This document shows, piece by piece, positions 1 through 64,000 of a stretch of DNA of 64,000 nucleotides (the stretch's first letter is position 1; each line of letters begins with the position of its first letter). The position numbers and the translations under genes are program-made. The notes beneath the pieces were generated by a model. The model searched no databases. It was not told where the DNA came from and saw only the letters and a program-made list of their open reading frames with translations. The stretch lies in contig CAXBMO010000009.1 of NCBI GenBank assembly GCA_963977015.1, positions 160,001 through 224,000 of the forward strand. The letters are read 5' to 3'. Source of the DNA: an uncultured bacterium. GTDB lineage: Bacteria > Verrucomicrobiota > Verrucomicrobiia > Verrucomicrobiales > DEV007.

Positions 1-324
1 GATCCCGTGTTTCTTTCCACCCGCCAGATTTCGACGAGTTACTTTCGACCATACGCCAGCGCCAAAAGCCGAGCCATGGTCCCCGGAAGCTACGCTCGCG
101 TGACAAAAGATGAGGCCATGGACTTCGCGAACTGGCTGACCCAGGTCCATCGCGCGAAAGGACTGATTGGAAGAAGCGAATACTATCGCCTGCCGGCCCA
201 GCATGAGAATCGGAGCAACGACTCCTGGCAAAGTGATGATCGAGGCGGTTCGAGTGCCGAGCGTCGCGTATTTCGCCTGGCGCTGGTTGCTACCCGGTCA
301 ACCGAGCGTCCCTTCTCTGGATAA
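1..324 (+). CDS. C-terminal fragment of a protein with a degenerate FGE-sulfatase/SUMF1-like domain (5' end outside the window)
   Basis: Frame is open from base 1. VTKDEAMDFANWL...YYRLP...FRLAL resembles the SUMF1 pattern V-S-W-x-D-A-x-x-F-C-x-W-L...YRLP...GFR. Confidence 0.45.
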   Translation, partial: DPVFLSTRQISTSYFRPYASAKSRAMVPGSYARVTKDEAMDFANWLTQVHRAKGLIGRSEYYRLPAQHENRSNDSWQSDDRGGSSAERRVFRLALVATRSTERPFSG

Positions 325-329
325 CCGTC

Positions 330-1733
330 GTGGCGAAGATCCGGCATCCCTTCGTCCACTGGCCTGCTCGTCTCCCATTTGGCGTGCGCATTGGCATGAC
401 GGCCGCCCTTCTGTCCGGCCTGGTGCTGCTGATCTTCATCATCGCCTCCGCGGCAATCGTCTTCGACAATATGATGGAAGAGGCCGATTTTGTTTTGGCG
501 GAACGAAGCGAAACCCTCATCACCCAATTCGATGCGAAAGCACCTTCGACCAAGGACCTGAAGAACGACAAGTTCAGCGCGCCACTGAACGCTGAACTCG
601 CCGAAGTCAGACTCGTTCGCTACACCAGCCCGGACATGGATTGGACGACCAAAGATTCGAAGTGGAAGATCGACTGGATTCAGGACGAAGACTGGCTCAA
701 AAAAAAGAAGCGCACGGTGTGGAATGGTCTCGACGTCTGGCGAACCTACGCCGCCAAAACGCACGGTGATCACGGCATTCTCCTCGCGATGGACCTTTAC
801 GAGATTCGTCGGGAGGTCTGGCGCATGTGCAAAACCTTCCTCTCTGCCCTTCCCCTGACCCTTCTCTTCGTGGGAATCGGCGGCTGGTGGACGGCGAGAC
901 GAATTGTCAAACCGCTCGACACGTTGGCAACGGCCATGGAGAGCGTGGCCGACGGAGATCTCACTGAGCGGCTCGAATTGACGCACGCGAGAGACCTGAT
1001 TGATCGTCTCTCCCGGATTTTTAATGAGATGACGCGCCGGCTTCAATCCAGTTTTCGTCAGGCCAACCGTTTTTCGTCCGATGCTTCTCACGAATTGCGC
1101 ACGCCACTCACAATCCTCCGCGGCCAACTCGAACAAGCGCTGCAAAAAGCGGAGGGAGACCACGCCGTCGAGTTGGCCGGCCTTCTCGACCAGACCGAGC
1201 GACTCCGCGGGATCATCAATGGGCTCCTGCTGCTTTCGCGTTCTGACGCTGGGAAATTGGCGATCGGATCGGACGAGCTGGATCTTTCGAAGCTGGCGAG
1301 CGACGTGGTTCAGGATTTCGAATCTGCGCTCTCCGAATCAGGAATCACCGTGGAATCCGATATCGCTCCCGAGCTGAAGCTTCGTGGCGACCCCGGCCTG
1401 CTTCGCCAAGCGCTTGGCAACCTCATCAGCAACGCCGAAAAGTTCAACCTTCCGGAAAACGGTCGAATCAGCATCAAACTCGAAGAGAATGGCGACGAAA
1501 TCTGGTTGAGCGTGGAAAACACCGGAACGCCAATCGCCCCGGATCAAACCCGAGACGTGTTTCGACGCTTCTTTCGAGCAAGCGGCGACCGGGAATCGCC
1601 AAAGGCCCCCGGAACCGGCCTTGGCCTCTCGATCGTGGAAGCCGTCGCGGAAGCCCACGGCGGACGATCGTGGTGCAAGCCGCTCTCGGCCACCAATCGC
1701 TTCTACCTCGCGTTTCCCAAGGGCGAAGTCTAA
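330..1733 (+). CDS. Two-component sensor histidine kinase (2 TM, HAMP, HisKA, HATPase_c)
   Basis: H-box SHELRTPLT, N-box NLISNAEKF, G-box GTGLGLSIV, two hydrophobic segments, HAMP segment IVKPLDTLATAMESVADGDL. Confidence 0.93.
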   Translation: MAKIRHPFVHWPARLPFGVRIGMTAALLSGLVLLIFIIASAAIVFDNMMEEADFVLAERSETLITQFDAKAPSTKDLKNDKFSAPLNAELAEVRLVRYTSPDMDWTTKDSKWKIDWIQDEDWLKKKKRTVWNGLDVWRTYAAKTHGDHGILLAMDLYEIRREVWRMCKTFLSALPLTLLFVGIGGWWTARRIVKPLDTLATAMESVADGDLTERLELTHARDLIDRLSRIFNEMTRRLQSSFRQANRFSSDASHELRTPLTILRGQLEQALQKAEGDHAVELAGLLDQTERLRGIINGLLLLSRSDAGKLAIGSDELDLSKLASDVVQDFESALSESGITVESDIAPELKLRGDPGLLRQALGNLISNAEKFNLPENGRISIKLEENGDEIWLSVENTGTPIAPDQTRDVFRRFFRASGDRESPKAPGTGLGLSIVEAVAEAHGGRSWCKPLSATNRFYLAFPKGEV

Positions 1734-1802
1734 CGGCGACGAATCACCTTCGGCGTAAAAAAATTCCTTTCGCCGGGGCCCGAACCAACCCATCCTACCC
1801 CC

Positions 1803-2732
1803 ATGACTCCCACTTTTCGCCGATCGCTCTTCCCAGCGTCATCTTTTCCAATTCGAATCCTTCTCTCCGCCTGCGTCCTGCAGTTCGCCGGGTCCATCGC
1901 CTTCTCGCAAATCGAAGAAGCCGAGAAGCTCCGCGAGGAAGCCCAGGTTCACCTGCAAAACCAGGATCTCCCCAAAGCCATCGAGACGTTCCTCAAAGCC
2001 TTCGAGCTTTCTCCCGGCACGTCACAGGAATTTCGACTCGTCTCCCAACTTTTGTTGATCGAAAATCGCGCTGACGAAGCTGTTGAGCTTCTCAAAGAAG
2101 GCGAGAAAGAACATCCGGACAGCTTGCCGATTAAAGCGGACCTCGGAATCGCCTACAACGCGACCGAGCAGTTTGAACTCGCGCTTGAGACGTTTGAGCG
2201 CCTCGAAATCCGCGTTGGCCAGACCAATCCCACCATCACCAACGACTCCTTCTACTTCTCCTACGGGGCCGCTGCCGAACGCCTCAAGAAGTATGATCTG
2301 GCGGAGAAAAATTTTCGCAAGGCAATCGAACGCGTTCCGGTCACCGATCCGCAACGCGCCGCCATGCCGATGAATTATCTCGGCTACATGTGGCTCGATT
2401 TGGACAAGAACCTCGACGAAGCCGGCACCTTCATCGTGCAGGCCAACAACCTCGTTCCCGATTCCGACGCCTACGCCGACAGTCTCGGGTGGTGGCACTT
2501 CAAAAAGAAGAATTACAAAGCCGCGCTACGCGAACTCCTGCGCGCCGACCGTCTCATGGGCGATGCGGAAGACCCGGTCATCTACGATCACATCGCGCAG
2601 ACCTATTTCGAAATGGGACAGAAGGAAAAGGCGATCGAATATCTGGAGAAAGCGACCAAGCTTGCCCCGGACAATGAAGACATCGCGAAGCGCTTGCAGC
2701 AATACCAGCAACCGGCGCCAGAAGGTCTCTAA
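1803..2732 (+). CDS. Exported tetratricopeptide repeat protein
   Basis: Signal-like N-terminus. TPR motifs NYLGYMW, DSLGWWHFK and DHIAQTY...AIEYLEKA. Confidence 0.85.
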   Translation: MTPTFRRSLFPASSFPIRILLSACVLQFAGSIAFSQIEEAEKLREEAQVHLQNQDLPKAIETFLKAFELSPGTSQEFRLVSQLLLIENRADEAVELLKEGEKEHPDSLPIKADLGIAYNATEQFELALETFERLEIRVGQTNPTITNDSFYFSYGAAAERLKKYDLAEKNFRKAIERVPVTDPQRAAMPMNYLGYMWLDLDKNLDEAGTFIVQANNLVPDSDAYADSLGWWHFKKKNYKAALRELLRADRLMGDAEDPVIYDHIAQTYFEMGQKEKAIEYLEKATKLAPDNEDIAKRLQQYQQPAPEGL

Positions 2733-2765
2733 CGCGGGTCTTCGCGCCTACTGACTCCCACCCAC

Positions 2766-3992
2766 TCAGGACTGATGCTTCGAACGTTCGATCGCATCGG
2801 CATAGGCATCCTCGAGCGCGGCGATTGATTGCGCTTCCCCATATTTTTTGACGACGGACTCCCGCGCTTGGCGCGACCAGGATTCCAGCAAATCCGGCGA
2901 ACCCAGCAAACGTGAAATCGCGTCGCCTAACTCGCGAGGTGACTTTTCGGGAACGAGCACGCCGTCCACTTCGTTCTCGACCGCTTCCGGAATTCCACCG
3001 TGCAAGGTGGCGACCACCGGTAAGCCTGCGGCCATGGCCTCGAGCATGGAATTGGGGACGCCTTCCTGGTCGCTTGAGGCCGTCAGCTCGCTGGGATGGA
3101 GAAAAACGTGTGCCCGTTCGAACTCAGCCCGAAGCTGGGTTTGATCCATCCAGCCCCGCAATTCGACGTTCGCCTCGAGTCCTGCTTCGCGGGCAGCCTG
3201 ACGAATTTCATCCTCCTGCGGCCCCGTGCCGCAAAGGATGTATTTCAAATTCGGCCAGCGTTCCACGACCGGCTTCAGCGCTTCAATCGCCGTCAGGATT
3301 CCTTTCTTCGGGATCAACCGGCACGCTTGGACCAACCTCCAGGCACCGTCCTCCGGTGCACGGCGAACCTTGGGGGCAATTCCCTCCAACGGGATCGGCG
3401 TTCGATTCGAACGGAGCTTTTCCCGCGGCACGCCCAGATTCGCCAGTTCATCGAGCAGAGACTCACTCCGCGCCAGGACGATTTGAGCACGGTCGAGCAC
3501 GCTCTCGAACTCTTCCGTCCGATCCCCTTTTGCGAAATGCGCCACATCAACACCGTGAAACGAAACGACGAAGGGGATTTTCGTCTTCAGCAGGATGTTC
3601 CGATACGTCACCGCCTTGTGGCCGTAGTAAACGTGGATCAGATCCGGCCGGTGCGCGTCAAGACGCGGCAGAAGATCGAACGGATAATACGGCTTCACAT
3701 CCTTTTCGATCCGAACCGGAGGCGGCCATTGTTTCACCACATATTTGTAGTAAAACCGCAGCGCAAAATTCCCCCGTGGTTTGGGCCGCAACAACTTCGT
3801 CATCACCTCCACCGGTTCGAAAGGAAATTGCTCCGGATTTTTGTGTTCCTCTGTGAACACAATCGTCCGAAATCGCTTCAATCCCACGATTTGGCGGTAG
3901 ATGCTCTGCATCTCCGGCTTGAGAAAGGTGCCGCAAACGCTGGCGACAAGGGGCTGGCGGCTTTCAGGATCAGTATCCATAATTCGCCCCAT
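2766..3992 (-). CDS. Glycosyltransferase family 4 (GT-B, WcaL-like); start may be 3980
   Basis: VSFHGVD, RLIPKKG and the GT4 E-x7-E motif EGVPNSMLEAMAAGLPVVATLHGGIPE. Confidence 0.9.
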   Translation of the reverse strand: MGRIMDTDPESRQPLVASVCGTFLKPEMQSIYRQIVGLKRFRTIVFTEEHKNPEQFPFEPVEVMTKLLRPKPRGNFALRFYYKYVVKQWPPPVRIEKDVKPYYPFDLLPRLDAHRPDLIHVYYGHKAVTYRNILLKTKIPFVVSFHGVDVAHFAKGDRTEEFESVLDRAQIVLARSESLLDELANLGVPREKLRSNRTPIPLEGIAPKVRRAPEDGAWRLVQACRLIPKKGILTAIEALKPVVERWPNLKYILCGTGPQEDEIRQAAREAGLEANVELRGWMDQTQLRAEFERAHVFLHPSELTASSDQEGVPNSMLEAMAAGLPVVATLHGGIPEAVENEVDGVLVPEKSPRELGDAISRLLGSPDLLESWSRQARESVVKKYGEAQSIAALEDAYADAIERSKHQS

Positions 3993-4093
3993 TCAAGCCT
4001 TGGGCAGGGACGAATGCACCGGAGAATTTCCCCAAATTTCCGGCAAGCCGGGAGAGATGACCGGCAACCGAATCGGAGCTTCACCTTCGATGA

Positions 4094-4456
4094 CTACCTC
4101 CGATAACCGACGGTACGATAGCTGTTCCGAGAAAGCTTTTTCGCAAACTTTTGCTGCTGCTTCACAAAACGCTTTTGATTCTTGGCATGGATTCTCTGCT
4201 GCTTGCTGTAGGATTGGGGCTTGTATCGATAGGAGCGGCTGTTGCGGCTGCCGAGGGCGGCTCCGGATACCGCACCAATCGTTCCACCAATGAGAGCACC
4301 TTTGCCGCGCCTTCCGTCTCCAGCAACAAGCGCGCCGATCGCGGCTCCGCTCAGTCCGCCTTTAATCGCCCCACGCTTGGGATTGGAGTAACCACTCGTC
4401 ACCATGAACATGGAGACGACACAGACAGCAACAATGGATTTGGGTAGTGATTTCAT
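4094..4456 (-). CDS. Small exported glycine-zipper protein with a basic tail
   Basis: Signal peptide, [14 protein letters not shown]...[20 protein letters not shown]-rich C-terminus. Confidence 0.75.
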
Positions 4457-4575
4457 AGGATCAATATTCTTCCTGACATTGCCGCGCAGGACGATGTCGA
4501 TTGGGTTGAGCGGTTAGAGACGACCGGCTTGCGACGGCTTGCAAAATTTCTGGGCCGTTCCTCACATTCGCCAAA

Positions 4576-7467
4576 TCAGTCGTAGCGAAACTGCACCGTG
4601 GCTGTGGTCGCGGAATCGCTGACGGCCCTCACCCAGTAAGCGCTGAATCCTTCCGGAAAGGTGTGTTGGATGGATTTCCCGGCTTCCAGCGCGAACGAGC
4701 GATACGGAATCCAGAGCCCGGTTCCGTCGATGTCCACTTCGAGCTGAATTTGAGCGTTGCTACGGGACGAAAGCTCGACCGATTTTTGATCGTAGGCCGT
4801 CATCAGATAGGGATCTGAGGGAACGTCGGCTTCAACTTCAGAATCGAACCACGGCCCGCCGGATCCCCGGGGCTTTCCAAGCTTCCAGAGGTCATCGACC
4901 ACGCCCGCCCAAATCGCGGCTTTGCCATCGGCGCTGCGGAAGACATGCTCGCTCTTGGTATCGTCATCAAGTCCGGTAAACAGCAGCAAGCCGTTGTGGG
5001 AACAGAAGTCGTGAATCGCGAGATTGTGGGTCGAGATTGGCCGGATCTTGGCAAGACCTTGCGCGTTCCGGGCCGGAAGTTCGTAAAAACTGCCGTGAAG
5101 ATTGAGGAGATCCCGCTCGGTCGCGACTTCCCGGCAAATGCGAGCGACGCCAAAACCGTCCGTCGGAGGCGCAATCTCCAATACCTGCTCAAACAGGGCG
5201 ATTTCGTAAACTCGCGAATACCCGGTTTTCTTCGCTGAAATCCGAAGGTGCTGAGCTGAAACCGGCTCGTCGAAAAGGAGTCGCCGTTTCACTGAAGAAT
5301 TCCCCCGAACCTCCCCGCCGGGAACAAGCTGCCATTCGCCACCATTCCGAATCTCAACATCAAAGTCAGACATCGCGTATTGCGGATCGTCGTTCCAACC
5401 GGAAACCACCCACAGGCTGCGGAAGGATTTCTGCTCGCCCAGATCCAGTTCGATCGAAGCAATCTCCGTGTTTTGGCTGATCCAACGATCGTCCTCTGCG
5501 ACGCTTCCATCAACGGCATTGGCCGCGTCGTAGGTCAGGTGGGTAGAACTCGCCGTGACGGCGGCTCCAATCGCCAGACTTTCGGAAAGGAAATCCGCCA
5601 ACGTTTTTCGGGGCTCTCCTTGAACCGATGCCTGGTAGCGTTCGTTCTTCGGAAGCCGGTAACGTTGCCCATCTTCCTCCACAATGACGGAAGCGGCATC
5701 AACCTGAACCGAACGAAGCGGTTGCCTTACCGCCGAGACGATCTCAGAAATTGCGGCGGGCTCGTCCACCGAAACCAGTTCCATTTTCTGGCTCAGCTCG
5801 TAGTAGGCGGCATCGCTGCCGTCCGGAGAAGAAGCCGCGACCAACCCGAGACGGTCGAAGGCGAGACTGCGCATCAAGCCAAAGGACTTGGCAGGTTCAT
5901 CCGGCGTGGCAATCCCGGCAAACTCAGCCGCGTTCTCATTATCGCGTTCATCGCGATCGCGAAACTGGAAATTGGCGGTAACCGCCTTTGCTGCTTGTTG
6001 ACTGGTCAGGCGAATCCACGCCCCGGCTTCGCTTTCGCTGAACACCACCGATTCCACTCCGTTCGCGGGAACGGTAATCTCGCGAAGCGTTTCCCAATCG
6101 TTGTTCCCCGCCCGGTCCACTTCCAACTGAAACGTCACTGCGGATTCCGATTGATGGGTCAGGTGAATCTGGCGGAAATCATAGCCGGAGAACAGAAACG
6201 GATCGCTCGTTTGCTGGGCTTCGAGGTCTTCGCGAAGCCAGACCGAGCCACGGCCAATCGCCGGACCAAAGGCATCGAGTTGAGCCGCGTCGATGAACCA
6301 GAGGTTGGAGTTCGATTGCTTGGGCGAGGCATGCGCAGCCTTGAAGTGCCGCGTATTGAGGAACTCCGATTTCGCGGAATCATCGCAACCCAGCACGAGC
6401 CGATCGCCCCATTTGCAGAAATCGCCGATCACCTTGAGGTAGTTCGAACGTGGCGCGATCCCAGCTGAATTTTCGCGCGAAAACTCTACTGGAAAGCGCC
6501 AAAACGTTCCGTGCATCGTCGCGAGCAGATCATCTTCGCCAATCTCGCGAATCCGCGGCCACTCCGTGTTCCAACCATGGGCGCCATCGTAACTGTGACT
6601 CGCCTTGGGCAGCCGGTAAAAATGCCATTCGCCGCCCTCCAACAACCCGAGCAACAACGACCGCGAATCCCAACCCATTGCCCAAACCGGGTCCTTCTCA
6701 GGATTGGCGTTTCCCTCAATTCCGCCCGGGCCGGTCAATTCCGTGAATTGATTCCGGCGGACCAATTGCCAATCTCCCTCGCCAAACCATTGCGCCAACG
6801 CGCCCGATGAACTCGTTGGATCCGTCTTGGCCGCAGTTCCAACTTCACCGTTGTTGGAATACATGAGCCGGCCTTGCCCGGAATAAAGTCCCTTCCCATG
6901 ATAGCCAGGCAACGTGCTCGCGATTCCCTCGCTTCCCTTCGCGGCATGCCCGTCCAGAATCAGGTTCTTCACACCTAACGAATGAACATCGACTTCGTAG
7001 AGCCCCTCCTCCATCGTGGCGTAATAGACCTTGTTTTCCGGATCCGTGAGATGCCTCGCATTGCCAGTCAACCGCCCCAACATCTGCGTGGATGGAATCA
7101 CCCGGATGTTTTTCTCGGCATCAATCAAATAGGGACCGATCAGCAGCTGATTCGATTCCTGGTGAATCAGTCGATTTGCCGGCGTTCCTCCCACGCTTCC
7201 CTCAAAGATCGTCTGGGTCAGGTCTTCGCCAATTTCATAAAGCTTGTCGCTCGAGCCCTTCGGTGCATGAGGCGCGTAGGTGATCGCCCAGAGACTCCCC
7301 TGCCAGGGAACAATCGCCCCCGTGCCGCATTCCCCTTCCAGATTTCGCATCGTCAAATGCGGGTAAACACCGGAAATGCTGATCGGCTCTTCCGCCTTGA
7401 GGATCGAAATCGAAATTCCTGCAACGAGCAGGGAACAGAAGGCAAGAAAGGGGTTTCGTGGATTCAT
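4576..7467 (-). CDS. Large secreted hypothetical protein containing an F5/8 type C (discoidin) domain; start re-assigned to ATG 7467
   Basis: Signal peptide MNPRNPFLAFCSLLVAG. Discoidin-like segment ASST...AANAVDG...RWIS...IELDLG...YEIALF. Confidence 0.75.
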   Translation of the reverse strand: MNPRNPFLAFCSLLVAGISISILKAEEPISISGVYPHLTMRNLEGECGTGAIVPWQGSLWAITYAPHAPKGSSDKLYEIGEDLTQTIFEGSVGGTPANRLIHQESNQLLIGPYLIDAEKNIRVIPSTQMLGRLTGNARHLTDPENKVYYATMEEGLYEVDVHSLGVKNLILDGHAAKGSEGIASTLPGYHGKGLYSGQGRLMYSNNGEVGTAAKTDPTSSSGALAQWFGEGDWQLVRRNQFTELTGPGGIEGNANPEKDPVWAMGWDSRSLLLGLLEGGEWHFYRLPKASHSYDGAHGWNTEWPRIREIGEDDLLATMHGTFWRFPVEFSRENSAGIAPRSNYLKVIGDFCKWGDRLVLGCDDSAKSEFLNTRHFKAAHASPKQSNSNLWFIDAAQLDAFGPAIGRGSVWLREDLEAQQTSDPFLFSGYDFRQIHLTHQSESAVTFQLEVDRAGNNDWETLREITVPANGVESVVFSESEAGAWIRLTSQQAAKAVTANFQFRDRDERDNENAAEFAGIATPDEPAKSFGLMRSLAFDRLGLVAASSPDGSDAAYYELSQKMELVSVDEPAAISEIVSAVRQPLRSVQVDAASVIVEEDGQRYRLPKNERYQASVQGEPRKTLADFLSESLAIGAAVTASSTHLTYDAANAVDGSVAEDDRWISQNTEIASIELDLGEQKSFRSLWVVSGWNDDPQYAMSDFDVEIRNGGEWQLVPGGEVRGNSSVKRRLLFDEPVSAQHLRISAKKTGYSRVYEIALFEQVLEIAPPTDGFGVARICREVATERDLLNLHGSFYELPARNAQGLAKIRPISTHNLAIHDFCSHNGLLLFTGLDDDTKSEHVFRSADGKAAIWAGVVDDLWKLGKPRGSGGPWFDSEVEADVPSDPYLMTAYDQKSVELSSRSNAQIQLEVDIDGTGLWIPYRSFALEAGKSIQHTFPEGFSAYWVRAVSDSATTATVQFRYD

Positions 7468-7605
7468 GATTTGAGGATGGATAAACAGGCGCGAATTCCG
7501 CATCTGCAAGGCAAGAAGGCCAATGCCACGCTTTTTGGACAAATTACCTCCGTGTATTTTGGCGTCTGGATGCCTTTTTGAACGTCGCCCAGGCTTTAGG
7601 CCGCC

Positions 7606-8799
7606 TCAATATTTCGGCATCGACGGATCCACTTCCTCGGCCCAGGCGGTGATCCCACCAGCAATGTTGATGCTGCGATCAATGCCGGCTTCGTGCATGA
7701 GTTTTACCGCCTTTGCGCTGCGTCCGCCCATTTTGCAGTGAATGTAGATCTCGCGATCGCGCGGGATTTCATCGAGGCGATCGGCGATTTCACCAAGCGG
7801 AATGAGAGTGCTGCCCGGAATCCGGCAAATCTGGTATTCGGAATGCTCGCGGACGTCGATCAAGGTGATTTCACCTTGGTCCATGCGCTCTTTCAGCTCA
7901 GATACGGTGATTTCAGGAAGTGGTGATGAGGAGTGCATGGAGTCAGGGGACGGATCGGGGCCACTGCAGAATTGGTCGTAATCGATCAATTCATGAATCG
8001 AGCGGTTGGGCCCACAAACAGGACATTGTTCGTCGCGGCGCAACCGGATTTCGCGAAACTTGAACTGGAGCGCGTCAAAATGAACGAGTCGCCCGACCAG
8101 TGGATCCCCGATTCCGGTGATGAGCTTGATCGCTTCCAGCGCCTGCATCGAGCCAATGATGCCGGGCAGCACGCCGAGAACGCCGCCTTCGGCACAGGAC
8201 GGAACGGAGCCCGGATCCGGTGGGTTCGGGAAAAGACAGCGGTAGCATGGCCCTCCCAAATTCGGGGCAAAAACGGAAACCTGGCCTTCGAATCGGAAAA
8301 TGGAGCCGTAGACGTTCGGTTTCCCGGTCAAAACCGCCAAATCATTGCTGAGATAGCGCGTCGCGAAATTGTCGGTTCCATCGAGAATGAGGTCGAAGGG
8401 TTCGGCGATCGATTTGGCGTTCTCGCCGGTAAGGCGTTCCTCAAAACCGACGAGTTCGAGATGCGGATTGATCTCCCGCAAGGTCTCCTTCGCCGATTCC
8501 AGCTTGGACCGGCCAATGTCGCTTTCGCCATGAACGATCTGACGTTGCAGATTGGAGCGATCCACGTGGTCAAACTCGACCAAGCCCAACTTTCCAACCC
8601 CCGCAGCGGCCAGGTAGAGGGACGCCGGGCTCCCCAGTCCGCCAAGGCCGATGCAGAGAACCGAAGCGGCCCGAAGCCGTTTTTGAGCCTCAACGCCAAA
8701 ATCCGGGATCGTGATGTGTCGCGCGTAGCGTTCCAACTCGCGGGATGACAGGTCAACCGCTTCGCTTTTTTCGGTCGGGATGAGGGGAGAAAAAGACAT
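7606..8799 (-). CDS. moeB: Molybdopterin-synthase adenylyltransferase with C-terminal rhodanese domain (MoeB/MoeZ)
   Basis: RYARH, GLGGLGS, DRSNLQRQ, CYRC, CAEGGVLG, CPVC, rhodanese loop CKMGGRS. Start taken at ATG 8799. Confidence 0.92.
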   Translation of the reverse strand: MSFSPLIPTEKSEAVDLSSRELERYARHITIPDFGVEAQKRLRAASVLCIGLGGLGSPASLYLAAAGVGKLGLVEFDHVDRSNLQRQIVHGESDIGRSKLESAKETLREINPHLELVGFEERLTGENAKSIAEPFDLILDGTDNFATRYLSNDLAVLTGKPNVYGSIFRFEGQVSVFAPNLGGPCYRCLFPNPPDPGSVPSCAEGGVLGVLPGIIGSMQALEAIKLITGIGDPLVGRLVHFDALQFKFREIRLRRDEQCPVCGPNRSIHELIDYDQFCSGPDPSPDSMHSSSPLPEITVSELKERMDQGEITLIDVREHSEYQICRIPGSTLIPLGEIADRLDEIPRDREIYIHCKMGGRSAKAVKLMHEAGIDRSINIAGGITAWAEEVDPSMPKY

Positions 8800-8848
8800 C
8801 GTTGGGCTTTTCAATCAGTCAGGTTGCGTCCAGCTTTTCGCAACCGTA

Positions 8849-10339
8849 ATGACGTATATGCTTACTACCACCACATTTTGGAAACCTCGATGGATGTTCG
8901 GTCTGGCCGTCATGGTCACCGGATTCCTTTCGGTCCACGCTCAAGAAGCGAAGGTCGAACTCAAGTATGAGGAATTGGAGCCGATGCTGACGTTTGACCC
9001 CTCCCCGATCAAGCCGATGGGGCCACAGAGCAGCTACGCGGACATGCTGGAGAAAATCACCCCTTCCGTGGTCACGATTTTTTCCAAGCGGGGCAAAGAC
9101 CCGCGAATGGACGAGATGATGGATGATCCGTTGTTCAAGCGGCTCTTCCCGGATCAGATGCCGAACATTCCGGTGACGGGCGCAGGCGTGGTCATCACCT
9201 CGGACGGCTATATTTTGACCAATAACCATGTCGTTGAGCTTTCCGAGGAACTCCGGGTTCATCTCGATGCAACGAATGAAGAATACGATGCCAAACTGAT
9301 CGCGGCGGATCCGAAATCGGATGTGGCGCTGATCAAGCTGGAAGGCGCGAAGGACCTGAAAGTCATGCCCATCGGCGATAGCAAGAAGCTCCGGGTGGGC
9401 GACGTGACCTTCGCGATCGGCAACCCGTTTGGGCTCGCTCAAACCGTGACCATGGGAATCGTGAGCGCGCTGGGTCGAAGCAGTAGTGACGTCAGCATCC
9501 TGGAATATGCGAATCTGATTCAGACCGATGCCGCCATCAACCGGGGAAACTCGGGTGGAGCGCTGGTCGATGCCCAGGGCCGATTGGTCGGCATCAACAC
9601 CGCGATTCAAGGCGGGATGAATGGGGGCAATGTCGGAATTGGTTTCGCGATTCCCTCCAACATGGCGCTCGATATCGTGAATCGACTGCTCGAGGGCGGC
9701 GGCAAGGTTCGACGCGGCTTCCTCGGAGTGAGCTTGCAGCCGCTGGATCGTGATCTGGCGACGGGACTCGACTGGAAAAAGCGTTATGGCGTCCTGATTT
9801 CCCAAGTCGGTCCGGAAACGCCGGCCGCGATCGCAGGATTGGAAGCCAGCGACATCATCACGAACTTCGAAGGTGAACAGGCTCGTTCGCTCGACTCTCT
9901 CCGGCTGCGAATCAGCAACACGCCCCCCAACAAAGAGGTGACGTTCGGCATTTTCCGCAAAGGCAAGGAAATGGAAGTCAAAGTCACTCTCGCAGAGCTT
10001 CCCGAAGATCCCGCCTCCGTCATGGGAATCGGACGCGGCCCGGGAATCGAAGAAATCATCGAAGGGGTTGAGATTGCGGATCTCAACGAGGAAAACCGCG
10101 CGGCGAACGACATCGCGGACGACATCGAAGGCGTTCTCGTCCAAAGCGTGGATCCCAACTCCGTCGCTGCCGAGTCGGGACTGCGTGAAGGTCAGGTGAT
10201 CCTTGAAGTGAACCAGATTGCCGTATCGTCTGTAAACGACGCCATGAAGGCGCGGCTTCAATTTGAAGGGTCCGTCTTACTCCTGCGAGTTAGTTCGCAA
10301 GGGGCAAGCACCATTCTCGCGGTCCGACTGAAGGACTAG
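8849..10339 (+). CDS. degP: HtrA/DegP-family serine protease with two PDZ domains
   Basis: TNNHVV, SDVALIK, QTDAAINRGNSGGAL, then RGFLGV PDZ1 and a second PDZ. Start re-assigned to 8849 (or 8858). Confidence 0.93.
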   Translation: MTYMLTTTTFWKPRWMFGLAVMVTGFLSVHAQEAKVELKYEELEPMLTFDPSPIKPMGPQSSYADMLEKITPSVVTIFSKRGKDPRMDEMMDDPLFKRLFPDQMPNIPVTGAGVVITSDGYILTNNHVVELSEELRVHLDATNEEYDAKLIAADPKSDVALIKLEGAKDLKVMPIGDSKKLRVGDVTFAIGNPFGLAQTVTMGIVSALGRSSSDVSILEYANLIQTDAAINRGNSGGALVDAQGRLVGINTAIQGGMNGGNVGIGFAIPSNMALDIVNRLLEGGGKVRRGFLGVSLQPLDRDLATGLDWKKRYGVLISQVGPETPAAIAGLEASDIITNFEGEQARSLDSLRLRISNTPPNKEVTFGIFRKGKEMEVKVTLAELPEDPASVMGIGRGPGIEEIIEGVEIADLNEENRAANDIADDIEGVLVQSVDPNSVAAESGLREGQVILEVNQIAVSSVNDAMKARLQFEGSVLLLRVSSQGASTILAVRLKD

Positions 10340-10418
10340 AAAACGCGCTTCCAACCTTTATCCACGAATCACAGGTCTCTACTCACGTTTGGGTAGAGGC
10401 CTGTGTTAGTTTGGCCCC

Positions 10419-11240
10419 ATGGAATTTCTCAAGCCGGTGTTTCGGATCATCCTGGTCCTGCTCGTCGTTGTTCCGCTTCTCATTTACCTGGTGCAGGCCA
10501 AATTGATTTATTTTCCCCGGACCTACGGCAACTACGGAACCTATCTGCGGCGCGTTGAGCATTTGAAGTTCGAGAATCGCGGCAAATCCCAGACCGCGTT
10601 TCTCATCAACAAGGGTCATGAGCCGATTGAGAGAGTTTGGTGGGTTTTCGGCGGGAATGGCTCGCTCGCGCTCGATTGGCTTGATCAAATTGAAGCGGTC
10701 AATGCTCCCGGAGTCATCTTTGTCATGGTCGATTATCCCGGTTACGGCATTTGTGAAGGCCGTCCCAATCCCTCTTCCATTCGGCGTTCGATTGATCGCC
10801 TTATTCCGGTGGTCGCAAAACGCTTGAACCTTTCCGAGGAACTGTTGCTGCAGAAATCCGCGACACTGGGCCATTCACTCGGGGCGGCGGTTGCCCTGGA
10901 AATGGCGGCGCGTTTTGACCTTCAGTTGGTGGTCGCGATTTCGCCATTCACCACAATGAAAGCGATGGCGTCGCGAACGGTCGGACCGGTTTTGTCGAAT
11001 TTGTTAACCCATCGCTATGACAACCTCAGTTCCCTTCGCTCCCTCCACGAGAAAGGAACGGCACAGGTCTTGATGTTTCACGGCGATCGCGACCAAATCG
11101 TTCCGTTTGAGATGGGCAAACAGCTCAGCCAGAATTTTTCGGCGGTGGTGAAGTTTCAGTCCGTCCCCGGGGCGGGACATAACGACATCATCAACTTCCT
11201 TGAGGAAGAACTTACCCGGGTCATCTCCCACGGAAGTTGA
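10419..11240 (+). CDS. Alpha/beta hydrolase with N-terminal membrane anchor
   Basis: DYPGYG, nucleophile elbow GHSLG, HGDRDQIVP, GAGHND. Confidence 0.88.
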   Translation: MEFLKPVFRIILVLLVVVPLLIYLVQAKLIYFPRTYGNYGTYLRRVEHLKFENRGKSQTAFLINKGHEPIERVWWVFGGNGSLALDWLDQIEAVNAPGVIFVMVDYPGYGICEGRPNPSSIRRSIDRLIPVVAKRLNLSEELLLQKSATLGHSLGAAVALEMAARFDLQLVVAISPFTTMKAMASRTVGPVLSNLLTHRYDNLSSLRSLHEKGTAQVLMFHGDRDQIVPFEMGKQLSQNFSAVVKFQSVPGAGHNDIINFLEEELTRVISHGS

Positions 11241-12535
11241 CTTTTGTTAGGATATGTTTACTTCTTAGTGGTATTAATTCTCGAATCCATCGCTTTTTTG
11301 GGCGTTGCCTCTTTTTCTCCGCTCCTTTCTGGATCTGCGCATCCCTTCAGGCTGAGGTCCGGTCTTTCACGGTCGATTCCGACGTTGAATTTGCCGTCTC
11401 CCACAATCTGGAGCTTCAAGCTGCTCGGCAACGAATCGCGATCGCGGAATCAAACCTTAAATGGTCGGGTAGATTGGCGGATCCGGAGATTGAGATTGGC
11501 GGGAGCATTGATCAGTTTGGATTGAACGACGACGAAAGCGTCTGGGAAGTCGCCATCGCGCAGGAGTTTCCCCTGACCCACCGGTTGGCACGGGAACGCG
11601 ATCTTTCCGCTGCGGATCTGGCCCTCGCCCAAGCCGAAGTGCGGATGAAGGAATGGGAATTTGCGGCGATCGTCCGGCGCGACGCGATCGACGCCCTGGC
11701 CATCAAAACCAAGGCCGATTTGCAGGAGCAGCTTCGAGCGGGAGCCGAGGAAGTGGCCAGCGCCATCAAACAAGCGTTTCAAGCGGCCGAAGCCTCCCAA
11801 CTCGACGTCACCGACTCGGAATTGGAACTGAGAAGCCAGATTGACGAGTCCCGGCGACTGCGGGCTCAGGAAATTGAAGCCAACGGCAAGCTCCGCAGTC
11901 ACATGAGTTTGCCTCCTGATGCGACCGTCAACATGGCGGGGCGTTTGGGCATTTCCTCCAGGTTTGTTCCGATTACGATCACCGATGAGGTGCTTTCGCG
12001 CCGACCGGATTTGCAGCTGCACATGCTGAAGGAGGGACGAGCCGAAGCGGCAATTGCCCTGGCCAAATCCCAGCGCTGGCAGGACGTTGCCGTAAAATTG
12101 TTCATGGAGCGTGAAGCCGGCGTCGACGAGCCCGACGGTTTGGAGCGCAACACCTTTTTGGGAATCGGCTTGTCGTTTCAACTTCCGCTTCGCACACCGG
12201 TTGATCGGTTGACGGCGGAACCGCGCGGCGAACTAGCAATGGCCAAAGCCACCACCGCGGCGTTGGCGGCTCAAATTCGCAATGAAATCGCGACCGCCAA
12301 CCAAATCGCGGCCGAGCGTCACCGGATCTGGCAACAAGCCAGCGGAGAAACGCTGCAATTGGCACGACGCCACGTCAGCGAAGTGAACGAAGCGTGGCAA
12401 ATCGGCAAGGTCGACTTTTTCCGCCTTCGTCAGGCTCAGGAACGGGCTCTCAATCTGGAAAAAATTGCGGTCGAAAGTTTGCGGGATTTTCACCAGGCCC
12501 GGGCCGAACTTCAGTTCGCCGCCGCGCTGCCTTAA
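11237..12535 (+). CDS. TolC-family outer membrane efflux protein (CzcC-like); start uncertain
   Basis: Two OEP-like repeats: AVSHNLELQAAR...DPEIEIG and RRPDLQ...A..ALAK..RWQDV...GLSFQLP. Confidence 0.82.
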   Translation: MTFVRICLLLSGINSRIHRFFGRCLFFSAPFWICASLQAEVRSFTVDSDVEFAVSHNLELQAARQRIAIAESNLKWSGRLADPEIEIGGSIDQFGLNDDESVWEVAIAQEFPLTHRLARERDLSAADLALAQAEVRMKEWEFAAIVRRDAIDALAIKTKADLQEQLRAGAEEVASAIKQAFQAAEASQLDVTDSELELRSQIDESRRLRAQEIEANGKLRSHMSLPPDATVNMAGRLGISSRFVPITITDEVLSRRPDLQLHMLKEGRAEAAIALAKSQRWQDVAVKLFMEREAGVDEPDGLERNTFLGIGLSFQLPLRTPVDRLTAEPRGELAMAKATTAALAAQIRNEIATANQIAAERHRIWQQASGETLQLARRHVSEVNEAWQIGKVDFFRLRQAQERALNLEKIAVESLRDFHQARAELQFAAALP

Positions 12536-12622
12536 TTTCTGCATTCCGTTTTTCGCCGGCCGCGTATATCATTGAAGAATATGCCAAGTTCGCCCCGTGT
12601 GATTGGCTGTACATTATCATCG

Positions 12623-13930
12623 ATGAAAGCCCTGCTATCCAACTCCGGAGAACTCACTCGTCGCCGTTTCGTCTCCAACGCAGCCAAAACCCTGCTCGGA
12701 GTTTCCACCCTCCCGGCAAGCATGATGTTCGGGAACTCGGTTCTGGCGGCAGGCAAAGGCGCTTCGGCACTCAAGCAGGTCCAAACCGCGAAACGCGTCA
12801 TTTACGTCTACCTGAGCGGTGGGATGAGCCATCTCGACACCTTTGACCCGAAACCGGGCCAGGAAGTGATGGGGCCGACCCGCGCGATCAAGACCAAAAC
12901 GGACGGCATCCAGATTAGCGAATATCTTCCGCGACTGGCGCGACTGTCCGAGAAACTGGCCATCATTCGTTCCCTCAGCTCCACACAGGGTGCCCACAAA
13001 CAGGGTAACTACATGATGCACACCAGTTACGAGCTGCGCAGCTCGATCCGGCACCCCGCCATGGGAGCCTGGATGCTGAAGTTCCAGAAGAACGACAATC
13101 CCGCGCTTCCCGGCAATATCATGATTGGAAACGACAGCCAGCACCCGGGCGCCGGGTTCTTTGAGTCGCGGCTCAATCCGTTGATGATCAGCGATCCGGA
13201 GGGAGGCTTGAAGAACAGCCAACGCATCAAACGGCTGGATGAGGAGACGTTCACCCGCCAGATCAGCATGGCGGAGAAACTCGATGCCGGATTCGTCCAA
13301 AAATACGATCAAAAGAATGTCCGCGCCTACAGCGACATGTATGACGATGCGTTGAAGTTGATGCAGAGTAAGGATTTGGCCGCCTTTGACATCAAGCAGG
13401 AGCCGGAAGGCCTTCGGGAACGCTACGGCAAGGATCGATTCGGCCAGGGAATGCTGCTCGCGCGCCGATTGGCGGAGAATGGCGTTCGGTTCGTCGAAGT
13501 TTCCTTGGGCGGATGGGACACCCACAATGCCAACTTCGTGAACCTGCCCGAAAAAGCGGAAGAACTCGATCAGGCGTTGTCCGCGTTGCTGGTCGATCTC
13601 GAGCGGCGTGGCATGCTCGATTCAACCCTCGTTGTCCTCGCGACCGAATTCGGCCGAACCCCGGAAATCAACTCCAATGAAGGCCGGGATCACCATCCTC
13701 AGGCGTTTTCCTGCCTGTTGGCAGGTGGCGGTATTCGGGGGGGGCAGGTTTGGGGCCAAACCGACCAAACAGGGAGCAAAATCGTCGATGGAAAGATTAC
13801 GATTCCGGATTTCAACGCGACGATCGCCTATGCGCTCGGGCTCCCGCTGGATCATGTGTTGTATTCCCCATCCATGCGCCCGTTTACGGTGGCAGACAAA
13901 GGAAAGCCGTTGGCTTCCCTGTTTGGATAG
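12623..13930 (+). CDS. DUF1501 family protein with Tat-like signal
   Basis: TRRRFV, GGMSHLDTFDPKP, LLARRLAE.GVRFVEV, GWDTH, EFGRTP, GRDH. Confidence 0.9.
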   Translation: MKALLSNSGELTRRRFVSNAAKTLLGVSTLPASMMFGNSVLAAGKGASALKQVQTAKRVIYVYLSGGMSHLDTFDPKPGQEVMGPTRAIKTKTDGIQISEYLPRLARLSEKLAIIRSLSSTQGAHKQGNYMMHTSYELRSSIRHPAMGAWMLKFQKNDNPALPGNIMIGNDSQHPGAGFFESRLNPLMISDPEGGLKNSQRIKRLDEETFTRQISMAEKLDAGFVQKYDQKNVRAYSDMYDDALKLMQSKDLAAFDIKQEPEGLRERYGKDRFGQGMLLARRLAENGVRFVEVSLGGWDTHNANFVNLPEKAEELDQALSALLVDLERRGMLDSTLVVLATEFGRTPEINSNEGRDHHPQAFSCLLAGGGIRGGQVWGQTDQTGSKIVDGKITIPDFNATIAYALGLPLDHVLYSPSMRPFTVADKGKPLASLFG

Positions 13931-14013
13931 ATTTCGCCGTCACCGCTCCATTTGACTCTCCCAGAAGTCGAATTTGACCTATACGAACGCGAGAAGTATG
14001 GCTAACGTACCTC

Positions 14014-16233
14014 GTGTCTGACCCTAACCAAAAGACGACCCGATTCTTTTGGATTCCCGTGGCAATGTCCGGGACGGGAGCAGTGTTGGCGTGGACCGTG
14101 GCGGGGTTTCAGGCGGCGGCAGGAAACTGGCCGATGTTTGTGTGTTTGCTGCTGGGTGGGCTCCTCAGCGCAGGGGCTGCCGCTTTTTTCCGGGTCAGCT
14201 TGTCGAAAGAACATCACGAAGCGATCGAGGCCATTCGACAGCGAGACGTTGAGCATGAACAGCTTAAGGGACTGAAGAGCGAGTTGGAGACGGAAGCCTT
14301 GGCCTTCGAGCGACGTCGGCAAAAATTCGAGGACCGGCTGATGACCTATCACGAATGGCTCGAGTTCCCCAACATGGAGGAGATCTCCAAGGCCGAGGAG
14401 GTGAACGATGAGATTGATGCCCGGGATAAAGAGGTCCTCGCGCTCGTCCAGGAAGCCGCAGACTCGATTTTCGAAGGCTTTCGCAAAGACCGCTACAGCA
14501 AGGATGGCCAGTTTGTTCCCCGGCTCCTGACCGATGAGGTGCTGCTTTTCGTGACCGACATTGCCCGGGTTTACCAGCCAGATGCCAAAGAACCGCTTTT
14601 GGAAACCAGTGTCGAAAAGCTGCTCAAGTCGCTGAACCACATTTCCCTCCAACTGCTCTTCCAGTTGGAGCAACTGCCCTTGAACGTGAAGGATTACAGT
14701 TTGGCGAAGGCTTACGAGCACATTCGGACCGGGGCTCGCGTTTACGACGCCTACAAGTCGGTGAGCCCCTATCTCCCCTATGCCAGTTACACGTGGAATC
14801 TCGGCCGCATGGTGCTCGGCTTTGCCAACCCGGTGCTGACGGGCACCTGGATGTTGGGCTCCGAGATTGTGCGGCGAACCGGCCAGAAAATTTCGCAGCA
14901 ATACATCGACCGCTACTCACTGAAGCTTACCGGCGAAGCGATCCGGATCATCGCCAACGAAACCGCGATGACGTTTGACGAAAATTTTCGTTATCGCGAT
15001 CCCAACTGGGTCTACGGCCTCGAGCTCACCGAGATGGTTTACCAGTTTCCACTCTCTCGCGAGACCTTGCAGCAGGCACTCTGTGAGATTGGGAATCTCC
15101 CGCTGCGAAATAGTTACGACCGGGTATTTCTCTACCGCTGCCTTGCATCCGGGCGCAGCCCCAAGCCCCAGACCTTTGTGAAGCAGGAAGCACTCACTGC
15201 TGAGCAACGGCGTCAGATTGTGGAACGGCTGGAACGGTTTTTCCGCCACCACGTCCATGGCCGCAGACACGATCGCGTCGCCGCGTGGTCCGCCGGCGCC
15301 AGCGAACGTCTCGGCATGCCGCTCAAAGTGCTGGATGGAGGTTCCCAGACCGTATCTGAACGTGATTTGGGCAGCGCGTTGGCGTCGTTGGGGGCCTTCC
15401 TGTCTGCGGTCAAGGAAATGCCGCCTCCCGAGATGAGGGAGAAGCTGCTCGAATGTCAGGTCTCAGCCGAGTTCGCCCCCGAACTCCGCGACGAAGTGAT
15501 CGATGATCTTGTCGAACGACCTCCGATGTTTTTCGATTTTCCCGATTTGGATCCTGAGAACCCTCTGGTTCCGGTCTATTTTGAGGATCTGATGCGGTTG
15601 GAGACGGAAGTTCGGCCGGAAGACTTGCAGGGGCTTTGGGCCATTCGCGAAGCGGCTGAGTATTTTCGCCGCGACCGCCCAGCTCTTGAAGGACAGCTGT
15701 TCAAGGCTTATGCGGAACGGTTGGGCCGACTCCTTGATCCCGAATCCCCCGAGCAGACGCTCCATCCTCAGTTGATTATGGCGCTGCCACGCATCCTGGA
15801 CCGGGAAGAGTTCCCCAGCTTTATCTACGCGAAGATCGGGGCAGAGGACGAGTCCGAACCTTCAGCGCTGGCATCCATCCGGTTGCCCGGCCTCGGGAAT
15901 TCGAAGATCCATCGCTGGCTGGTTGGATCAGAGAAGCGACTCATCGTAGTGGAAGTTCGAGAGGGGCTCGAACTGGATGACTACAACCGGTTTCAGATTC
16001 TTTGGACGCTTGCCGAAGACGATCCACTCCTCGAAGACGTGACGCTTGACCGTTCCAAGACATTGATGAAAACACAAGTCGTCATCCGCGGTGGAAGGTG
16101 GCTGACTTCGAATCGCCGCTCGTCAGAGAAGAGTCTGATTGGATTGCGGATTCAAGGCGACAAGCTGAAAGGCTACGAATCCCATTTCGGCCCCTTGCTC
16201 CGTTGGTTTGAGAAAAAGAACGTGGAGGTCTGA
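14014..16233 (+). CDS. Hypothetical membrane-anchored protein (two N-terminal TM segments, coiled coil, helical body)
   Basis: 739-aa ORF with a hydrophobic N-terminus, followed by a terminator hairpin. No motif recognised. Confidence 0.7.
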   Translation: MSDPNQKTTRFFWIPVAMSGTGAVLAWTVAGFQAAAGNWPMFVCLLLGGLLSAGAAAFFRVSLSKEHHEAIEAIRQRDVEHEQLKGLKSELETEALAFERRRQKFEDRLMTYHEWLEFPNMEEISKAEEVNDEIDARDKEVLALVQEAADSIFEGFRKDRYSKDGQFVPRLLTDEVLLFVTDIARVYQPDAKEPLLETSVEKLLKSLNHISLQLLFQLEQLPLNVKDYSLAKAYEHIRTGARVYDAYKSVSPYLPYASYTWNLGRMVLGFANPVLTGTWMLGSEIVRRTGQKISQQYIDRYSLKLTGEAIRIIANETAMTFDENFRYRDPNWVYGLELTEMVYQFPLSRETLQQALCEIGNLPLRNSYDRVFLYRCLASGRSPKPQTFVKQEALTAEQRRQIVERLERFFRHHVHGRRHDRVAAWSAGASERLGMPLKVLDGGSQTVSERDLGSALASLGAFLSAVKEMPPPEMREKLLECQVSAEFAPELRDEVIDDLVERPPMFFDFPDLDPENPLVPVYFEDLMRLETEVRPEDLQGLWAIREAAEYFRRDRPALEGQLFKAYAERLGRLLDPESPEQTLHPQLIMALPRILDREEFPSFIYAKIGAEDESEPSALASIRLPGLGNSKIHRWLVGSEKRLIVVEVREGLELDDYNRFQILWTLAEDDPLLEDVTLDRSKTLMKTQVVIRGGRWLTSNRRSSEKSLIGLRIQGDKLKGYESHFGPLLRWFEKKNVEV

Positions 16234-16248
16234 CCGGAAAAGAAGCAC

Positions 16249-16287
16249 AAAAAAAGCCGAGCGGAGAATTTCTCACGCTCGGCCTTT
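16249..16287. terminator. Intrinsic terminator between convergent genes
   Basis: GCCGAGCG-GAGA-ATT-TCTC-A-CGCTCGGC hairpin. An A7 run on the left gives a U-tract on the minus strand, and CTTT lies on the right. Confidence 0.8.
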
Positions 16288-16308
16288 GAAAAAAGTGTTA
16301 GCGGGTTG

Positions 16309-16482
16309 CTACTGAGTCTGCGGAAAAAAGCTTCCCATCGCAGCAGATCCTTCCCAGCCTTGAGGACTGTTTTGAGGAAGATTGCTCACATTGTCATCGT
16401 AGGGCTTGGGACCACTCGAACAACTAGCGAGAAATAAGGCAGCTCCAGCTGCAAGTGAAATGATGATGGAACGAACGTTCAT
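16309..16482 (-). CDS. Small lipoprotein
   Basis: MNVRSIIISLAAGAALFLASC lipobox. Start re-assigned to ATG 16482. Confidence 0.7.
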   Translation of the reverse strand: MNVRSIIISLAAGAALFLASCSSGPKPYDDNVSNLPQNSPQGWEGSAAMGSFFPQTQ

Positions 16483-16569
16483 GGGTTGGGGTAGGTTAGA
16501 ATTCAACGGATCCTATCACGACTCTTAAAGAGCGAAAGCAAAATTCGCCCTGCTCCAGCACTCGAACAA

Positions 16570-17349
16570 TCAGCGAGTGTTCTCGAAGATGACCTTGTCG
16601 CGCACCATGATTTGGGCTCCGGGACTAATCGTTCCCGGAATAATGTCAGCCACGGTCACCTTGGGCTCCACCGAAACGATTCGCAGGCGACCGATTCGGT
16701 CGACCCCACGCTGAACGAGAAGCGAAGCATCCGACGAGACACCAAGGTCTGACCCGACATTCACAATCACAAAGCCATACTCTCGATTGACGGCGATCAC
16801 GTCCGCTTCCATCCCGTTCAAAGCAACCTTCTCCCGGCGCTCTTTCTCTTCCTGAACGAGGTCTCCAATCCGGGACTCGTTCTTTTCAACCTTGTTGTTG
16901 GTGGAAACAATTTCCCCCCGCACTTGATCCAACTCCTGGCGTTGTTGATCCCGGCGCATCTTCTTACCTTCGAATTCCGCACGCACCGTTTCAGGGCGAC
17001 GGCCCATCAGCTTCTTCTCGAGCATCGCGAACTCTTCCAATTCCGCTTTCTTGCTATCAAATTGAGCAACCAAACGTTCAACCTCGGTGTTGGCGCGGCG
17101 AAGCGACTCCTGAGCCAGCGAAAGATTTGCACTGGCCTGGTCATTCGAAGTTTTCGCGACCATCAACTCTTGCTCGGCTGTTTCCAGATTCTGCTGCACT
17201 TCATCAAGGTCGGAAGTCAACTGGTTGAGCTTGACGGTGAGTTGGGCGTAAAGCTCTCGCTCTCCGGTGAGCTTTTTGTTGTTCAAGCCTGCAACAACTG
17301 CGGACGCGATGAGGGCCGCCATTGAAATGGCCATGAGAAACTTAATCAT
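16570..17349 (-). CDS. Membrane-anchored coiled-coil protein with a small C-terminal beta domain
   Basis: N-terminal TM, long heptad region, C-terminus YGFVIVNVG...EPKVTVADIIPG. Confidence 0.8.
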   Translation of the reverse strand: MIKFLMAISMAALIASAVVAGLNNKKLTGERELYAQLTVKLNQLTSDLDEVQQNLETAEQELMVAKTSNDQASANLSLAQESLRRANTEVERLVAQFDSKKAELEEFAMLEKKLMGRRPETVRAEFEGKKMRRDQQRQELDQVRGEIVSTNNKVEKNESRIGDLVQEEKERREKVALNGMEADVIAVNREYGFVIVNVGSDLGVSSDASLLVQRGVDRIGRLRIVSVEPKVTVADIIPGTISPGAQIMVRDKVIFENTR

Positions 17350-17397
17350 ATGGCTGGTAAGTTAGTTGAGTAATTTGGGGGAAAGTGAAGAACGGTT

Positions 17398-18186
17398 TTA
17401 CTGGAGTTTGACGGAAGCGAGCTTGGTTACGGAGTCACCAACCTGAACCATTTGTCCGGGAAGAAGCGATCCTGGAATAATGTCGGCAACGGCTTGGGTG
17501 GGCTCGATTTCGGTCACGAGAAGCTTGCAGATGGGTTTTCCCTGCCGGGAAACGTCGAGGGTCGCAGCCGGAACCAGCCCATCGGCATCTCCCGCTGAGA
17601 TCACGACAAAGCCCCAGTCGTTGTAGGCAGCTTTGATCGTGGAATTCAGATCCTTTGACATGATGCCAGCCTTGCGATTCTTGGCTTCGCTCTCGCGGCG
17701 GTCAATTTCCCGCTGCGTCTCTTCCTGCTTCGCATTGGCAACCGCCAAAAGATTACTCGCGTTGTTGATATCGTCCTGCAGCATTTGGCTTTCCTGCTCA
17801 ACCTCAGCGATTTGGCGATCAATGGTCTCGATCTGAGTTCCAATCTCCTTGAGTTGGTTGAAACCGGCGATCTTGTCGTTGGCAGCGGCAATGTCGTCGT
17901 TCAGTTGCTGCTTGCGGAGATTCATTTCGGAAACCTGGGTCTCGGTTGCGGCCAACTGCGTGGTTTTCGCTTCGGTATCCTGTTCCAGAGTCCGGATTTC
18001 CATCTGCGTGTTGGCGAGTTCGTCGCGCTTGCGGACCAAATTCTCCTCGGTTCGCTGAACTCGACCTTCCTGAGCTTCGCGCTCTGCGATCTGGGCTTTG
18101 AGGGCTTGGCCGTTATCGTATGACAGCCACACAGAGGCCAGCGCCGGGATGGCAGCGACGAGAAGGAGGACTTTCCAAGGTTCCAT
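17398..18186 (-). CDS. Membrane-anchored coiled-coil protein, paralogue of 16570-17349
   Basis: Same architecture. C-terminus WGFVVISAG...EPTQAVADIIPG. Confidence 0.8.
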   Translation of the reverse strand: MEPWKVLLLVAAIPALASVWLSYDNGQALKAQIAEREAQEGRVQRTEENLVRKRDELANTQMEIRTLEQDTEAKTTQLAATETQVSEMNLRKQQLNDDIAAANDKIAGFNQLKEIGTQIETIDRQIAEVEQESQMLQDDINNASNLLAVANAKQEETQREIDRRESEAKNRKAGIMSKDLNSTIKAAYNDWGFVVISAGDADGLVPAATLDVSRQGKPICKLLVTEIEPTQAVADIIPGSLLPGQMVQVGDSVTKLASVKLQ

Positions 18187-18493
18187 AACTATTTAGAGAG
18201 GTAAATGATGAGAGATTAAGGGCGCTTTAGAATACAGGAAGGGCCAGTTGAAACACAATCGTAAAATTTTTGCAACTGTACTCCCAATTTTTTATTGCTC
18301 TCAATTCGGGTTTCAAAGGGCGATTTCCGGTGAAGTCGCAGGTTCTACTAGGAAGTCGGGGGTTTTCCTAGCTTTTTCTTTTTAGATTTCGCAGAACCTC
18401 GCCACAGGGCCCGAAAAGGGACCTGCGTTGTTTTATTAAAAACAGAGGACAAATTCAGGTTGTTAGACAAAAATTTCGGTTTCATATTCAGGG

Positions 18494-18591
18494 GTCTGTC
18501 AGAGACCATGGATTGTCGGTTTGTGAACCCCGCCAGGCCCTGACGGGAGCAACGGTAGCATGTCCTGCATTGCTGTGGCTTTCTGGCAGGC
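18494..18591 (+). ncRNA. ffs: Small bacterial signal recognition particle RNA (4.5S)
   Basis: Conserved core GTGAACCCCGCCAGGCCC-TGAC-GGGAGCAACGGTAGC. The 5' GTCTGTCAGAGA pairs with the 3' TTTCTGGCAGGC, and a T-run follows. Confidence 0.88.
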
Positions 18592-18675
18592 ATTTTTCAT
18601 CCTCCCGGCCGGCAGCCGATCATGGGAAAGGCGGAAATTCTTCCCCAAAATTCTCCCCGAACCCACCGTGTTTTT

Positions 18676-19500
18676 TTACGGAGCCTCTTCTCCCTTCAAT
18701 TGAAACGCGCCGGCTTTTCGCCCCAACTCCACTCCCCGCTCCGGATCGGTAACGTCCGTGAGTTCAACGAGAGACAGATTGAGCAGTGACGCTCTTGCTC
18801 CGCGTTCTTTGCGAATCACCTGCTCCGCAGCAAGCCGACTCAACGCCAGCGGCGAGTAGCCGTCGCCAACGTCCAGATTCATGGATTGGCGCATTTCAAA
18901 GTGGAGATGGGCCAGATAGTTCCCATTTCCGGTTCCAACGGTGCCAATCTGCTGCCCACGATTCACGAGATCACCGACGGTGACCCGCATGGTGTCCAAA
19001 TGCGCGTAGACCGTTTGGAAAACGCGGTCGTCCGCTCCGCGATGCTGCAGAATGATGATTTTTCCCCACTTTTCAGACGCCTCTGCCGCATACATCACCC
19101 GCCCATTCCCTACGGCAAAAACGGGATCCCCCAGATCAGAGTCTTCCCCTCCAATCCCGTTCAAATCCTCGCCGAGATGCCCGACTTCGCGAAATGGCCT
19201 CGCGTTGTAGGTCATCGCCGCGTGCTCACTCCCCAGTGGTTGATCCAGCCGAGCCGCACGCGGAACTTGAGCCATCTCGAGCGGCGACGGCAACACCAGC
19301 CCGGTCCTGAGAAGCTCCAACGCCTCACCTTTCGTTTCCGTAAGAATCAATCCGACCCGATTTGGACTTGGATACTCCGGCTTGATCGCCAAATGCCGAA
19401 TCAGGTTCCCAAAAGCCATCAGGAAAAAAACGAGCATCACGATCTTTGGAACAATCTTGGATGGATGCGGGAGCGAAGGCTGGTTCAAATCAAAGGCCAC
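18676..19500 (-). CDS. M23 family metallopeptidase with N-terminal TM
   Basis: HLGEDLN (HxxxD), YAHLD, GQQIGTVG, HLHFE. Confidence 0.88.
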   Translation of the reverse strand: MAFDLNQPSLPHPSKIVPKIVMLVFFLMAFGNLIRHLAIKPEYPSPNRVGLILTETKGEALELLRTGLVLPSPLEMAQVPRAARLDQPLGSEHAAMTYNARPFREVGHLGEDLNGIGGEDSDLGDPVFAVGNGRVMYAAEASEKWGKIIILQHRGADDRVFQTVYAHLDTMRVTVGDLVNRGQQIGTVGTGNGNYLAHLHFEMRQSMNLDVGDGYSPLALSRLAAEQVIRKERGARASLLNLSLVELTDVTDPERGVELGRKAGAFQLKGEEAP

Positions 19501-19632
19501 AAATTGGAGTCTCTCCGTTCCCGATCAAATTTCAAGTTCCGTCGCTGGATGGGACCGCGCCTTCCGAAATTTTCTGAATCGGGAAAAGACCCGGCATTGA
19601 CGGTTGGCCGTGTAAAGCTAGGGTTTCAGAAC

Positions 19633-20094
19633 GTGGACAAGACCGTAAGTGAAAAAGTCGATGCCTTTCTTCAACTCAAAGGGCTGCGCCGTACCAACCA
19701 GAGGGACGTGATCATCCGAGCCGCTTTTGGCACGCATGACCATTTCACTGCGGAGGAGTTGTGGGAAATGGCGCGCAAGCTCGACTCAACAACCTCCCGA
19801 GCCACCCTGTATCGTACCCTCTCCCTTCTGGTCGAAAGCGGCTTGCTTCGAGAAATTGATCTGGGCAGGGATCAGAAATGCTATGACCCGAATTTCGTCG
19901 ATTCGCCGCACCATAACCACCTGATCTGCACCGATTGCCAAAATGTGTTCGAGTTTGAGGACACGCACCTTGAAGTGCTGGAGGACTGCATCGCCCGCCG
20001 GATGGGCTTTTCGCCCTCCAACAAAGGCGTTCGGGTCGAGGCCAGTTGCGACCAACTGCAACAGACCGGAAAATGCGACCGGAAAGGTCAGTAG
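19633..20094 (+). CDS. fur: Fur-family transcriptional regulator
   Basis: GLRRTNQR, HFTAEEL, SRATLYRTL, HHNHLICTDC and a C-terminal Cys. True start taken at GTG 19633, in frame with the ORF called at 18886. Confidence 0.9.
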   Translation: MDKTVSEKVDAFLQLKGLRRTNQRDVIIRAAFGTHDHFTAEELWEMARKLDSTTSRATLYRTLSLLVESGLLREIDLGRDQKCYDPNFVDSPHHNHLICTDCQNVFEFEDTHLEVLEDCIARRMGFSPSNKGVRVEASCDQLQQTGKCDRKGQ

Positions 20095-20095
20095 A

Positions 20096-21310
20096 CTACT
20101 CGAGGCCGGACGCGGCCTGATAACTTGAGTATGCCGCGTCTGATTCCGTGAATTGGCTGGAAATCGCGATTCCCTCGATCATTCCGTTCCAATTTCGCCC
20201 TTCCAGGTACTCGTCTCCAAACACGAGTTCCTGTTGCACGTCCCAATTGCTGAAATCGCCCTCCACATCCTGGGTGCGAAGCACTTCTTCTCCATCCAGA
20301 TAAGTGACCAACTCTCCCGGCCGGTAGGTGACCAAAACGTAGTGCGAGACATTGGCCTCAATGGGGCAGAGCTTGATTTCAGGGCGGCTGCCGTTCAATC
20401 CCGTCTCAACCGTCCGCAACCTCAAAATCAGCGAATTTCTGGACTGACCAAGAGTGAAGTTCCGCAAATCTCCATCCGTTGAGAAAGTTATGATGCGAGC
20501 GGGGCCGCTCTGGTCGAGATCGAAACTGGTAAAAACGGTTTCCAAGGTCATCTCCCCTGCCCTGCCAATCGCGGAGGTCAGGGGACGGCTCGCCCGGCGA
20601 GCGAGAAAGGACCCATCCACGAGTCGCATCCTCCCCTCATCGTCAAACACCGCCTCGTTTCGCGCCATGAGCCGCACTTTGTTTCGCGAAAGGCCTCCGA
20701 TTTCGGCTTCTTCATCCATTCCACATTTCCAGGCAAAAACGAGCGAGGACTCCCGATCAACCGGCCAATCACGCTGTTCCCAGGACTTGGGTTCCCGCGA
20801 TCCACCTGCCTTGGAACTGCCGGCACTGACGCGGCGGGCTTCTTCCAACACCGCGTTCACGGCTTCAGATTCTCCGGCTAAAAGCAGCGAACTGCGCAAT
20901 GTTTTGAGCCGTTCCAGATACTGAACACGAATCGTTTCCCGCTTGGCATCACGTGCGGCTTGGATTTTTGCAGCTTCCTGACTGAGTTTTTCCCGCACGG
21001 GGCCAATGCCAGGAAATTCGCCTTTCCCAATTTCCTGCCGCATTCGGGCCAACTTGGCTTCAGCTTTTGCCAACGTTGCATTCTCAACATCGCCATTCTC
21101 TTCAAATGCCTGCCCCAACCGTTCAACCGCGACGGCATATTGCTCAAAGAGCGTTCGCTCCCGATCCTCAAAAGGTTCGCAAACAATGTCGAGCATCGCC
21201 TCATACTGTCCGCGCATGACCTCCAACGGAGGTTGTGAATCCTGCGCCAGGATTGACGCGGCTATCCAGAGCTTCAGAATAACGAAGGCAGATGGTTGGA
21301 ATTTAATCAT
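20096..21310 (-). CDS. Exported protein with helical N-terminus and C-terminal LamG/concanavalin-A-like domain
   Basis: TLETVF...GPARIITFS...NFTLGQ...HYVLVTY...YLDG...WNGMIEGIAI. Confidence 0.75.
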   Translation of the reverse strand: MIKFQPSAFVILKLWIAASILAQDSQPPLEVMRGQYEAMLDIVCEPFEDRERTLFEQYAVAVERLGQAFEENGDVENATLAKAEAKLARMRQEIGKGEFPGIGPVREKLSQEAAKIQAARDAKRETIRVQYLERLKTLRSSLLLAGESEAVNAVLEEARRVSAGSSKAGGSREPKSWEQRDWPVDRESSLVFAWKCGMDEEAEIGGLSRNKVRLMARNEAVFDDEGRMRLVDGSFLARRASRPLTSAIGRAGEMTLETVFTSFDLDQSGPARIITFSTDGDLRNFTLGQSRNSLILRLRTVETGLNGSRPEIKLCPIEANVSHYVLVTYRPGELVTYLDGEEVLRTQDVEGDFSNWDVQQELVFGDEYLEGRNWNGMIEGIAISSQFTESDAAYSSYQAASGLE

Positions 21311-21381
21311 CAGCAGATTTGGTGAACCAATCGCTAAAAACAGGTTTTCACCGCAAGGTGTTCGCGCTTTGGTCCGGGATT

Positions 21382-22743
21382 ATGTGGAAAGGCCGTTTTG
21401 AAACTGAAACTTCTGATCTTGTTCAACAGCTGGGAGAATCGATCTCGTTCGATTGGCGACTCTATCGTCATGATGTCCGCGGATCGATCGCTCACTCCAA
21501 GGCATTGCTGAATGCTGGCATTCTAACCAGCGAGGAGCAAGCGGCCATTGAAAAGGGACTGCTGGAAATCTGCGACGAAATCGCGAAAGGCGATTTTGAG
21601 TTCAAGATCGAGCTTGAGGACGTTCACATGAATATTGAATCCGCATTGACCGCTCGAATCGGCGATGCCGGGGCCAAGCTTCACACCGCGCGAAGCCGAA
21701 ACGATCAAGTCGCGCTGGATTCACGCATGTATTGCCGGGATGAGGTCGCCGAAATCGGGAACCTGATCTCCGGTCTCCAAACCGCCTTGCTCGATTGCGC
21801 CGAACGCTTCCCCAAAGCCGTCGTTCCGGGATACACCCACCTGCAACGCGGCCAACCCGTCCTCTTCGCCCACCATTTGCTCGCCTACGTGGAGATGTTC
21901 AGCCGGGACGCCGATCGCCTTGCCGATGCACAAACCCGGATTGACGTCATGCCGCTCGGTTCCGGCGCGTTGGCGGGTTCCACCATCGTCCTTGATCGAG
22001 AACTGGTCGCCAAAGAGCTCGGCTTCTCCAAGATCAGTCAAAACAGCATGGACGCCGTCAGCGACCGCGATTTCATCGCCGAAATTCTCTTCGACCTCAG
22101 CCTGCTCGGCCTTCACCTGTCCCGATTGAGCGAGGACATCGTGCTTTGGGCCAGCGCTGAGTTCGGATTCGTCACCTTGAGCGACGCCCACACCACCGGT
22201 TCCAGTCTCATGCCGCAGAAGAAGAACCCGGACGTCGCGGAATTGACGCGCGGCAAGTCGGGACGGCTTGTCGGCAATCTCGTCAGCCTCATCACTACGC
22301 TGAAAGGTCTTCCCATGACCTACAATCGCGACCTTCAGGAGGACAAGGAACCGCTCTTCGACTCCATCGACACCGCCAAACTCGTCCTCAAGGTTTTCAC
22401 TGAAATGATCGCCGAAATGCGCATCAATGAGGAAACGACCCGCGAGGCGGCCAGCGACCCAATGCTCCTGGCAACGGACATTGCCGATTACCTGGTTCTC
22501 AAAGGCATTCCGTTTCGCCAGGCTCACGAAATCGTCGGGAAAGCCACCGCCCACTGCGTCAAGGAGAAGTGCGGTTTCCCGGATCTCACGCTCGACCAAT
22601 TCCGGCAATTCAGCGACGCGTTCGATGATTCCGTGTTCGATCTCTTCAACGTCGAAAAGGCCCTGGCAGCCCGAAAAGGAATCGGTGCGCCATCCCCCGA
22701 AAACGTCGCCTTCCAGATCGAACGTTGGCGAAAAATTCTCTAA
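21382..22743 (+). CDS. argH: Argininosuccinate lyase
   Basis: MWKGRF, EDVHMNIE, LHTARSRNDQ, GYTHLQ, GSSLMPQKKNPD, YNRDLQEDKE. Confidence 0.97.
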   Translation: MWKGRFETETSDLVQQLGESISFDWRLYRHDVRGSIAHSKALLNAGILTSEEQAAIEKGLLEICDEIAKGDFEFKIELEDVHMNIESALTARIGDAGAKLHTARSRNDQVALDSRMYCRDEVAEIGNLISGLQTALLDCAERFPKAVVPGYTHLQRGQPVLFAHHLLAYVEMFSRDADRLADAQTRIDVMPLGSGALAGSTIVLDRELVAKELGFSKISQNSMDAVSDRDFIAEILFDLSLLGLHLSRLSEDIVLWASAEFGFVTLSDAHTTGSSLMPQKKNPDVAELTRGKSGRLVGNLVSLITTLKGLPMTYNRDLQEDKEPLFDSIDTAKLVLKVFTEMIAEMRINEETTREAASDPMLLATDIADYLVLKGIPFRQAHEIVGKATAHCVKEKCGFPDLTLDQFRQFSDAFDDSVFDLFNVEKALAARKGIGAPSPENVAFQIERWRKIL

Positions 22744-22770
22744 CGGCGGCAGCTCTCTCGAAACCGCACC

Positions 22771-23442
22771 TCAACGGGTGATGACCGTCGCCCGAATCGG
22801 GGTTTTTGAGCGAGCTTTGCCATAGAGCCTTTCCATCGGAATATCCAACACCGGATACTGCTCCCACCCCACCGCATCAAAGTGCCACCATTCCGTCTTC
22901 ATGATTTTGAACCCATGGCGAACCATGACGGATTGAAGCGTCTTTCGATTCTCGAGAACGCGGCCTTTGAGTTTGAGATACTGGGCGTGGGCTTGCGGCG
23001 TAAAGACGTCGTAGCCAGTCGGCATTTCGAGCTCCCTGCCCATGGCATCGACGAGTGTCAGATCAACCGCCGCGCCTCGATTGTGTCGTGAGCCTCTGGC
23101 CGGGTTCGCCACGAATTTGGGGTTCGGCATGACCTTCCACAACTCCCGCTGGACGGCGAGAGGCCGATATCCGTCCCAGAGTTTCAACCCAAGTCCCTGG
23201 TCTTCCAGTTCAGCCTGAACATTGGCCAACCGTTCCGCGACCGGGCGAAGCAGGTAGGCCCGATGCTCCGGGTAAAATTGTCTGCCACAAAAGTTGTTGG
23301 CCGTCGCATACGGCAGTTCCACAATGATTCCGGGGATGAAGTCATTGATGCAAACCAAGTCTGCGGCCCGAGTTGCCGACGAAGACAGACTTACAATGCC
23401 AACGGTGAGCATCAGAATTCTCATGAGCGGAACCAACATCAT
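22771..23442 (-). CDS. ddpX: D-alanyl-D-alanine dipeptidase (VanX/DdpX, peptidase M15D), exported
   Basis: YATANNF, WDGYRP, SRHNRGAAVDLTL, MPTGYD, EWWHF. Confidence 0.9.
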   Translation of the reverse strand: MMLVPLMRILMLTVGIVSLSSSATRAADLVCINDFIPGIIVELPYATANNFCGRQFYPEHRAYLLRPVAERLANVQAELEDQGLGLKLWDGYRPLAVQRELWKVMPNPKFVANPARGSRHNRGAAVDLTLVDAMGRELEMPTGYDVFTPQAHAQYLKLKGRVLENRKTLQSVMVRHGFKIMKTEWWHFDAVGWEQYPVLDIPMERLYGKARSKTPIRATVITR

Positions 23443-25859
23443 TTGGGACGCATCAAGATTTTACCACTGCTTTGAAGCCGCGTCGCCATCCATCCGACCA
23501 ATTCGGCGTAAACCCAATGCTTCCCATCGACATACCGTTCACTCAGTTGCTTGACGTAGACGTAGTTGTTCACCTCAGCAATTTTGTCACTTCCCGTGTC
23601 CGTGCCTGCGCGCATGGAAAGCACCCCATCGCTTGACTGGACACTCCAGGTTCCGTTGCCGGTCGACTTCATGTAGGTGGTTTGGGTCCCCTCGGCCACC
23701 ATCCACCCTCTCACTCGAACTTCGACCCACCGATTGTTTGCGGTTCGCCCGGTTGCGACCAGAGGAACCGAAAACTGTCGAAACGCGGCGCCCAGACTGG
23801 CCGCATCGCTGTCAGCGGCCGCCCTGACCGTGACACCTTCTTTTCCCGCATAGACCACCTCATAATTGGACACGGCTGGACTTTGCTGAACCGGCGTTGG
23901 ATTCTCCGGGAAGGAAATTTCCGCGTCTTCAATGCGGGCGGAAAGGATAAACCCGGCATCATCAGTTCGGCTCGACTTGATCTCAAAGTAATTGGTTCCG
24001 GTAATGATTTTGCGAGTTGCCCCATCAGAAACGTAGTAGCGGGCCTTCAAGGAAACGGAATATCGCTCGCTCCGAATCTCGCTCACATGGGGCTCACTCA
24101 GAATTTCATGCGTCCTTTGAGTCCACCTCGAATTGTACGCGTTCAGCTTCTCGGCAATTTCATCTCGACCGAGATAACCGTAGTCAAAATAGCGCGCCCG
24201 GTTCGCAAAAAAGCGAAGCTGGTCCTGACCCGAATCACTGTCGCCGGCGCTCAAATAGGCGAGCGCATAGTTTTTGACCGCTTCGCTGTGATCTTCTTTG
24301 ACGGGTTCGGTTTTCGGCTCATCCGGAGGCGGAGTTACGGGTTTGGCGACCGACGCCAATTCGTTGGCTACGTCCATTCGAATTTTTCGAACCCGGTCGC
24401 TCAGTTTGGTCACGGACTTGGAGTGCTTCCTCATTTCGTCCGCCAATTGATTTGCTTCGGCATGAACTTCAGCCGAGGCGCCCTGGCGTTTGGAGATCGA
24501 CAACAATTCGTCCATTCGGTCCATGTTGGCTGACGCTTGATTCGTCATTCTTTCCACTTCATCAACATTGCTTCTGGCCTGGCTACGAAGTGCCGTCAGC
24601 CTGCCCCCCGAAGCGGTGCTGGTTTCCTTGTTAATGGCAATCCAATAGCCGTCTGCCCGATCCCTTTCGCTGCGAATCGTGGCAAAGGTGGTCGAAACCG
24701 ATTGTCGTAGATCCCTCATCGCCGTTGGCGAAGTGCTTCCCGGAACGAAGCCGGCGACGGGATCAACCTTTGGCGGGGGATCGGCAGCATAGGTGATGCG
24801 AGCGGTTGTGCTCTGCACGTCTCCGGGAGGATGGAAACGTTCCCAGGCCAACCATCCTCCTACTCCCAGAATGGCAATGGAGGCAAAAACGACCGCAAAC
24901 AGAAGACCACTTCTCCGATTCGGTTGACGTCCGGTGGCCAATCGTTCTGTTCGCTTTTTGAGTGCGGTTCGTCGTTTCCGGGCATTCTCGAAACATTCCC
25001 GCCATTCCCCCACAGTTTGAGGGCGATGGGTTTCTTCGAAAGATAGGGCGACATCGACGCCGTCAACGAAACCGCTCGAAAAATCCCCCAGGTCCAAGTT
25101 CTGAAAGTTCAACGGATCGACCGCTTTTGTCCGGCCGGCAGCTTCCGGAGGAGCCTTGCCAACCATCGCCCGATACATGACCGCACCCAGCGAATAAATG
25201 TCCGTCCAGGGTCCCTGATTCCCGCTCTCATGATACTGCTCGAACGGGGCATAAGCAGGTGTCAGGACAGCGGTCATCGCCCGGGTCTTTCCGCCCACCG
25301 CCAGTCTCGCACTCCCAAAATCGATCAACACCGGACTGCCATCGCGCGTGATGATGATGTTCTCCGGCTTGATGTCGCGATGCAGATAGCCATTCTCATG
25401 CACAACTTCCAATCCTTCCATGAGCTTGCTGAGAATGGTCCAGAGTTCATCCTCCGAAGGAGTCCGGTCCAATTTTTCCAACCAGTCTCCCAAACTCTCA
25501 CCGTCGAGGAAGTCCGTTACCATGTAGCCGGTGCCATTCGCCTGGAAAATTTCATGAACGCAGACAATGGACTCGTGGTCGCAGGCGGCAAGGATGCGCC
25601 CCTCCTCCATAAATCGCTGTAGCGCCCATTGAAAGGTATCAACATCAGCCTGGGTTTTCGGCGCCACCCTCACTCCATCGCGGGTGGCAAAATCAGACGG
25701 GAGCAACTCTTTGATTGCCACCTTTCTTTTGAGCTCCAGATCCTTAGCCTCGTAGGTGATGCCAAACCCTCCAAAGCCCAGAATTCGGCCCAACTTGTAA
25801 TGACTCAATTGCGTTCCCTCAGCGAGGGCCAACCGATGCGATCTAGCGGTTTGACTCAT
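23439..25859 (-). CDS. Ser/Thr kinase K1: kinase, TM, coiled coil, NTF2-like domain and two SH3b-like repeats
   Basis: GFGGFGITY, VAIKE, HRDIKPEN, DFG, YAPFEQ. TM GLLFAVVFASIAILGVGGWLAW. C-terminal repeats VTVRAAADSDA..WVEVRVRGWM and LSMRAGTDTGS..WVYAELVGWM. Confidence 0.9.
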   Translation of the reverse strand: MSQTARSHRLALAEGTQLSHYKLGRILGFGGFGITYEAKDLELKRKVAIKELLPSDFATRDGVRVAPKTQADVDTFQWALQRFMEEGRILAACDHESIVCVHEIFQANGTGYMVTDFLDGESLGDWLEKLDRTPSEDELWTILSKLMEGLEVVHENGYLHRDIKPENIIITRDGSPVLIDFGSARLAVGGKTRAMTAVLTPAYAPFEQYHESGNQGPWTDIYSLGAVMYRAMVGKAPPEAAGRTKAVDPLNFQNLDLGDFSSGFVDGVDVALSFEETHRPQTVGEWRECFENARKRRTALKKRTERLATGRQPNRRSGLLFAVVFASIAILGVGGWLAWERFHPPGDVQSTTARITYAADPPPKVDPVAGFVPGSTSPTAMRDLRQSVSTTFATIRSERDRADGYWIAINKETSTASGGRLTALRSQARSNVDEVERMTNQASANMDRMDELLSISKRQGASAEVHAEANQLADEMRKHSKSVTKLSDRVRKIRMDVANELASVAKPVTPPPDEPKTEPVKEDHSEAVKNYALAYLSAGDSDSGQDQLRFFANRARYFDYGYLGRDEIAEKLNAYNSRWTQRTHEILSEPHVSEIRSERYSVSLKARYYVSDGATRKIITGTNYFEIKSSRTDDAGFILSARIEDAEISFPENPTPVQQSPAVSNYEVVYAGKEGVTVRAAADSDAASLGAAFRQFSVPLVATGRTANNRWVEVRVRGWMVAEGTQTTYMKSTGNGTWSVQSSDGVLSMRAGTDTGSDKIAEVNNYVYVKQLSERYVDGKHWVYAELVGWMATRLQSSGKILMRPK

Positions 25860-26038
25860 GTTCTCCTGTACCTTTCTCCCCTTGACGCTCTCAATTTTTG
25901 GCCCTGAAAGTCAAGCACGAAGTCAGCCTCGCAACAGGGTCGCATTCTACGGGTCAAAAACCCAGAATTTGGTTTGACCAGGAGAACCCAACTAGGCTAG
26001 CAATAGGCCAATGATGATAAAAGGAGGGGCGAACATTC

Positions 26039-27499
26039 TTGGTTAATTCACCGCTAGCGACCAGACGCACGAACGTTGCGTTCAGAAGGTTGGGATTTCT
26101 TCTGCTTTTTATCGGGATGGTTGCTCTGGGGTGGGCACGGTTCGATTTCCGACAAATAAAGGATGGAGTGGTCCGAATTGTCGTGTTGAGTGAGGAAGCG
26201 GAAACGACGGGCAAGGGAATGATTTCGCTAGGTTCCGGATTCGTCATTTCCTCCCAAGGTCATATCGTTACAAATCAGCATATGATCGATAAACCGGGTA
26301 GGATTCTTGCGGTTCAACTTCGGGACAACAAAGTCAAAGTCTGGAGAGTCGGCGCCGTGGTGTATGAAAGCCGGGAAAAGGACTTGGCAGTCCTGCTGGT
26401 CCCCGAGCTCGGGGGCCTTCCAATCCGCCTTGCCAAGAACGATCCTTACCCTGGCGACGAAGTGATTACGATCGGATTCCCTGGCATGGCCGATGCCCAA
26501 CAGGAAAAGGATTTTTTCGTCAATGCGTTGCTGGAATCCGGGTTCCGCGACTTGCCACTGAAAGACGGTTACGTGAATTTCGTCCGGCCCTCCGTGATCC
26601 GCGGAAATGTGGAGGATGTCAGGATTCAATCAAATTGGGGACGCGACAACAATGCCCGGTGCACGATCATTCGGCATAACGCACCCACAGCCAGTGGAAA
26701 TAGCGGAGGCGCTCTGGTCAACGATTCCAACGAAATTGTCGGAGTGCATACCGCCAGCGATGCCGAGGCACGTGATGACAAAACCAAGGCCTCACAGGGC
26801 AAAAAAGTCGGCCTGGGCCTCGCCGTCAGCGAACTGATCGAAGTCCTGGAATCCGTAGGCATTCCCTACAACGAAATTCCTGCCAAGACGACCGGTGAAG
26901 TCGAACCAGGAAATTCCCGCTCGGAAACCTCCACAGCTGAAGAGGCGGCTCCCACTTGGGCCAAAGCATTGCCCTTTGTAATGATCGGTTTGGCCGTGGT
27001 ATTGGTTATTCCCGCGCTCAAGTTGCTGTTGGGAGATCGGACCTCAACAAAGACCGCACGCAGAAAGCCTCATCAACGAATCGCGGGCGAGTTCCCTTCT
27101 GCCCCGGCTTCAGAGAAGGGAGCCACGGTCGGAAACCAGAGGTCCAACCACCAATCCAACGGAAGATTACTCGGCTCGTTATCGGGCACGGACGAGCAAG
27201 GAAAACGCTACTTTTTTCAACTTTCTGCTTCCGATTTTCAGGGAAGGGGCGATAGCTTGAAAGTCGGCAGGACAGGCAATCACGTCGAGATAGCTATCCC
27301 ACATCCCAGCATTTCTCGAGTGCATGCATCCCTCCGTTATTCCCCTGACAATAATGAAATTGCACTACGTGATGAAAACTCTGCAAATGGTTGCAGAATC
27401 AACGGCAAAAAGTTGACGGCTAAGGACGGTTTTCAGCCAATCGGAGGCGGTGATTGTCTCCAGTTGGGAACTGTGAAACTGGTTTACCAGCCCGAATAA
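26039..27499 (+). CDS. Trypsin-like serine protease-TM-FHA protein T1
   Basis: Signal/anchor. Triad in GSGFVI..TNQH, KDLAVL and GNSGG. TM LPFVMIGLAVVLVIPALKLLL. FHA motifs VGR..ISRVH..SANG. Confidence 0.88.
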   Translation: MVNSPLATRRTNVAFRRLGFLLLFIGMVALGWARFDFRQIKDGVVRIVVLSEEAETTGKGMISLGSGFVISSQGHIVTNQHMIDKPGRILAVQLRDNKVKVWRVGAVVYESREKDLAVLLVPELGGLPIRLAKNDPYPGDEVITIGFPGMADAQQEKDFFVNALLESGFRDLPLKDGYVNFVRPSVIRGNVEDVRIQSNWGRDNNARCTIIRHNAPTASGNSGGALVNDSNEIVGVHTASDAEARDDKTKASQGKKVGLGLAVSELIEVLESVGIPYNEIPAKTTGEVEPGNSRSETSTAEEAAPTWAKALPFVMIGLAVVLVIPALKLLLGDRTSTKTARRKPHQRIAGEFPSAPASEKGATVGNQRSNHQSNGRLLGSLSGTDEQGKRYFFQLSASDFQGRGDSLKVGRTGNHVEIAIPHPSISRVHASLRYSPDNNEIALRDENSANGCRINGKKLTAKDGFQPIGGGDCLQLGTVKLVYQPE

Positions 27500-27518
27500 C
27501 GACTCAAGTTTTCAATAA

Positions 27519-29315
27519 ATGGCATTAGAAAACCGACAGGCACTTATTCCAGGCACCATCTTGGGCGAAAAATACGAAATTCTTTCGTTACTCGGAAGCG
27601 GGGGATTCGGAATCACCTATCTCGCCATCGACAATACGCTCAATCGCAAAGTCGCGATCAAGGAGTTGATGCCAGGCGAGTTTGCGATGCGGGATTGGGA
27701 CTCCGAGGAGATCGTCGCAAAAACGCTGTCAGAGGAAACCTCACTCCAGTGGGCCAAGGATCGCTTCATTGAGGAAGCACGGGTACTCGCCCAATTTGAT
27801 CATCCTAACATCATTCATATCCACGACTATTTCATCTCGAGAAACACCGCCTACATGGTGACTTCTTATGAAGAGGGAGCTGATCTCAATACGTTTTTAA
27901 AGGAGAAAGGGCTCTTTCATCAGGAAGACATCAACACTTACATTCTCCCGATCCTCAATGGACTGCAGCTGGTCCACGAAAGCGGATTTCTGCACCGCGA
28001 CATCAAGCCCGACAATATCTACATCAATCACAAGGGCATCCCCATTCTTCTCGACTTTGGAGCGGCCCGCCAAGCCATTGGCAACAAAACCCGGGACATG
28101 ACGGCGATCGTCACGCCCCGATTCGCGCCGTTGGAGCAATACTCCAGCGATGGGAATATGGGGCCGTGGTCAGATATCTATTCCCTCGCCGCCGTCATCC
28201 ACAAAGTCATCACTGGCGATGCCCCACCTGACGCGACGACCCGGATTCGGTCCGATACCTACGAACCGTTGGCGGAAAAGCGCATCAAGGGCTTTGATCA
28301 CGCGTTCTTGACCTGTGTTGACTGGGCCTTGGAACAGTCCGAGGAACGGCGACCGCAAACCATTGCTCAATGGGTCGACCACTTCACGGTTTCGGGAGGC
28401 GCTCCACCAATCCCCACCGATCACTTTTCAGAAACCGTGGTGGCCGGAGGCAGTCGCGCCCCGTCGAGGCCTGTGAGAAGATCCACAGAAGAAACGGTCT
28501 TGACTCAACCTCGCCCCTCTTCAGCGGTTTCCGAACCCAGGAAATCACGCACAGGTCTCATCGCCGCCTTGTTTCTGGGATCAGCACTGTTTCTCGGCTT
28601 GGGAGGATTTGTGGCGCTGCGCCAATATTCCCCCGATCTCATCGCGTTCTTCGATAGCAGCGAATCCGACAATGATTCATCCGGTCCCATTGACGACGGT
28701 ACAGGCGGAAATGACACTGGGGCTCCACCACCCAACCCAATTCCCGAGGACGACAGCAAGCCCGACGTTTCCGAGGAAGAACCGGACAAGCAAACCGAAT
28801 CCCCGATCATCCTCCCACCGACTCCTCCAAAACCGCCGGACGAGACCAAGCCTCCGGTAGAATCAGTTTCACTCGATGAGTTGGTCGACTACGTGACCGC
28901 TGTGGACCGCCGACTGTGGGATGCCTGGTATGCGGACCGAATCATTCGAGCGTCGATCCAACCGCAGATGAACCTTCGTGATCCGGATATGAGCGAAGCG
29001 GAATTTCGGGCCAACCAGACCAAACTCCAGGAAGCCTTCACCGCCCGAAACAATCAGGTCATCCAGTACTGCGAGGACGTTCGCCTCGACGTCGCGAAGC
29101 TGATGAAATACGAAGAGTCGCAAGTGGATCAGGCCTTTGCCGCCAGACTCAGCCAAATCCAGCAAACCGGAGTTGAGCGCAAGGTTAATACGGAAGTTCA
29201 ACAGAAACTTCTTGGAATCGCAAAGTCCATTTATAAGGATGAAAAGGCGGGTTTGATCGTGAACGCAAACGCCATCAGGGAACGAATCAAAGGCCTTTCT
29301 GCATTGCAGAAATAA
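27519..29315 (+). CDS. Ser/Thr kinase K2: kinase, TM, Pro/acidic linker and helical extracytoplasmic domain
   Basis: GSGGFGITY, VAIKE, HRDIKPDN, DFG, FAPLEQ. TM LIAALFLGSALFLGLGGFVAL. Confidence 0.92.
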   Translation: MALENRQALIPGTILGEKYEILSLLGSGGFGITYLAIDNTLNRKVAIKELMPGEFAMRDWDSEEIVAKTLSEETSLQWAKDRFIEEARVLAQFDHPNIIHIHDYFISRNTAYMVTSYEEGADLNTFLKEKGLFHQEDINTYILPILNGLQLVHESGFLHRDIKPDNIYINHKGIPILLDFGAARQAIGNKTRDMTAIVTPRFAPLEQYSSDGNMGPWSDIYSLAAVIHKVITGDAPPDATTRIRSDTYEPLAEKRIKGFDHAFLTCVDWALEQSEERRPQTIAQWVDHFTVSGGAPPIPTDHFSETVVAGGSRAPSRPVRRSTEETVLTQPRPSSAVSEPRKSRTGLIAALFLGSALFLGLGGFVALRQYSPDLIAFFDSSESDNDSSGPIDDGTGGNDTGAPPPNPIPEDDSKPDVSEEEPDKQTESPIILPPTPPKPPDETKPPVESVSLDELVDYVTAVDRRLWDAWYADRIIRASIQPQMNLRDPDMSEAEFRANQTKLQEAFTARNNQVIQYCEDVRLDVAKLMKYEESQVDQAFAARLSQIQQTGVERKVNTEVQQKLLGIAKSIYKDEKAGLIVNANAIRERIKGLSALQK

Positions 29316-29370
29316 TGGACGACTTTTCTCAACAACTCTCCAACCAACAAAACACACACACAAAAACACA

Positions 29371-30006
29371 ATGAAAATACGAATTGTAGCCCTGGCTCTG
29401 ATTCCCGCACTGTTCCTATCCAGTTGCCAAACGACGAACATCGCAGAGACCCCGGATGAACTGAAAACGATGCGCCAAGCCAAAATCACATGGGCTGGAG
29501 CCGGAGCGATTTCAGGAGCAGCCGTGGGTGCAGGCATCGCGGCATTGAGTGGCGGAAGCTCGACGGCGATTCGTAATGCCGCAATTGGGGGCGGTATTGC
29601 AGGACTGGTGGCAGGACATCAAGTTGGAACACAGAAAGGCACGCAAACGGTAGAGAAAAAGCGGAGCTACACGGCAACCGAAGATTACCTGGCTGGCCAA
29701 ATCAGCAATGCGCAGAAGTTCAACTCCGCCTTGGTTTCCTATAACAGCAAGTTGAGGGGCCAAATCGCCTCTGCTAAGTCAAGTCCCGACGGTGCTGCGA
29801 TTCGCGGTCAGATCAAAACCGCAAACGCCGTGCTGAAAGAGGTTGACTCGGAAATGACCACACGGACCAAGCTTTTGGAAAATGCGGAAAGTGGTCCATC
29901 CAAAAACACGCTTACCCAGAAGAAGAACAGCCTGGCTCAACAAAAGAAGCAGCTGGAAAACAGCATTGCTGAGCTCGAGGAATTGGAGAAAATCTCCAAG
30001 GTATAA
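29371..30006 (+). CDS. Glycine-zipper/coiled-coil lipoprotein
   Basis: Lipobox LFLSSC, GAGAISGAAVGAG..RNAAIGGGIAGLVAG, C-terminal heptads. Confidence 0.85.
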   Translation: MKIRIVALALIPALFLSSCQTTNIAETPDELKTMRQAKITWAGAGAISGAAVGAGIAALSGGSSTAIRNAAIGGGIAGLVAGHQVGTQKGTQTVEKKRSYTATEDYLAGQISNAQKFNSALVSYNSKLRGQIASAKSSPDGAAIRGQIKTANAVLKEVDSEMTTRTKLLENAESGPSKNTLTQKKNSLAQQKKQLENSIAELEELEKISKV

Positions 30007-30039
30007 CCTTCGAGGAGTAGGACGACAACGAACCACCCT

Positions 30040-30426
30040 ATGAATTGGATTTATCATACTCTAAGAGTTACAGGCATCGCTGGTGTGTTGATCTTCGGCA
30101 CCGCATGTGAGACAACCGGCGATCCAAGAGCAGGCGGCTACTGGAACTGGAGCGAGACCAAGGCAATTCAACGCCAGGACGATCTCCGCGGCACCCTTGG
30201 TTCGCTCAACAGGGAGAACAGCCGTTTGCAAAGTGAACAGGCCAGCCTCAAAGCCCAATTGCGGAGCAAACAGTCGCAATTGAGTTCCTTGCAGCAGCAG
30301 AAAAAACGCGCTCAGCAGGAGTCAAAACCGGATCTCGTGGCCGCAACCACCAAAGAAATCAACCAACTCCAAGGTGATATCTCCTCGTTGGAAGCGGATC
30401 TTCGCCGGATTGAAAGCCGCATGTAG
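30040..30426 (+). CDS. Small coiled-coil lipoprotein
   Basis: Lipobox FGTAC, TTGDPRAGGYWNWSE, then a Q/L-rich coiled coil. Confidence 0.8.
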   Translation: MNWIYHTLRVTGIAGVLIFGTACETTGDPRAGGYWNWSETKAIQRQDDLRGTLGSLNRENSRLQSEQASLKAQLRSKQSQLSSLQQQKKRAQQESKPDLVAATTKEINQLQGDISSLEADLRRIESRM

Positions 30427-30569
30427 TCATGGAGTAGCGATCACGAATATCTTCCCCGCCTTCTCTCGCCACGCCAGAGAAGGCGGGGTTCTTGGTGGCA
30501 GGCTTGGGAAATAACATGATAACTTTTCACAAAACACCGTGGAGGCGAACGCTACTACCGGGCTGATTG

Positions 30570-31850
30570 ATGAGTTGGTTAGGCACAGATTATAGTCACA
30601 TTGGCACAAGGGACGAACAACAGGACGCCCTCGTTGTTCTCAGCAATGAAACCAAGGACCAAGTCTTTGCCGTGCTGGCCGATGGCGCAGGCGGTCACAG
30701 TGGGGGGAGATTGGCATCGGAAGCGATCGTCGCCGTCGCGACCAAACGGTGGGAAACCGCCGCTGGAGAAATACCCGACCCCGAAACGTTTTTACTCGAC
30801 TTTTTTGCCCACGCCCAAGCCCGAATTACGGCGACCGGAAAAAAGGCAGGCATCGAACCGCGGGCAACCGTCGTGGCAGTCTATGCCAACGGGAAAAGAG
30901 CAGTTTGGGGGCACTCGGGAGATTCTCGACTCTACCTGTTTCGGAAAGGTCAATTGGTCAAGCGAACCAAAGATCATTCCGTGGTGCAGATCCTCGTCGA
31001 TCAGGGAAAGGTTCGTGAAGAGGAAATGGGAACTCACCCCGACCAAGGTCGACTGCTTCAGTCGCTGGGAGGTTCCGACTATCAAGTACCAGATATTGGG
31101 AGCGCAAATATTCAGGGTGATGAAGTGATTGTTCTCTGTTCTGACGGCTTCTGGGAACACCTGCCAAAAGAAGCCATTGCCCAACTCTCCGTTCCCGGAA
31201 AATTAAAGCCTCCCAAACTGATTAAGAAGCTCGCTCACGCGGCCGTCAGTCGAGCCGGCCAGAAAGCCGACAATACAAGTGCGCTGGCGATCTACAACAT
31301 TGCCGCCAATCGGCCGGCCTTTTTCATGGGAGGAATCCATTGGGCTGCAGTTGCCTTGTTCTGCCTGTTGGCGGGAATGGTGACCTATCTTGTAATGTAT
31401 CTGATCAAGCCTGACAGCTCTCCAGGCAACCAACCTCCCGATGCTCCAGTCCAAAACGTTGCATCCCAAGTGGTTTCCGGCGGCCCCAAAACTTCTCCAG
31501 CTGATCAAGCCCCCATTCCGAACGAAAGCGAAGATATCCGCGAGGCTGGTGAAAATCCCCTTCCAAAGGCACTGGATCCAACAACAGGAAAGCCAAAAGT
31601 AAGGATTATCCCCAATATTATCCAGCCGGCTCCAGATGCCCCCACAGCTATCGTGGAGCCTGCCTCCCCAGTTGAAGAGGTGCCTGTCGAACCCACGCCC
31701 CCGCCCACCTCTCCTACAGATCAGCCAACGACGCCAGAGAACACCGGCGAGGTTCCTCCCATGTCGCCGGACTCACCACCGGCAGACGAGGAAAAGGGCA
31801 TTATTCGCAAAGGATTCGAAAAGTTAAATCCGATTAAGAGAGACAAATGA
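30570..31850 (+). CDS. PP2C/PPM phosphatase with TM and Pro-rich extracytoplasmic tail
   Basis: [54 protein letters not shown]. Confidence 0.9.
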
Positions 31851-33271
31851 AGCGCCTTCACCTACTCATCGCCCTGCTACTGGCCGCTCTTCAATCCAGT
31901 TCACTGGGATGGGATGCGAAAACTGCCGAAGACGTCGTGGTGCGAGTCGCGATTTTCACGAGTAGCGGAAAATATTCCGGTCACGGATCAGGCTTCGTCG
32001 TCAGTCGGGACGGACATGTCGTCACCAACAATCATGTGGTTCGAGGTGCCGGAACTCTATTGGTCATTCGCAAGGAATCGCCCCAGGAAATGGGGGTCTA
32101 CAAAGCTGAGGTGCTGTTCAACGACTCAGGTCTCGACATGGCCATCATCAAGGCGAAGGGAATGAAAGGAGGACCCATTTCAACCCTGGCAACGGAAGTC
32201 CCGCCCAAGGGGGATCGAGTTTATGCCGCAGGGTTTCCCGGACAGAATGATGATATTAAGGATTTGATCGCGCTGCTCAACAAGATCATGAGCGCCGATG
32301 AGTTTCCCATACACCGTAAAATCGATAGCACGACGGAAGATGCGCTCGACGTGTCCATTAAGCCGGGATTCATCGAACAAGTATCAACCAGTTCCTGGCT
32401 CAGGGCATCGACCGGAAGTGGCGGCGGAGTCGAATTGGAAATCATCAAGCACAGTGCCTCGATCGTTCACGGGAATAGCGGTGGCCCCCTTTTTGATGAG
32501 AAAACCCGGGTCATTGGCATCAACACCGCGGGAAACGCCGACGAAAAAACCTACAACAATCTCCGGCTCTCTGGAAGAATCACGGAACTCATTGATGCCC
32601 GTGCATTCAAGGATCACGACATTCACCCAATCATCAGCGGCAACACCGTCACCGCATTGAGTTTGGCTGACCCCAAAATTCTACTCCTCATTGTGCTGGT
32701 TATGGCCCTGTGTGGCATGGGCACGCTGCTTGTCGTCCATAAACAGCGTGCGGCAGCCGGCGCCAGAGGGCCCGTCCTGGTTCGAGGTGATGGCCGAACT
32801 CCCCATGCGCCCAGCCAGAACGATCAAGCCCTCACCTTGGGAACTGGGGGAGAAGTGTTGGGCCGGAGGTCTCCTGACACCAAAATCGCCGGATCAGGCG
32901 GCAATCGCCGGGGCATGCCGCCCGCGCAAAGCAATGGGCGCAACCGCTGGGTCCTGGAAGGAAATGGCCCCGACGGGAGGCACCACCGCCTTGAATTGGA
33001 TAATCGGAGATTGTCCCAATCCACCAGCGGATTAAAAATTGGTCGCAAACGCGAATCCGCAGACATTGAGCTCGACGACAGTAGCGTCTCGAGACCTCAC
33101 GCTCGAGTTTTCCTGCGCAAAACCAGCCTTTATCTGGAAGATTTGGGATCGTCAAACGGTAGCTTTGTCAATGGTGAGCGCCTTGGTGGTAAAATCCAGG
33201 CAATCAAGCTGAAAGAGAATTCTGAAGTCAAACTTGGAGAAGTCAGGTTGAGGTTTCTGCCTTTACGATAA
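31847..33271 (+). CDS. Trypsin-like serine protease-TM-FHA protein T2
   Basis: Signal peptide. Triad in TNNH, LDMAII and [31 protein letters not shown] motifs IGR..VSRPH..SSNGS. ATGA overlap with the PP2C gene. Confidence 0.9.
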
Positions 33272-33279
33272 TTTGTCTG

Positions 33280-34542
33280 ATGGGAGCCGACCTTTCATTG
33301 CCCCTCAAATCCCAAATTGGAGCCTACAGTGTTCAACGTGTTTTGGGGCAGGGAGGTTACGCCATTACCTACGCCGCAAGGGCGAAAAATGGAGAACTTG
33401 TTGCGATCAAGGAATTGTTTCCTGAGCAGTTCTCACGACGTAGCCCGGACAACTGGGTTTCGCCTAAACCCGGCGATCAGGAAGATTTTGAATATATTAA
33501 AGAACGCTTTGTTCGAGAGGCGAGAATGGTTTGCGGGTTCAATCACCCCAATCTGCTCAAAGGGCTGGATTGGTTCGAACAGAATGGGACTGCCTACATC
33601 GTTATGCGATATGAATCAGGCCTCCCTCTCCATCAGCATCTTCGCAATAAATCGAGCAACTTTAAGGTTACTCCCGGAAGCATCGCCAGGCTCTTTCAGG
33701 GTCTGCTCGTCGCGTTAAAAGTCGCCCACGACCAGCATTGCGTCCACTGCGACATCAAACCAGGAAACATCTATCTTGGCGAAAATTTTCTCCCGGTGTT
33801 GTTGGATTTTGGTGCAGCCCGCCACGCCGTCAACGAACGGCTTTATCAAGCCCACGAATCACTGGTCCCATTCACGGAATACTACGCCCCAATTGAACAG
33901 TATCCGGAGCATTCCGGGGAGATTGGCCCCTGGACCGATATCTATCAGCTTGCGGCCGTGATCTATCGCTGTCTGACTGGCGGCAAAATCCCGTCAGCCA
34001 TCGATCGGGTCGTGAAAGGAGCACCGGATCCCTATTACCCGCTGAGCCAACTCGTCATCAAAGGAAAGGGCTATCCAGTAGAGTTTCTCGAAGCGGTTGA
34101 TTGGGCGCTCGCGATCCAACCTCGAGACCGCCCTCAATCGATTTCGGAATGGCGCCGACGTTTGGATCGCCCGATGAAGCGAATGGCGCGGGAAGCCAAG
34201 AAGACTGTGCGAATTGATGCGCGCGATCGCCCCATTGTCGAAACGGTTGAAAATACTGAACTGCCACCAGAAACGCTCGAAACCCTGACCGTTGTCTCCA
34301 AAGGCGCCAAGTCAGGGTATGAACGCCGGAAAACCCAAAACGTTCCCGACGACTATGATATAGACCAAAGTCTTGGCAAAAGATCCTCCGACGGGCGAAC
34401 GCCAGTCGCCTTTCGAGTCATTATATGGTGCTTGGTACTCGCCATCGTGGTCCTCATTTTCCTGATGGTGGCAGAAAATTTCGGCTGGAACCTGCGTTTT
34501 CTGGCTGACTATTGGGATGAAATCCGCGACTCGGCCAACTGA
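33280..34542 (+). CDS. Ser/Thr kinase K3 (non-RD, HCD) with C-terminal TM and essentially no ectodomain
   Basis: GQGGYAITY, VAIKE, HCDIKPGN, DFG, YAPIEQ. TM VIIWCLVLAIVVLIFLMVA. Confidence 0.9.
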   Translation: MGADLSLPLKSQIGAYSVQRVLGQGGYAITYAARAKNGELVAIKELFPEQFSRRSPDNWVSPKPGDQEDFEYIKERFVREARMVCGFNHPNLLKGLDWFEQNGTAYIVMRYESGLPLHQHLRNKSSNFKVTPGSIARLFQGLLVALKVAHDQHCVHCDIKPGNIYLGENFLPVLLDFGAARHAVNERLYQAHESLVPFTEYYAPIEQYPEHSGEIGPWTDIYQLAAVIYRCLTGGKIPSAIDRVVKGAPDPYYPLSQLVIKGKGYPVEFLEAVDWALAIQPRDRPQSISEWRRRLDRPMKRMAREAKKTVRIDARDRPIVETVENTELPPETLETLTVVSKGAKSGYERRKTQNVPDDYDIDQSLGKRSSDGRTPVAFRVIIWCLVLAIVVLIFLMVAENFGWNLRFLADYWDEIRDSAN

Positions 34543-34563
34543 TAAACCTCTCAATACCGTAGA

Positions 34564-36978
34564 CTAACTGGGTCGCAAATTTGGGATACGGATCCCATTG
34601 CGAAGAAAACCCAACTCCGTCAACTTCATCTTGCGTAGACGAAAGTAGGTCGCAAACAGCGCTCCGCCAAAATAGGGAAAAAAGAGAAAAAGGCTGAGAG
34701 CAATTCGGCTTTTTCGATAGTTATCAACACTTCCATCAACGTCGTCGATTTTCTCTTCAGAAAAATTGCCGAGCGGAGCCTTTGCATCCGGATCCCGGCT
34801 TGTTGGCGGGCCAATATATCCCTCGTAATTGAGCGCCTCCAAGTGAGAAATCGCTTCAAAAGCCCAACGTGACGGCATCACTTCCATAATCGATTTCGTC
34901 ATCACACCGGCTCGATCGTATTGCGCCAACAACCCTCCAAAAAAGATAAACGGAATCAGAATAATCGGAATAAGGACAATGGCCGTTACTTCCGTCTTCG
35001 ACCACGCACTTACCAACAGTCCCAACCCGACTCCGATCATTGAGGCAAGCCAACACACTGCAAGTCCTGCAACAGGATTGATCGTCAGATCCAGAAAATG
35101 AACGGTGAGAAACACCAAAATTGCACACTGCACCAACCCAATCACGCCCAGGACGGAAATTTTCGACATCAAATACGCCAACGGTGATTGCCCAAAGCGA
35201 GCCTCCCGATTGAAGATATTTACCTCGCCGACCAACTCTCGCGCTGAATTGTTGGTACCAAACCAGATTGCGACAAAGGTCAGAAGAAAAAGTGGAGGAT
35301 TGACTGCTTTGTCACGAAAGGCCAATGCCAGAAAAATCGCCACCAAGGGAGCCTGAATCAGAAGTATGAGGAGAGATGACCGGTCGCGCAGTTTGCATTG
35401 AACGTAGCGTTTGGTCAGTTGGAAATATTGCGTAACTGCGGAGGCTCGTTCCGACGGAGCCCGGTTCTTGGGCTTATCTTGCGGAGTTCGGCTGAGAAGA
35501 GCAAACCGTTGTCCCACGTTTTTCTCATAGTGAGATGAACCACGGTAACGGTGAGCCATGTCCTCCTCAGGAAGATCATCAATATTTTCCATGATCCCAT
35601 CAGGACCGGCTGCATCATGGTGTTGATTCGGCACAAAATATTGGATCGAATCTGGGTAGGCGGTTCCGAAATAGCAAAGGTGCCCAGCTTTGAGATAGAT
35701 CGTCTTATCCAGAAGCTTGTAAACTCGAGTCGAAGGCTGATGAATGGTGATAATGATGGCGATACCTTTGGAATCGGCAAGCTTCCGAAGAATTTCCATC
35801 ACCACCCTGGTGTCTTTCGAGGAAAGGCCGGAGGTTGGCTCATCAAGAAACAAAACCCGCGGGTCGGTCAGCAACTCGATCGCGAGATTTACCCGCTTCT
35901 TTTGGCCACCGGAGAGCGTTTTCTTTTCGGGCGAGCCGACCAATTCATCCCTTAGGTCCAGTTTACCATTCGGATCCCACAATCCCAGATCCTCGCACAA
36001 TTGATCTATCTTCTCGTGAATTGCCTCACTCGAAGTCGAAGCTGGCAACCGAAGCTTGGCATTGTAAAAAAGCACCTCCCGGACGGTCAGCTCCGCATGC
36101 ATAATATCGTCCTGAGGTACATACCCAATTTGGGACTCAAACCTTCGACGGTTGCTCAGCATGTCGATACCATTGTAGAGCACATCACCCGTGAATCCCG
36201 GCACGCTTCCACTCAGCGCATTCAAGAGTGTCGTCTTTCCACAACCCGATGGCCCAAGAAGGCCAACAAACTCACCAGGAAAAACACAAAGGTCGATACC
36301 TTGAAGAATCTTTTTCGGCTGACCAGTCCTTCGATCAGTAACTTCAAAAGTCAGCTGATCAACCTGGACGTAGATCCCCTCCCTCTCGGTCCCCACGACA
36401 ATATTTTCGGGGTTCGCCGGATCAAAATTCAACGAAATGGATACCCCACCCAACTCCAACAGGTCACTGGGGTTGATCTGGATCTTGCCGTCCGCGTAGG
36501 CCACCCCATTAATATATACAGGTGCACCTTTGGGACGAATATAGCGGACGCCTCCGCGAGTAATATTGAGCTCCGCATGATTTGGGTGGACGCTCAAATA
36601 CGGAAGTATCACCTCGTTGTTCCTCCCTGAACCAAACCGGATTTTTGCGGCATTGAACTTCTGGACGGATCCTCCCGCCCCGGATGTCAACGCCTGTCCT
36701 CCCGAATGCTCCCATTCCTCAAATCGCTTTAACAGCAAATTGCCAGGCAGACGGTAATTCTCGGAAAAATAGAAGATGTCGTCCGGGCGAACCTCCACCA
36801 ATCCATCTCGCACCTCAGAATTGAGCGAATTGAGGAACGTCCCATTGGAGCTGCCCGCATCTTCAAGATAAACCATGCCATCCCGACGGCGCATCCGTGC
36901 ATGAGTCGAGGAAACGTAGGCGTTGTTCAGCACCATATCGTTATTCGAACTTCGCCCCAGTTGAAACATCTCTGCCAT
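34564..36978 (-). CDS. FHA-FHA-ABC ATPase-ABC2 permease fusion (Rv1747-like exporter)
   Basis: FHA1 LGR..VSSTH..SSNGT and a degenerate FHA2. GPSGCGKT, LSGGQ, LFLDEPT, TIHQP, multiple C-terminal TMs. Confidence 0.92.
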   Translation of the reverse strand: MAEMFQLGRSSNNDMVLNNAYVSSTHARMRRRDGMVYLEDAGSSNGTFLNSLNSEVRDGLVEVRPDDIFYFSENYRLPGNLLLKRFEEWEHSGGQALTSGAGGSVQKFNAAKIRFGSGRNNEVILPYLSVHPNHAELNITRGGVRYIRPKGAPVYINGVAYADGKIQINPSDLLELGGVSISLNFDPANPENIVVGTEREGIYVQVDQLTFEVTDRRTGQPKKILQGIDLCVFPGEFVGLLGPSGCGKTTLLNALSGSVPGFTGDVLYNGIDMLSNRRRFESQIGYVPQDDIMHAELTVREVLFYNAKLRLPASTSSEAIHEKIDQLCEDLGLWDPNGKLDLRDELVGSPEKKTLSGGQKKRVNLAIELLTDPRVLFLDEPTSGLSSKDTRVVMEILRKLADSKGIAIIITIHQPSTRVYKLLDKTIYLKAGHLCYFGTAYPDSIQYFVPNQHHDAAGPDGIMENIDDLPEEDMAHRYRGSSHYEKNVGQRFALLSRTPQDKPKNRAPSERASAVTQYFQLTKRYVQCKLRDRSSLLILLIQAPLVAIFLALAFRDKAVNPPLFLLTFVAIWFGTNNSARELVGEVNIFNREARFGQSPLAYLMSKISVLGVIGLVQCAILVFLTVHFLDLTINPVAGLAVCWLASMIGVGLGLLVSAWSKTEVTAIVLIPIILIPFIFFGGLLAQYDRAGVMTKSIMEVMPSRWAFEAISHLEALNYEGYIGPPTSRDPDAKAPLGNFSEEKIDDVDGSVDNYRKSRIALSLFLFFPYFGGALFATYFRLRKMKLTELGFLRNGIRIPNLRPS

Positions 36979-37053
36979 TTTTCTAGTGTCTCAAAATTGA
37001 ACTCAGCTTAGGTTGCGGGGCACCTTTGGCCCTGCTTTTTGGGTTGCCGAAAA

Positions 37054-37833
37054 TCATACAACCCGAAAGACAACGACGGTTATATTGTCCTGCCGGTCTT
37101 TCCGGCGCGATTCCACTGTCTGGATCAGTTGCTTACAGACAACGGATGCATCCGATGCTTCATGAATCTCAATCGTTGCCCGCAGTTTCTCCAAAGGAAG
37201 CGTATCCAAGCCATCGGTAGCCACAATGATCATGTCACCTTTCTCCACTTCTACCGGAGGTTTGCCCTGATCAAGAGCGCCTTCCGTCAACGGCTCACCA
37301 ATGATCGCTGATCGGAGGACATTTCGATCCGGGTGATTCTCAGCATCCTCAGCCGTCATTTCACCCCGCTCAACCTGGGCTGCCAAAATTGGCGCCATCG
37401 AATGGTCATCGTTGAGCCTTTTGAATTGCTTGGAAGCTCTGCTGAAATGATAGAGGGTGGAATCTCCGATGCTCGTCCAACGCAGCATGTTGTCCCTCAA
37501 GAATGCCGCAACCAGCGTGGTGCCCATGCCCGAGTAGGTTTGGGGCTCTTCTTCGCACAACTTGCGAATCGCCTCGTTGGCACCTCGCAAGCCCTTTGAT
37601 AGTCTCACCGTATCGACGTCGAGCGACTCAGAAAATTCGCGAAGGAAATTTTCCGTTGCCACTCGACTTGCAATATCTCCGGCCGCATGTCCGCCCATCC
37701 CATCCGCGACGACGACGAGTAGGTCTCCGCCCCGAACTCCGAGCGCATCTTCAATTGCAACCTGATAGTAGTCTTCCTGATAGGGACGATCACCTTGAGA
37801 TTGCCTTCCAGCAATATCCCGTTCAGGCTCCAT
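37054..37833 (-). CDS. Soluble PP2C/PPM phosphatase
   Basis: GDRPYQED, ADGMGGH, GMGTT, IGDS, DHS, ATDGL, QDNIT. Confidence 0.93.
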   Translation of the reverse strand: MEPERDIAGRQSQGDRPYQEDYYQVAIEDALGVRGGDLLVVVADGMGGHAAGDIASRVATENFLREFSESLDVDTVRLSKGLRGANEAIRKLCEEEPQTYSGMGTTLVAAFLRDNMLRWTSIGDSTLYHFSRASKQFKRLNDDHSMAPILAAQVERGEMTAEDAENHPDRNVLRSAIIGEPLTEGALDQGKPPVEVEKGDMIIVATDGLDTLPLEKLRATIEIHEASDASVVCKQLIQTVESRRKDRQDNITVVVFRVV

Positions 37834-38519
37834 TAGACGAGGGTATTGTCACTCCAGTCAAATTGTTCGCCACACAGAGGAACAAACTTGAGGGTGGTCC
37901 CTCCAATTCGAATCAATTCTCCGCCAGCAAGCTCAACAGGAGTCAAAACCGGGCTTTGCTCGGCGCCCAGGTAGGTGAGGTTGCTGCCTTGGGTGTTCGG
38001 TTGAACGAAATATTTTCGACTGCGCGGATCATAGGTAATAATCGCGTGGGCACTTCGCGAAACTTCCTGATCACCAAACGGCAACGGAACGCGGTTGTCA
38101 GGATTACGACCGATTTGATTCATGCCATAACCCAAAGTCAAGGCGCTGCCACGGCCTGGTCCCGCAACAATGACAACCCAGCCAACAACCGGGTCTTCGA
38201 TTTCACCGGGAGCTTGGGGATTGCCCTGTGCAACGCCGCCTGCAGGAGCAATTCCTGGTGCGGGCTCGATACCACCTGCCGCCACAGGCCTAACCAAACG
38301 CGTCTTGTCGCTGTCAGCTCCAGAATTCGATCCCGGCCCACCCTGCGAAGCAGGCTGATTGATCACTGAGGTGTTGTCATCCTGGATGCCTGAGCGCTCA
38401 ACAATTCGGGTTGCTTCCGGATCATCGCTACTGGTTCTCCTGATCTCCTGGCTCTGTTCTTGATAGTCCGCATCGCTTGGGCGTCTACGAATAATTCGAG
38501 TCGTGTCATCGTTGCTCAT
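37833..38519 (-). CDS. FHA protein with disordered N-terminal tail bearing repeated Thr motifs (GarA/OdhI-like architecture)
   Basis: FHA motifs IGR..VSRSAH..GSN. Tail motifs DDTTRII, EATRIV, DNTSVI, DKTRLV. TAATG overlap with the PP2C gene. Confidence 0.88.
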   Translation of the reverse strand: MSNDDTTRIIRRRPSDADYQEQSQEIRRTSSDDPEATRIVERSGIQDDNTSVINQPASQGGPGSNSGADSDKTRLVRPVAAGGIEPAPGIAPAGGVAQGNPQAPGEIEDPVVGWVVIVAGPGRGSALTLGYGMNQIGRNPDNRVPLPFGDQEVSRSAHAIITYDPRSRKYFVQPNTQGSNLTYLGAEQSPVLTPVELAGGELIRIGGTTLKFVPLCGEQFDWSDNTLV

Positions 38520-38544
38520 TACTTAGTATAGGTTGAGTTCCGCC

Positions 38545-39375
38545 CTAGCGGGCTTTTTTTTCAAGAAGTCGGTTAATCAAATTATCAAACGTGTATTGGC
38601 CGGCACGGTTGAGCGAACGCTCCTCTCCGCCTTGCACGAAGTTCATCACCAACATCAGGACTCCGCTCATGACCAGGGCAACCAAGGTGGTATAAAAAGC
38701 AACGCCCAATCGCGCCGTGGTCGGTCCCAGAAGATTATCCGGATCGATCCCGTCTCTGCCCGCAAAAGCCAACGCATCTGCAATCCCAATCACAGTTCCA
38801 ATAAATCCCATGGTGGGGATTACCCAAACCACGTAACGAATGAGGTTATAGCGCAAATCCAGTTCGTGAAGGCAGAGTTCCAGGTTGGAATTCAGCAAGT
38901 TGTTGGCTTGATCAACGGAATCCGATTTCCGGAATTGGATGATGGTTCTCCGAATCAATTTGGGGAGAAAATAGCTTTGATTCGCTTTGTTGACCCGTTT
39001 GTAGATTGGAGTGAGGTCCTCGTGAGTGAGAATCGTTTGTTCGTCTTCCGGCAAAAATTCCAGACTCAGTTGATGCTTTTCTTTCGAAGCGGCCCGATGC
39101 CGCAACCACAATTCACCAAGCCCCAAACAAAGGGCAATCCACATGAAGGCCTGAACTGAAAAATATCCGTATTCCTCTTTTCCATCCTCAACGCGGCGGT
39201 TGATGAGGATCTGGGAAAAATCCACCTTCGTGTATTCACCGCTCGCATCCTCGCCTTTTATCTGAATCGGAGGAATCATATTCAAGGTTACGATGATCGC
39301 CACCCCGACCAAGAAGGCAATGAGCCCCACAACCAAGCGCTGCGCATCAAAAACGCTGTCTGACTGATCATTCAT
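38545..39375 (-). CDS. MotA/TolQ/ExbB proton channel family protein
   Basis: IPTMGFIGTVIGI and LGVAFYTTLVAL helices plus two N-terminal TMs. Confidence 0.88.
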   Translation of the reverse strand: MNDQSDSVFDAQRLVVGLIAFLVGVAIIVTLNMIPPIQIKGEDASGEYTKVDFSQILINRRVEDGKEEYGYFSVQAFMWIALCLGLGELWLRHRAASKEKHQLSLEFLPEDEQTILTHEDLTPIYKRVNKANQSYFLPKLIRRTIIQFRKSDSVDQANNLLNSNLELCLHELDLRYNLIRYVVWVIPTMGFIGTVIGIADALAFAGRDGIDPDNLLGPTTARLGVAFYTTLVALVMSGVLMLVMNFVQGGEERSLNRAGQYTFDNLINRLLEKKAR

Positions 39376-39791
39376 CGCCGAATAATTTCTCCCGTTTCTG
39401 GATCCAGGTATGCACCACCACCCTGCCGTGGAGCAGGTGAAGGCTGGGCCGGAGGTTCCGGTTCAGGCGGTGCGGCAGGCGGATCTTCCGGTGAGTGCAA
39501 CGGAGGAGCAATCAGGTCAAGCAGATCCCCCACAGACGTCTGGTACTGCTGCCCGAGGCGCAACGGAGTATCTCGCCTGACATTCCCCTGATTGATTGGC
39601 ACCCAATCCCCATTCTCCCAAATTTCCGTTCCGTTCTGGCCACTGATGTCCACGACCAGAAAATCTCTTCCCCCTGTATCCGTAATCTCCAAATGCTGTC
39701 GACTCACAGCATCCTGATCCTCCGGCACGCTAATGTCGCAGGGTTTCGTATGGTTCTTTCGACCAACAATGTAGACCTTACGGTTTGCCAT
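39372..39791 (-). CDS. Small FHA protein with Pro-rich tail
   Basis: VGR..VSRQH..QNGT. Tail ends YLDPETGEIIRR. ATGA overlap with the MotA-like gene. Confidence 0.82.
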   Translation of the reverse strand: MANRKVYIVGRKNHTKPCDISVPEDQDAVSRQHLEITDTGGRDFLVVDISGQNGTEIWENGDWVPINQGNVRRDTPLRLGQQYQTSVGDLLDLIAPPLHSPEDPPAAPPEPEPPAQPSPAPRQGGGAYLDPETGEIIRR

Positions 39792-39808
39792 ACTTCCTCA
39801 TTCTTTTA

Positions 39809-41269
39809 CTAATTCACGCGAAAGCGCATTTTCACTTCTCCCAGCTCCAACGTGTCACCGTCGCGCAATGCCGACTGCTCCACTCGCTTTCCGTTCACGT
39901 AAATTCCGTTTCCTGAGTCCAGATCCGTTACGGACCAACTGCCATCTCGACTCTGATTGATCACGCAGTGGCTATTGGAAACACTGTCGTTGCGCAACAC
40001 CAAATCATTGTCATTCCCCCTCCCGATTCGCATGTTGGTGATCGTGATCTGTTCCTGGCTCCCATCAGCATCCAACATCTCCAACCATCCATACACGTGA
40101 TTCGAGAACTGGGGAGCGACCGGAATATCATCATAAATTTCTGTGGCTTCCCCGGAAATGACCGGATCAACGTCATTGCCTCCCGAAAGTTTGCGCAGCA
40201 GCAATGCCAAAATCACAATGGCAACGGCGACTGCGGCAATGATGATGTAGAGAACGGTATTATCGGTGGCCTCGCCTCCATTAGGATCGTCCCCCCCGGT
40301 GGCACCAACGGCCCCGGATGAGGATTTCACCTCAATTTCCCGCTTAATCTTGTCTCCTTTTTCGGTTTCGATCTCAATCGTCACTTTCGAATTCCCGCTC
40401 AGTGCCGACGCATCGAGAACCAGTCTGCCTCCACTTTCAGCAAAGGGATAAAATACCTCTTTGTCGAAATCCTCCGGCAACTTGTAAGTGCCGTATTCAG
40501 CCCGCTTATAAAGCCCTTTTGTTGGCTCAACCATTCGCCGTAACGACTGCAAAAACTGGGACTTGTCCTTCTCGTTCTGAGCATACCCAAGAGCACTGAT
40601 CACGACGCCCGCCTTTTTTGCCTGTTTCTCAACCTCGGCGACAAGGTCAACCAACTCTCCCTGGTCCTCGTATTCGCCGTCGGAAAAGATGATGAGATGC
40701 TTTCGATCCGCGTCGCTCTTGGCCAGTTTCGCAATCAATTCACGGGTAAGCTGGAAAATCTGGGTGGTCTTTCCCTTTGCCTTGTGTTTCTCGAGCTCGC
40801 GAATCGCGAACCCGGAATTTTGGCCGAGCTCCGCCACGGTGGTGAGCGTGTCGGCTTCAATGGTAAAGACTCCAAATTTATGAACCGGCGATGCTGGCGT
40901 CATCATGCGCTTGGCGTGAGTGATCTCCCAATCATTGCGCTTCTTAAAAATCGCCGCCTCCGGTGCACTCAGGTCAATCAACAAGGCGATATCGCTCGAG
41001 ACTCCCTCCACCTCGACAAAGGGCAGATAGGACTTCACAGCCACTTCTGCGTCTCCACTCAAGGCCTTGATCGAATCCTTCTTGACGGTAACAGCCTTGG
41101 AATCCATGAGGGTCGGGTTAATGGCCTCCGGATCCCACAACCGAAAGTCGATCGAAATGGTATTGGCCTCATCATCATGAGTTGGTCCCGATAGGACCAT
41201 GATTTCTCCGCCCAAAGAAAGCGCGGCAAATGTTAACAGCGAAAATAATCCTGTCGCGATCGATTTCAT
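39809..41269 (-). CDS. Signal peptide-vWA-TM-FHA protein
   Basis: LLIDLS, LIIFSDG, VVISALG (vWA with imperfect MIDAS). TM YIIIAAVAVAIVILALLL. FHA motifs IGR..VSNSH..SGNG. Confidence 0.85.
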   Translation of the reverse strand: MKSIATGLFSLLTFAALSLGGEIMVLSGPTHDDEANTISIDFRLWDPEAINPTLMDSKAVTVKKDSIKALSGDAEVAVKSYLPFVEVEGVSSDIALLIDLSAPEAAIFKKRNDWEITHAKRMMTPASPVHKFGVFTIEADTLTTVAELGQNSGFAIRELEKHKAKGKTTQIFQLTRELIAKLAKSDADRKHLIIFSDGEYEDQGELVDLVAEVEKQAKKAGVVISALGYAQNEKDKSQFLQSLRRMVEPTKGLYKRAEYGTYKLPEDFDKEVFYPFAESGGRLVLDASALSGNSKVTIEIETEKGDKIKREIEVKSSSGAVGATGGDDPNGGEATDNTVLYIIIAAVAVAIVILALLLRKLSGGNDVDPVISGEATEIYDDIPVAPQFSNHVYGWLEMLDADGSQEQITITNMRIGRGNDNDLVLRNDSVSNSHCVINQSRDGSWSVTDLDSGNGIYVNGKRVEQSALRDGDTLELGEVKMRFRVN

Positions 41270-41476
41270 AGCATGATTAAACTGGGCAGCCCTTCTGGTT
41301 GGGATTTCGAACGATCATAACCTTTTGTCAGGAAGGACCCCAACGTTAACACAGCTAAAATCGGCTTGTTGAAATCCAAACTCCGGTGAGCCGAACCTTG
41401 GTAAATGTTGGTAACGAATGGCTGTATTCCGGTCAAGTCCAATTCGATTTGTTTTTCCCGCATCTGAACCCGGCAT

Positions 41477-42463
41477 TTAGTTTCCTAAAGAACTAAGCCC
41501 AACAAATTGTCCTCCATTGCGATCAGCAAGCTTGAAAAGGAAGGATACGAACTCCGCATCCTCGGTATAATCCCCAACCGCCACCGTGTGGATTTCCTTC
41601 CTCCCAGCATTTTGACTGGTGATTTGGCTCAAAATTTCGTCGTGGGTCGCATCATTGGGATTTCCATCAGTGAACAGAATGACCGCCTCCGCCGAGCTGT
41701 TAAGCGCCTTTTTGAGCGCGGTCAGGGTTGGGGTTTGCCCCCGGAACTCCGAGGTCCACTTGCGGACCGTCGCCTTGGCTTCCGAAATCCCGCTGCTGTT
41801 CATCGTCCGCAAGGTTGGAAACGGTTCCGGCCAAACGTGAAAAATGGGTGTGGTCGCCTCGGTACTGTCCGTATGAAACCCCAGCATCGACATCTGATAA
41901 CCGGAATCCATGGGATCGACCATTTGCGCCACGGCCTGTTCGGTAATCGTTTTGTATTCTTTCATACTTCCCGACATATCCACCACAAAAATGAGCTTTT
42001 TGGCTTGGGTCACAATTCCGAGAAAAGCCAACCGGTGGGCCTCTTCCAACTCTCGTTCCAAGGATCTGGCGCGTTCTTCGGCATTGCGACGAGCGACTTC
42101 CAGGTCTTTTACCTGCCGATTCGCCTTTTTCTTGGCTTCTTCCAAACTCGCGACGGCACTGCGGGCCTCCGCCTGGGCTTGATTGGCCTTCTGCCGCATC
42201 GCCTCTGCCTCATCGGCGTTCACCCGAGCCATTTTTTCGGCTTCGATTCGTGCTTCAACGGCCTTTCTGGAAGCGCTTTCCGCTTGCGCCCGCAGTTGCT
42301 CCAAAAGAAAGACGTTTCGTTGAGCCTCCTCAAAATCCCGCGAGGTCTTCTGGTAATACTGCGTCAGAATGATCATCAGCAGCATGAACGCCCCCATCGC
42401 ACACGCAAAAAGGTCAACCATGGACAGACTGAACGTCTCAATCGTGCGGCTGCGTTTTCTCAT
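41477..42463 (-). CDS. ExbD/TolR-like N-terminal TM, coiled coil and vWA domain protein
   Basis: MRKRSR..FSLSMVDLFACAMGAFMLLMII (Asp at the start of the TM), A/E/K/R-rich coil, MIDAS DMSGS..T..TDG. Confidence 0.85.
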   Translation of the reverse strand: MRKRSRTIETFSLSMVDLFACAMGAFMLLMIILTQYYQKTSRDFEEAQRNVFLLEQLRAQAESASRKAVEARIEAEKMARVNADEAEAMRQKANQAQAEARSAVASLEEAKKKANRQVKDLEVARRNAEERARSLERELEEAHRLAFLGIVTQAKKLIFVVDMSGSMKEYKTITEQAVAQMVDPMDSGYQMSMLGFHTDSTEATTPIFHVWPEPFPTLRTMNSSGISEAKATVRKWTSEFRGQTPTLTALKKALNSSAEAVILFTDGNPNDATHDEILSQITSQNAGRKEIHTVAVGDYTEDAEFVSFLFKLADRNGGQFVGLSSLGN

Positions 42464-42821
42464 GTCCTGCCATTTTGCATAAGTTCGATCTGGGAAAAAC
42501 TGTTCTAATCGATCAGATCGTCAACCTCAAGTATCAATCTGACAAGGCCCCGCCAAAAGCCTTCGCCCAATACCGGAATCACACTTTTTTCGCATTCGGA
42601 GCAAACAGTTCCGACCGGAATTCGAAATGCATCCAGTCGAAGTGATCCCAAGGAAGGTAAAAGCGTAACTTCGCATTTCCCGACATCGAAAGTTCAACGG
42701 AAGCGGGCGGTAGGAGGCTCCAATTCGATTGCCTCGTAAGATTAGGCTTGCCGACGAAAGCGCTCACGGTTTAAAAACGATCGTAGGCTATATTGATAAT
42801 CAAACGGCAGGATTCCAAGTG

Positions 42822-44561
42822 ATGGACGCGATACAGGAGCGACGACCATTGAAACCGCGGTCTCGATTGGGTGACTACCGAATCGACCAAGTCCTTCAAC
42901 AGGGAGGTCTCGTCGTGTCCTATCTCGCTCACGATCTGCAGTTGAAGAAACCGGTGGTGGTCGAGGAATTGGTTCCGCAGGGCCTGGCTGGTCGCTCCTC
43001 GGGCGAGGCGGTGTTGCCATCGAATGGTGAATGCCCGGTTACGTTCGCCCAGGCGAAAGAGGCGTTTATCGCGGAAACGAAATTGGTCGCCGGAATCACT
43101 CATCCCAATGTGATTCACGTCCTGCGCTTGTTTGAGGCAAACAACACGGCCTATCGCGTTGTCGAGCACGTGCGGGGGCCGAATTTGGAGACGTTTCTGA
43201 GCCTTGCCGAAAAGCCCATTCCGGCTCACACGCTACGCAGACTCCTGAGCCAGATTCTGGCCGGACTCGAACGCATCCATCAACGCGGGTTTGCTCACCT
43301 CGGCATCTCACCGGTCACGATCATGGTGGCGGAGGATACGAAGCGGCCCGTCTTGGCGGAATTCGGGATCGCCCGCGCCAAGTTGCGAAACTCCGGTTGG
43401 ACGAACTCCGAAATCGCGGGCGACTGCCTTGCTCCCGAGCTTTCACCTTCCGTGCCCGATGAAGCGGGCCCGCACTCCGACATCTATGCTTTCGCCAAAA
43501 CGATCCATCGGGCCTTGATCGAAAGTTCTCCGGAACGCGATCAAATATCCGGAGCGGAGGGACTGAGTGGTGACTCGATCCTGATCAACCGCTATGGCCT
43601 TGCGTTTTTGAGGGAACTCGAGCGGGGATCCAGTCAAAATCCCGCAACTCGGCCACAGAGTGCTTCCGAATGGTCAGAGTTGCCTGAACTGCTTTCTCCT
43701 CATGAAGCAGATCCCAAACCGGCGCAAATCCTGACACGGAGAAAAAAGGGGGGAAGTTGGCGAATTGGAAACGGGTTTTGGAAGCTTCTTCACCAGGACG
43801 GTGAGTCCGCCCCCGTTGAATCCAAGGCGATTCAAAGCACTCCAGCAATTATCGAACCGCCTCCCGCCATTGATCCTGACCCCGTTGTCGCCCCCCCTGA
43901 AGTTTTGCCAGCCGAGCCGCCACCAGTTTCCAAGCCCCTGGTGGCGGATGTCCCAATTATTGAGCCCCCTTCCGCAGTAGACGAAGTTCTGGAAATACCG
44001 GTCCCCCTACCGGTTTCGGTCCCGGACCACCAAGTACCGGCCATACCAGAGGATCCCGTGGAAGCCATTCACGAAAACGAAATCCCTTCCCCTGCCGCGA
44101 ATTCCTCCCCCACTCCAGAATCTCCTCCAGAATCTCCTCCAGAATCTCCTCCAGAATCTCCTCCAGATTCCGTGCCATTGCCGCTCGTTGCCCCGCTACC
44201 TCCTCCGGCTCCCGTTGAGGAGATCCCGCAAAAACCTGCCCAACCAACCGTCACCTCGCTGGAGATCATCGCCGGTCCCGGGCAGGGCAATTCTCTTCCT
44301 CTCGGCACAGGCCTCAATCGGATCGGTTCCAGCGGCGAAAACGAGATTCCGCTTCAGTTCGGCGATGCACAGGTTGCCCAGATTGCCCACGCCTTCATCC
44401 TGCGCGACCCGAAGCGACAAGCCTTCTTCCTGCAACCCAACGTGTCCGGCGCAGCACTCCTTTATCTGGGGGAAGACGAGTCGCTCGTTTTGGCTCCTGT
44501 CGAATTGCGCGGCGGCGAGCTGATTCGCATTGGGAACACCAAGCTGAGGTTCATGGCCTAG
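42822..44561 (+). CDS. Pseudokinase K4, Pro-rich linker and degenerate FHA
   Basis: Kinase fold with QQGGLVVSY, VVVEEL, HLGISPVT and EFG. C-terminal FHA closely similar to 37833-38519. Start taken at ATG 42822. Confidence 0.85.
   Translation: MDAIQERRPLKPRSRLGDYRIDQVLQQGGLVVSYLAHDLQLKKPVVVEELVPQGLAGRSSGEAVLPSNGECPVTFAQAKEAFIAETKLVAGITHPNVIHVLRLFEANNTAYRVVEHVRGPNLETFLSLAEKPIPAHTLRRLLSQILAGLERIHQRGFAHLGISPVTIMVAEDTKRPVLAEFGIARAKLRNSGWTNSEIAGDCLAPELSPSVPDEAGPHSDIYAFAKTIHRALIESSPERDQISGAEGLSGDSILINRYGLAFLRELERGSSQNPATRPQSASEWSELPELLSPHEADPKPAQILTRRKKGGSWRIGNGFWKLLHQDGESAPVESKAIQSTPAIIEPPPAIDPDPVVAPPEVLPAEPPPVSKPLVADVPIIEPPSAVDEVLEIPVPLPVSVPDHQVPAIPEDPVEAIHENEIPSPAANSSPTPESPPESPPESPPESPPDSVPLPLVAPLPPPAPVEEIPQKPAQPTVTSLEIIAGPGQGNSLPLGTGLNRIGSSGENEIPLQFGDAQVAQIAHAFILRDPKRQAFFLQPNVSGAALLYLGEDESLVLAPVELRGGELIRIGNTKLRFMA
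44113..44167 (+). repeat. 12-bp tandem repeat CTCCAGAATCTC, four perfect copies plus a partial copy, encoding (PESP)n
   Basis: Read directly from the sequence. Confidence 0.95.
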
Positions 44562-44591
44562 CCCTGCTCTCAACCCCTCATCCATGCTTCG

Positions 44592-47500
44592 ATGATCAAG
44601 TTAAAAGTTTTTGTCAGTTCTCCCGGCGATGTGGCCCGCGAACGGGAAATCGCCCGGCGCGTCATGGCGAGGGTCGAGAATCGATTCGCCGGACAAGTTG
44701 AGATTGAACCCTATCTTTGGGAACACGAACCGCTCCAGTCTTCGGCGGATTTTCAGGGCAACATTCCCCCAACCTCCTCATTCGATCTCGTCATTTGCAT
44801 CCTTTGGACGAGGCTGGGAACTCGTCTCGGACCGCAATATCAAACGACGGAAGGGAGGCGCTTCAACTCCGGAACCGAGTTTGAGGTGTTGACCACCATT
44901 GAAGCTCAAGATCAACCGCCACAGGGGCTTCCCATTCTCAGCATCTTTTTGAACAAGACGGATTGGAAGGTGCCGACCCAAGATCTTAGTGCCGCGCAAA
45001 GTCAATTGGCTCAACTCCAAAAGCTCCGCGACTTTTTGGCTCAATTGTTTTTTGAGCAGGATGAAGAAGATGAGTCGGTGACCCTGAACAAACGCGCGTT
45101 CAATCAATACCATTCCCTCGATCAATTTGAGGATCTCTTGAACAAACAGATCGTTCAGCTGATCGAGAAGAAGCTCCGTGACCGACCCGAAGGCGGACTG
45201 GCCCCGCCCGAAAAGCGGAAGGCCAGTTGGAAGGGAAATCCCTATCGCGGCCTGGAGGTCTTCGAATTCAAACACGCCGCCATTCTTTATGGGAGAACCC
45301 GGGCAACCGAGTCCGTTCTCAATGCCCTGAAGTCCAGATGGGACGCTGGTTGCGGCTTCACCCTGATTTTGGGAGCCAGCGGAACCGGAAAAAGCAGCCT
45401 CGTTCGCGCCGGGGTGTTGCCTCTCCTCATTCAACCCGGCGTCGTCGAAAAGGTCGGGCTTTGGCGGCGTGCCTCGATCATGCCCGGCCGGTCTTCCGGC
45501 GATGCGATGGATGCCTTGTCAGCCGCCCTCCTCTCCCCCGAAGCCCTGCCCAACCTCGCCCCCATCGAAGATTCCGAGCGCGTTCACCAATTGGCCGCCG
45601 AACTGCGAACCATGCCGGAGTTTGTCGCCGATAGAATCCGAGACGAACTTCGTCAGGCCGGGCACACCTGGTTGGTGGAAGAAAAAGTGAAGCTGAACGA
45701 GAAAGCCAGCCAACTGAGCCGGGAAGGGCGGAGTCAGGACGCGGCGACACTGGAAGCGCAAATCCAGGGGATGGCCGCCCCGGAAACCCGGTTGGTCATT
45801 TTGGTCGATCAGTTTGAGGAACTCTTTACCTCGACCATTTCCGAAGAAGCCAGAATCGAGTTTGTGCGGGTCATCGACTGTTTCGCGAGAATGGGAGAGA
45901 CGGCGGTGATTGCAACGATGCGTTCGGATTTCTATGCGTCCTACCAGCGCTATCCCTTGCTGATCAACCTTGCCGGTGAAACGGGGAGAGTCGATCTCAC
46001 CCCGCCTCAACCCATTGAAATCGGGGAAATGATCCGAGGTCCCGCGGAAGCCGCCGGTTTACAGTTTGAGATCGATGCGGAAACCAATCAATCGCTCGAC
46101 GAAGCCTTGCGTGACGCCGCCATGGAAAGCCCCGAAGGTCTTCCCTTGTTGGAGCACGTTCTCAAGTTGCTGTTCCAGCTTCAAGCAGAACGTCAGGACG
46201 GCTGGCTTCGGTGGGAAGACTATCGAAAGCTGGGTGAGTTTTCGGGCGCTCTATCCCAACATGCTGATCAGGTTCTGGGCCAGTTGAAGAGCAGTTCCCT
46301 GGAAGTCCTGGACGATGTGCTCGAAAGCCTGATCACGGTTGGAGTCAGCGAAGAGAGCAAGCCGGTGCGACGAATTGCCAGATACGACCTGGTCGCAACC
46401 CATCCGGCCGTTTCCAATTTGATCGAAGCGTTCGTGGATGCCCGACTTTTTACAACCGGCAAGGATGAACAGGGCCGGGCGACGGTTTCCGTGGCTCACG
46501 AAGCCCTGCTTCGCGTCTGGCCACGAATCACCGAGTGGATTGAGGAGAACCGCGATTTCCTGCAAATGCGAGCCCGGCTCGAAACCGCTCGAAAAGCGTG
46601 GGAAGCCGCCAAAGAACACCCGGACTTTCTCCTGGATCACGGCCGCCCTCTCGCTGAGGCGGAAGAGCTTCAAAGCCGATATGGAAGCGCCTTGGCCGAG
46701 CGAGACCGCACCTTTATCCGCCTCTCCAGCGCCGCGGTCCACCGCGTGGAAAACCGGAATCGCCGCATTCGCCGAACCGTCCTCTCCGGAATTTCCACGC
46801 TCGCCCTGATCGCAATCGGCTTTGCCATCTTTGCCAATCGCATGCAGGCGAAGGCGGTCGAAGAACGGCAGGCCACCGAAGCGGCAAACCTGGCAATCTT
46901 GAAAGGCAACGCGAGATCTGCAAAACAATCGCACAAATTGGCGGAGGCCGCGCTTTGGGACGTCGCCTTGATTGAGGCGAAACAACGCCTGGGGCAACCC
47001 AACCGGCTGGATCAGCTTCGCCTGCTCGCCTTGGAACCGGAATTAGATTTCTTTCGCTGGCGCTTGCCGAGCAATGGCAGAGTCCGGCAAATCGTTCCAC
47101 GTTCTTCGGGCGAATCCGTCTTTCTCAATCTCGGTTCCCGGGATCTGCTTCACGCGACACGAAACGAAGATGGAGATTGGAACCTTGAAGCATTGAACGC
47201 GATCCGCGAGCCGGTCTTCACCATCGCCCCATCGCCCGGAGACGAAGGCATTCTGTTCGTCATCACCAGACAAAAACTCATCGCCATGAACGTGAATTCC
47301 ATGACGCAGCTTTGGGAGTTTGCGGCGGACGAAGGTGAGTTTTCGCCTGCCCTGTCGGTGACCGAAAACGTTTGGGTTTGGCTGGGCAATCAGCTTCTCG
47401 GGATTGATCCCTCCAAAGGAACCGTCAAGGTCTCCATGCAGACCGGCCTTTCCTCCGCGTCGACCATTGACGCCGCCGTGATCGACGCCGCGCAAGGGAA

Positions 47501-49928
47501 AGTCTTCGCGATTGTGGACAAAAACCATCAAATGGCCTGGTCCCTCGCATCCGGAGATCTCCTGTTCGAAGACGACTACTCGGGTTGGTATGCAGGCAGC
47601 CTCGCCAGCCACGACAATGGCATCGCGCTCCTTTCCCACCAACGAGGTAACGATGAGTTGATCTTGCGCAATTTCACCGGCCTCAGCGATCCGATTCGAA
47701 TTGCCATGCACTGGGACGCCATGTCGGTCTTCCAAGCTCGTGAAAAAGGCGTCCAGATCGTTTGCCGGGACGGCGCCATCAGGGCTTGGGATTGGAACGG
47801 CAACTTCCTCAACACCCAACGAATTGCCGATGCGAATGGAACCAGCGCGACCGCAAAAGTCGGAGACACAACCTGGGTAGCCGGGGACAACCTGTCGATC
47901 TACCAATCGCTCGACACGCCACCGGTGTTCACGCAATCCTGGTGGAGGGACGTCCGGCACATCCAGGCACTCAACCAAGACCGGTTCCTGTTGCAGACCC
48001 GTCGCGGCCTCGAGATTCGGTCGATGGAAGACGGGAACTTGCTCTCCTCCCGTCTGATTTCGGCAGATGACGTCTTGGTCGAAGAGGAAGCCGGGCTGGT
48101 CTTTCTGCGTCGCCCGGGAGTTCTGGAGGTTTACGAATGGAGTGAGCTTTTTGATTCCGAAATTTCAAATCCGGCCCCATCAGCTCGCGTCTACGGAGTC
48201 GACCAAGGCCCCATGGCTTTTGATGGTTCGCGGCAACAAATCGCGGTTCCCTATAACGACGGGTTTCACATGTTTGATGCCCCAACTCTGAAGCGCAGCC
48301 AGCGGATTTTAAACTCGAGTCCTGCCGCCGCCGCATTCGAGCCGAACACTCAAGATCTTTGGCTGGCTAACCTCGATACAGCAAGAGGTCGTATGGAAAT
48401 CTTCGTCCATCGTGATTCCGGGAATCAGGGCATGCTCTATCATCCGGTTCATCCCGAATCAATCAACACGTCGAGCTTTCAGTTCTCCGACAGGAGGTGG
48501 CTTCTGCTGGGCCACAAAGATGGCTCGGCGGAAGGGCTCGATCTGACACTTCGATCCAGCCACGAACGATCCCTCGTCATTCCCGAACCGGCTGTGAAAC
48601 CCATTTCACCTTCCGGATACAAACCCGTCGCCTCCATTCACGTGCTTCCAAACCAGGAATTTCTCCTTTCCAGAAGCACCAACGCGTTGGCCATTTTCCG
48701 TCCCGACAAGGAAGGGAAATACGCCGAGAAACGAACATTCTCACCCTTTACAAAACCTCCCAACCAAGTGGTCCCCCTTCCCAACCAAACGGTACTGATC
48801 GAGTCGGGAGGGGAATTGGCACTCTTTCAACTCGGCAACTCCATGCGGCTGTCGCGTTTTGATGACGATGTGGGGAAACAATCGACAGGCTCCCACGCAT
48901 TCTGCACGCCTAACGGAGTTGTTCACCCCAAAGACCGCACCGTGGTGATCGTCGGGGAATCCGGGACATCACAGACTCTCGTTCCCGAGAAAACGTCTTC
49001 CGAAAGTTTCGAGGAAGTGTTTGTCGGCCCGGGAGAGGATCTGGTTCTCGCGCTCGATTGGGAGGCCGTCGTCGCTTGGACACTGGACAAGGAGAATGCT
49101 GGCAAAACGTTCTTTGACGCGGGCATTGAACCTTCAGCATCCCGAATCCTGGCGTTGCCCGCCGCCCAACCGGGCACCCTGACGTTTACGGGCCGGAGAA
49201 GTTTTGCCGTCGCGGTTCGATCCGAAATTTGGGAAATCGAAGTGCCTGAAGATGGAACTTCCAAACTCAAAACCTCGCGAACCTGGAGGCCGCAACTTGG
49301 CTCCGACACTCGAATTACTTCGATGGCGAAATCCGGCGAGACCTTCGCGGTCGTGGATCGAACCCAGGATCGCCCTTTTCTCTACGGAATCACCGGCCAT
49401 CCTCATCAACCGGACATTGCTCAGATCGCGTTGCCTGGAATCCCACGGTCTCTTCGATCTCTGAATCAACAGGGAGTGATCGCGGTTGGTTCGGAAGATG
49501 AGATTTTCGTCGTCGATGTGGCCGGGAACAGGCTGTTGCGCCGCATTGAGCTTCCGAAATCCGGGCAATCGGAAATCCGCCCGATCGAAGACATGTCTCC
49601 CGTTCCCGGATCGAACGTCGTCCTGATTGGGCGCGAACAACGGATCAGCGCAGTGGATTGGGAAAGCGGCGAATTTATCACCGACTTCCCGGTGCATGAG
49701 TTTGTCTCCTCCATCCACGTCGATCCGGATCGACAACAGGCCCGGTGGTTGGGAAGCAAATGTCACGGAATCATTTATTTGCCGAACTTCACGGCCAAGG
49801 CCCCCACCGCCGAAGAATTGGAACAAAAACTGGGGCTGCAGCTGAGGAACGGACAGATCCATCAAACCAAACCACCGCTGCGATTGCGCAGGGTGACGCC
49901 TCCACTCTTAAACGCTTCTCATCCATGA
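44592..49928 (+). CDS. STAND NTPase (nSTAND1-like) with DUF4062/TIR-like N-terminus, TM and C-terminal beta-propeller
   Basis: KVFVSSPGDV..SGTEFE, NPYRGL..F..GR, GASGTGKSS, VDQFEELF, MRSDF, LPLL, HEAL. TM TVLSGISTLALIAIGFAIFA. Beta-rich repeats such as DGAIRAWD. Confidence 0.88.
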   Translation: MIKLKVFVSSPGDVAREREIARRVMARVENRFAGQVEIEPYLWEHEPLQSSADFQGNIPPTSSFDLVICILWTRLGTRLGPQYQTTEGRRFNSGTEFEVLTTIEAQDQPPQGLPILSIFLNKTDWKVPTQDLSAAQSQLAQLQKLRDFLAQLFFEQDEEDESVTLNKRAFNQYHSLDQFEDLLNKQIVQLIEKKLRDRPEGGLAPPEKRKASWKGNPYRGLEVFEFKHAAILYGRTRATESVLNALKSRWDAGCGFTLILGASGTGKSSLVRAGVLPLLIQPGVVEKVGLWRRASIMPGRSSGDAMDALSAALLSPEALPNLAPIEDSERVHQLAAELRTMPEFVADRIRDELRQAGHTWLVEEKVKLNEKASQLSREGRSQDAATLEAQIQGMAAPETRLVILVDQFEELFTSTISEEARIEFVRVIDCFARMGETAVIATMRSDFYASYQRYPLLINLAGETGRVDLTPPQPIEIGEMIRGPAEAAGLQFEIDAETNQSLDEALRDAAMESPEGLPLLEHVLKLLFQLQAERQDGWLRWEDYRKLGEFSGALSQHADQVLGQLKSSSLEVLDDVLESLITVGVSEESKPVRRIARYDLVATHPAVSNLIEAFVDARLFTTGKDEQGRATVSVAHEALLRVWPRITEWIEENRDFLQMRARLETARKAWEAAKEHPDFLLDHGRPLAEAEELQSRYGSALAERDRTFIRLSSAAVHRVENRNRRIRRTVLSGISTLALIAIGFAIFANRMQAKAVEERQATEAANLAILKGNARSAKQSHKLAEAALWDVALIEAKQRLGQPNRLDQLRLLALEPELDFFRWRLPSNGRVRQIVPRSSGESVFLNLGSRDLLHATRNEDGDWNLEALNAIREPVFTIAPSPGDEGILFVITRQKLIAMNVNSMTQLWEFAADEGEFSPALSVTENVWVWLGNQLLGIDPSKGTVKVSMQTGLSSASTIDAAVIDAAQGKVFAIVDKNHQMAWSLASGDLLFEDDYSGWYAGSLASHDNGIALLSHQRGNDELILRNFTGLSDPIRIAMHWDAMSVFQAREKGVQIVCRDGAIRAWDWNGNFLNTQRIADANGTSATAKVGDTTWVAGDNLSIYQSLDTPPVFTQSWWRDVRHIQALNQDRFLLQTRRGLEIRSMEDGNLLSSRLISADDVLVEEEAGLVFLRRPGVLEVYEWSELFDSEISNPAPSARVYGVDQGPMAFDGSRQQIAVPYNDGFHMFDAPTLKRSQRILNSSPAAAAFEPNTQDLWLANLDTARGRMEIFVHRDSGNQGMLYHPVHPESINTSSFQFSDRRWLLLGHKDGSAEGLDLTLRSSHERSLVIPEPAVKPISPSGYKPVASIHVLPNQEFLLSRSTNALAIFRPDKEGKYAEKRTFSPFTKPPNQVVPLPNQTVLIESGGELALFQLGNSMRLSRFDDDVGKQSTGSHAFCTPNGVVHPKDRTVVIVGESGTSQTLVPEKTSSESFEEVFVGPGEDLVLALDWEAVVAWTLDKENAGKTFFDAGIEPSASRILALPAAQPGTLTFTGRRSFAVAVRSEIWEIEVPEDGTSKLKTSRTWRPQLGSDTRITSMAKSGETFAVVDRTQDRPFLYGITGHPHQPDIAQIALPGIPRSLRSLNQQGVIAVGSEDEIFVVDVAGNRLLRRIELPKSGQSEIRPIEDMSPVPGSNVVLIGREQRISAVDWESGEFITDFPVHEFVSSIHVDPDRQQARWLGSKCHGIIYLPNFTAKAPTAEELEQKLGLQLRNGQIHQTKPPLRLRRVTPPLLNASHP

Positions 49929-52900
49929 AGAAGATACTCCTGACCTGGTTCACATTGCTCTGGTTGGTTGCCCTGCCAACTGCGTTGGGGAAACCCAACG
50001 TCCTCGTCGATTTTCCATCCTACGAAGAACCGGTTTCTCGCCCGGAAATCCTCCTTGGCCATCAAATCCGTGAAGCGCTCGTTCTCGCCTTGAAACAAAG
50101 CGGTCATCCCGTTGCCGTTGATGCACTGCTGGCGCCACCAACCACTGATTTCGACTTCCGACTTCCCAACGCGCTTCCTTTTGAACTTCCGGCCGAGTTG
50201 CATCCCGAGGTTCGCTTTCGCATCGAGCATCTCAGTTCCAGCAACATCCGCATTGCGATCCGGTCCAAGGACTCGGAGCAATTCACTTCTTTTCTTGAAT
50301 TCGCCGCTGGGGAAAAAGCTGTCTGGCCCAAAATCCAGAAGCAGGTCTACACATGGGCAGGAACCGATCCCCCCGATCAATCACCCGCCCTGCCGCCCGA
50401 ACCCAACGCAGAAGCCCCTCGCTCTCCGTATCCCAATGATTCCGCCTGGCTCGATTCCGGGTTCACCGACAGGCTCGCGACCTACAATGCCCTGGCTTCT
50501 CAACTCCACAGCCCCACATCGAATGCCAGGGAATATCCGCTCGCAGGTCTGGCCCGTCTGTCAGCCCTGCATGCGGCTTACTATAGCAGGATTGACGAGG
50601 TATCTGCATTTCGTTACGCAGCCCGGTCGCTGGTCTTTCTCGAAATGCTTGAGCAACAGGCATCGGCCCCTCCGGAAGTTCGCCATTTGATAGAGAACAT
50701 CCGCTTTCTTGCCGAGCGCTTCACTCTGAGATCCTGGTTGCCGACACCAAAGACCGTCGTTCTGCCGGAATTACAGCTCCTGATCAATCACGAGCGCAAT
50801 CAAAATCTCACGATCCATCCCGGAGCAGAATCTCTCTTTGCATTGTTGGTTTCTTGCGAAGCTTATTCACCGATCCGTGGCTATGATTCGGCCATCAGCA
50901 AAGCCCTCGATTTTGAAGGCTTTTTCGCCGCGCTTGATCAACGCGTGGAATCGGAAAAAACCCCAGCCTATTCGGGGTTGATCGAAAACGGAGAACGATA
51001 CTTGGAGCACGCCCTCGTCTTGGCCCGGCACACCGACTACACCTTCGATTCGGTCATGATGGTGGATCGCTATGTTTACGCTCTCTTTCAATTGAACCAG
51101 GAAGCCACTCCCACCGGTCAAGAGTTGGGAGTGCTGGCAAAACTTGATGGTTTCGAAGCGGTTGAAGGCCTCACAACAGAAGTCATCTCGTGGATCAATA
51201 CGGCGGAGCAGCACTTTGACTGGCTTGATACGGAGGGCGCAGCCATTCCCAAAGACGACCTCACCGCCCACACTCTCCCATACCTCAAAATCCTGGGGAT
51301 ATTGTACTGGCTGGACAACGAGATCCCCGACAAACCAGAGTTGTGTTATTCAAGCTCATGGAAACTCAACTGGTATGACATCCGCCAAGAGTTCGTGAAC
51401 CGTCACGCTTCTCTTGCCGTGTCCGCCTACGAGCGTTTCCAAGACCTTGGCGTCTCCCAAGCGAGTGCCATGAAGCGGCAACTGAACCGCTTTGGAAACG
51501 AAAAGTTGAATCGCCCGAGCCGATTTCTCGCGCCGATTCAGATTACCCCGACCACGGTCGTATCCTGGCAATGGCTGTGCGAAGACTTGCAGACGCTTTG
51601 CGCTCAAGTGCGGTGTACTCCAGCGACCGGGATCCTGACAAAGTGTCCCACAATTCGCGACAGCATCGCCTCCGGCTCCCTATCAGAAGACCAACGTGTC
51701 ATGTTCATCGACGCATTGCAGGAGTCGATTCAAGACCCTGAATTGGTTCAGCAAAGCAACTTTCTCGGCTGGATTGATGAATCTCTGATTCGAGAGATCC
51801 GCGAATTGATTCGCGAAGGGGATCCCGAAGCCGTGCCTCACATCAACGCATTCGTGCTCGGCATCATTTTTGACGGAGTCTTCGCGTTTCCTGATTCGTA
51901 CGACAATTCTCCACTTCTATCCATCGCCGGTCGTCAAGCGAGTCGATGGGTCCGGCAGGCCAAGTACCTGGACAATCGCGGTCAGACCGACAAAGCGGCG
52001 ACGATGGCGGAGAAAGCCTTCACATTGACTGACCAAAACAGCCTTTTCGGGAGCGACTATGTCATGATTCTTGGCAGAACCGGCCGACTTCACGAAGCCC
52101 TGGCCCAAATGGCAATCCTGGCGGCAGACGACTTCGCCCACGATTATCACCGACGCCGAGTTCTCAAATGGCTCCCCCATTGCGGCGCCCTCAATTGCCC
52201 ACAAGGTCTGGAAGTCAACCTGGCGGAGTATCTCGGAGAAAACACCACCGCGTCTTCCATGGATTATCTTGCTCGCGCAGAATATGCGTTTCGACTGGGC
52301 GAATGGGAAGTGATGAAACAAGTGGTCGACGACTTTCACTACGCAGGCTCTGCGCGCAGGGAGGTTTTGGATGCCATCGCCACAACGATGTTGAGCCGCC
52401 GGGACAACCCGGATTGGTCCCACATCGAATCCGCTCTTCGATCGGAGCTGGCAGCTTACGGCGGCAGCATCCTGGAGTCCTATGATTTCTGGTTGGCCAT
52501 CCTCGACCGCGAATTCGGCGACGCACCTGAGTGGGACGGCATCAAGCAACGAACCCGGTTTGAGGACATTGCTCAACTGCATCACCACTCGAAACAGCTC
52601 TGGCTTCCGCTCAAAGAGGACGAAGCTGCCAAGATTCTGAACTGGTATCAGAAGACGACCGAAGCCTTTCTTGAGGAAGACGGCCCCTGGCAAACCGGTG
52701 TCGATGACTGGAAACTCAAAGCGGTGCTCGACGAACATCGTGCCCTTGGAAAATGGATCGCCCTGCAAACGGACCGATTTCGGACTTCGCCCGCCCCGTC
52801 AGTCATCGAAACGGCAGCCACCGTTGTCCGGAAAACCAATGAAACCCGGGAGTTGCGGGCAAAACTCCAACCTCGCGAACCGGTCGCCATGAATTTCATG

Positions 52901-53401
52901 GTGTGGTTGCTTCGCGAAGGTTGCCCACCGGAAAAGGTGGCGGAGTTTGCTGAGAACCTTGTCTCCAGTGGCGCGAATCCCTGTCACGGCGAGTCCATTC
53001 TTTGTGAGGCGGTTCGAGATTCCGAAGCGTTGTCCCTCATTTTGTCCTGGCCCAAGGAAGCCCTGCCGCGGAGGGCTGACGATCCCCAGAAATTCGCGAT
53101 CGACCTCGAAGGGCTCTTTCAATGGGCTTTCGTCAACGGACGCGACACGATCGCCGAAGACGCAGCTCGGAAGTTGGCCGTGGAATCGTCCGATTTCAGG
53201 GCCCTCCAGCTCTTCTTTTCAGATCAGGACCAGGCGGCAGTCTGGATTCACAGCAACGCTCCGAGCCGCAAGTTGCTTGCCGTCTGGAAGCAGCAATTGA
53301 ATTCCGAAAACCCGCACGAACGCCTCCGCAAGGAGCGAACGGCAGCCAGTCATCCAGCGCCCAAAATTCCGCGACCGCTCTGCGCTACCACGGTTGAATA
53401 G
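49925..53401 (+). CDS. Large secreted alpha-helical (partly TPR-like) hypothetical protein
   Basis: Signal peptide MKKILLTWFTLLWLVALPTALG at ATG 49925, overlapping the STAND stop (ATGA). TPR-like segments such as GQTDKAATMAEKAF. Confidence 0.75.
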   Translation: MKKILLTWFTLLWLVALPTALGKPNVLVDFPSYEEPVSRPEILLGHQIREALVLALKQSGHPVAVDALLAPPTTDFDFRLPNALPFELPAELHPEVRFRIEHLSSSNIRIAIRSKDSEQFTSFLEFAAGEKAVWPKIQKQVYTWAGTDPPDQSPALPPEPNAEAPRSPYPNDSAWLDSGFTDRLATYNALASQLHSPTSNAREYPLAGLARLSALHAAYYSRIDEVSAFRYAARSLVFLEMLEQQASAPPEVRHLIENIRFLAERFTLRSWLPTPKTVVLPELQLLINHERNQNLTIHPGAESLFALLVSCEAYSPIRGYDSAISKALDFEGFFAALDQRVESEKTPAYSGLIENGERYLEHALVLARHTDYTFDSVMMVDRYVYALFQLNQEATPTGQELGVLAKLDGFEAVEGLTTEVISWINTAEQHFDWLDTEGAAIPKDDLTAHTLPYLKILGILYWLDNEIPDKPELCYSSSWKLNWYDIRQEFVNRHASLAVSAYERFQDLGVSQASAMKRQLNRFGNEKLNRPSRFLAPIQITPTTVVSWQWLCEDLQTLCAQVRCTPATGILTKCPTIRDSIASGSLSEDQRVMFIDALQESIQDPELVQQSNFLGWIDESLIREIRELIREGDPEAVPHINAFVLGIIFDGVFAFPDSYDNSPLLSIAGRQASRWVRQAKYLDNRGQTDKAATMAEKAFTLTDQNSLFGSDYVMILGRTGRLHEALAQMAILAADDFAHDYHRRRVLKWLPHCGALNCPQGLEVNLAEYLGENTTASSMDYLARAEYAFRLGEWEVMKQVVDDFHYAGSARREVLDAIATTMLSRRDNPDWSHIESALRSELAAYGGSILESYDFWLAILDREFGDAPEWDGIKQRTRFEDIAQLHHHSKQLWLPLKEDEAAKILNWYQKTTEAFLEEDGPWQTGVDDWKLKAVLDEHRALGKWIALQTDRFRTSPAPSVIETAATVVRKTNETRELRAKLQPREPVAMNFMVWLLREGCPPEKVAEFAENLVSSGANPCHGESILCEAVRDSEALSLILSWPKEALPRRADDPQKFAIDLEGLFQWAFVNGRDTIAEDAARKLAVESSDFRALQLFFSDQDQAAVWIHSNAPSRKLLAVWKQQLNSENPHERLRKERTAASHPAPKIPRPLCATTVE

Positions 53402-53414
53402 CGACTCTCCCGTT

Positions 53415-56102
53415 CTATCCCAACCAACCTGAGCGAAATGCCAGGACCGCAAGAGTGGCGAGGAGGGTAATCACCAGGAGGGTGATGAGGATGGAGACGA
53501 TCTTGAGTCCCGAACGCGGTGGCGTTGCTTGCGGCGGGAGGCTGCAGGCCGCTGGAGGAAGCCTGAATTCCTGCGTCTGGTCCAGATCGGCGGAGGGACG
53601 CGAAGTGGCAGCCGGCGCGGGCATGGGAGGGGCAGGTGGTGGGGAAACACTCCGGCGAACTGGGGGCTCCTCTTCCATCGAATTATCGCCCGGTTCAAAT
53701 TGTAGGTTTCCGCCAAGGTCATGAATATCAAAGTCCTTTCCGGAAATGATCTCCTTTACCGTTCCATCCTCGGCCTCGGTAGTTTCCGAAGGTTCGAAGC
53801 TCGGTTCCGGCCCTTCTAACTTCTCCTCATTGGTCGATGCTTTGGGTTCCGGACGCCCAATGAGCCGCGTCGCCTCCTCTTCATCGCCTCCCCCACCGTA
53901 GACGGGAGCCGGTTCATCGTCTTCCTCGCTGCGCTCAATGATTCGCGTCTGCGATGGGATCTCACGGTTGACGGACGCGGAGTAGTCGGCCAGCGGATTG
54001 CTTGCGAGCTTGAGCGCTTGAAAGTGAATTGAAGACAACTCTCGCGGGGCCACCGGCATCGGCATTTCCCAGTAGGTTGGCCGGATGAAATTCTGCCGCC
54101 GTAGCGAAAGTGCGTGCCGATATTCCTGCATCACCACGTCTGATTGGCGGGAATTCGATGACCAAAAGAGCTGAAACACGTCTGCTTCCTCAATCAGGTT
54201 CATCAATTGCGGGTGCCAGGCCTCGCCCGCGCGCAGTTCCAGCAAATCCCGGAGGTAGCGATCGCCCAACGTTTTGCCGTAGTTCTCGATCTGCTCGACA
54301 ATGGCCAAATCCTGCCGGGAATAGGATGGAAAAATCCGCCGATAGAGCGCCGCCGAATCGGAAACCTGCTCGACTTCCGAAGGCAGGGAAACTCCGGCCG
54401 GGGTAATCTGAAAACGGAGGGGAACTTCCGCGACCATCAGACTGCCCAAATAAATGGAGAGACTGCCCGCCGCTTCCGTTGCGCCGCTGCCGATGGGGCG
54501 AAGCTGAAACTCTTCTTTGTGGACGTTGACGCCCCGGACCCAGAAAAAGGAGCGCGAGGGCGGATTGAAACGGACTCCCGGCACGTGGGGCACCAGCCGA
54601 ATCTCCGCTTCACGCGGAATCGCCAGGCTACTGTCCTTGGTGGTGTCGAGGTATTGGCTGATCTTTTCTCCCAAAACATCCCCCGCCTGCGCCCTCACCT
54701 CCTCAACCGGGTGCGCGGCGTTGGCCGGAGCGTCGATCGGCTTATCATCCAGGTGCGTGAACACCAGCATCTGGCTCCACACATCCGCCGGGAGACTCTT
54801 GGGCCGATAGGTGGTGAACTGCACGTTCTCCGGCGGATATAACCCTTCCTCGCCGGCCACCTCCTCCAGAATTTCGCCGTCTTCACCGTCGTCAAACAGG
54901 CCGTCCGTCACTTCAATAGCCGGCTTGGCTGCGACCGGCTCCTTCGCCCACTCCTCAGGTTCGACGGGTTGCGCAACCGGAGGCACCACGGCCTCCTTTT
55001 TCTTCTCCAACTCCGGTTCAGGCTCCGGGACAGGTGCAGGCACGGGAAACGATGGCAATGGCGCCGGGGGTGCGACCGGCATCGGCACTGGCGCACCAGC
55101 GTCCTGCGAAGCCACCTCATGTGGAGGCTGGGAAGTCCCATCAAGCTCGTCTGTATCCTCCGTTTCTACCGCCGGAGCCTCGACCACCGGTGGTGCGGGA
55201 CGCTTTCCCAACAGTTTCCTCAACTCGTCAACGGACGCGGGCCGATCTTCCGCATCGACGGCAAAAGCCCGATCGATGGCCCCGAGCATCTCCGCCCCAA
55301 AGCGATCCACCAGCTCCTCATTCCCGGCCAACGCGGGCGATTTCTCCGGACTGGTCAACCGGGTTGGCGCGGGAGTTGGACGCTGCCGCGACACGACGTG
55401 ATAAAACAACGCCCCCAGGGAATAAAGGTCGCTGGAAGGCCCCTCCACCACATCGGTCATGAACCGATCGATCGGCAAGTAAGGCGAAATGAGCCGTTCG
55501 CCATCATCATTCTTTTCGTAAGCGGCCTTGGCGGCGCCAAACTCAATGATCTTGGGCTCCTTCTTGGGTCCAGAAAGAACGACGTTATCCGGGGCAAGGT
55601 TCAGATGCAGCGCGCCTTTCTCGTGCAGGTATTCCACCCCATTCAGGACGCCGCTGATCAGGTCATACAACTCCGCCGCACTCAACCAGTCCTCCTCACT
55701 CTCGCGCCTGCGGATCTCTTCACTCAGGGACCGGCCCACCACATACTGCAACACACAATACGCCGTCCCATTCGCCTCAAAAACATCGAAGACTCGCACC
55801 AGTCGCGGATGGTCAAACTCCAGCCACTGCTTTGCCTCGCCCACAAAATCCTTCAACGTCGTTGCAAAAAGGTCGGCATACAGCGGGTTGCCCTCAAACG
55901 TCAGCACCTGCTGACTGGATGCCTCGCGATACGCCAAATCTTCAGGAAGCAGCTCCTTCACCACCACCTCACGCATCCGCACCGTATCCCAGGCCAGGTA
56001 GGTGTAGCCAAGGATTCCCGTCCCGAGGCGTTCACGAATCTTGTATTGTCCCAGACTCGTTGCCGGTGCCAACGGAGTCGCTTTTTGAGGCGGTGCTTCC
56101 AT
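53415..56102 (-). CDS. Pseudokinase K5, Pro-rich linker, unknown beta domain, TIR-like domain, disordered linker and C-terminal TM
   Basis: GTGILGYTY, VVVKE, HLNLAPDN, EFG. TIR-like RIFPSYSRQD..ADVFQLFWSSNS..SDVVMQEYRHAL. C-terminal hydrophobic helix. Confidence 0.85.
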   Translation of the reverse strand: MEAPPQKATPLAPATSLGQYKIRERLGTGILGYTYLAWDTVRMREVVVKELLPEDLAYREASSQQVLTFEGNPLYADLFATTLKDFVGEAKQWLEFDHPRLVRVFDVFEANGTAYCVLQYVVGRSLSEEIRRRESEEDWLSAAELYDLISGVLNGVEYLHEKGALHLNLAPDNVVLSGPKKEPKIIEFGAAKAAYEKNDDGERLISPYLPIDRFMTDVVEGPSSDLYSLGALFYHVVSRQRPTPAPTRLTSPEKSPALAGNEELVDRFGAEMLGAIDRAFAVDAEDRPASVDELRKLLGKRPAPPVVEAPAVETEDTDELDGTSQPPHEVASQDAGAPVPMPVAPPAPLPSFPVPAPVPEPEPELEKKKEAVVPPVAQPVEPEEWAKEPVAAKPAIEVTDGLFDDGEDGEILEEVAGEEGLYPPENVQFTTYRPKSLPADVWSQMLVFTHLDDKPIDAPANAAHPVEEVRAQAGDVLGEKISQYLDTTKDSSLAIPREAEIRLVPHVPGVRFNPPSRSFFWVRGVNVHKEEFQLRPIGSGATEAAGSLSIYLGSLMVAEVPLRFQITPAGVSLPSEVEQVSDSAALYRRIFPSYSRQDLAIVEQIENYGKTLGDRYLRDLLELRAGEAWHPQLMNLIEEADVFQLFWSSNSRQSDVVMQEYRHALSLRRQNFIRPTYWEMPMPVAPRELSSIHFQALKLASNPLADYSASVNREIPSQTRIIERSEEDDEPAPVYGGGGDEEEATRLIGRPEPKASTNEEKLEGPEPSFEPSETTEAEDGTVKEIISGKDFDIHDLGGNLQFEPGDNSMEEEPPVRRSVSPPPAPPMPAPAATSRPSADLDQTQEFRLPPAACSLPPQATPPRSGLKIVSILITLLVITLLATLAVLAFRSGWLG

Positions 56103-56308
56103 ATCTCTTGGGGAACAAATAAGGATTCAGGAAAACCCCGTCAAAATAATTGTCTAACATTTGCTCCACTCAACTTCCTGCGTTGGCCTGGATCACCCGG
56201 GAGACGCAGCGATGTTGGGATGATTGAACGTTGCCAGTGCCCGTCGAGCTAACAATGTCGCAAAAATGCAGCGATCAATTTCGCCTCATTGACGAGCGGA
56301 CCATCAGC

Positions 56309-56725
56309 TTAAAAGGCAAAGGTCAGCGCAATAGCTACGCCGGCGGAGAGGAACAGGAGGAGATTGAGGGACAGGTTGTAGATCCAGAACCGGCGCTGGT
56401 TGCGTTGCCCGGCCTCCAGATCCGGAAAGTGTCCGGTTTGGCTGAAGCGGGAGACCCACACGGCAAAGCGATGAAGGCTGATGGCGGGGTAGACGCCGAG
56501 CAGGGCCACGACGATGAGGACGATGCCGGTAGTCGTGGCGGCCGACGCCGGCACCAGATTGAGTTCCATAACAAAGGGAACCCCTGCGATAAGGGCGCCC
56601 CCGAGGATGGCGCCAAAAAAGGCGTAAACCCCAATGATGGTGGAGGTCAGGCGAACCCAATCGCGTGTTTGATGAGCGGTATTTTGAATCCGCTCCATTT
56701 GATCGACCTTTTTGCGACGTCTCAT
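56309..56725 (-). CDS. Small 3-TM membrane protein (DUF5362-like)
   Basis: TRDWVRL..YPAISLHRFA..QRRFW pattern with three hydrophobic segments. Confidence 0.65.
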   Translation of the reverse strand: MRRRKKVDQMERIQNTAHQTRDWVRLTSTIIGVYAFFGAILGGALIAGVPFVMELNLVPASAATTTGIVLIVVALLGVYPAISLHRFAVWVSRFSQTGHFPDLEAGQRNQRRFWIYNLSLNLLLFLSAGVAIALTFAF

Positions 56726-56737
56726 TCGGGTTGCGCG

Positions 56738-58705
56738 TTAATTCAGGGATTGAAAGACGATGACGATGACCCCGATGGTGAGGGAGATGGCGGTGAGAAG
56801 GGAAAGGGTGCCAATGCCGGCCCAAACGAGACGCTGCTTCTTGAGGACCTTGTTGAGGGAAGAGACTTTGGGCGCTTGTTTGGCGCGACCGATGGAGATG
56901 GCCATCTGAAACTGGGAGAGCACAATGGAGAAGAGGATGATGGCGAGGACGCCAAGAAAGCTGCCGAAGCCAATAATGGGGGCTTCTTCTTCCTGAACTC
57001 CGCCCAAAATCATCACGGTAGCCCCCAAGGCAAAGAAGCCCGAAACGAGGAGGCCGACGATACCGAGGATGACGACAAAGGGCTGAAATTTGCTAAACTC
57101 GCGAACGAGGCCCATGAACTCGGGTTCTTGCTCGAGCCGTAGCTCTTCTTCGCGAAGAATGGCGGCTTCTTCTTCCTGCTGTTTGGCGAGGGCCCCCTCC
57201 TCTGCTTTCTTTTTCGCAAGGCGAGCTTCCTCCTCTGCCTTCTTCTTGGCGAGTTTTTCTTCCTCGGCGGCTTTTTTCCGGGCCTGACGCTCTTCTTCTT
57301 CGGCTTTCTTTTTGGCGAGACGCTCTTCTTCCCTGGCTTTTCGCTCCTCTTCTTCCGCTTTTTTCCTGGCGAGGCGTTCTTCCTCCTCTTGTTGCTTCTT
57401 CGCTAAAGCTTCGGCCGCTGTTTCATCGTCGTCATCATCATCGGGCAGCGGTTGGCGGACGGGTTCACGCTCCTCGGGCAGGGACGGCGGCGTAATGGCT
57501 TTGGCCCCGCTTTGACGCTTGGGATCGATGAGGATGGTGCCGCCGGGTTCGGCATCCTGGGCAATCTTGGCAGACTCGCTTCCTTCCTTGCGGAGGATGA
57601 CACCGTCTTCATCCATTTCCGTGGCGACTTTGTCAGCTTTGGCCTCGGCTATTTTGGCGGAGGCGGCTTCCAGTTGGCGGGCGACGTTCTGTTTGGTGGC
57701 AGTCCAGGCGGAGGCGCCAAATTTGAGTCCCTTGCCAATGGCTTCACCAATTCCGGCGCCAACCGCCGCAGGGTCTTTGGACTCCGGGGAGTCAGCCACG
57801 ACGTGCTCAAAAAGTCCCCGCCACTCGGCAACGGTCCGCGGGCGTTTGTCTTCGTCGACTTCAAGCGCGCGGTCGATCGCACGAAGGAAGGCCAGCTCGG
57901 CGCGATCCGGGTTCTTGATGATTTTGGCGAGTTTCTCGACCGGGTCGGGTTTCTTCTTCAACCGCGCGTTGGCGCGTTGGCTGGAATCGGTTGGTTTTTC
58001 GCCGAGTAGGCAGCGATAGCAAACCGCGCCGAGGGCATAGAGGTCCGTCCAGGGCCCCTGAAGCTGAGGATCACCCGAGTATTGCTCAAACGGAGCGTAT
58101 CCAGGGGTGACGATGCTGGTCACGGAGCGGCTTTTTTCGGCAATGCCCTGCCGGGCAGCGCCAAAGTCGAGCAAAATGGGCACGCCCTTCTCCGTAATGA
58201 TGATGTTGTCGGGCTTGATGTCGCGGTGCAGGACGTCATTGCGATGCACTTCCTCAAGACCATTGGCCAACTGGAGGATGATCTCGCGCACGTCCTCCAA
58301 CGGAAGGCGATCTCGCTCAGACTTGCTGAGACGCTTGCCCAAATCGTCGCCTTCCACGTATTCCATGACGCAGTAGACGGTCTCATTGGCCTGAATGACG
58401 CGATGAACGCCGACAATGTTGGGGTGTTTGAACTTGGCCAAGGTCCGCGCCTCTTCGATAAAGGCGTCTCGCGCCCACTCGAACTCGTCTTTGTGACCGA
58501 TGGTGATGGGAATGACGGTGCAACCGGTCCCCCGCATCGCGATCCCGTCAGGCAGCAACTCCTTGATGGCAACCTTCAGCCCAAGGTCGATATCCTGAGC
58601 GAGATAGGTGATGCCAAAGCCGCCTTTGCCCAGAACTTTGAGAATTTGATACCCCTCAATCCGAAATTCGGCGGGCAAGGAGATCTGGTCCTGAGGGTTA
58701 TCCAT
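56738..58705 (-). CDS. Ser/Thr kinase K6: kinase, charged helical repeat and 3-TM DUF5362-like C-terminus
   Basis: GKGGFGITY, VAIKE, HRDIKPDN, DFG, YAPFEQ. EEERLAKKKAE repeats and three C-terminal TMs. Confidence 0.92.
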   Translation of the reverse strand: MDNPQDQISLPAEFRIEGYQILKVLGKGGFGITYLAQDIDLGLKVAIKELLPDGIAMRGTGCTVIPITIGHKDEFEWARDAFIEEARTLAKFKHPNIVGVHRVIQANETVYCVMEYVEGDDLGKRLSKSERDRLPLEDVREIILQLANGLEEVHRNDVLHRDIKPDNIIITEKGVPILLDFGAARQGIAEKSRSVTSIVTPGYAPFEQYSGDPQLQGPWTDLYALGAVCYRCLLGEKPTDSSQRANARLKKKPDPVEKLAKIIKNPDRAELAFLRAIDRALEVDEDKRPRTVAEWRGLFEHVVADSPESKDPAAVGAGIGEAIGKGLKFGASAWTATKQNVARQLEAASAKIAEAKADKVATEMDEDGVILRKEGSESAKIAQDAEPGGTILIDPKRQSGAKAITPPSLPEEREPVRQPLPDDDDDDETAAEALAKKQQEEEERLARKKAEEEERKAREEERLAKKKAEEEERQARKKAAEEEKLAKKKAEEEARLAKKKAEEGALAKQQEEEAAILREEELRLEQEPEFMGLVREFSKFQPFVVILGIVGLLVSGFFALGATVMILGGVQEEEAPIIGFGSFLGVLAIILFSIVLSQFQMAISIGRAKQAPKVSSLNKVLKKQRLVWAGIGTLSLLTAISLTIGVIVIVFQSLN

Positions 58706-58933
58706 CGCAAAATCTAAAAATCATCACGGGCTGAAGGAAATTTCGCAGGTTGGGCAAGAATTCTAGAGTCGAGTCCCATCCTTTCAAGGAAACCTCCGTC
58801 CCCTCCGTTCTAATAAAGCCCGGAAAGAATGCAAAGGTGATTTTTATAAATTTATTGGAACGAGAGGCGGGATTTCCCGATCCTGCAGGGATGATGCGAG
58901 AGATCTTGCTGGAAAAGGCCAAAATCTACTTCC

Positions 58934-59938
58934 ATGCTGCTCTTCATGAGAAAAGCCTCCTTTCCCGCTCTTGCCTTTTGCATCGCCGCCTTCGCGGTGT
59001 TTGCCGCTTTTGCCCTAAATTCCTGCTCGAATTCTCAAGCAGAATCGACCGCAAAGAAGACCAGGATTGTCCTGATTGCAGGGAAGCCCAGTCATCCTTC
59101 GGGACAGCATGAGTTCAATGCCGGTGCCGTGATTCTGGCGCGTGCGCTGAACGAGCAAAGTGGATTGCCCGTAGAGGTGGATGTGGTCCACAATGGGTGG
59201 CCCGAGGATGAGTCCGTTTTTGATGGAGCGAGCGCGGTGGTGATCTATTCGGATGGCAATTCCAGGCACCCCGTCAATGGACATGAGGAGAAGATGGACG
59301 CGATGATCGATGCCGGGATCGGCCTCATGTGCATGCACTACGGGGTGGAAGTTCCGGCCGGCAAACAAGGCGAATACTTTAAGAAATGGATCGGGGGTCA
59401 CTATGAAGCCGGCTTTTCCTGCAATCCGCACTGGACCGCACCGTTGGCAGCCGATTCCAAACATCCGATTTCTCAGGGGGTGCCAGCCTTTTCGGCCAAC
59501 GATGAGTTTTACTACAACATGCGATTTGCCGAGCCCAAAACGGCCAAGGATGTCATCACTTCCACCCCCACGCGAGAAAAGATCAATCGCTACATCCATT
59601 GGACCCCGGCTGGCGAGAAAGCCCTTGGAACGAAGCAAACCCTCATGTGGGCGATCGAGCGCTCCGACGGTGGGCGCGGTGTCGGCTTTACCGGCGGACA
59701 CTGGCACCGAAACTGGGCGATCGACGATTTTCGGCGCGCGGTGTTAAACGCGATCGTGTGGACCGCGAAGCTTGATGTGCCTGAGGGCGGTGTTCAATCC
59801 GAGGCGGTCACCGCGGCCCAGCTCAATGAGAATCTGGACCCGAAGAAGCCGATGGAAGTCATCGCACTTCCCAGTGCAGCCGATCTCAATCAGCCAGCGG
59901 CAAGCCCGATCGATTTCCGGTGGCCGGGCAAAAAATAG
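58934..59938 (+). CDS. ThuA-like (trehalose utilisation) domain exported protein or lipoprotein
   Basis: IVLIAGKPSH..HEF, HYGVE, DEFYY, GGRGVGFTGGHWH.NW. Confidence 0.85.
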   Translation: MLLFMRKASFPALAFCIAAFAVFAAFALNSCSNSQAESTAKKTRIVLIAGKPSHPSGQHEFNAGAVILARALNEQSGLPVEVDVVHNGWPEDESVFDGASAVVIYSDGNSRHPVNGHEEKMDAMIDAGIGLMCMHYGVEVPAGKQGEYFKKWIGGHYEAGFSCNPHWTAPLAADSKHPISQGVPAFSANDEFYYNMRFAEPKTAKDVITSTPTREKINRYIHWTPAGEKALGTKQTLMWAIERSDGGRGVGFTGGHWHRNWAIDDFRRAVLNAIVWTAKLDVPEGGVQSEAVTAAQLNENLDPKKPMEVIALPSAADLNQPAASPIDFRWPGKK

Positions 59939-59980
59939 CGTTCGTCCGCCTTTCGCCCTCTCGTATTGTCGCCCCCCCTG

Positions 59981-60337
59981 TTACGGCTTTCCAACGCCTG
60001 AGAGGAACTCGTAGTAGTCTGGATTCAAATCCTTGAGTGGCTCTTTCAGCTTCTCAAGTTCAGCCGTAGGTCCGTGCACTTCGACTCGCACCAAATCGGA
60101 AACCTGAAGCGCTTGACCAATGACTGCCTCGACGTTGCCAAGGTGTGTCAGTAACCCTTCAGCTCCGTCGTAGGCTTCCCGGCAATGAACCACGTCGCCA
60201 CAAACGGTGAAGTCATACCAATGGCATTTCTCCTCAGTGCTCGTTGCTGCGATGAACTTGGGAATGAGTTGCTTGAATGCTTCAAGCTTCCCTTCGTGGG
60301 TTTTGAAATAGGGGTGAATGCTGACAACGTTGCTCAT
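59981..60337 (-). CDS. Small ferredoxin-like/ABM-fold (putative monooxygenase-like) protein
   Basis: VSIHPYFK..CREAY..LLTHL..EVHGP. Start re-assigned to ATG 60337. Confidence 0.7.
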   Translation of the reverse strand: MSNVVSIHPYFKTHEGKLEAFKQLIPKFIAATSTEEKCHWYDFTVCGDVVHCREAYDGAEGLLTHLGNVEAVIGQALQVSDLVRVEVHGPTAELEKLKEPLKDLNPDYYEFLSGVGKP

Positions 60338-60414
60338 GCAACTTCCTTTGAACGTGAACCAAGCCGAGGTCAAGAATGGTTCCCAAGATCAGCGACCTTT
60401 TGCTGGTTCCCGCG

Positions 60415-61440
60415 TTACTCCTTTACCACCCGGAATCCGGTGTAAACCGATGCGTCCTTTGCCTCGGCAAAGGTCCGAATGGAGCTCCTGACGGCGGCAG
60501 GCGCGCAAGTCCACGCCCCACCCCGAACGGAACGCCAATCCCCGTATTCATGTTGCGCCGTCTTCTCTTCAAAGAGTGGATCCGTAACAACGACGTCTTT
60601 GCGCTCGGTGCGTTTGACGCCCTCGAAATAGGTATCGTAGAGATCGCCTTTCCAGCGGTCCTCGCACCATTCCCAAACATTGCCGTGCATATCGTGCAAC
60701 TTCCAGGGGTTCGGCAGATAGCTGGCGACTTTAGCCGTCAGGGCAACGCCGTCACCTTCATCCGCGCCAAGCCGGAGCGCCCGTTGGAACTGGGTGGTCT
60801 TCGGAAACCGGGATTCCAAGGCACCATCGGCAACATTGCCATGTTTGTAGGCATCATCGGGTTGCTCGCCCCAGGAATACCAGGTTTCGGTGCCTGCGCG
60901 ACAAGCGTATTCCCACTCAGCCTCGGTTGGAAGACGATAGTTTTTCCCCTCCTTTTTGCTCAACCAAGCGCAGAACGCCTTGGCGTCCTCCCAACTCACA
61001 CAAACCACGGGATGATCGCCCGTTTGCTCAAAACCCGGTGACTTCCAAGTGACACCCGGCTCCAAATGAAAGCGGTCCACATAGTCTTTTTCATCCGGAA
61101 ACCAGCCCAATGCCCCTTTCCCGGATTTTTCCGCAGTGGTGACATAACCAGAATCCTCGACAAAGGCCTTGAACTGGCTCACCGTCACCTCCGTCTTCGC
61201 AATCGAAAACGGATTGGAAATCTTCACCCGATGTTGAGGCGTTTCTCGCCCCGTGTTCTGGGACAGGCTGTAGAGATGAACGAGCGCAAAGTGATGGGCC
61301 TCATTGCCGTCAACAAATCCCCGCACATATTCCCCGGGTTCGATTGGCACAAATTCCATGCCGATGGAATTGGGCTCAGCAAGAACGGTAGCCTGGATTC
61401 CAAGCAGACTGGCGAAAACAAAATGGAGAACTGCGCGCAT
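60415..61440 (-). CDS. Formylglycine-generating enzyme (FGE-sulfatase/SUMF1) domain protein, exported
   Basis: TEVT, HPVVCVSWEDA, YRLPTEAEWEYACR, DMHGNVWEW, GFR. Confidence 0.92.
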   Translation of the reverse strand: MRAVLHFVFASLLGIQATVLAEPNSIGMEFVPIEPGEYVRGFVDGNEAHHFALVHLYSLSQNTGRETPQHRVKISNPFSIAKTEVTVSQFKAFVEDSGYVTTAEKSGKGALGWFPDEKDYVDRFHLEPGVTWKSPGFEQTGDHPVVCVSWEDAKAFCAWLSKKEGKNYRLPTEAEWEYACRAGTETWYSWGEQPDDAYKHGNVADGALESRFPKTTQFQRALRLGADEGDGVALTAKVASYLPNPWKLHDMHGNVWEWCEDRWKGDLYDTYFEGVKRTERKDVVVTDPLFEEKTAQHEYGDWRSVRGGAWTCAPAAVRSSIRTFAEAKDASVYTGFRVVKE

Positions 61441-61446
61441 CTGCTC

Positions 61447-62766
61447 TTATCCCACCAGTTCACGAATCACGCCGCGGCTATCCTGAAATGAATCGCCGGT
61501 CTCAACCCCCATCTTCTCCACCATCGTTTGCCAGAGGGAAGAGAGCGGGGTGTTTTCTCTGAGTTGGACGTGGGTTTGGTGCTTGATGCCCAAACCGCTT
61601 CCTCCGGAGAGCACGGTGGGCAGGTTGGTCTTGCTGTGACCAATTCCCATGCCGCTGGAGAACCCGAGCATGGTATGATCCAGCAGCGTTCCGTCGCCAT
61701 CCTTGACCGAAGCAAGGCGATTGAGGAAGTGATTCCAATGCTTCATATAGATGGTGTCGACTTTGGCCAACTCCTCCAGGTTCTTCGGATCGTTTCCGTG
61801 GTGGGTCAGCGAATGATAGCCTTTGGAAACCCCAAATTCCGGATACACACCGCCGGCTAATTCCGTGCGAACGACGTAGCTGATAACGCGGGTCGAATCC
61901 GACTGGAAGGCAAGCGCGATCAGATCATACATCAGCTTCGCGTAGTCATCGTAAATGAACTTCCCATTCCCTTCAGGAGAAATTGCGGAATCATAATCGC
62001 CGTAGCCGTTCAGGTTGGGTTCGGGCTTCGGCTTATCAGACCAAGCGATTTCACGTTCCAAGCCCTTCTCCACTTCGCGAACGGAATTGAAGTACTGATC
62101 CAGCTGTTCGCGGTCTGCTTTTCCCAATCTCCCTTCCAACTGCCTGGCGTCCCCCATCACCGCGTCCAACACGCTTCCACGCTGACGAAATTCATGTTTC
62201 TGCGCGGCCTGCTGTTCCTCGCTGTTTGGCCGAAAGAGTCGATTGAAGATCGTCTTGGGATCGTTTTCCGCCGCCAGCGGGACTCCCTGTCCGTTCCAGG
62301 AAATGGTCGCCAAGGCCTGGCTTCCAAATCCGGTTCCGCGTTTCACCGAAAACTGGAGGGACGGAAAACGCGTTTCTACCCCGTGAAGCTCAGCCGCCAA
62401 TTGATCGGGAGACATGATCTGCTTGGCACCGCGCTCGATTGACGTGGAGAAGGGATACGCGCCTTCGTGTCCCCCACCCTTTTCCAGGCAGGTTCCCGAA
62501 AGCACCGTGAAATTCCCACGCTGTTGTTCCAACGGCTTCAGGATTCGCGACATCTTCGCATCAATCCCAACACCCTCCGGATAAAACTGGCGCATGTTCA
62601 TGCCGGTTCCGAAGTAAAACATCCCCATCCGCGGCGTGACGTTGGGTGACGAAGCAGCCCGCAGGCCTGTCGGCATCATGGCTTCCAGAAACGGCAAGGC
62701 CAGAGTTGCCCCCGCGCCACGAAGGAAGGTTCGGCGGGGAAGCGGTGAACGAGTTTGGATGTTCAT
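61447..62766 (-). CDS. DUF1552 family protein with Tat-like signal
   Basis: RRTFLRGAG..LALPFLEAM, SPDQ, SVLDAV, LDQYFNSVREVE, LAFQSDSTR, DGTLLD. Confidence 0.9.
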   Translation of the reverse strand: MNIQTRSPLPRRTFLRGAGATLALPFLEAMMPTGLRAASSPNVTPRMGMFYFGTGMNMRQFYPEGVGIDAKMSRILKPLEQQRGNFTVLSGTCLEKGGGHEGAYPFSTSIERGAKQIMSPDQLAAELHGVETRFPSLQFSVKRGTGFGSQALATISWNGQGVPLAAENDPKTIFNRLFRPNSEEQQAAQKHEFRQRGSVLDAVMGDARQLEGRLGKADREQLDQYFNSVREVEKGLEREIAWSDKPKPEPNLNGYGDYDSAISPEGNGKFIYDDYAKLMYDLIALAFQSDSTRVISYVVRTELAGGVYPEFGVSKGYHSLTHHGNDPKNLEELAKVDTIYMKHWNHFLNRLASVKDGDGTLLDHTMLGFSSGMGIGHSKTNLPTVLSGGSGLGIKHQTHVQLRENTPLSSLWQTMVEKMGVETGDSFQDSRGVIRELVG

Positions 62767-62789
62767 GGGATTGAGATTGAACGATGTGG

Positions 62790-64000
62790 TTATTTCTCGA
62801 GAAATTGCGGACTCGCGACGAGGCTCTTGATCAAGGCTTGAAAGGTGTCGCCATCCTGTTTCATGGAATTGACGGCCGTGCTGAGCGTGGAATCGTCAGT
62901 TGGCTCCGTGGGGCGTCCCAACGCGAAAACAAGGACCTTTTCCGCCAAGCCCCGGCGAAACCGATCACTCTGGTCGTAGAGCAAGGCCTTGAACTCCTCA
63001 AAGGAAGTGAACGTTTCCCCGTTGGGAAGTTTGCCGCTTGGATCAATGGGCGGCGTATTTGAGCCGCGGAAATTTTCCCCGTCCTGCTGTTCGCGCCAGG
63101 AACCTATCACATTGAAGTTCTCCAACGCGAGGCCATAAGGGTCGAGCGAACGGTGACAGGCCGCGCAGGTTTCGATCTCCTGATGCTGGATCAATCGCTC
63201 CCGCACGGTAAGTTTTTTGCCCTGTATGTTGGGCTCCACCTCGCCCGCGTTTGGTGGCGGCGGATCTGGCGGATCATTGAAAAGGACTTCGCGCACGTAA
63301 ACGGCACGGGAAACCGGTTTGGTGCGAATTCCGTCCGCGCCAGCCAGATGCACGCCCATCATTCCCAGCAATCCGCCACGCGGAGAGTCCGCCGGGAGCG
63401 CAACCGGTCTGAAGTGGTCGCCGTCCACGCCCTCGATTTGGTAGTGCCTCGCCAAACGCTTGTTCACGACGGCAAATTCCGAATCGATAAAGTTCAGCAC
63501 GCTCTTCTTTTCCTTCAGCAAAACGCGGAAAAACTCGAGCGGTTCCTGAACCGCAGCCTTCCCAAGCGTGTAGTCGTAATCTCGGTAAACACGTTCGTTG
63601 GGCTCGAAGGCTGAAAACGTATCGGTCCGTAGCCATTGAGCGCCGAATCCTTCCACAAAGCGATCGAACTTCGGATCTTCAAGCATGCGATCGATCTGAT
63701 CCTGCAGCGCCCCGGGATTGCGAAGTTTGCCTGCCTCGGCCAAATCGAACAAGTCGTCATCAGGCATCGAATTCCAGAGGAAATACGACAACCGCGATGC
63801 CAGCTCAAAATCATTCAAAGGCCGCTTCTCCGTCTTTGCCGACGGCTCAACGATGTAGAGAAACTTCGGCGACGTGAGAGCAACGGTGAGACCAACACGA
63901 ATGGCGTCGTTGAAATCCTGACCGTTTTCCAATTCGGTTTTGACCACGGACACGATGGGATCGACCTCGGTGGAGGAGATGGGGCGACGCCAGGCTTTCG
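62790..64000 (-). CDS. DUF1592/DUF1588/DUF1585 domain protein (5' end outside the window)
   Basis: ELASRLSYFLWNSMPDD, RGGLLG, PPDPPP, CAACH, YGLALENF. Confidence 0.9.
   Translation of the reverse strand, partial: KAWRRPISSTEVDPIVSVVKTELENGQDFNDAIRVGLTVALTSPKFLYIVEPSAKTEKRPLNDFELASRLSYFLWNSMPDDDLFDLAEAGKLRNPGALQDQIDRMLEDPKFDRFVEGFGAQWLRTDTFSAFEPNERVYRDYDYTLGKAAVQEPLEFFRVLLKEKKSVLNFIDSEFAVVNKRLARHYQIEGVDGDHFRPVALPADSPRGGLLGMMGVHLAGADGIRTKPVSRAVYVREVLFNDPPDPPPPNAGEVEPNIQGKKLTVRERLIQHQEIETCAACHRSLDPYGLALENFNVIGSWREQQDGENFRGSNTPPIDPSGKLPNGETFTSFEEFKALLYDQSDRFRRGLAEKVLVFALGRPTEPTDDSTLSTAVNSMKQDGDTFQALIKSLVASPQFLEK

Follow-up and report, generated by a model that had tools for sequence, protein, structure and literature searches.

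The island and its tail-FHA protein

The window analysed here is a stretch of 64,000 nucleotides from an uncultured bacterium of the Verrucomicrobiota (Verrucomicrobiales, DEV007), and it contains an island of genes for kinases, PP2C phosphatase and FHA proteins. The focal gene of this study (37833..38519, minus strand) encodes a protein of 228 amino acids, in which a disordered tail (residues 1-108) precedes an FHA domain (37854..38195, minus strand) whose phosphothreonine pocket is intact (G137, R138, S154, R155, H158, N180); a membrane segment is not evident from its sequence. In an AlphaFold2 model the tail (~108 residues) is low-confidence coil, predicted to be disordered (pLDDT 49-67 per block), and residues 111-210 form an FHA sandwich (pLDDT 91-97). 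Pfam recognizes the FHA domain (E 1.2e-6). NCBIfam gives the protein no name; its OdhI model gives no match, and the sole match is to FhaB, at 30.6 bits versus a cut-off of 125. In the ESM Atlas, the feature comparison led to unnamed FHA clusters and the structure comparison to other clusters that contain FHA domains.

An earlier note on this DNA had pointed to four similar motifs in the tail (DDTTRII, PEATRIV, DDNTSVI and SDKTRLV), and we confirmed them at T7 (D4-R11, 38487..38510), T37 (P34-E41, 38397..38420), T50 (D47-N54, 38358..38381, the weakest among the four) and T73 (D69-P78, 38286..38315, the FHA-proximal copy), all on the minus strand. Four such motifs did not arise in any of 100,000 shuffled tails, the pattern having been picked post hoc, after seeing the sequence. 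An orthologue (P0002, 72% identical) retains all four motif threonines, and the two proteins agree at 27 of 32 motif positions versus 35 of 76 spacer positions (p=2e-4). At the DNA level the motif codons are covered by short similarities of 11-13 nt; a longer repeat unit was looked for in the tail and none was found.

The start codon of a PP2C phosphatase gene (37054..37833, minus strand) overlaps the focal stop codon. Directly upstream of the focal gene lies the gene for a MotA/TolQ/ExbB-like membrane protein (38545..39375) and then, also on the minus strand, those for a small FHA protein (39372..39791), a vWA-TM-FHA protein that is a candidate membrane-anchored reader (39809..41269) and a vWA protein (41477..42463), presumably MotB/ExbD-like, in which a hydrophobic segment with an Asp is conserved at the N-terminus. 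This last protein opens with the segment, a strongly conserved F-S-x-S-A-L-D-L-F, and its gene travels with the MotA/ExbB-like gene, which suggests that the two proteins form a stator-like complex with a vWA head. The island also encodes an FHA-FHA-ABC transporter with Rv1747-like domain order (34564..36978, minus strand), in which, on inspection, the first FHA domain keeps the R, S, H and N of the pocket and the second looks degenerate, and a trypsin-TM-FHA protein, another candidate reader (31847..33271, plus strand), of which a second copy is found at 26039-27499. These four residues are kept in five FHA domains of the island besides the focal one (two trypsin-FHA, the vWA-FHA, the small FHA and the first ABC FHA), and four of the five sit on membrane proteins. 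The small FHA protein has a conserved C-terminal P-x-T-G-E-I-I element (R-x-P-x-T-G-E-I-I in full; 39375-39404, minus strand), with T-G-[EKD]-[IVP] in 33 of 39 homologues; 36 of these 39 retain the Gly and 33 the Thr, a pattern that fits a hairpin turn as well as a docking site.

The catalytic Asp and DFG are present in kinases K1, K2, K3 and K6 and missing in K4 and K5. Catalytic motifs are intact in K1 (23439..25859, minus strand), K2 (27519..29315, plus strand) and K6 (56738..58705, minus strand, with a weak motif at T390), and K3 (33280..34542, plus strand) keeps the catalytic Asp (HCD, DFG); K1, K2 and K3 are candidate writers. K4 (42729..44561, plus strand) joins a pseudokinase to an FHA domain that is paralogous to the focal one and has a dead pocket; its linker is without the motif, so that K4 serves as an internal control, and the fusion is retained in the related genome G001. 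K5 (53415-56102, minus strand) is a pseudokinase-TIR protein in which the catalytic Asp is missing (HLNLAPDN, EFG). Its residues ~420-700, before the TIR domain, include an unnamed domain of ~165 amino acids common to at least 672 proteins, in which it has been shuffled between different partners (kinases, STAND, FGE-sulfatase, Hsp70, OmpA and others). In the K3 linker (residues ~318-355) the threonines of RPIV-[ED]-TV, T-x-T-[VM]-V and YERRKT are kept in the G001 orthologue; they do not fit the focal motif, and are possible autophosphorylation sites. The island further holds an nSTAND1 NTPase gene followed by one for an unannotated protein of ~1160 amino acids (44592-53401, plus strand), the latter with a match in G001, and two small genes for lipoprotein-like coiled-coil proteins, which separate K2 from the first PP2C (29371-30426, plus strand) and are found in only one of the best 80 loci described below.

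The threonine motif throughout the family

All homologue sets used here were gathered with tail-containing queries, which biases them toward motif-bearing matches. In the first set (29 kept from 100, with FHA identity below 70% and with the focal protein and its orthologue left out), T-x-hydrophobic-hydrophobic occurs 48 times in the tails, versus 6.6 in shuffled ones (at most 15 in any of 500 shuffles); it is present in 26 of the 29 tails, with at least two copies in 14. The Ser version occurs 5 times, versus 7.2 in shuffled tails. When the residue two positions before each hydrophobic doublet is counted in these tails (n=102), Thr is found 48 times, Ser 5 times, and Val and Ile once each. 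An enlarged set, built from homologues plus 80 genomic loci (174 usable tails of 177, 58 of them non-redundant), gave 103 Thr motifs versus 10.9 after shuffling, with the Ser motif at background level (12 versus 11.8). Copies per tail in these 58 were 0 in 6, 1 in 19, 2 in 20, 3 in 8 and 4 or more in 5. Multivalency is therefore not required, given the 6 tails without a strict motif and the 19 with a single copy. A further set of 142 representatives at 50% clustering, 126 of which have a tail of 45-200 amino acids, gave 198 Thr motifs versus 23.8 shuffled, and 25 Ser motifs versus 26.8. The motif is present in 111 of the 126, with at least two copies in 51; since just 7 reach at least four, the four copies of the focal tail stand at the high end of the range.

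The consensus of the family is D-D-[DE]-K-T-R-[LIV]-[IVL]-R, with [PR] at the next position, the median tail length is 94 amino acids, and the family comprises 2,036 clusters at 50% identity with E<=1e-30. The Thr motif array is a real, conserved feature of the tail. Its conservation in homologues, on which the earlier note had made its reading depend, holds, and the conserved position is Thr-specific.

Some members depart from the simple architecture. Three distant ones (P0098-P0100) have a Cys-rich, zinc-ribbon-like N-terminus, with the Thr motif still just ahead of the FHA domain. A search among longer proteins gave 5 matches, which is weak evidence on fusions. An R-G-P-D-G-K-I-I element opens 18 of the 58 tails, mostly tails with one strict motif; together with the R-x-P-x-T-G-E-I-I of the small FHA proteins, it may represent a shared terminal docking hairpin.

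The FHA pocket and the proximal site

The FHA-proximal copy is the only nearly invariant tail column beyond the start Met, and lies at a median of 28 residues upstream of the domain (IQR 23-32, n=52 tails). In the focal protein T73 sits 37 residues before the domain; T22 of GarA sits 31 before the aligned point. When the family profile was compared with the PDB, the best match was GarA (E 8e-8), in an alignment that spans the tail and places ektrlvr on ETTSVFR, so that T73 aligns with GarA T22; OdhI was likewise matched across its tail. The earlier note had likened the tail to the self-binding ETTSVF of GarA, and this profile alignment makes the comparison closer than that note could show. Foldseek matched the focal FHA domain to those of MDC1, GarA, DgcB, OdhI and ArnA at probability 1.00, with an rmsd of 1.5-2.4 A to the domains of MDC1, GarA and DgcB, and the fold match to GarA and OdhI has a TM of 0.80-0.89 by target length.

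Among 309 distinct domains of the family the pocket residues are kept in nearly every one (G137 in 301, R138 in 304, S154 in 286, R155 in 297, H158 in 302, N180 in 295), and the motif is found upstream in 278. The pocket is dead in K4, in its G001 orthologue and in P0366, which represent two lineages at most, and all three lack the motif.

The family thus shows the features of a self-tail switch, namely a disordered N-terminal tail and a conserved Thr with an acid upstream and hydrophobic residues at +2/+3, within reach of the pocket. Sites of M. tuberculosis PknA have acids at -1 and -3 to -6, L/V at +3 and K/R at +4 (PMC7164672). The self-binding tails of DgcB, GarA and OdhI share E at -2 and hydrophobic residues at -3, +2 and +3, with Ser at +1 (PMC6733907), and GarA is switched off by phosphorylation at ETTS, in an unstructured extension (PMC5448819). 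In the focal family, position +1 is Arg and position -3 acidic, instead of the Ser and the hydrophobic residue of GarA and DgcB. The tail motifs agree with published kinase and FHA-ligand preferences, as the consensus fits both the PknA motif and the DgcB tail (PMC7164672, PMC6733907).

Operon context and spread

At least 550 relatives were confirmed among 600 candidates, and the best 80 loci were retained; Verrucomicrobiota, Proteobacteria, Latescibacterota and Gemmatimonadota are among the lineages represented. In the flanks of these loci (at most 10 kb on each side, and less in some), labelled by phmmer from the window proteins, 78 encode a PP2C, 63 a kinase, 62 a further FHA protein and 54 a MotA-like protein; trypsin is found in 41, a stand-alone vWA protein in 40 and an ABC transporter in 10, and another FHA gene is absent within the flanks of 18. 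The PP2C gene is directly downstream in 71 of the 80 loci, and the MotA-like gene directly upstream in 46. A match to the focal gene is found in 2 of 60 relatives of the source genome, so the gene is patchy among the genomes searched.

PADLOC 2.0 gave no match for the focal, small FHA and vWA-FHA proteins; the MotA-like protein matches ZorA weakly (E 6e-5, ~90 amino acids), and the kinase matches are to kinase domains. No T6SS core gene was found among the 41 window proteins scanned. Other clusters of kinase, PP2C, vWA and FHA genes, distinct from the focal operon, have been reported (PMC7159879, PMC11341870, PMC11217815). A search of mainly open-access literature returned no description of the focal family, of its operon or of multi-site bacterial FHA tails. 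The pairing of MotA-like and vWA proteins and the presence of surface proteases suggest, as the role of the operon, a kinase-controlled envelope-spanning machine for sensing or adhesion.

The motif outside the focal tail

The earlier note had taken the motif for a docking code shared across the island. A matrix trained on homologue tails was used to score 109,185 threonines in 5,053 proteins, predicted with a simple gene finder. T7 and T73 rank 1 and 2, a ranking that is partly circular, and T37 and T50 rank 26 and 891. In K5 the two strings named in the note are located as claimed, in an acidic linker after the TIR domain: EEATRLI (T745, nt 53870; 53859..53879, minus strand) is a strong match at rank 15, and SQTRII (T719, nt 53948; 53937..53954, minus strand) a moderate one at rank 530. 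These two motifs (53854-53871 and 53932-53949) have 15 of 18 nt in common at a spacing of 78 nt, and may be the product of a local duplication. The looser strings that the note listed in K2, K6 and the vWA-FHA protein are present and score low (ranks 776, 357 and 926, with SETVVA under the listing threshold); the K2 motifs are gone in the G001 orthologue (334 of 598 residues identical), and so is EATEIY of the vWA-FHA protein (261 of 463).

Enrichment depends on how the motif is defined. Bare T-x-x-[ILV] is not enriched, with 119 of 547 island threonines (21.8%) versus 21.7% in the remaining proteome. The regular expression proposed in the note is enriched in the island (8 of 547 island threonines versus 118 of 108,264 elsewhere, or 4 of 533 without the focal protein); we do not count it as support, because 3 of the 4 non-focal matches lie inside folded trypsin, ABC or STAND domains and SQTRII is unmatched. 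A generic kinase-linker motif of the genome was considered and rejected, kinases and FHA proteins outside the island having no match to the expression in 144 disordered threonines. With the matrix, threonines in disordered context reach at least 4 bits in 4 of 79 cases in the island, one of them in a folded trypsin domain, versus 32 of 9,782 elsewhere, and the island linkers, drawn by hand, hold 5 sites of at least 3 bits versus 0.74 expected (P=0.001), or 3 versus 0.61 without K5 (P=0.02).

Across the best 80 loci, strong sites are found in 54 of the 75 focal homologues that were classified, five more being left unclassified. Among the other proteins they occur in two kinases (of 105), one phosphatase (of 94), one vWA-FHA or long FHA protein (of 35) and one unrelated ORF (of 554), and in no trypsin (of 55) or small FHA protein (of 43). 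The 173 non-redundant system neighbours hold 4 strong sites versus 0.5 expected (P=0.003), that is 0.46 per 1000 disordered residues versus 18.2 in the focal family, ~40-fold sparser. The module formed by the middle domain and TIR of K5 is present in 2 of 133 other genomes of the taxonomic family and missing from G001 (87% complete), and a true orthologue of K5 was not found. In 118 non-orthologous proteins with this module the 90 residues after the TIR domain hold 1 strong site versus 0.7 expected, and one carrier, L092, has a different architecture and no site of at least 3 bits.

The shared code proposed in the note therefore stands in part: K5 T745 is strong and the island linkers are above chance, but the loss of the K2 and vWA-FHA motifs and the sparse sites of the neighbours indicate a sporadic echo and no fixed island-wide code. 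Judged from these sequences, the echo is that of occasional clients copying the motif. T745 of K5 is probably a competing ligand for the focal pocket, in the source genome only, and not part of a conserved code.

A proposed phospho-switch and its alternatives

We propose that the focal protein works as an adaptor on the GarA/OdhI/DgcB plan, its FHA domain switched by a kinase and its tail carrying several sites, of which the spare ones dock in trans, and give this model as a whole about an even chance. A kinase of the locus (K1, K2, K3 or K6) would phosphorylate threonines of the tail; pT73, the proximal site, would fold back into the FHA pocket of the same protein, and this closure would release a phosphoprotein formerly held there. 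As one pocket takes one site, T7, T37 and T50 would be left free to recruit FHA domains in trans, those of other copies of the focal protein or of the vWA-FHA, trypsin-FHA, small FHA and FHA-ABC proteins, and the adjoining PP2C would reset the switch. The parts of this model differ in strength. That the tail threonines are phospho-sites read by an FHA domain we consider quite likely, and that the proximal site binds in cis reasonably probable; recruitment of other FHA proteins by the spare sites is possible, at somewhat less than even chance.

A four-site tail is plausible as a scaffold for the FHA proteins of the locus. In the best 80 loci the number of sites rises weakly with the number of FHA partners (rho 0.33, n=79, p=0.003, redundancy included; rho 0.25, n=50, p=0.08 for loci with full flanks), a link that is not significant in the 26 non-redundant loci (rho 0.31, p=0.12). 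According to polymer theory, a chain with one pocket and several sites forms branched clusters and no network by itself. Condensation would thus need an FHA dimer or partners that are clustered or have several pockets, and true condensation of the phosphorylated protein seems to us decidedly unlikely. A wider version, which we hold to be unlikely, makes the tail a hub: written by phosphorylation, it would gather into a TIFA-like membrane cluster the MotA-like/vWA membrane complex, the surface trypsin-FHA and vWA-FHA receptors and several kinases, with the number of tail sites setting a threshold and lineage-specific clients such as pseudokinase-TIR K5 plugging in by copying the motif.

The readings that compete with the proposed switch differ mainly in what the additional copies do. 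All of them might serve the pocket of their own protein, making the off-switch faster, redundant or graded, or might dock the kinase, with no FHA protein recruited. Nearly identical copies are what a single reader would predict, copy number ranges from 0 to 5 or more, and 18 of the best 80 loci are without another FHA gene in their flanks; yet each of the four copies is kept in the orthologue though the pocket fits only one, and other FHA proteins occur in 62 of the 80 loci, with the weak positive trend given above (rho 0.25-0.33), so that we regard this reading as rather unlikely. At the other extreme stands the strong form of the code, in which one docking code rules the island and the four-site tail condenses its FHA proteins as in Rv1747 or TIFA. 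The rank of K5 T745 (15 of 109,185), the island linkers (5 sites versus 0.74) and the neighbours of the best 80 loci (4 versus 0.5, P=0.003) speak for it, as do the FHA/pThr condensates reported for Rv1747 (PMC9312465), TIFA (PMC10865109) and T6SS Fha (bioRxiv 10.1101/2023.12.21.572528). Against it, the K2 and vWA-FHA motifs are gone in orthologues, strong sites are rare in the neighbour classes of the best 80 loci, and a chain with a single pocket gives branched clusters unless the FHA domain dimerises or its partners have several pockets; we give it a small chance only.

Two further explanations dispense with phosphorylation or with function. The motif, which is rich in beta-branched residues, could act as a docking peptide without being phosphorylated, for instance as a beta-strand bound by kinase, PP2C or MotA-like protein, and an unphosphorylated DgcB tail has been seen in its FHA cleft (PMC6733907). 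Val, Ile or Ser, however, do not replace Thr at position 0, the motif is missing where the pocket is dead (3 of 3) and it aligns with a known phospho-site, all of which leaves this explanation improbable. That the motifs arose by chance in a tail of low complexity, or were left behind by DNA duplication, could draw on the similarities of 11-13 nt over the motif codons; set against the ~9-fold excess over shuffles across lineages, motifs kept while spacers diverge and a tail without any longer DNA repeat unit, it is extremely improbable.

If the proposed switch is right, a principle already known, self-locking, would have acquired a new part, a multi-site tail of variable copy number, in a family that is large and unnamed; self-tail FHA switches are so far known from a few single-site cases (GarA/OdhI, DgcB), to which the focal family adds a variable number of sites. 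The natural series of 0 to 5 sites raises the question of what multi-site phosphorylation gives a bacterial adaptor, and the motif pinpoints the residues, T73 first, with which to probe how an unstudied kinase-PP2C-FHA-vWA-MotA operon is switched. The hub version, if true, would amount to an undescribed signalling machine in many phyla.

Comparison with known systems

GarA of mycobacteria and OdhI of Corynebacterium are, like the focal protein, small, and in both a disordered tail precedes a single C-terminal FHA domain; the family profile spans both parts. GarA carries a single ETTS motif and controls enzymes of metabolism (PMC5448819, PMC12321487), whereas members of the focal family carry 1-5 separate motifs, have Arg at +1 and +4, form a distinct FHA subfamily (~30% identity) and are encoded in a kinase/PP2C/vWA/MotA operon. 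DgcB of Bdellovibrio (fold match 6hc1) holds its own tail in the FHA cleft and has E at -2, K at -1, T and hydrophobic residues at +2/+3 as in the focal motif (PMC6733907), but has a single site and a fused GGDEF enzyme where the focal protein is without an output domain.

Two systems resemble the multi-site or intermolecular aspect. Rv1747, whose domain order recurs in the ABC transporter at 34564-36978, has pThr sites in a disordered linker read by its own FHA domains; each of its chains holds two FHA domains, and it forms condensates (PMC9312465), in contrast to the one FHA domain of the focal chain, for which partner FHA proteins are found in 62 of the best 80 loci. TIFA, a human innate-immune adaptor, is small like the focal protein, and its N-terminal pThr is recognised by the FHA domains of other TIFA molecules (PMC10865109); unlike the focal protein it has one site, bound head-to-tail between molecules, and it is absent from the PDB matches listed for the focal protein.

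By composition, the archaeal ArnA-ArnB-PP2A module of Sulfolobus is close, with FHA and vWA proteins, a Hanks kinase, a phosphatase and clustered pThr read by FHA (PMC12852372); its sites lie on helices of the vWA partner and ArnA has a zinc finger, whereas the focal sites lie on the tail of the FHA protein itself, which matches ArnA weakly in sequence. In the T6SS, PpkA phosphorylates an N-terminal cytoplasmic Thr of TssL (pT14), which recruits Fha to a membrane complex (PMC3953482); that single site on a membrane protein differs from the multi-site focal tail. With ETTS absent and ~30% identity, the focal protein falls outside the GarA/OdhI family, and the sequence comparisons lead us to see in it a protein that probably works like GarA, OdhI and DgcB, yet is not a member of the GarA family.

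Follow-up and report, generated by a model that had tools for sequence, protein, structure and literature searches.

A predicted pseudokinase–phospho-blind FHA fusion under purifying selection heads a conserved STAND NTPase operon in a marine Verrucomicrobiales bacterium

This study provides evidence that psK-FHA*, our name for the product of the ORF at 42822-44561 (a pseudokinase, a Pro-rich linker and a phospho-blind FHA domain), is under purifying selection and is not decaying, since the gene is intact, the same losses are found in an orthologue and non-synonymous change is constrained. The gene lies in a 64,000-nucleotide stretch of DNA (the window) from a marine Verrucomicrobiales bacterium, where it heads a conserved three-gene operon consisting of psK-FHA*, an nSTAND1 ATPase and a secreted 1158-aa protein (Table 1). 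Most likely the function of psK-FHA* lies in partner binding and the gene is not on its way out, and we give about an even chance to the more specific reading that it is a functional non-enzymatic subunit, an adaptor or scaffold, of a genus-specific module formed with the other two products. Only two uncultured species carry psK-FHA*, and we infer every function discussed below.

Table 1. Coordinates of psK-FHA*, its parts and the neighbouring features in the window
Feature	Position	Strand	Remarks
Stand-alone FHA protein, 228 aa	37833..38519	-	GR, SR..H and SN intact; closest relative of FHA*; Pfam FHA E 1.2e-6, above cut-off
VWA protein	41477..42463	-	N-terminal TM helix; first gene of divergent operon
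Intergenic region between VWA gene and psK-FHA*	42464..42821		Divergent; 11 differences in close strain at 42490-42816
psK-FHA*, whole ORF	42822..44561	+	579 aa plus stop; full-length stop-free orthologue in G001
Kinase-fold domain, residues 1-290	42822..43691	+	PpkA-like clade; E48, H159-L160-G161, T166 and E180 replace K, HRD, N and D of DFG
Pro-rich linker, residues 291-472	43692..44237	+	Predicted disordered, pLDDT 37-55; fast divergence, in-frame indels between orthologues
Conserved basic/aromatic motif, residues 308-322	43743..43787	+	Just past kinase domain; invariant columns K308-L322 in two-sequence alignment
Perfect 12-bp tandem repeat, 4.6 copies, in frame	44113..44167	+	Tandem Repeats Finder: 100% matches, score 110
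FHA-fold domain (FHA*), residues 473-579	44238..44558	+	Without pThr-contact residues: S503 for Arg, A519/Q520 for Ser-Arg, A544/A545 for Ser-Asn
nSTAND1 NTPase, 1778 aa	44592..49928	+	Pfam nSTAND1 E 4e-87; conserved N-terminal domain; Walker A at residue 261
Third operon gene, 1158 aa	49925..53401	+	N-terminal signal-peptide-like segment; start overlaps STAND stop codon (ATGA)

The kinase-fold and FHA-fold domains

The open frame spans 42729 to 44561, and the ATG at 42822 is the start common to psK-FHA* and its orthologue in the congener G001. The TTG at 42729 was rejected as a likely start, because the conservation between the orthologues opens exactly at the ATG. No signal peptide or TM helix was predicted in psK-FHA*, which is the only one of the window's six kinase-fold proteins without a predicted TM helix; all TM helices in this work were predicted by a simple hydropathy script. 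The repeat in the linker codes for its repeated Pro-Pro-Glu-Ser stretch.

The Hanks-type Ser/Thr kinase fold of the first domain was recovered by Pfam (Pkinase, PF00069, E 2.1e-17, 63.9 bits against a cut-off of 31.7), by AF2 (pLDDT >90 over most of residues 11-290) and by Foldseek, whose top matches to the model were PpkA structures (5x1r/5hnv, E 3e-21, TM 0.84). PpkA (5hnv) was also the best solved relative in a phmmer search against the PDB (E 1.8e-33, next match 1.4e-11), and this closest similarity, over other Hanks kinases, places the domain in the PpkA-like clade. Its closest paralogues in the genome are the window's five other kinase-fold proteins, and its identity to the island kinases is 27.7-33.3%.

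As the initial annotation had proposed, the kinase motifs are lost. The β3 Lys position (VVVEE) holds E48, the HRD Asp is replaced by G161, the catalytic-loop Asn by T166 and the DFG Asp by E180 (E180-F181-G182), and the G001 orthologue has E, G, H and G at the same four positions. By comparison, all four residues are kept in 11/11 nearest database homologues, in the four other plain kinases of the window (4/4) and in 3/3 plain kinases of the G001 island. In a FastTree phylogeny the domain groups with the window's kinase-TIR protein and a dead domain of P0130, a grouping that had 64% support in an IQ-TREE quick tree, was drawn open and may reflect long-branch attraction; the grouping was therefore not accepted, and descent of the kinase part from any neighbour was not demonstrable in the quick tree.

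In FHA domains the contacts to phosphothreonine are made by the GR Arg, by the Ser(-Arg) that precedes the His and by the Asn in the S-x-N loop. In FHA*, GR is changed to GS (S503), SR to AQ (A519, Q520) and GSN to GAA (A544, A545), exactly as first annotated, and the His is kept (H523). An FHA-subfamily profile maps the changed columns onto GR, SRRHA and SLNGT of GarA, and the G001 orthologue carries T, A/A and A at the reader positions. The FHA fold (PF00498, an eleven-stranded beta-sandwich) was recognised from homology to the neighbouring FHA protein, from a model of the segment alone (pLDDT 91.9) and from Foldseek, in which every listed top match was an FHA domain (TM 0.7-0.88; GarA, OdhI, FhaA, EmbR). 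The Pfam FHA model did not detect the segment at E <= 0.01, and its sole Pfam match was Yop-YscD_cpl (E 0.007), under that family's cut-off. Judged from these residues, with all four catalytic ones lost, both domains are predicted to fold but should neither transfer phosphate nor read phosphothreonine.

The FHA* region aligned by BLASTP to the stand-alone FHA protein at 37833-38519 with 63/130 identities (48%, E 2e-35) and 5 gap positions, all upstream of the FHA fold, so that the almost gapless alignment reported earlier stands. A tree placed FHA* in this neighbouring stand-alone lineage with 95/92 support, on a stem of 1.5 changes per column, and FHA* is without the conserved C-terminal tail of its stand-alone relatives. 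FHA* is a genus-level duplicate from the local stand-alone FHA lineage, and the earlier description of a copy from a neighbour holds in the sense of descent from the neighbour's lineage.

Conservation and distribution of the gene

The G001 orthologue is syntenic, full-length and without stops (48% identity), and the frames of 579 and 623 codons are both open. Its kinase motifs are VVIEE, HLG, H and GFG, and its FHA* motifs GT, AA and TA. The orthologues share E48 and the HLG motif, two of the four catalytic replacements differ (T/H for the Asn, E/G for the DFG Asp), and the Gly-rich loop is more degraded in G001. Identity is 60% in the N-lobe, 61% in FHA*, 44% in the C-lobe and 32% in the linker, and indels fall in the linker only and are in frame.

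Synonymous divergence between the orthologues is saturated (pS about 0.75), and pN lies far under it at 0.350 in the kinase part, 0.270 in FHA* and 0.467 in the linker. The same pair of genomes gave 0.298 for an intact active kinase and 0.374 for the trypsin-FHA neighbour, and the pN of the pseudokinase is among the highest of the island genes. A contig of a close strain (run X1) covering 42822-43633 showed 13 differences, of which 11 were synonymous and 2 non-synonymous, over 204.7 synonymous and 605.3 non-synonymous sites (pN/pS about 0.06; binomial P = 1.2e-5). The evidence for selection thus consists of one diverged pair with saturated pS and one strain variant, the latter for the kinase part. 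These data indicate that the losses at the catalytic and phosphothreonine-contacting positions predate the split of the two species and that the gene has been intact and constrained since. The initial annotation had called the ORF uninterrupted, had proposed looking for purifying selection and had named a decaying gene as the opposing outcome; the ORF is indeed unbroken over its 579 aa and in the orthologue, selection was found, and decay was not, the orthologue sharing the losses with its frame kept.

The family was seen in two species only, and psK-FHA*, used as the query, was not found in two further genomes of the genus, G002 (92% complete) and G003 (59% complete). With full-length psK-FHA* as query, a word-indexed search of 5.8 billion proteins returned 127 matches, all to the kinase part (<=41% identity over at most 72% of the query), and no fused relative; with the FHA* region alone, the same database gave 216 candidates of 318-1014 aa, 0 of them at E <= 0.001. 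A profile search of 1.84 billion representatives yielded a single full-length match, the G001 orthologue. Among genome contigs, 3 loci were found, with full length only at L036, a duplicate of the G001 locus; metagenome contigs also gave 3 loci, including one 100% identical copy (L039), and no new diverged orthologue.

The STAND operon and the role of psK-FHA*

That psK-FHA* heads a run with the STAND gene, as first annotated, extends to the congener, where the STAND orthologue (57% identical) has the same position. The gap between the two genes is 31 bp in the window, and they overlap by 4 bp in G001. All three genes co-occur only in the window's own genome (G000) and in G001, and the third was present in 2/401 genomes of the order. 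Because of the translational coupling in G001 and this restricted co-occurrence, the three genes probably form one functional unit.

The ATPase was assigned to nSTAND1 (PF20703), with the Walker A motif G-x-S-G-x-G-K-S and a Walker B motif at residues 401-410, a hydrophobic stretch followed by D-Q-x-E-E. One TM helix was predicted at residues 728-749 (bases 46773-46838), as also in G001, and the C-terminal region of roughly 1030 aa beyond it is predicted to be extracytoplasmic. The C-terminal region is the usual site of sensors in STAND proteins. As this region is predicted to lie past the TM helix and the third operon product bears a signal peptide, sensing probably takes place outside the cytoplasm. 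Neither the third gene nor the STAND C-terminus had a match in Pfam, NCBIfam or PADLOC; ESM Atlas offered a TPR-like lead (0.91) for the former and a WD40-like lead (0.89) for the latter. DUF4062 was rejected for the STAND N-terminus, being below threshold (E 0.11) and absent from the 25 most frequent families of its relatives.

Upstream, the divergent operon runs VWA / VWA-FHA / FHA / MotA-ExbB / FHA / PP2C / FHA-FHA-ABC, and the head-to-head layout of its VWA gene with psK-FHA* is kept in G001. Besides its PpkA-like membrane kinases, the island as a whole encodes FHA proteins, VWA domains, phosphatases of the PP2C type and an ABC transporter. A promoter and terminator scan found 1 promoter-like site (3.3 expected) and 8 terminator-like sites (14.6 expected); the one sigma-70-like match, at 42771-42800, was not above chance.

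A link between a kinase fold and this STAND protein is supported by the relatives of the ATPase. A Pkinase Pfam domain was found in at least 36 of 120 listed relatives of its first 720 residues, and in 10/10 inspected relatives the kinase lies N-terminal to the STAND module with HRD and D[FL]G kept. These proteins (metagenomic P0301, P0308, P0322, P0333 and others) share the common N-terminal domain, the nSTAND1 module and the TM backbone, with 40-44% identity to the window's STAND over 720 residues, and have a kinase fold directly upstream as here. They differ in that the kinase is fused, of another lineage and catalytically intact, in that WD40, TPR or ankyrin repeats follow at the C-terminus, and in that none has an FHA domain. 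The fused kinases are 23-26% identical to that of psK-FHA* and form another lineage; therefore, the pseudokinase did not arise by splitting from them, and the two arrangements are analogous in position only. Eight loci of STAND relatives were inspected in the order; directly upstream of the STAND gene, 1/8 had an active kinase encoded separately and 7/8 had no kinase gene.

Complex prediction for STAND residues 1-710 with psK-FHA* residues 1-290, a check proposed in the initial annotation, gave a score of 0.33 (runs 0.39, 0.33 and 0.00), and the best of three controls gave 0.00. The expected pairing thus scored above its controls but weakly, with one run at 0.00 and at least 0% of contacts agreeing between runs (partner pLDDT at least 77). 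The mark was passed by 58/80 solved complexes and 2/110 mismatched pairs, with 7 of those 80 and both passing mismatches at <=0.60, and by the tool's own statement most passes of this kind are wrong when the pairing was not already likely beforehand. Direct binding of the pseudokinase to STAND is weakly supported by this prediction and is suggested by gene order and by the fusions in relatives.

Based on this evidence, an adaptor may be envisaged as follows. Soluble psK-FHA* would bind the cytoplasmic part of STAND, whose state would be set by an extracytoplasmic signal, and would couple that state, through protein–protein contacts, to the membrane-kinase / FHA / PP2C / VWA phospho-signalling island. 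The conserved N-lobe may pair with the paralogous PpkA-like kinases as an allosteric partner or a competitor, and FHA* may hold an FHA partner without phosphorylation, in the way that the T7SSb pseudokinase EssB holds EssC by its phospho-blind FHA domains. The active kinase of the STAND relatives is found at their N-terminal, output end, which favours a role as adaptor or in output over one as input bait.

A guarded decoy is unlikely, and deserves weighing first among the alternatives. In such a case psK-FHA* would mimic the kinases and FHA adaptors of the island, an effector of a phage or competitor that attacks those proteins would modify or bind the mimic, and STAND would sense this and fire. 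Both domains are paralogous to proteins of the same island, dead yet selected, and encoded in a conserved operon with STAND; the absence of a TM helix, singular among the window's kinase-fold proteins, is as expected for a soluble mimic, and the complex prediction lends its weak support. Inactive enzyme domains, kinases included, have been proposed as decoys in prokaryotic conflict systems, as described in accessible parts of PMC7159879. However, the strong divergence of the FHA* stem and of the pseudokinase from their relatives would make both poor mimics, the kinase in STAND relatives sits at the output end and is active, and PADLOC found no known defence genes beyond generic kinase similarity. 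The predicted position of the STAND sensor behind the TM helix, with a partner bearing a signal peptide, also speaks against it: psK-FHA* has neither signal peptide nor TM helix, so that ZAR1-style docking on the sensor is unlikely. The fuller analogy, a bacterial counterpart of the plant pseudokinase-NLR guard in which a membrane-spanning STAND would hold a soluble double mimic copied from the island and fire when an effector seizes or modifies it, is quite unlikely.

It is rather improbable that psK-FHA* acts independently of STAND, as a dominant-negative regulator or scaffold of the divergent VWA/FHA/MotA-ExbB/PP2C/ABC operon or of the island kinases, with the STAND link reflecting co-regulation only. 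The descent of FHA* from an FHA of that operon and the conserved head-to-head layout would fit such a role, and bacterial pseudokinases are described as regulating paralogous kinases or recruiting FHA proteins, for example the MviN pseudokinase with FhaA (PMC12599244, available text). Against it stand the 4-bp overlap with STAND in G001 and the three-gene co-occurrence in G000 and G001 only. Moreover, the stand-alone FHA type occurs in 15/401 genomes of the order, and the divergent operon appears to need no psK-FHA*, because 13 of those 15 have no fused copy.

An atypical enzyme, whose kinase fold would still bind nucleotides or would have acquired a different activity, as is the case for some pseudokinases of eukaryotes and bacteria, is highly improbable. 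The fold is confidently predicted, the E48 and HLG positions are constrained, since they are identical in both orthologues, and bacterial pseudokinase families with alternative ATP-binding modes are described in the accessible text of PMC12599244; however, all four canonical residues are gone, two of their replacements are not the same in the two species, G001 shows further decay of the Gly-rich loop and no alternative catalytic set is conserved. Recent inactivation on the way to loss is barely credible: the tiny two-species family, the absence from G002 and G003 and the high pN would suit it, but the losses are shared at saturated synonymous divergence with both frames open, the close strain is dominated by synonymous change, and conservation is concentrated in the domains, with only in-frame linker indels.

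Comparison with known systems and biological meaning

The adaptor reading has its nearest parallel in type VII secretion. In T7SSb, binding between the pseudokinase YukC and the phospho-blind FHA domains of YukB needs no phosphorylation, according to the available text of PMC9600267 and PMC11217815. Like psK-FHA*, EssB/YukC and EssC/YukB combine a non-ATP-binding kinase fold with pThr-blind FHA domains next to a P-loop ATPase, as far as these sources describe them; they are, however, two separate membrane proteins of a secretion system, whereas psK-FHA* is one soluble fused polypeptide, whose kinase part descends from PpkA-like Hanks kinases and whose partner ATPase is nSTAND1, not FtsK-like. 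The pseudokinase is not of the EssB/YukC type: it has no predicted TM helix, and no EssB entry was among its best 60 PDB sequence matches. No T7SS components and no EssC-like or WXG100 genes were seen among the genes scanned. TseJ/TsfJ (DUF6382-FHA) of T7SSe/T7SSf are also two-domain cytoplasmic proteins with a C-terminal FHA domain, accessory to a membrane ATPase, and differ, from what the accessible sections of PMC11217815 give, in sequence family, phylum (Bacillota) and the lack of a STAND partner.

The PpkA / Fha1 / PppA threonine-phosphorylation pathway of type VI secretion is built from the kinds of parts listed above for the island, namely PpkA-like membrane kinases, FHA and VWA domains, PP2C phosphatases and an ABC transporter, and PpkA is the closest solved kinase; compared with PpkA, psK-FHA* appears to have lost catalysis and phosphothreonine reading and has no predicted TM helix or VWA domain. 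No T6SS structural genes were seen among the genes scanned.

In the plant ZAR1 system, the LRR sensor at the C-terminus is where the pseudokinase docks. The sensor region of the STAND protein studied here is, in contrast, predicted to be extracytoplasmic, and the likeness is at most one of function, since homology does not extend past the folds. What ZED1/RKS1-ZAR1 share with psK-FHA* is an inactive kinase-fold protein genetically tied to a STAND-class NTPase (PMC6634424, PMC9539561 and PMC7475706, in their available parts). In MoxR-vWA (VMAP) ternary conflict systems, inactive enzyme domains are described as decoy or dominant-negative effectors (PMC7159879, accessible text). The locus does not belong to these systems: the dead domains of psK-FHA* form a separate protein, not fused to vWA/VMAP, no VMAP was identified, and none of the genome's 10 PF07726 matches falls within C9:160001-224000, so that the window has no MoxR gene of the kind that adjoins vWA and VMAP genes in those systems.

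Families of bacterial Ser/Thr kinases consisting entirely of pseudokinases have been published (ActPs1-3, GLW, CP1, DYD and DLHK; PMC12599244, available text). The pseudokinase resembles them in that all three catalytic motifs are degraded, a class said there to lack ATP binding, and it is set apart by description, as the available text mentions no FHA fusion, PpkA-like descent or STAND partner for these families. In that text of the review, STAND, PpkA, tandem and decoy are absent and FHA appears once.

Bacterial pseudokinases have barely been studied, and most of what is known of phospho-blind FHA domains comes from type VII secretion. In psK-FHA*, the writer and reader halves of phospho-signalling are both disabled, fused and maintained by selection beside a STAND NTPase. 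The live fused kinase of the STAND relatives and the dead separate adaptor proposed here would form a testable pair of states for the transmission of STAND activation by a kinase fold, and psK-FHA* would allow one to ask if a decoy logic similar to that of plant NLRs operates in bacteria.

Loss of catalytic and phosphothreonine-binding residues in psK-FHA

The frame of psK-FHA, which encodes a kinase-like part (psK) fused to an FHA part, is open from 42729 to 44561, and its start was placed at ATG 42822, which aligns with the orthologue in the congener G001 and yields 579 residues. The kinase part matched the Pfam protein kinase domain (E 2.1e-17, 63.9 bits, cut-off 31.7), and its closest solved protein by far was PpkA, a kinase of type VI secretion (E 1.8e-33; next 1.4e-11), on which Foldseek also best placed the model (TM 0.84). 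The motif losses read by the initial annotation were borne out when psK was aligned with PpkA, with its 11 closest homologues in the database and with the window's five other kinase-fold proteins: the beta3 Lys is E48, HRD is H-L-G, the catalytic-loop Asn is T166, and DFG is E-F-G. All four catalytic residues are intact in the 11 homologues, the four plain kinases of the window and the three of the G001 island. In the AlphaFold2 model, residues 11-290 and 475-579 form confident domains (mostly pLDDT above 90) connected by a disordered Pro-rich linker. No TM helix was predicted in psK-FHA, and at least one was predicted in each of the five other kinase-fold proteins. The linker carries a perfect 12-bp tandem repeat, which is likely a site of length variation.

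The C-terminal 130 residues aligned with the stand-alone FHA protein of the window at 48% identity with 5 gap positions (E 2e-35), and GR, SR..H and SN of the latter correspond to GS, AQ..H and AA in psK-FHA, in agreement with the changes claimed earlier; in the profile of this FHA subfamily, the altered columns match GR, SRRHA and SLNGT of GarA. The degenerate FHA part modelled alone reached pLDDT 91.9, and its Foldseek matches were FHA domains only. It went undetected by Pfam's own FHA model, the sole nuance to a description that was otherwise correct throughout.

When 17 FHA domains of the subfamily were placed in a maximum-likelihood tree, the two degenerate copies grouped as sister to the genus's two stand-alone FHAs (support 95/92), the pair having a stem of 1.5 changes per column. 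This position and stem indicate that a local FHA gene was duplicated in the lineage of the genus and that the copy first changed fast and later came under constraint. Therefore, the proposal of a copy from a neighbour is supported for the FHA part. The kinase part is an isolated long branch inside the PpkA-like clade. A FastTree grouping of psK with the kinase-TIR protein of the window and a dead domain of the public protein P0130 was unsupported in IQ-TREE (64%). The conserved C-terminal tail Val-Pro-[Leu/Phe]-Cys ... Trp, found in 15/15 stand-alone members (loci including L018-L030), is lost from the fusion. The stand-alone FHA protein of the window also carries in its N-terminal half three Thr-Arg-[Ile/Leu]-[Ile/Val] motifs resembling pThr+3 FHA ligands.

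Conservation, selection and distribution

A full-length, stop-free orthologue was found in one congener (G001) among 41 related genomes (48% identity, E 3e-117). There, too, a VWA gene diverges from it, and the STAND gene (57% identity) and then the large third gene (48-52% identity) come after it, each overlapping the gene before it by 4 bp. The uninterrupted frame heading the STAND run, as described initially, is thus conserved in order. The losses are older than the divergence of the two species, as the orthologue's kinase part has VVIEE, HLG, GFG and a His in place of Asn, and its three FHA positions have GT, AA and TA.

Synonymous sites between the two genomes are saturated (pS ~0.75 in 12/12 gene pairs). 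The pN values of the kinase part (0.350) and the FHA part (0.270) lie within the range of motif-intact neighbours (active kinase 0.298, trypsin-FHA 0.374, STAND 0.282). Identity between the orthologues is 60% in the N-lobe, 61% in the FHA part and 32% in the linker, which holds all indels, all in frame. A close-strain contig from the public run X1 spans 42108-43633 with 25 differences, 13 of them in the psK coding part: 11 synonymous and 2 non-synonymous (H136P, R140K), giving pN/pS ~0.06 over 204.7 synonymous and 605.3 non-synonymous sites. The binomial chance of at least 11 of 13 being synonymous is 1.2e-5, transition bias being ignored. The X1 piece over the FHA part (44138-44697) is identical, as are contigs from three marine-metagenome runs of one study wherever they cover the gene. 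The intergenic stretch 42490-42816 upstream holds 11 of the 25 differences (~3%, against 1.6% in the psK coding sequence), and nine of these 11 cluster at 42575-42661.

The suggested dN/dS-type comparison thus came out for purifying selection, with this strain ratio in psK and with pN well below the saturated pS between species. A decaying gene, the reading to which we give almost no credence, is therefore rejected, being contradicted by an intact orthologue dead in the same way, by the constrained divergence and by the 11:2 pattern of strain variation.

The fused architecture was not found beyond the source genome (G000) and G001 in the protein, genome and metagenome collections searched. Among 5.8 billion proteins, a word-indexed search returned kinase-only relatives of at most 41% identity and, for lengths of 318-1014 aa, no match to the FHA region; when 1.84 billion representatives were searched with a profile, the G001 protein was the single full-length match. 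The species-representative genomes gave the G001 locus alone again (L036), and the metagenome collection a sole, 100% identical copy. Among 401 genomes of the order, this FHA type occurs in 15, stand-alone (212-348 residues) in 13 of these, and within a long frame only in G000 and G001. With this query, psK-FHA was absent from the further genomes of the genus, G002 (92% complete) and G003 (59% complete), and is confined to two uncultured species.

The signalling island and the STAND module

The window is a large Ser/Thr-signalling island, the main features of which are listed in the table. This Thr-phosphorylation island is unusually dense and mostly syntenic in G001, though rearranged. The kinase-TIR protein has a degenerate kinase (Lys kept, HLN for HRD, EFG for DFG), a TIR at residues 590-694 and then a C-terminal TM helix; it has no orthologue in the G001 island.

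Features of the signalling island, with positions in the window
Feature	Position	Strand	Remarks
Four membrane kinases	23439-25859, 27519-29315, 33280-34542, 56738-58705		catalytically intact, PpkA-like, 1-3 predicted TM helices each
Two trypsin-FHA proteins, two PP2C phosphatases			interleaved with the four kinases, as is the FHA-FHA-ABC transporter
FHA-FHA-ABC transporter / PP2C / FHA / MotA-ExbB / FHA / VWA-FHA / VWA operon		-	
Stand-alone FHA	37833-38519	-	
psK-FHA	42822-44561	+	first gene of three-gene operon
12-bp repeat in linker	44113-44167	+	4.6 copies, in frame
STAND (nSTAND1 NTPase)	44592-49928	+	second gene of operon
Third gene	49925-53401	+	third gene of operon
Kinase-TIR protein	53415-56102	-	895 aa, convergent to psK-FHA operon

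The STAND protein combines a conserved N-terminal domain with an nSTAND1 NTPase (Pfam E 4e-87, both Walker motifs A and B present) and one strongly hydrophobic helix (residues 728-749) preceded by an Arg run and conserved in G001. Its C-terminal ~1030 residues had no Pfam match and, given this predicted TM helix, would lie outside the cytoplasm. The third gene starts in overlap with the STAND stop codon (ATGA), begins with a signal-peptide-like segment and occurs in 2/401 genomes of the order. Based on this helix and this segment, the module looks like a transmembrane STAND protein sensing something extracytoplasmic with a secreted partner, psK-FHA being on the cytoplasmic side.

The interaction with STAND envisaged initially was addressed by complex prediction of STAND 1-710 with psK 1-290, both with alignments, and was weakly supported: the score was 0.33 against 0.00 for the best of three controls, and one run fell to 0.00 (runs 0.39, 0.33, 0.00; contact agreement at least 0%, partner pLDDT at least 77). 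The mark for this score was reached by 58/80 solved complexes and 2/110 mismatched pairs, and 7/80 solved complexes and both mismatches that passed stood at 0.60 or under. The prediction may thus raise the odds slightly, no more.

Our first-ranked reading, held with about as much doubt as confidence, is that psK-FHA would serve the STAND module as a non-catalytic adaptor or scaffold. It is ranked first because the operon is conserved and translationally coupled, related STANDs carry kinase fusions at their output end, psK-FHA is soluble, and its N-lobe and FHA part are the more conserved. A precedent is the YukC/EssB pseudokinase, which binds the phospho-blind FHA domains of YukB/EssC without phosphorylation (PMC9600267, PMC11217815). 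That psK-FHA is a mimic guarded by STAND, as proposed initially by analogy with plant ZED1/RKS1-ZAR1, has a further parallel in MoxR-vWA ternary systems, where inactive enzyme domains are proposed as decoys (PMC7159879); the window has no MoxR gene. This guarding appears unlikely, since the sensor side of STAND is predicted to be extracytoplasmic and both domains have strongly diverged from their supposed models. Regulation of the divergent VWA/FHA operon independently of STAND seems slightly less likely still, and an atypical enzyme very improbable.

Concerning known kinds, bacterial pseudokinase families are reviewed in PMC12599244, in passages that mention neither an FHA fusion nor STAND. 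The EssB-EssC and DUF6382-FHA proteins of T7SS variants also bear on psK-FHA (PMC11217815), and kinase or FHA domains serve as effectors in known nSTAND1 systems (PMC8195603). No description of a dead-kinase and dead-FHA fusion in an operon with STAND was found in the literature searched; psK-FHA would be a variant on already known kinds in two uncultured species.

Kinase folds in the relatives

The PpkA-like clade has many proteins carrying two to five kinase-like domains, often with at least one of these degenerate. Among the best 33 representatives (P0124-P0156, ranked by summed score, which favours multi-domain proteins), 27 have at least two, and 21 of these 27 have at least one domain without at least one catalytic residue (column read-out, two on partly aligned domains). 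P0148 is arranged as kinase, canonical FHA, pseudokinase and TIR-like. As the domains mostly pair within the same protein in trees, repeated independent tandem duplications are suggested.

Scoring of 7999 candidates against the first 720 residues of STAND gave 3382 relatives at E <= 1e-10; those closest outside the genus show 40-45% identity across 93-100% of this region. A protein-kinase Pfam domain was present in at least 36 among the 120 relatives listed. In all ten kinase-bearing relatives inspected, the STAND N-terminal domain directly follows the kinase, which keeps HRD and D[FL]G, and a TM-like helix after the NTPase is followed by WD40, TPR or ankyrin repeats; owing to this similar helix, the subfamily's WD40 arrays may lie outside the cytoplasm. 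The fused kinases share only 23-26% identity with psK, which therefore is not a piece detached from them.

Of eight related STAND loci taken in the order, one (L061; G121:C23, 6872-9733, minus strand; a genome of another family) has a separate, catalytically intact kinase-TM-WD40 gene 73 bp upstream on the same strand, a natural live-kinase counterpart to the psK-FHA/STAND arrangement; the other seven have unrelated or divergent neighbours. Thus, a kinase fold on the N-terminal side of this STAND subfamily is a recurrent, not universal, theme, and with psK-FHA that place is filled by a separate dead kinase with a dead FHA.
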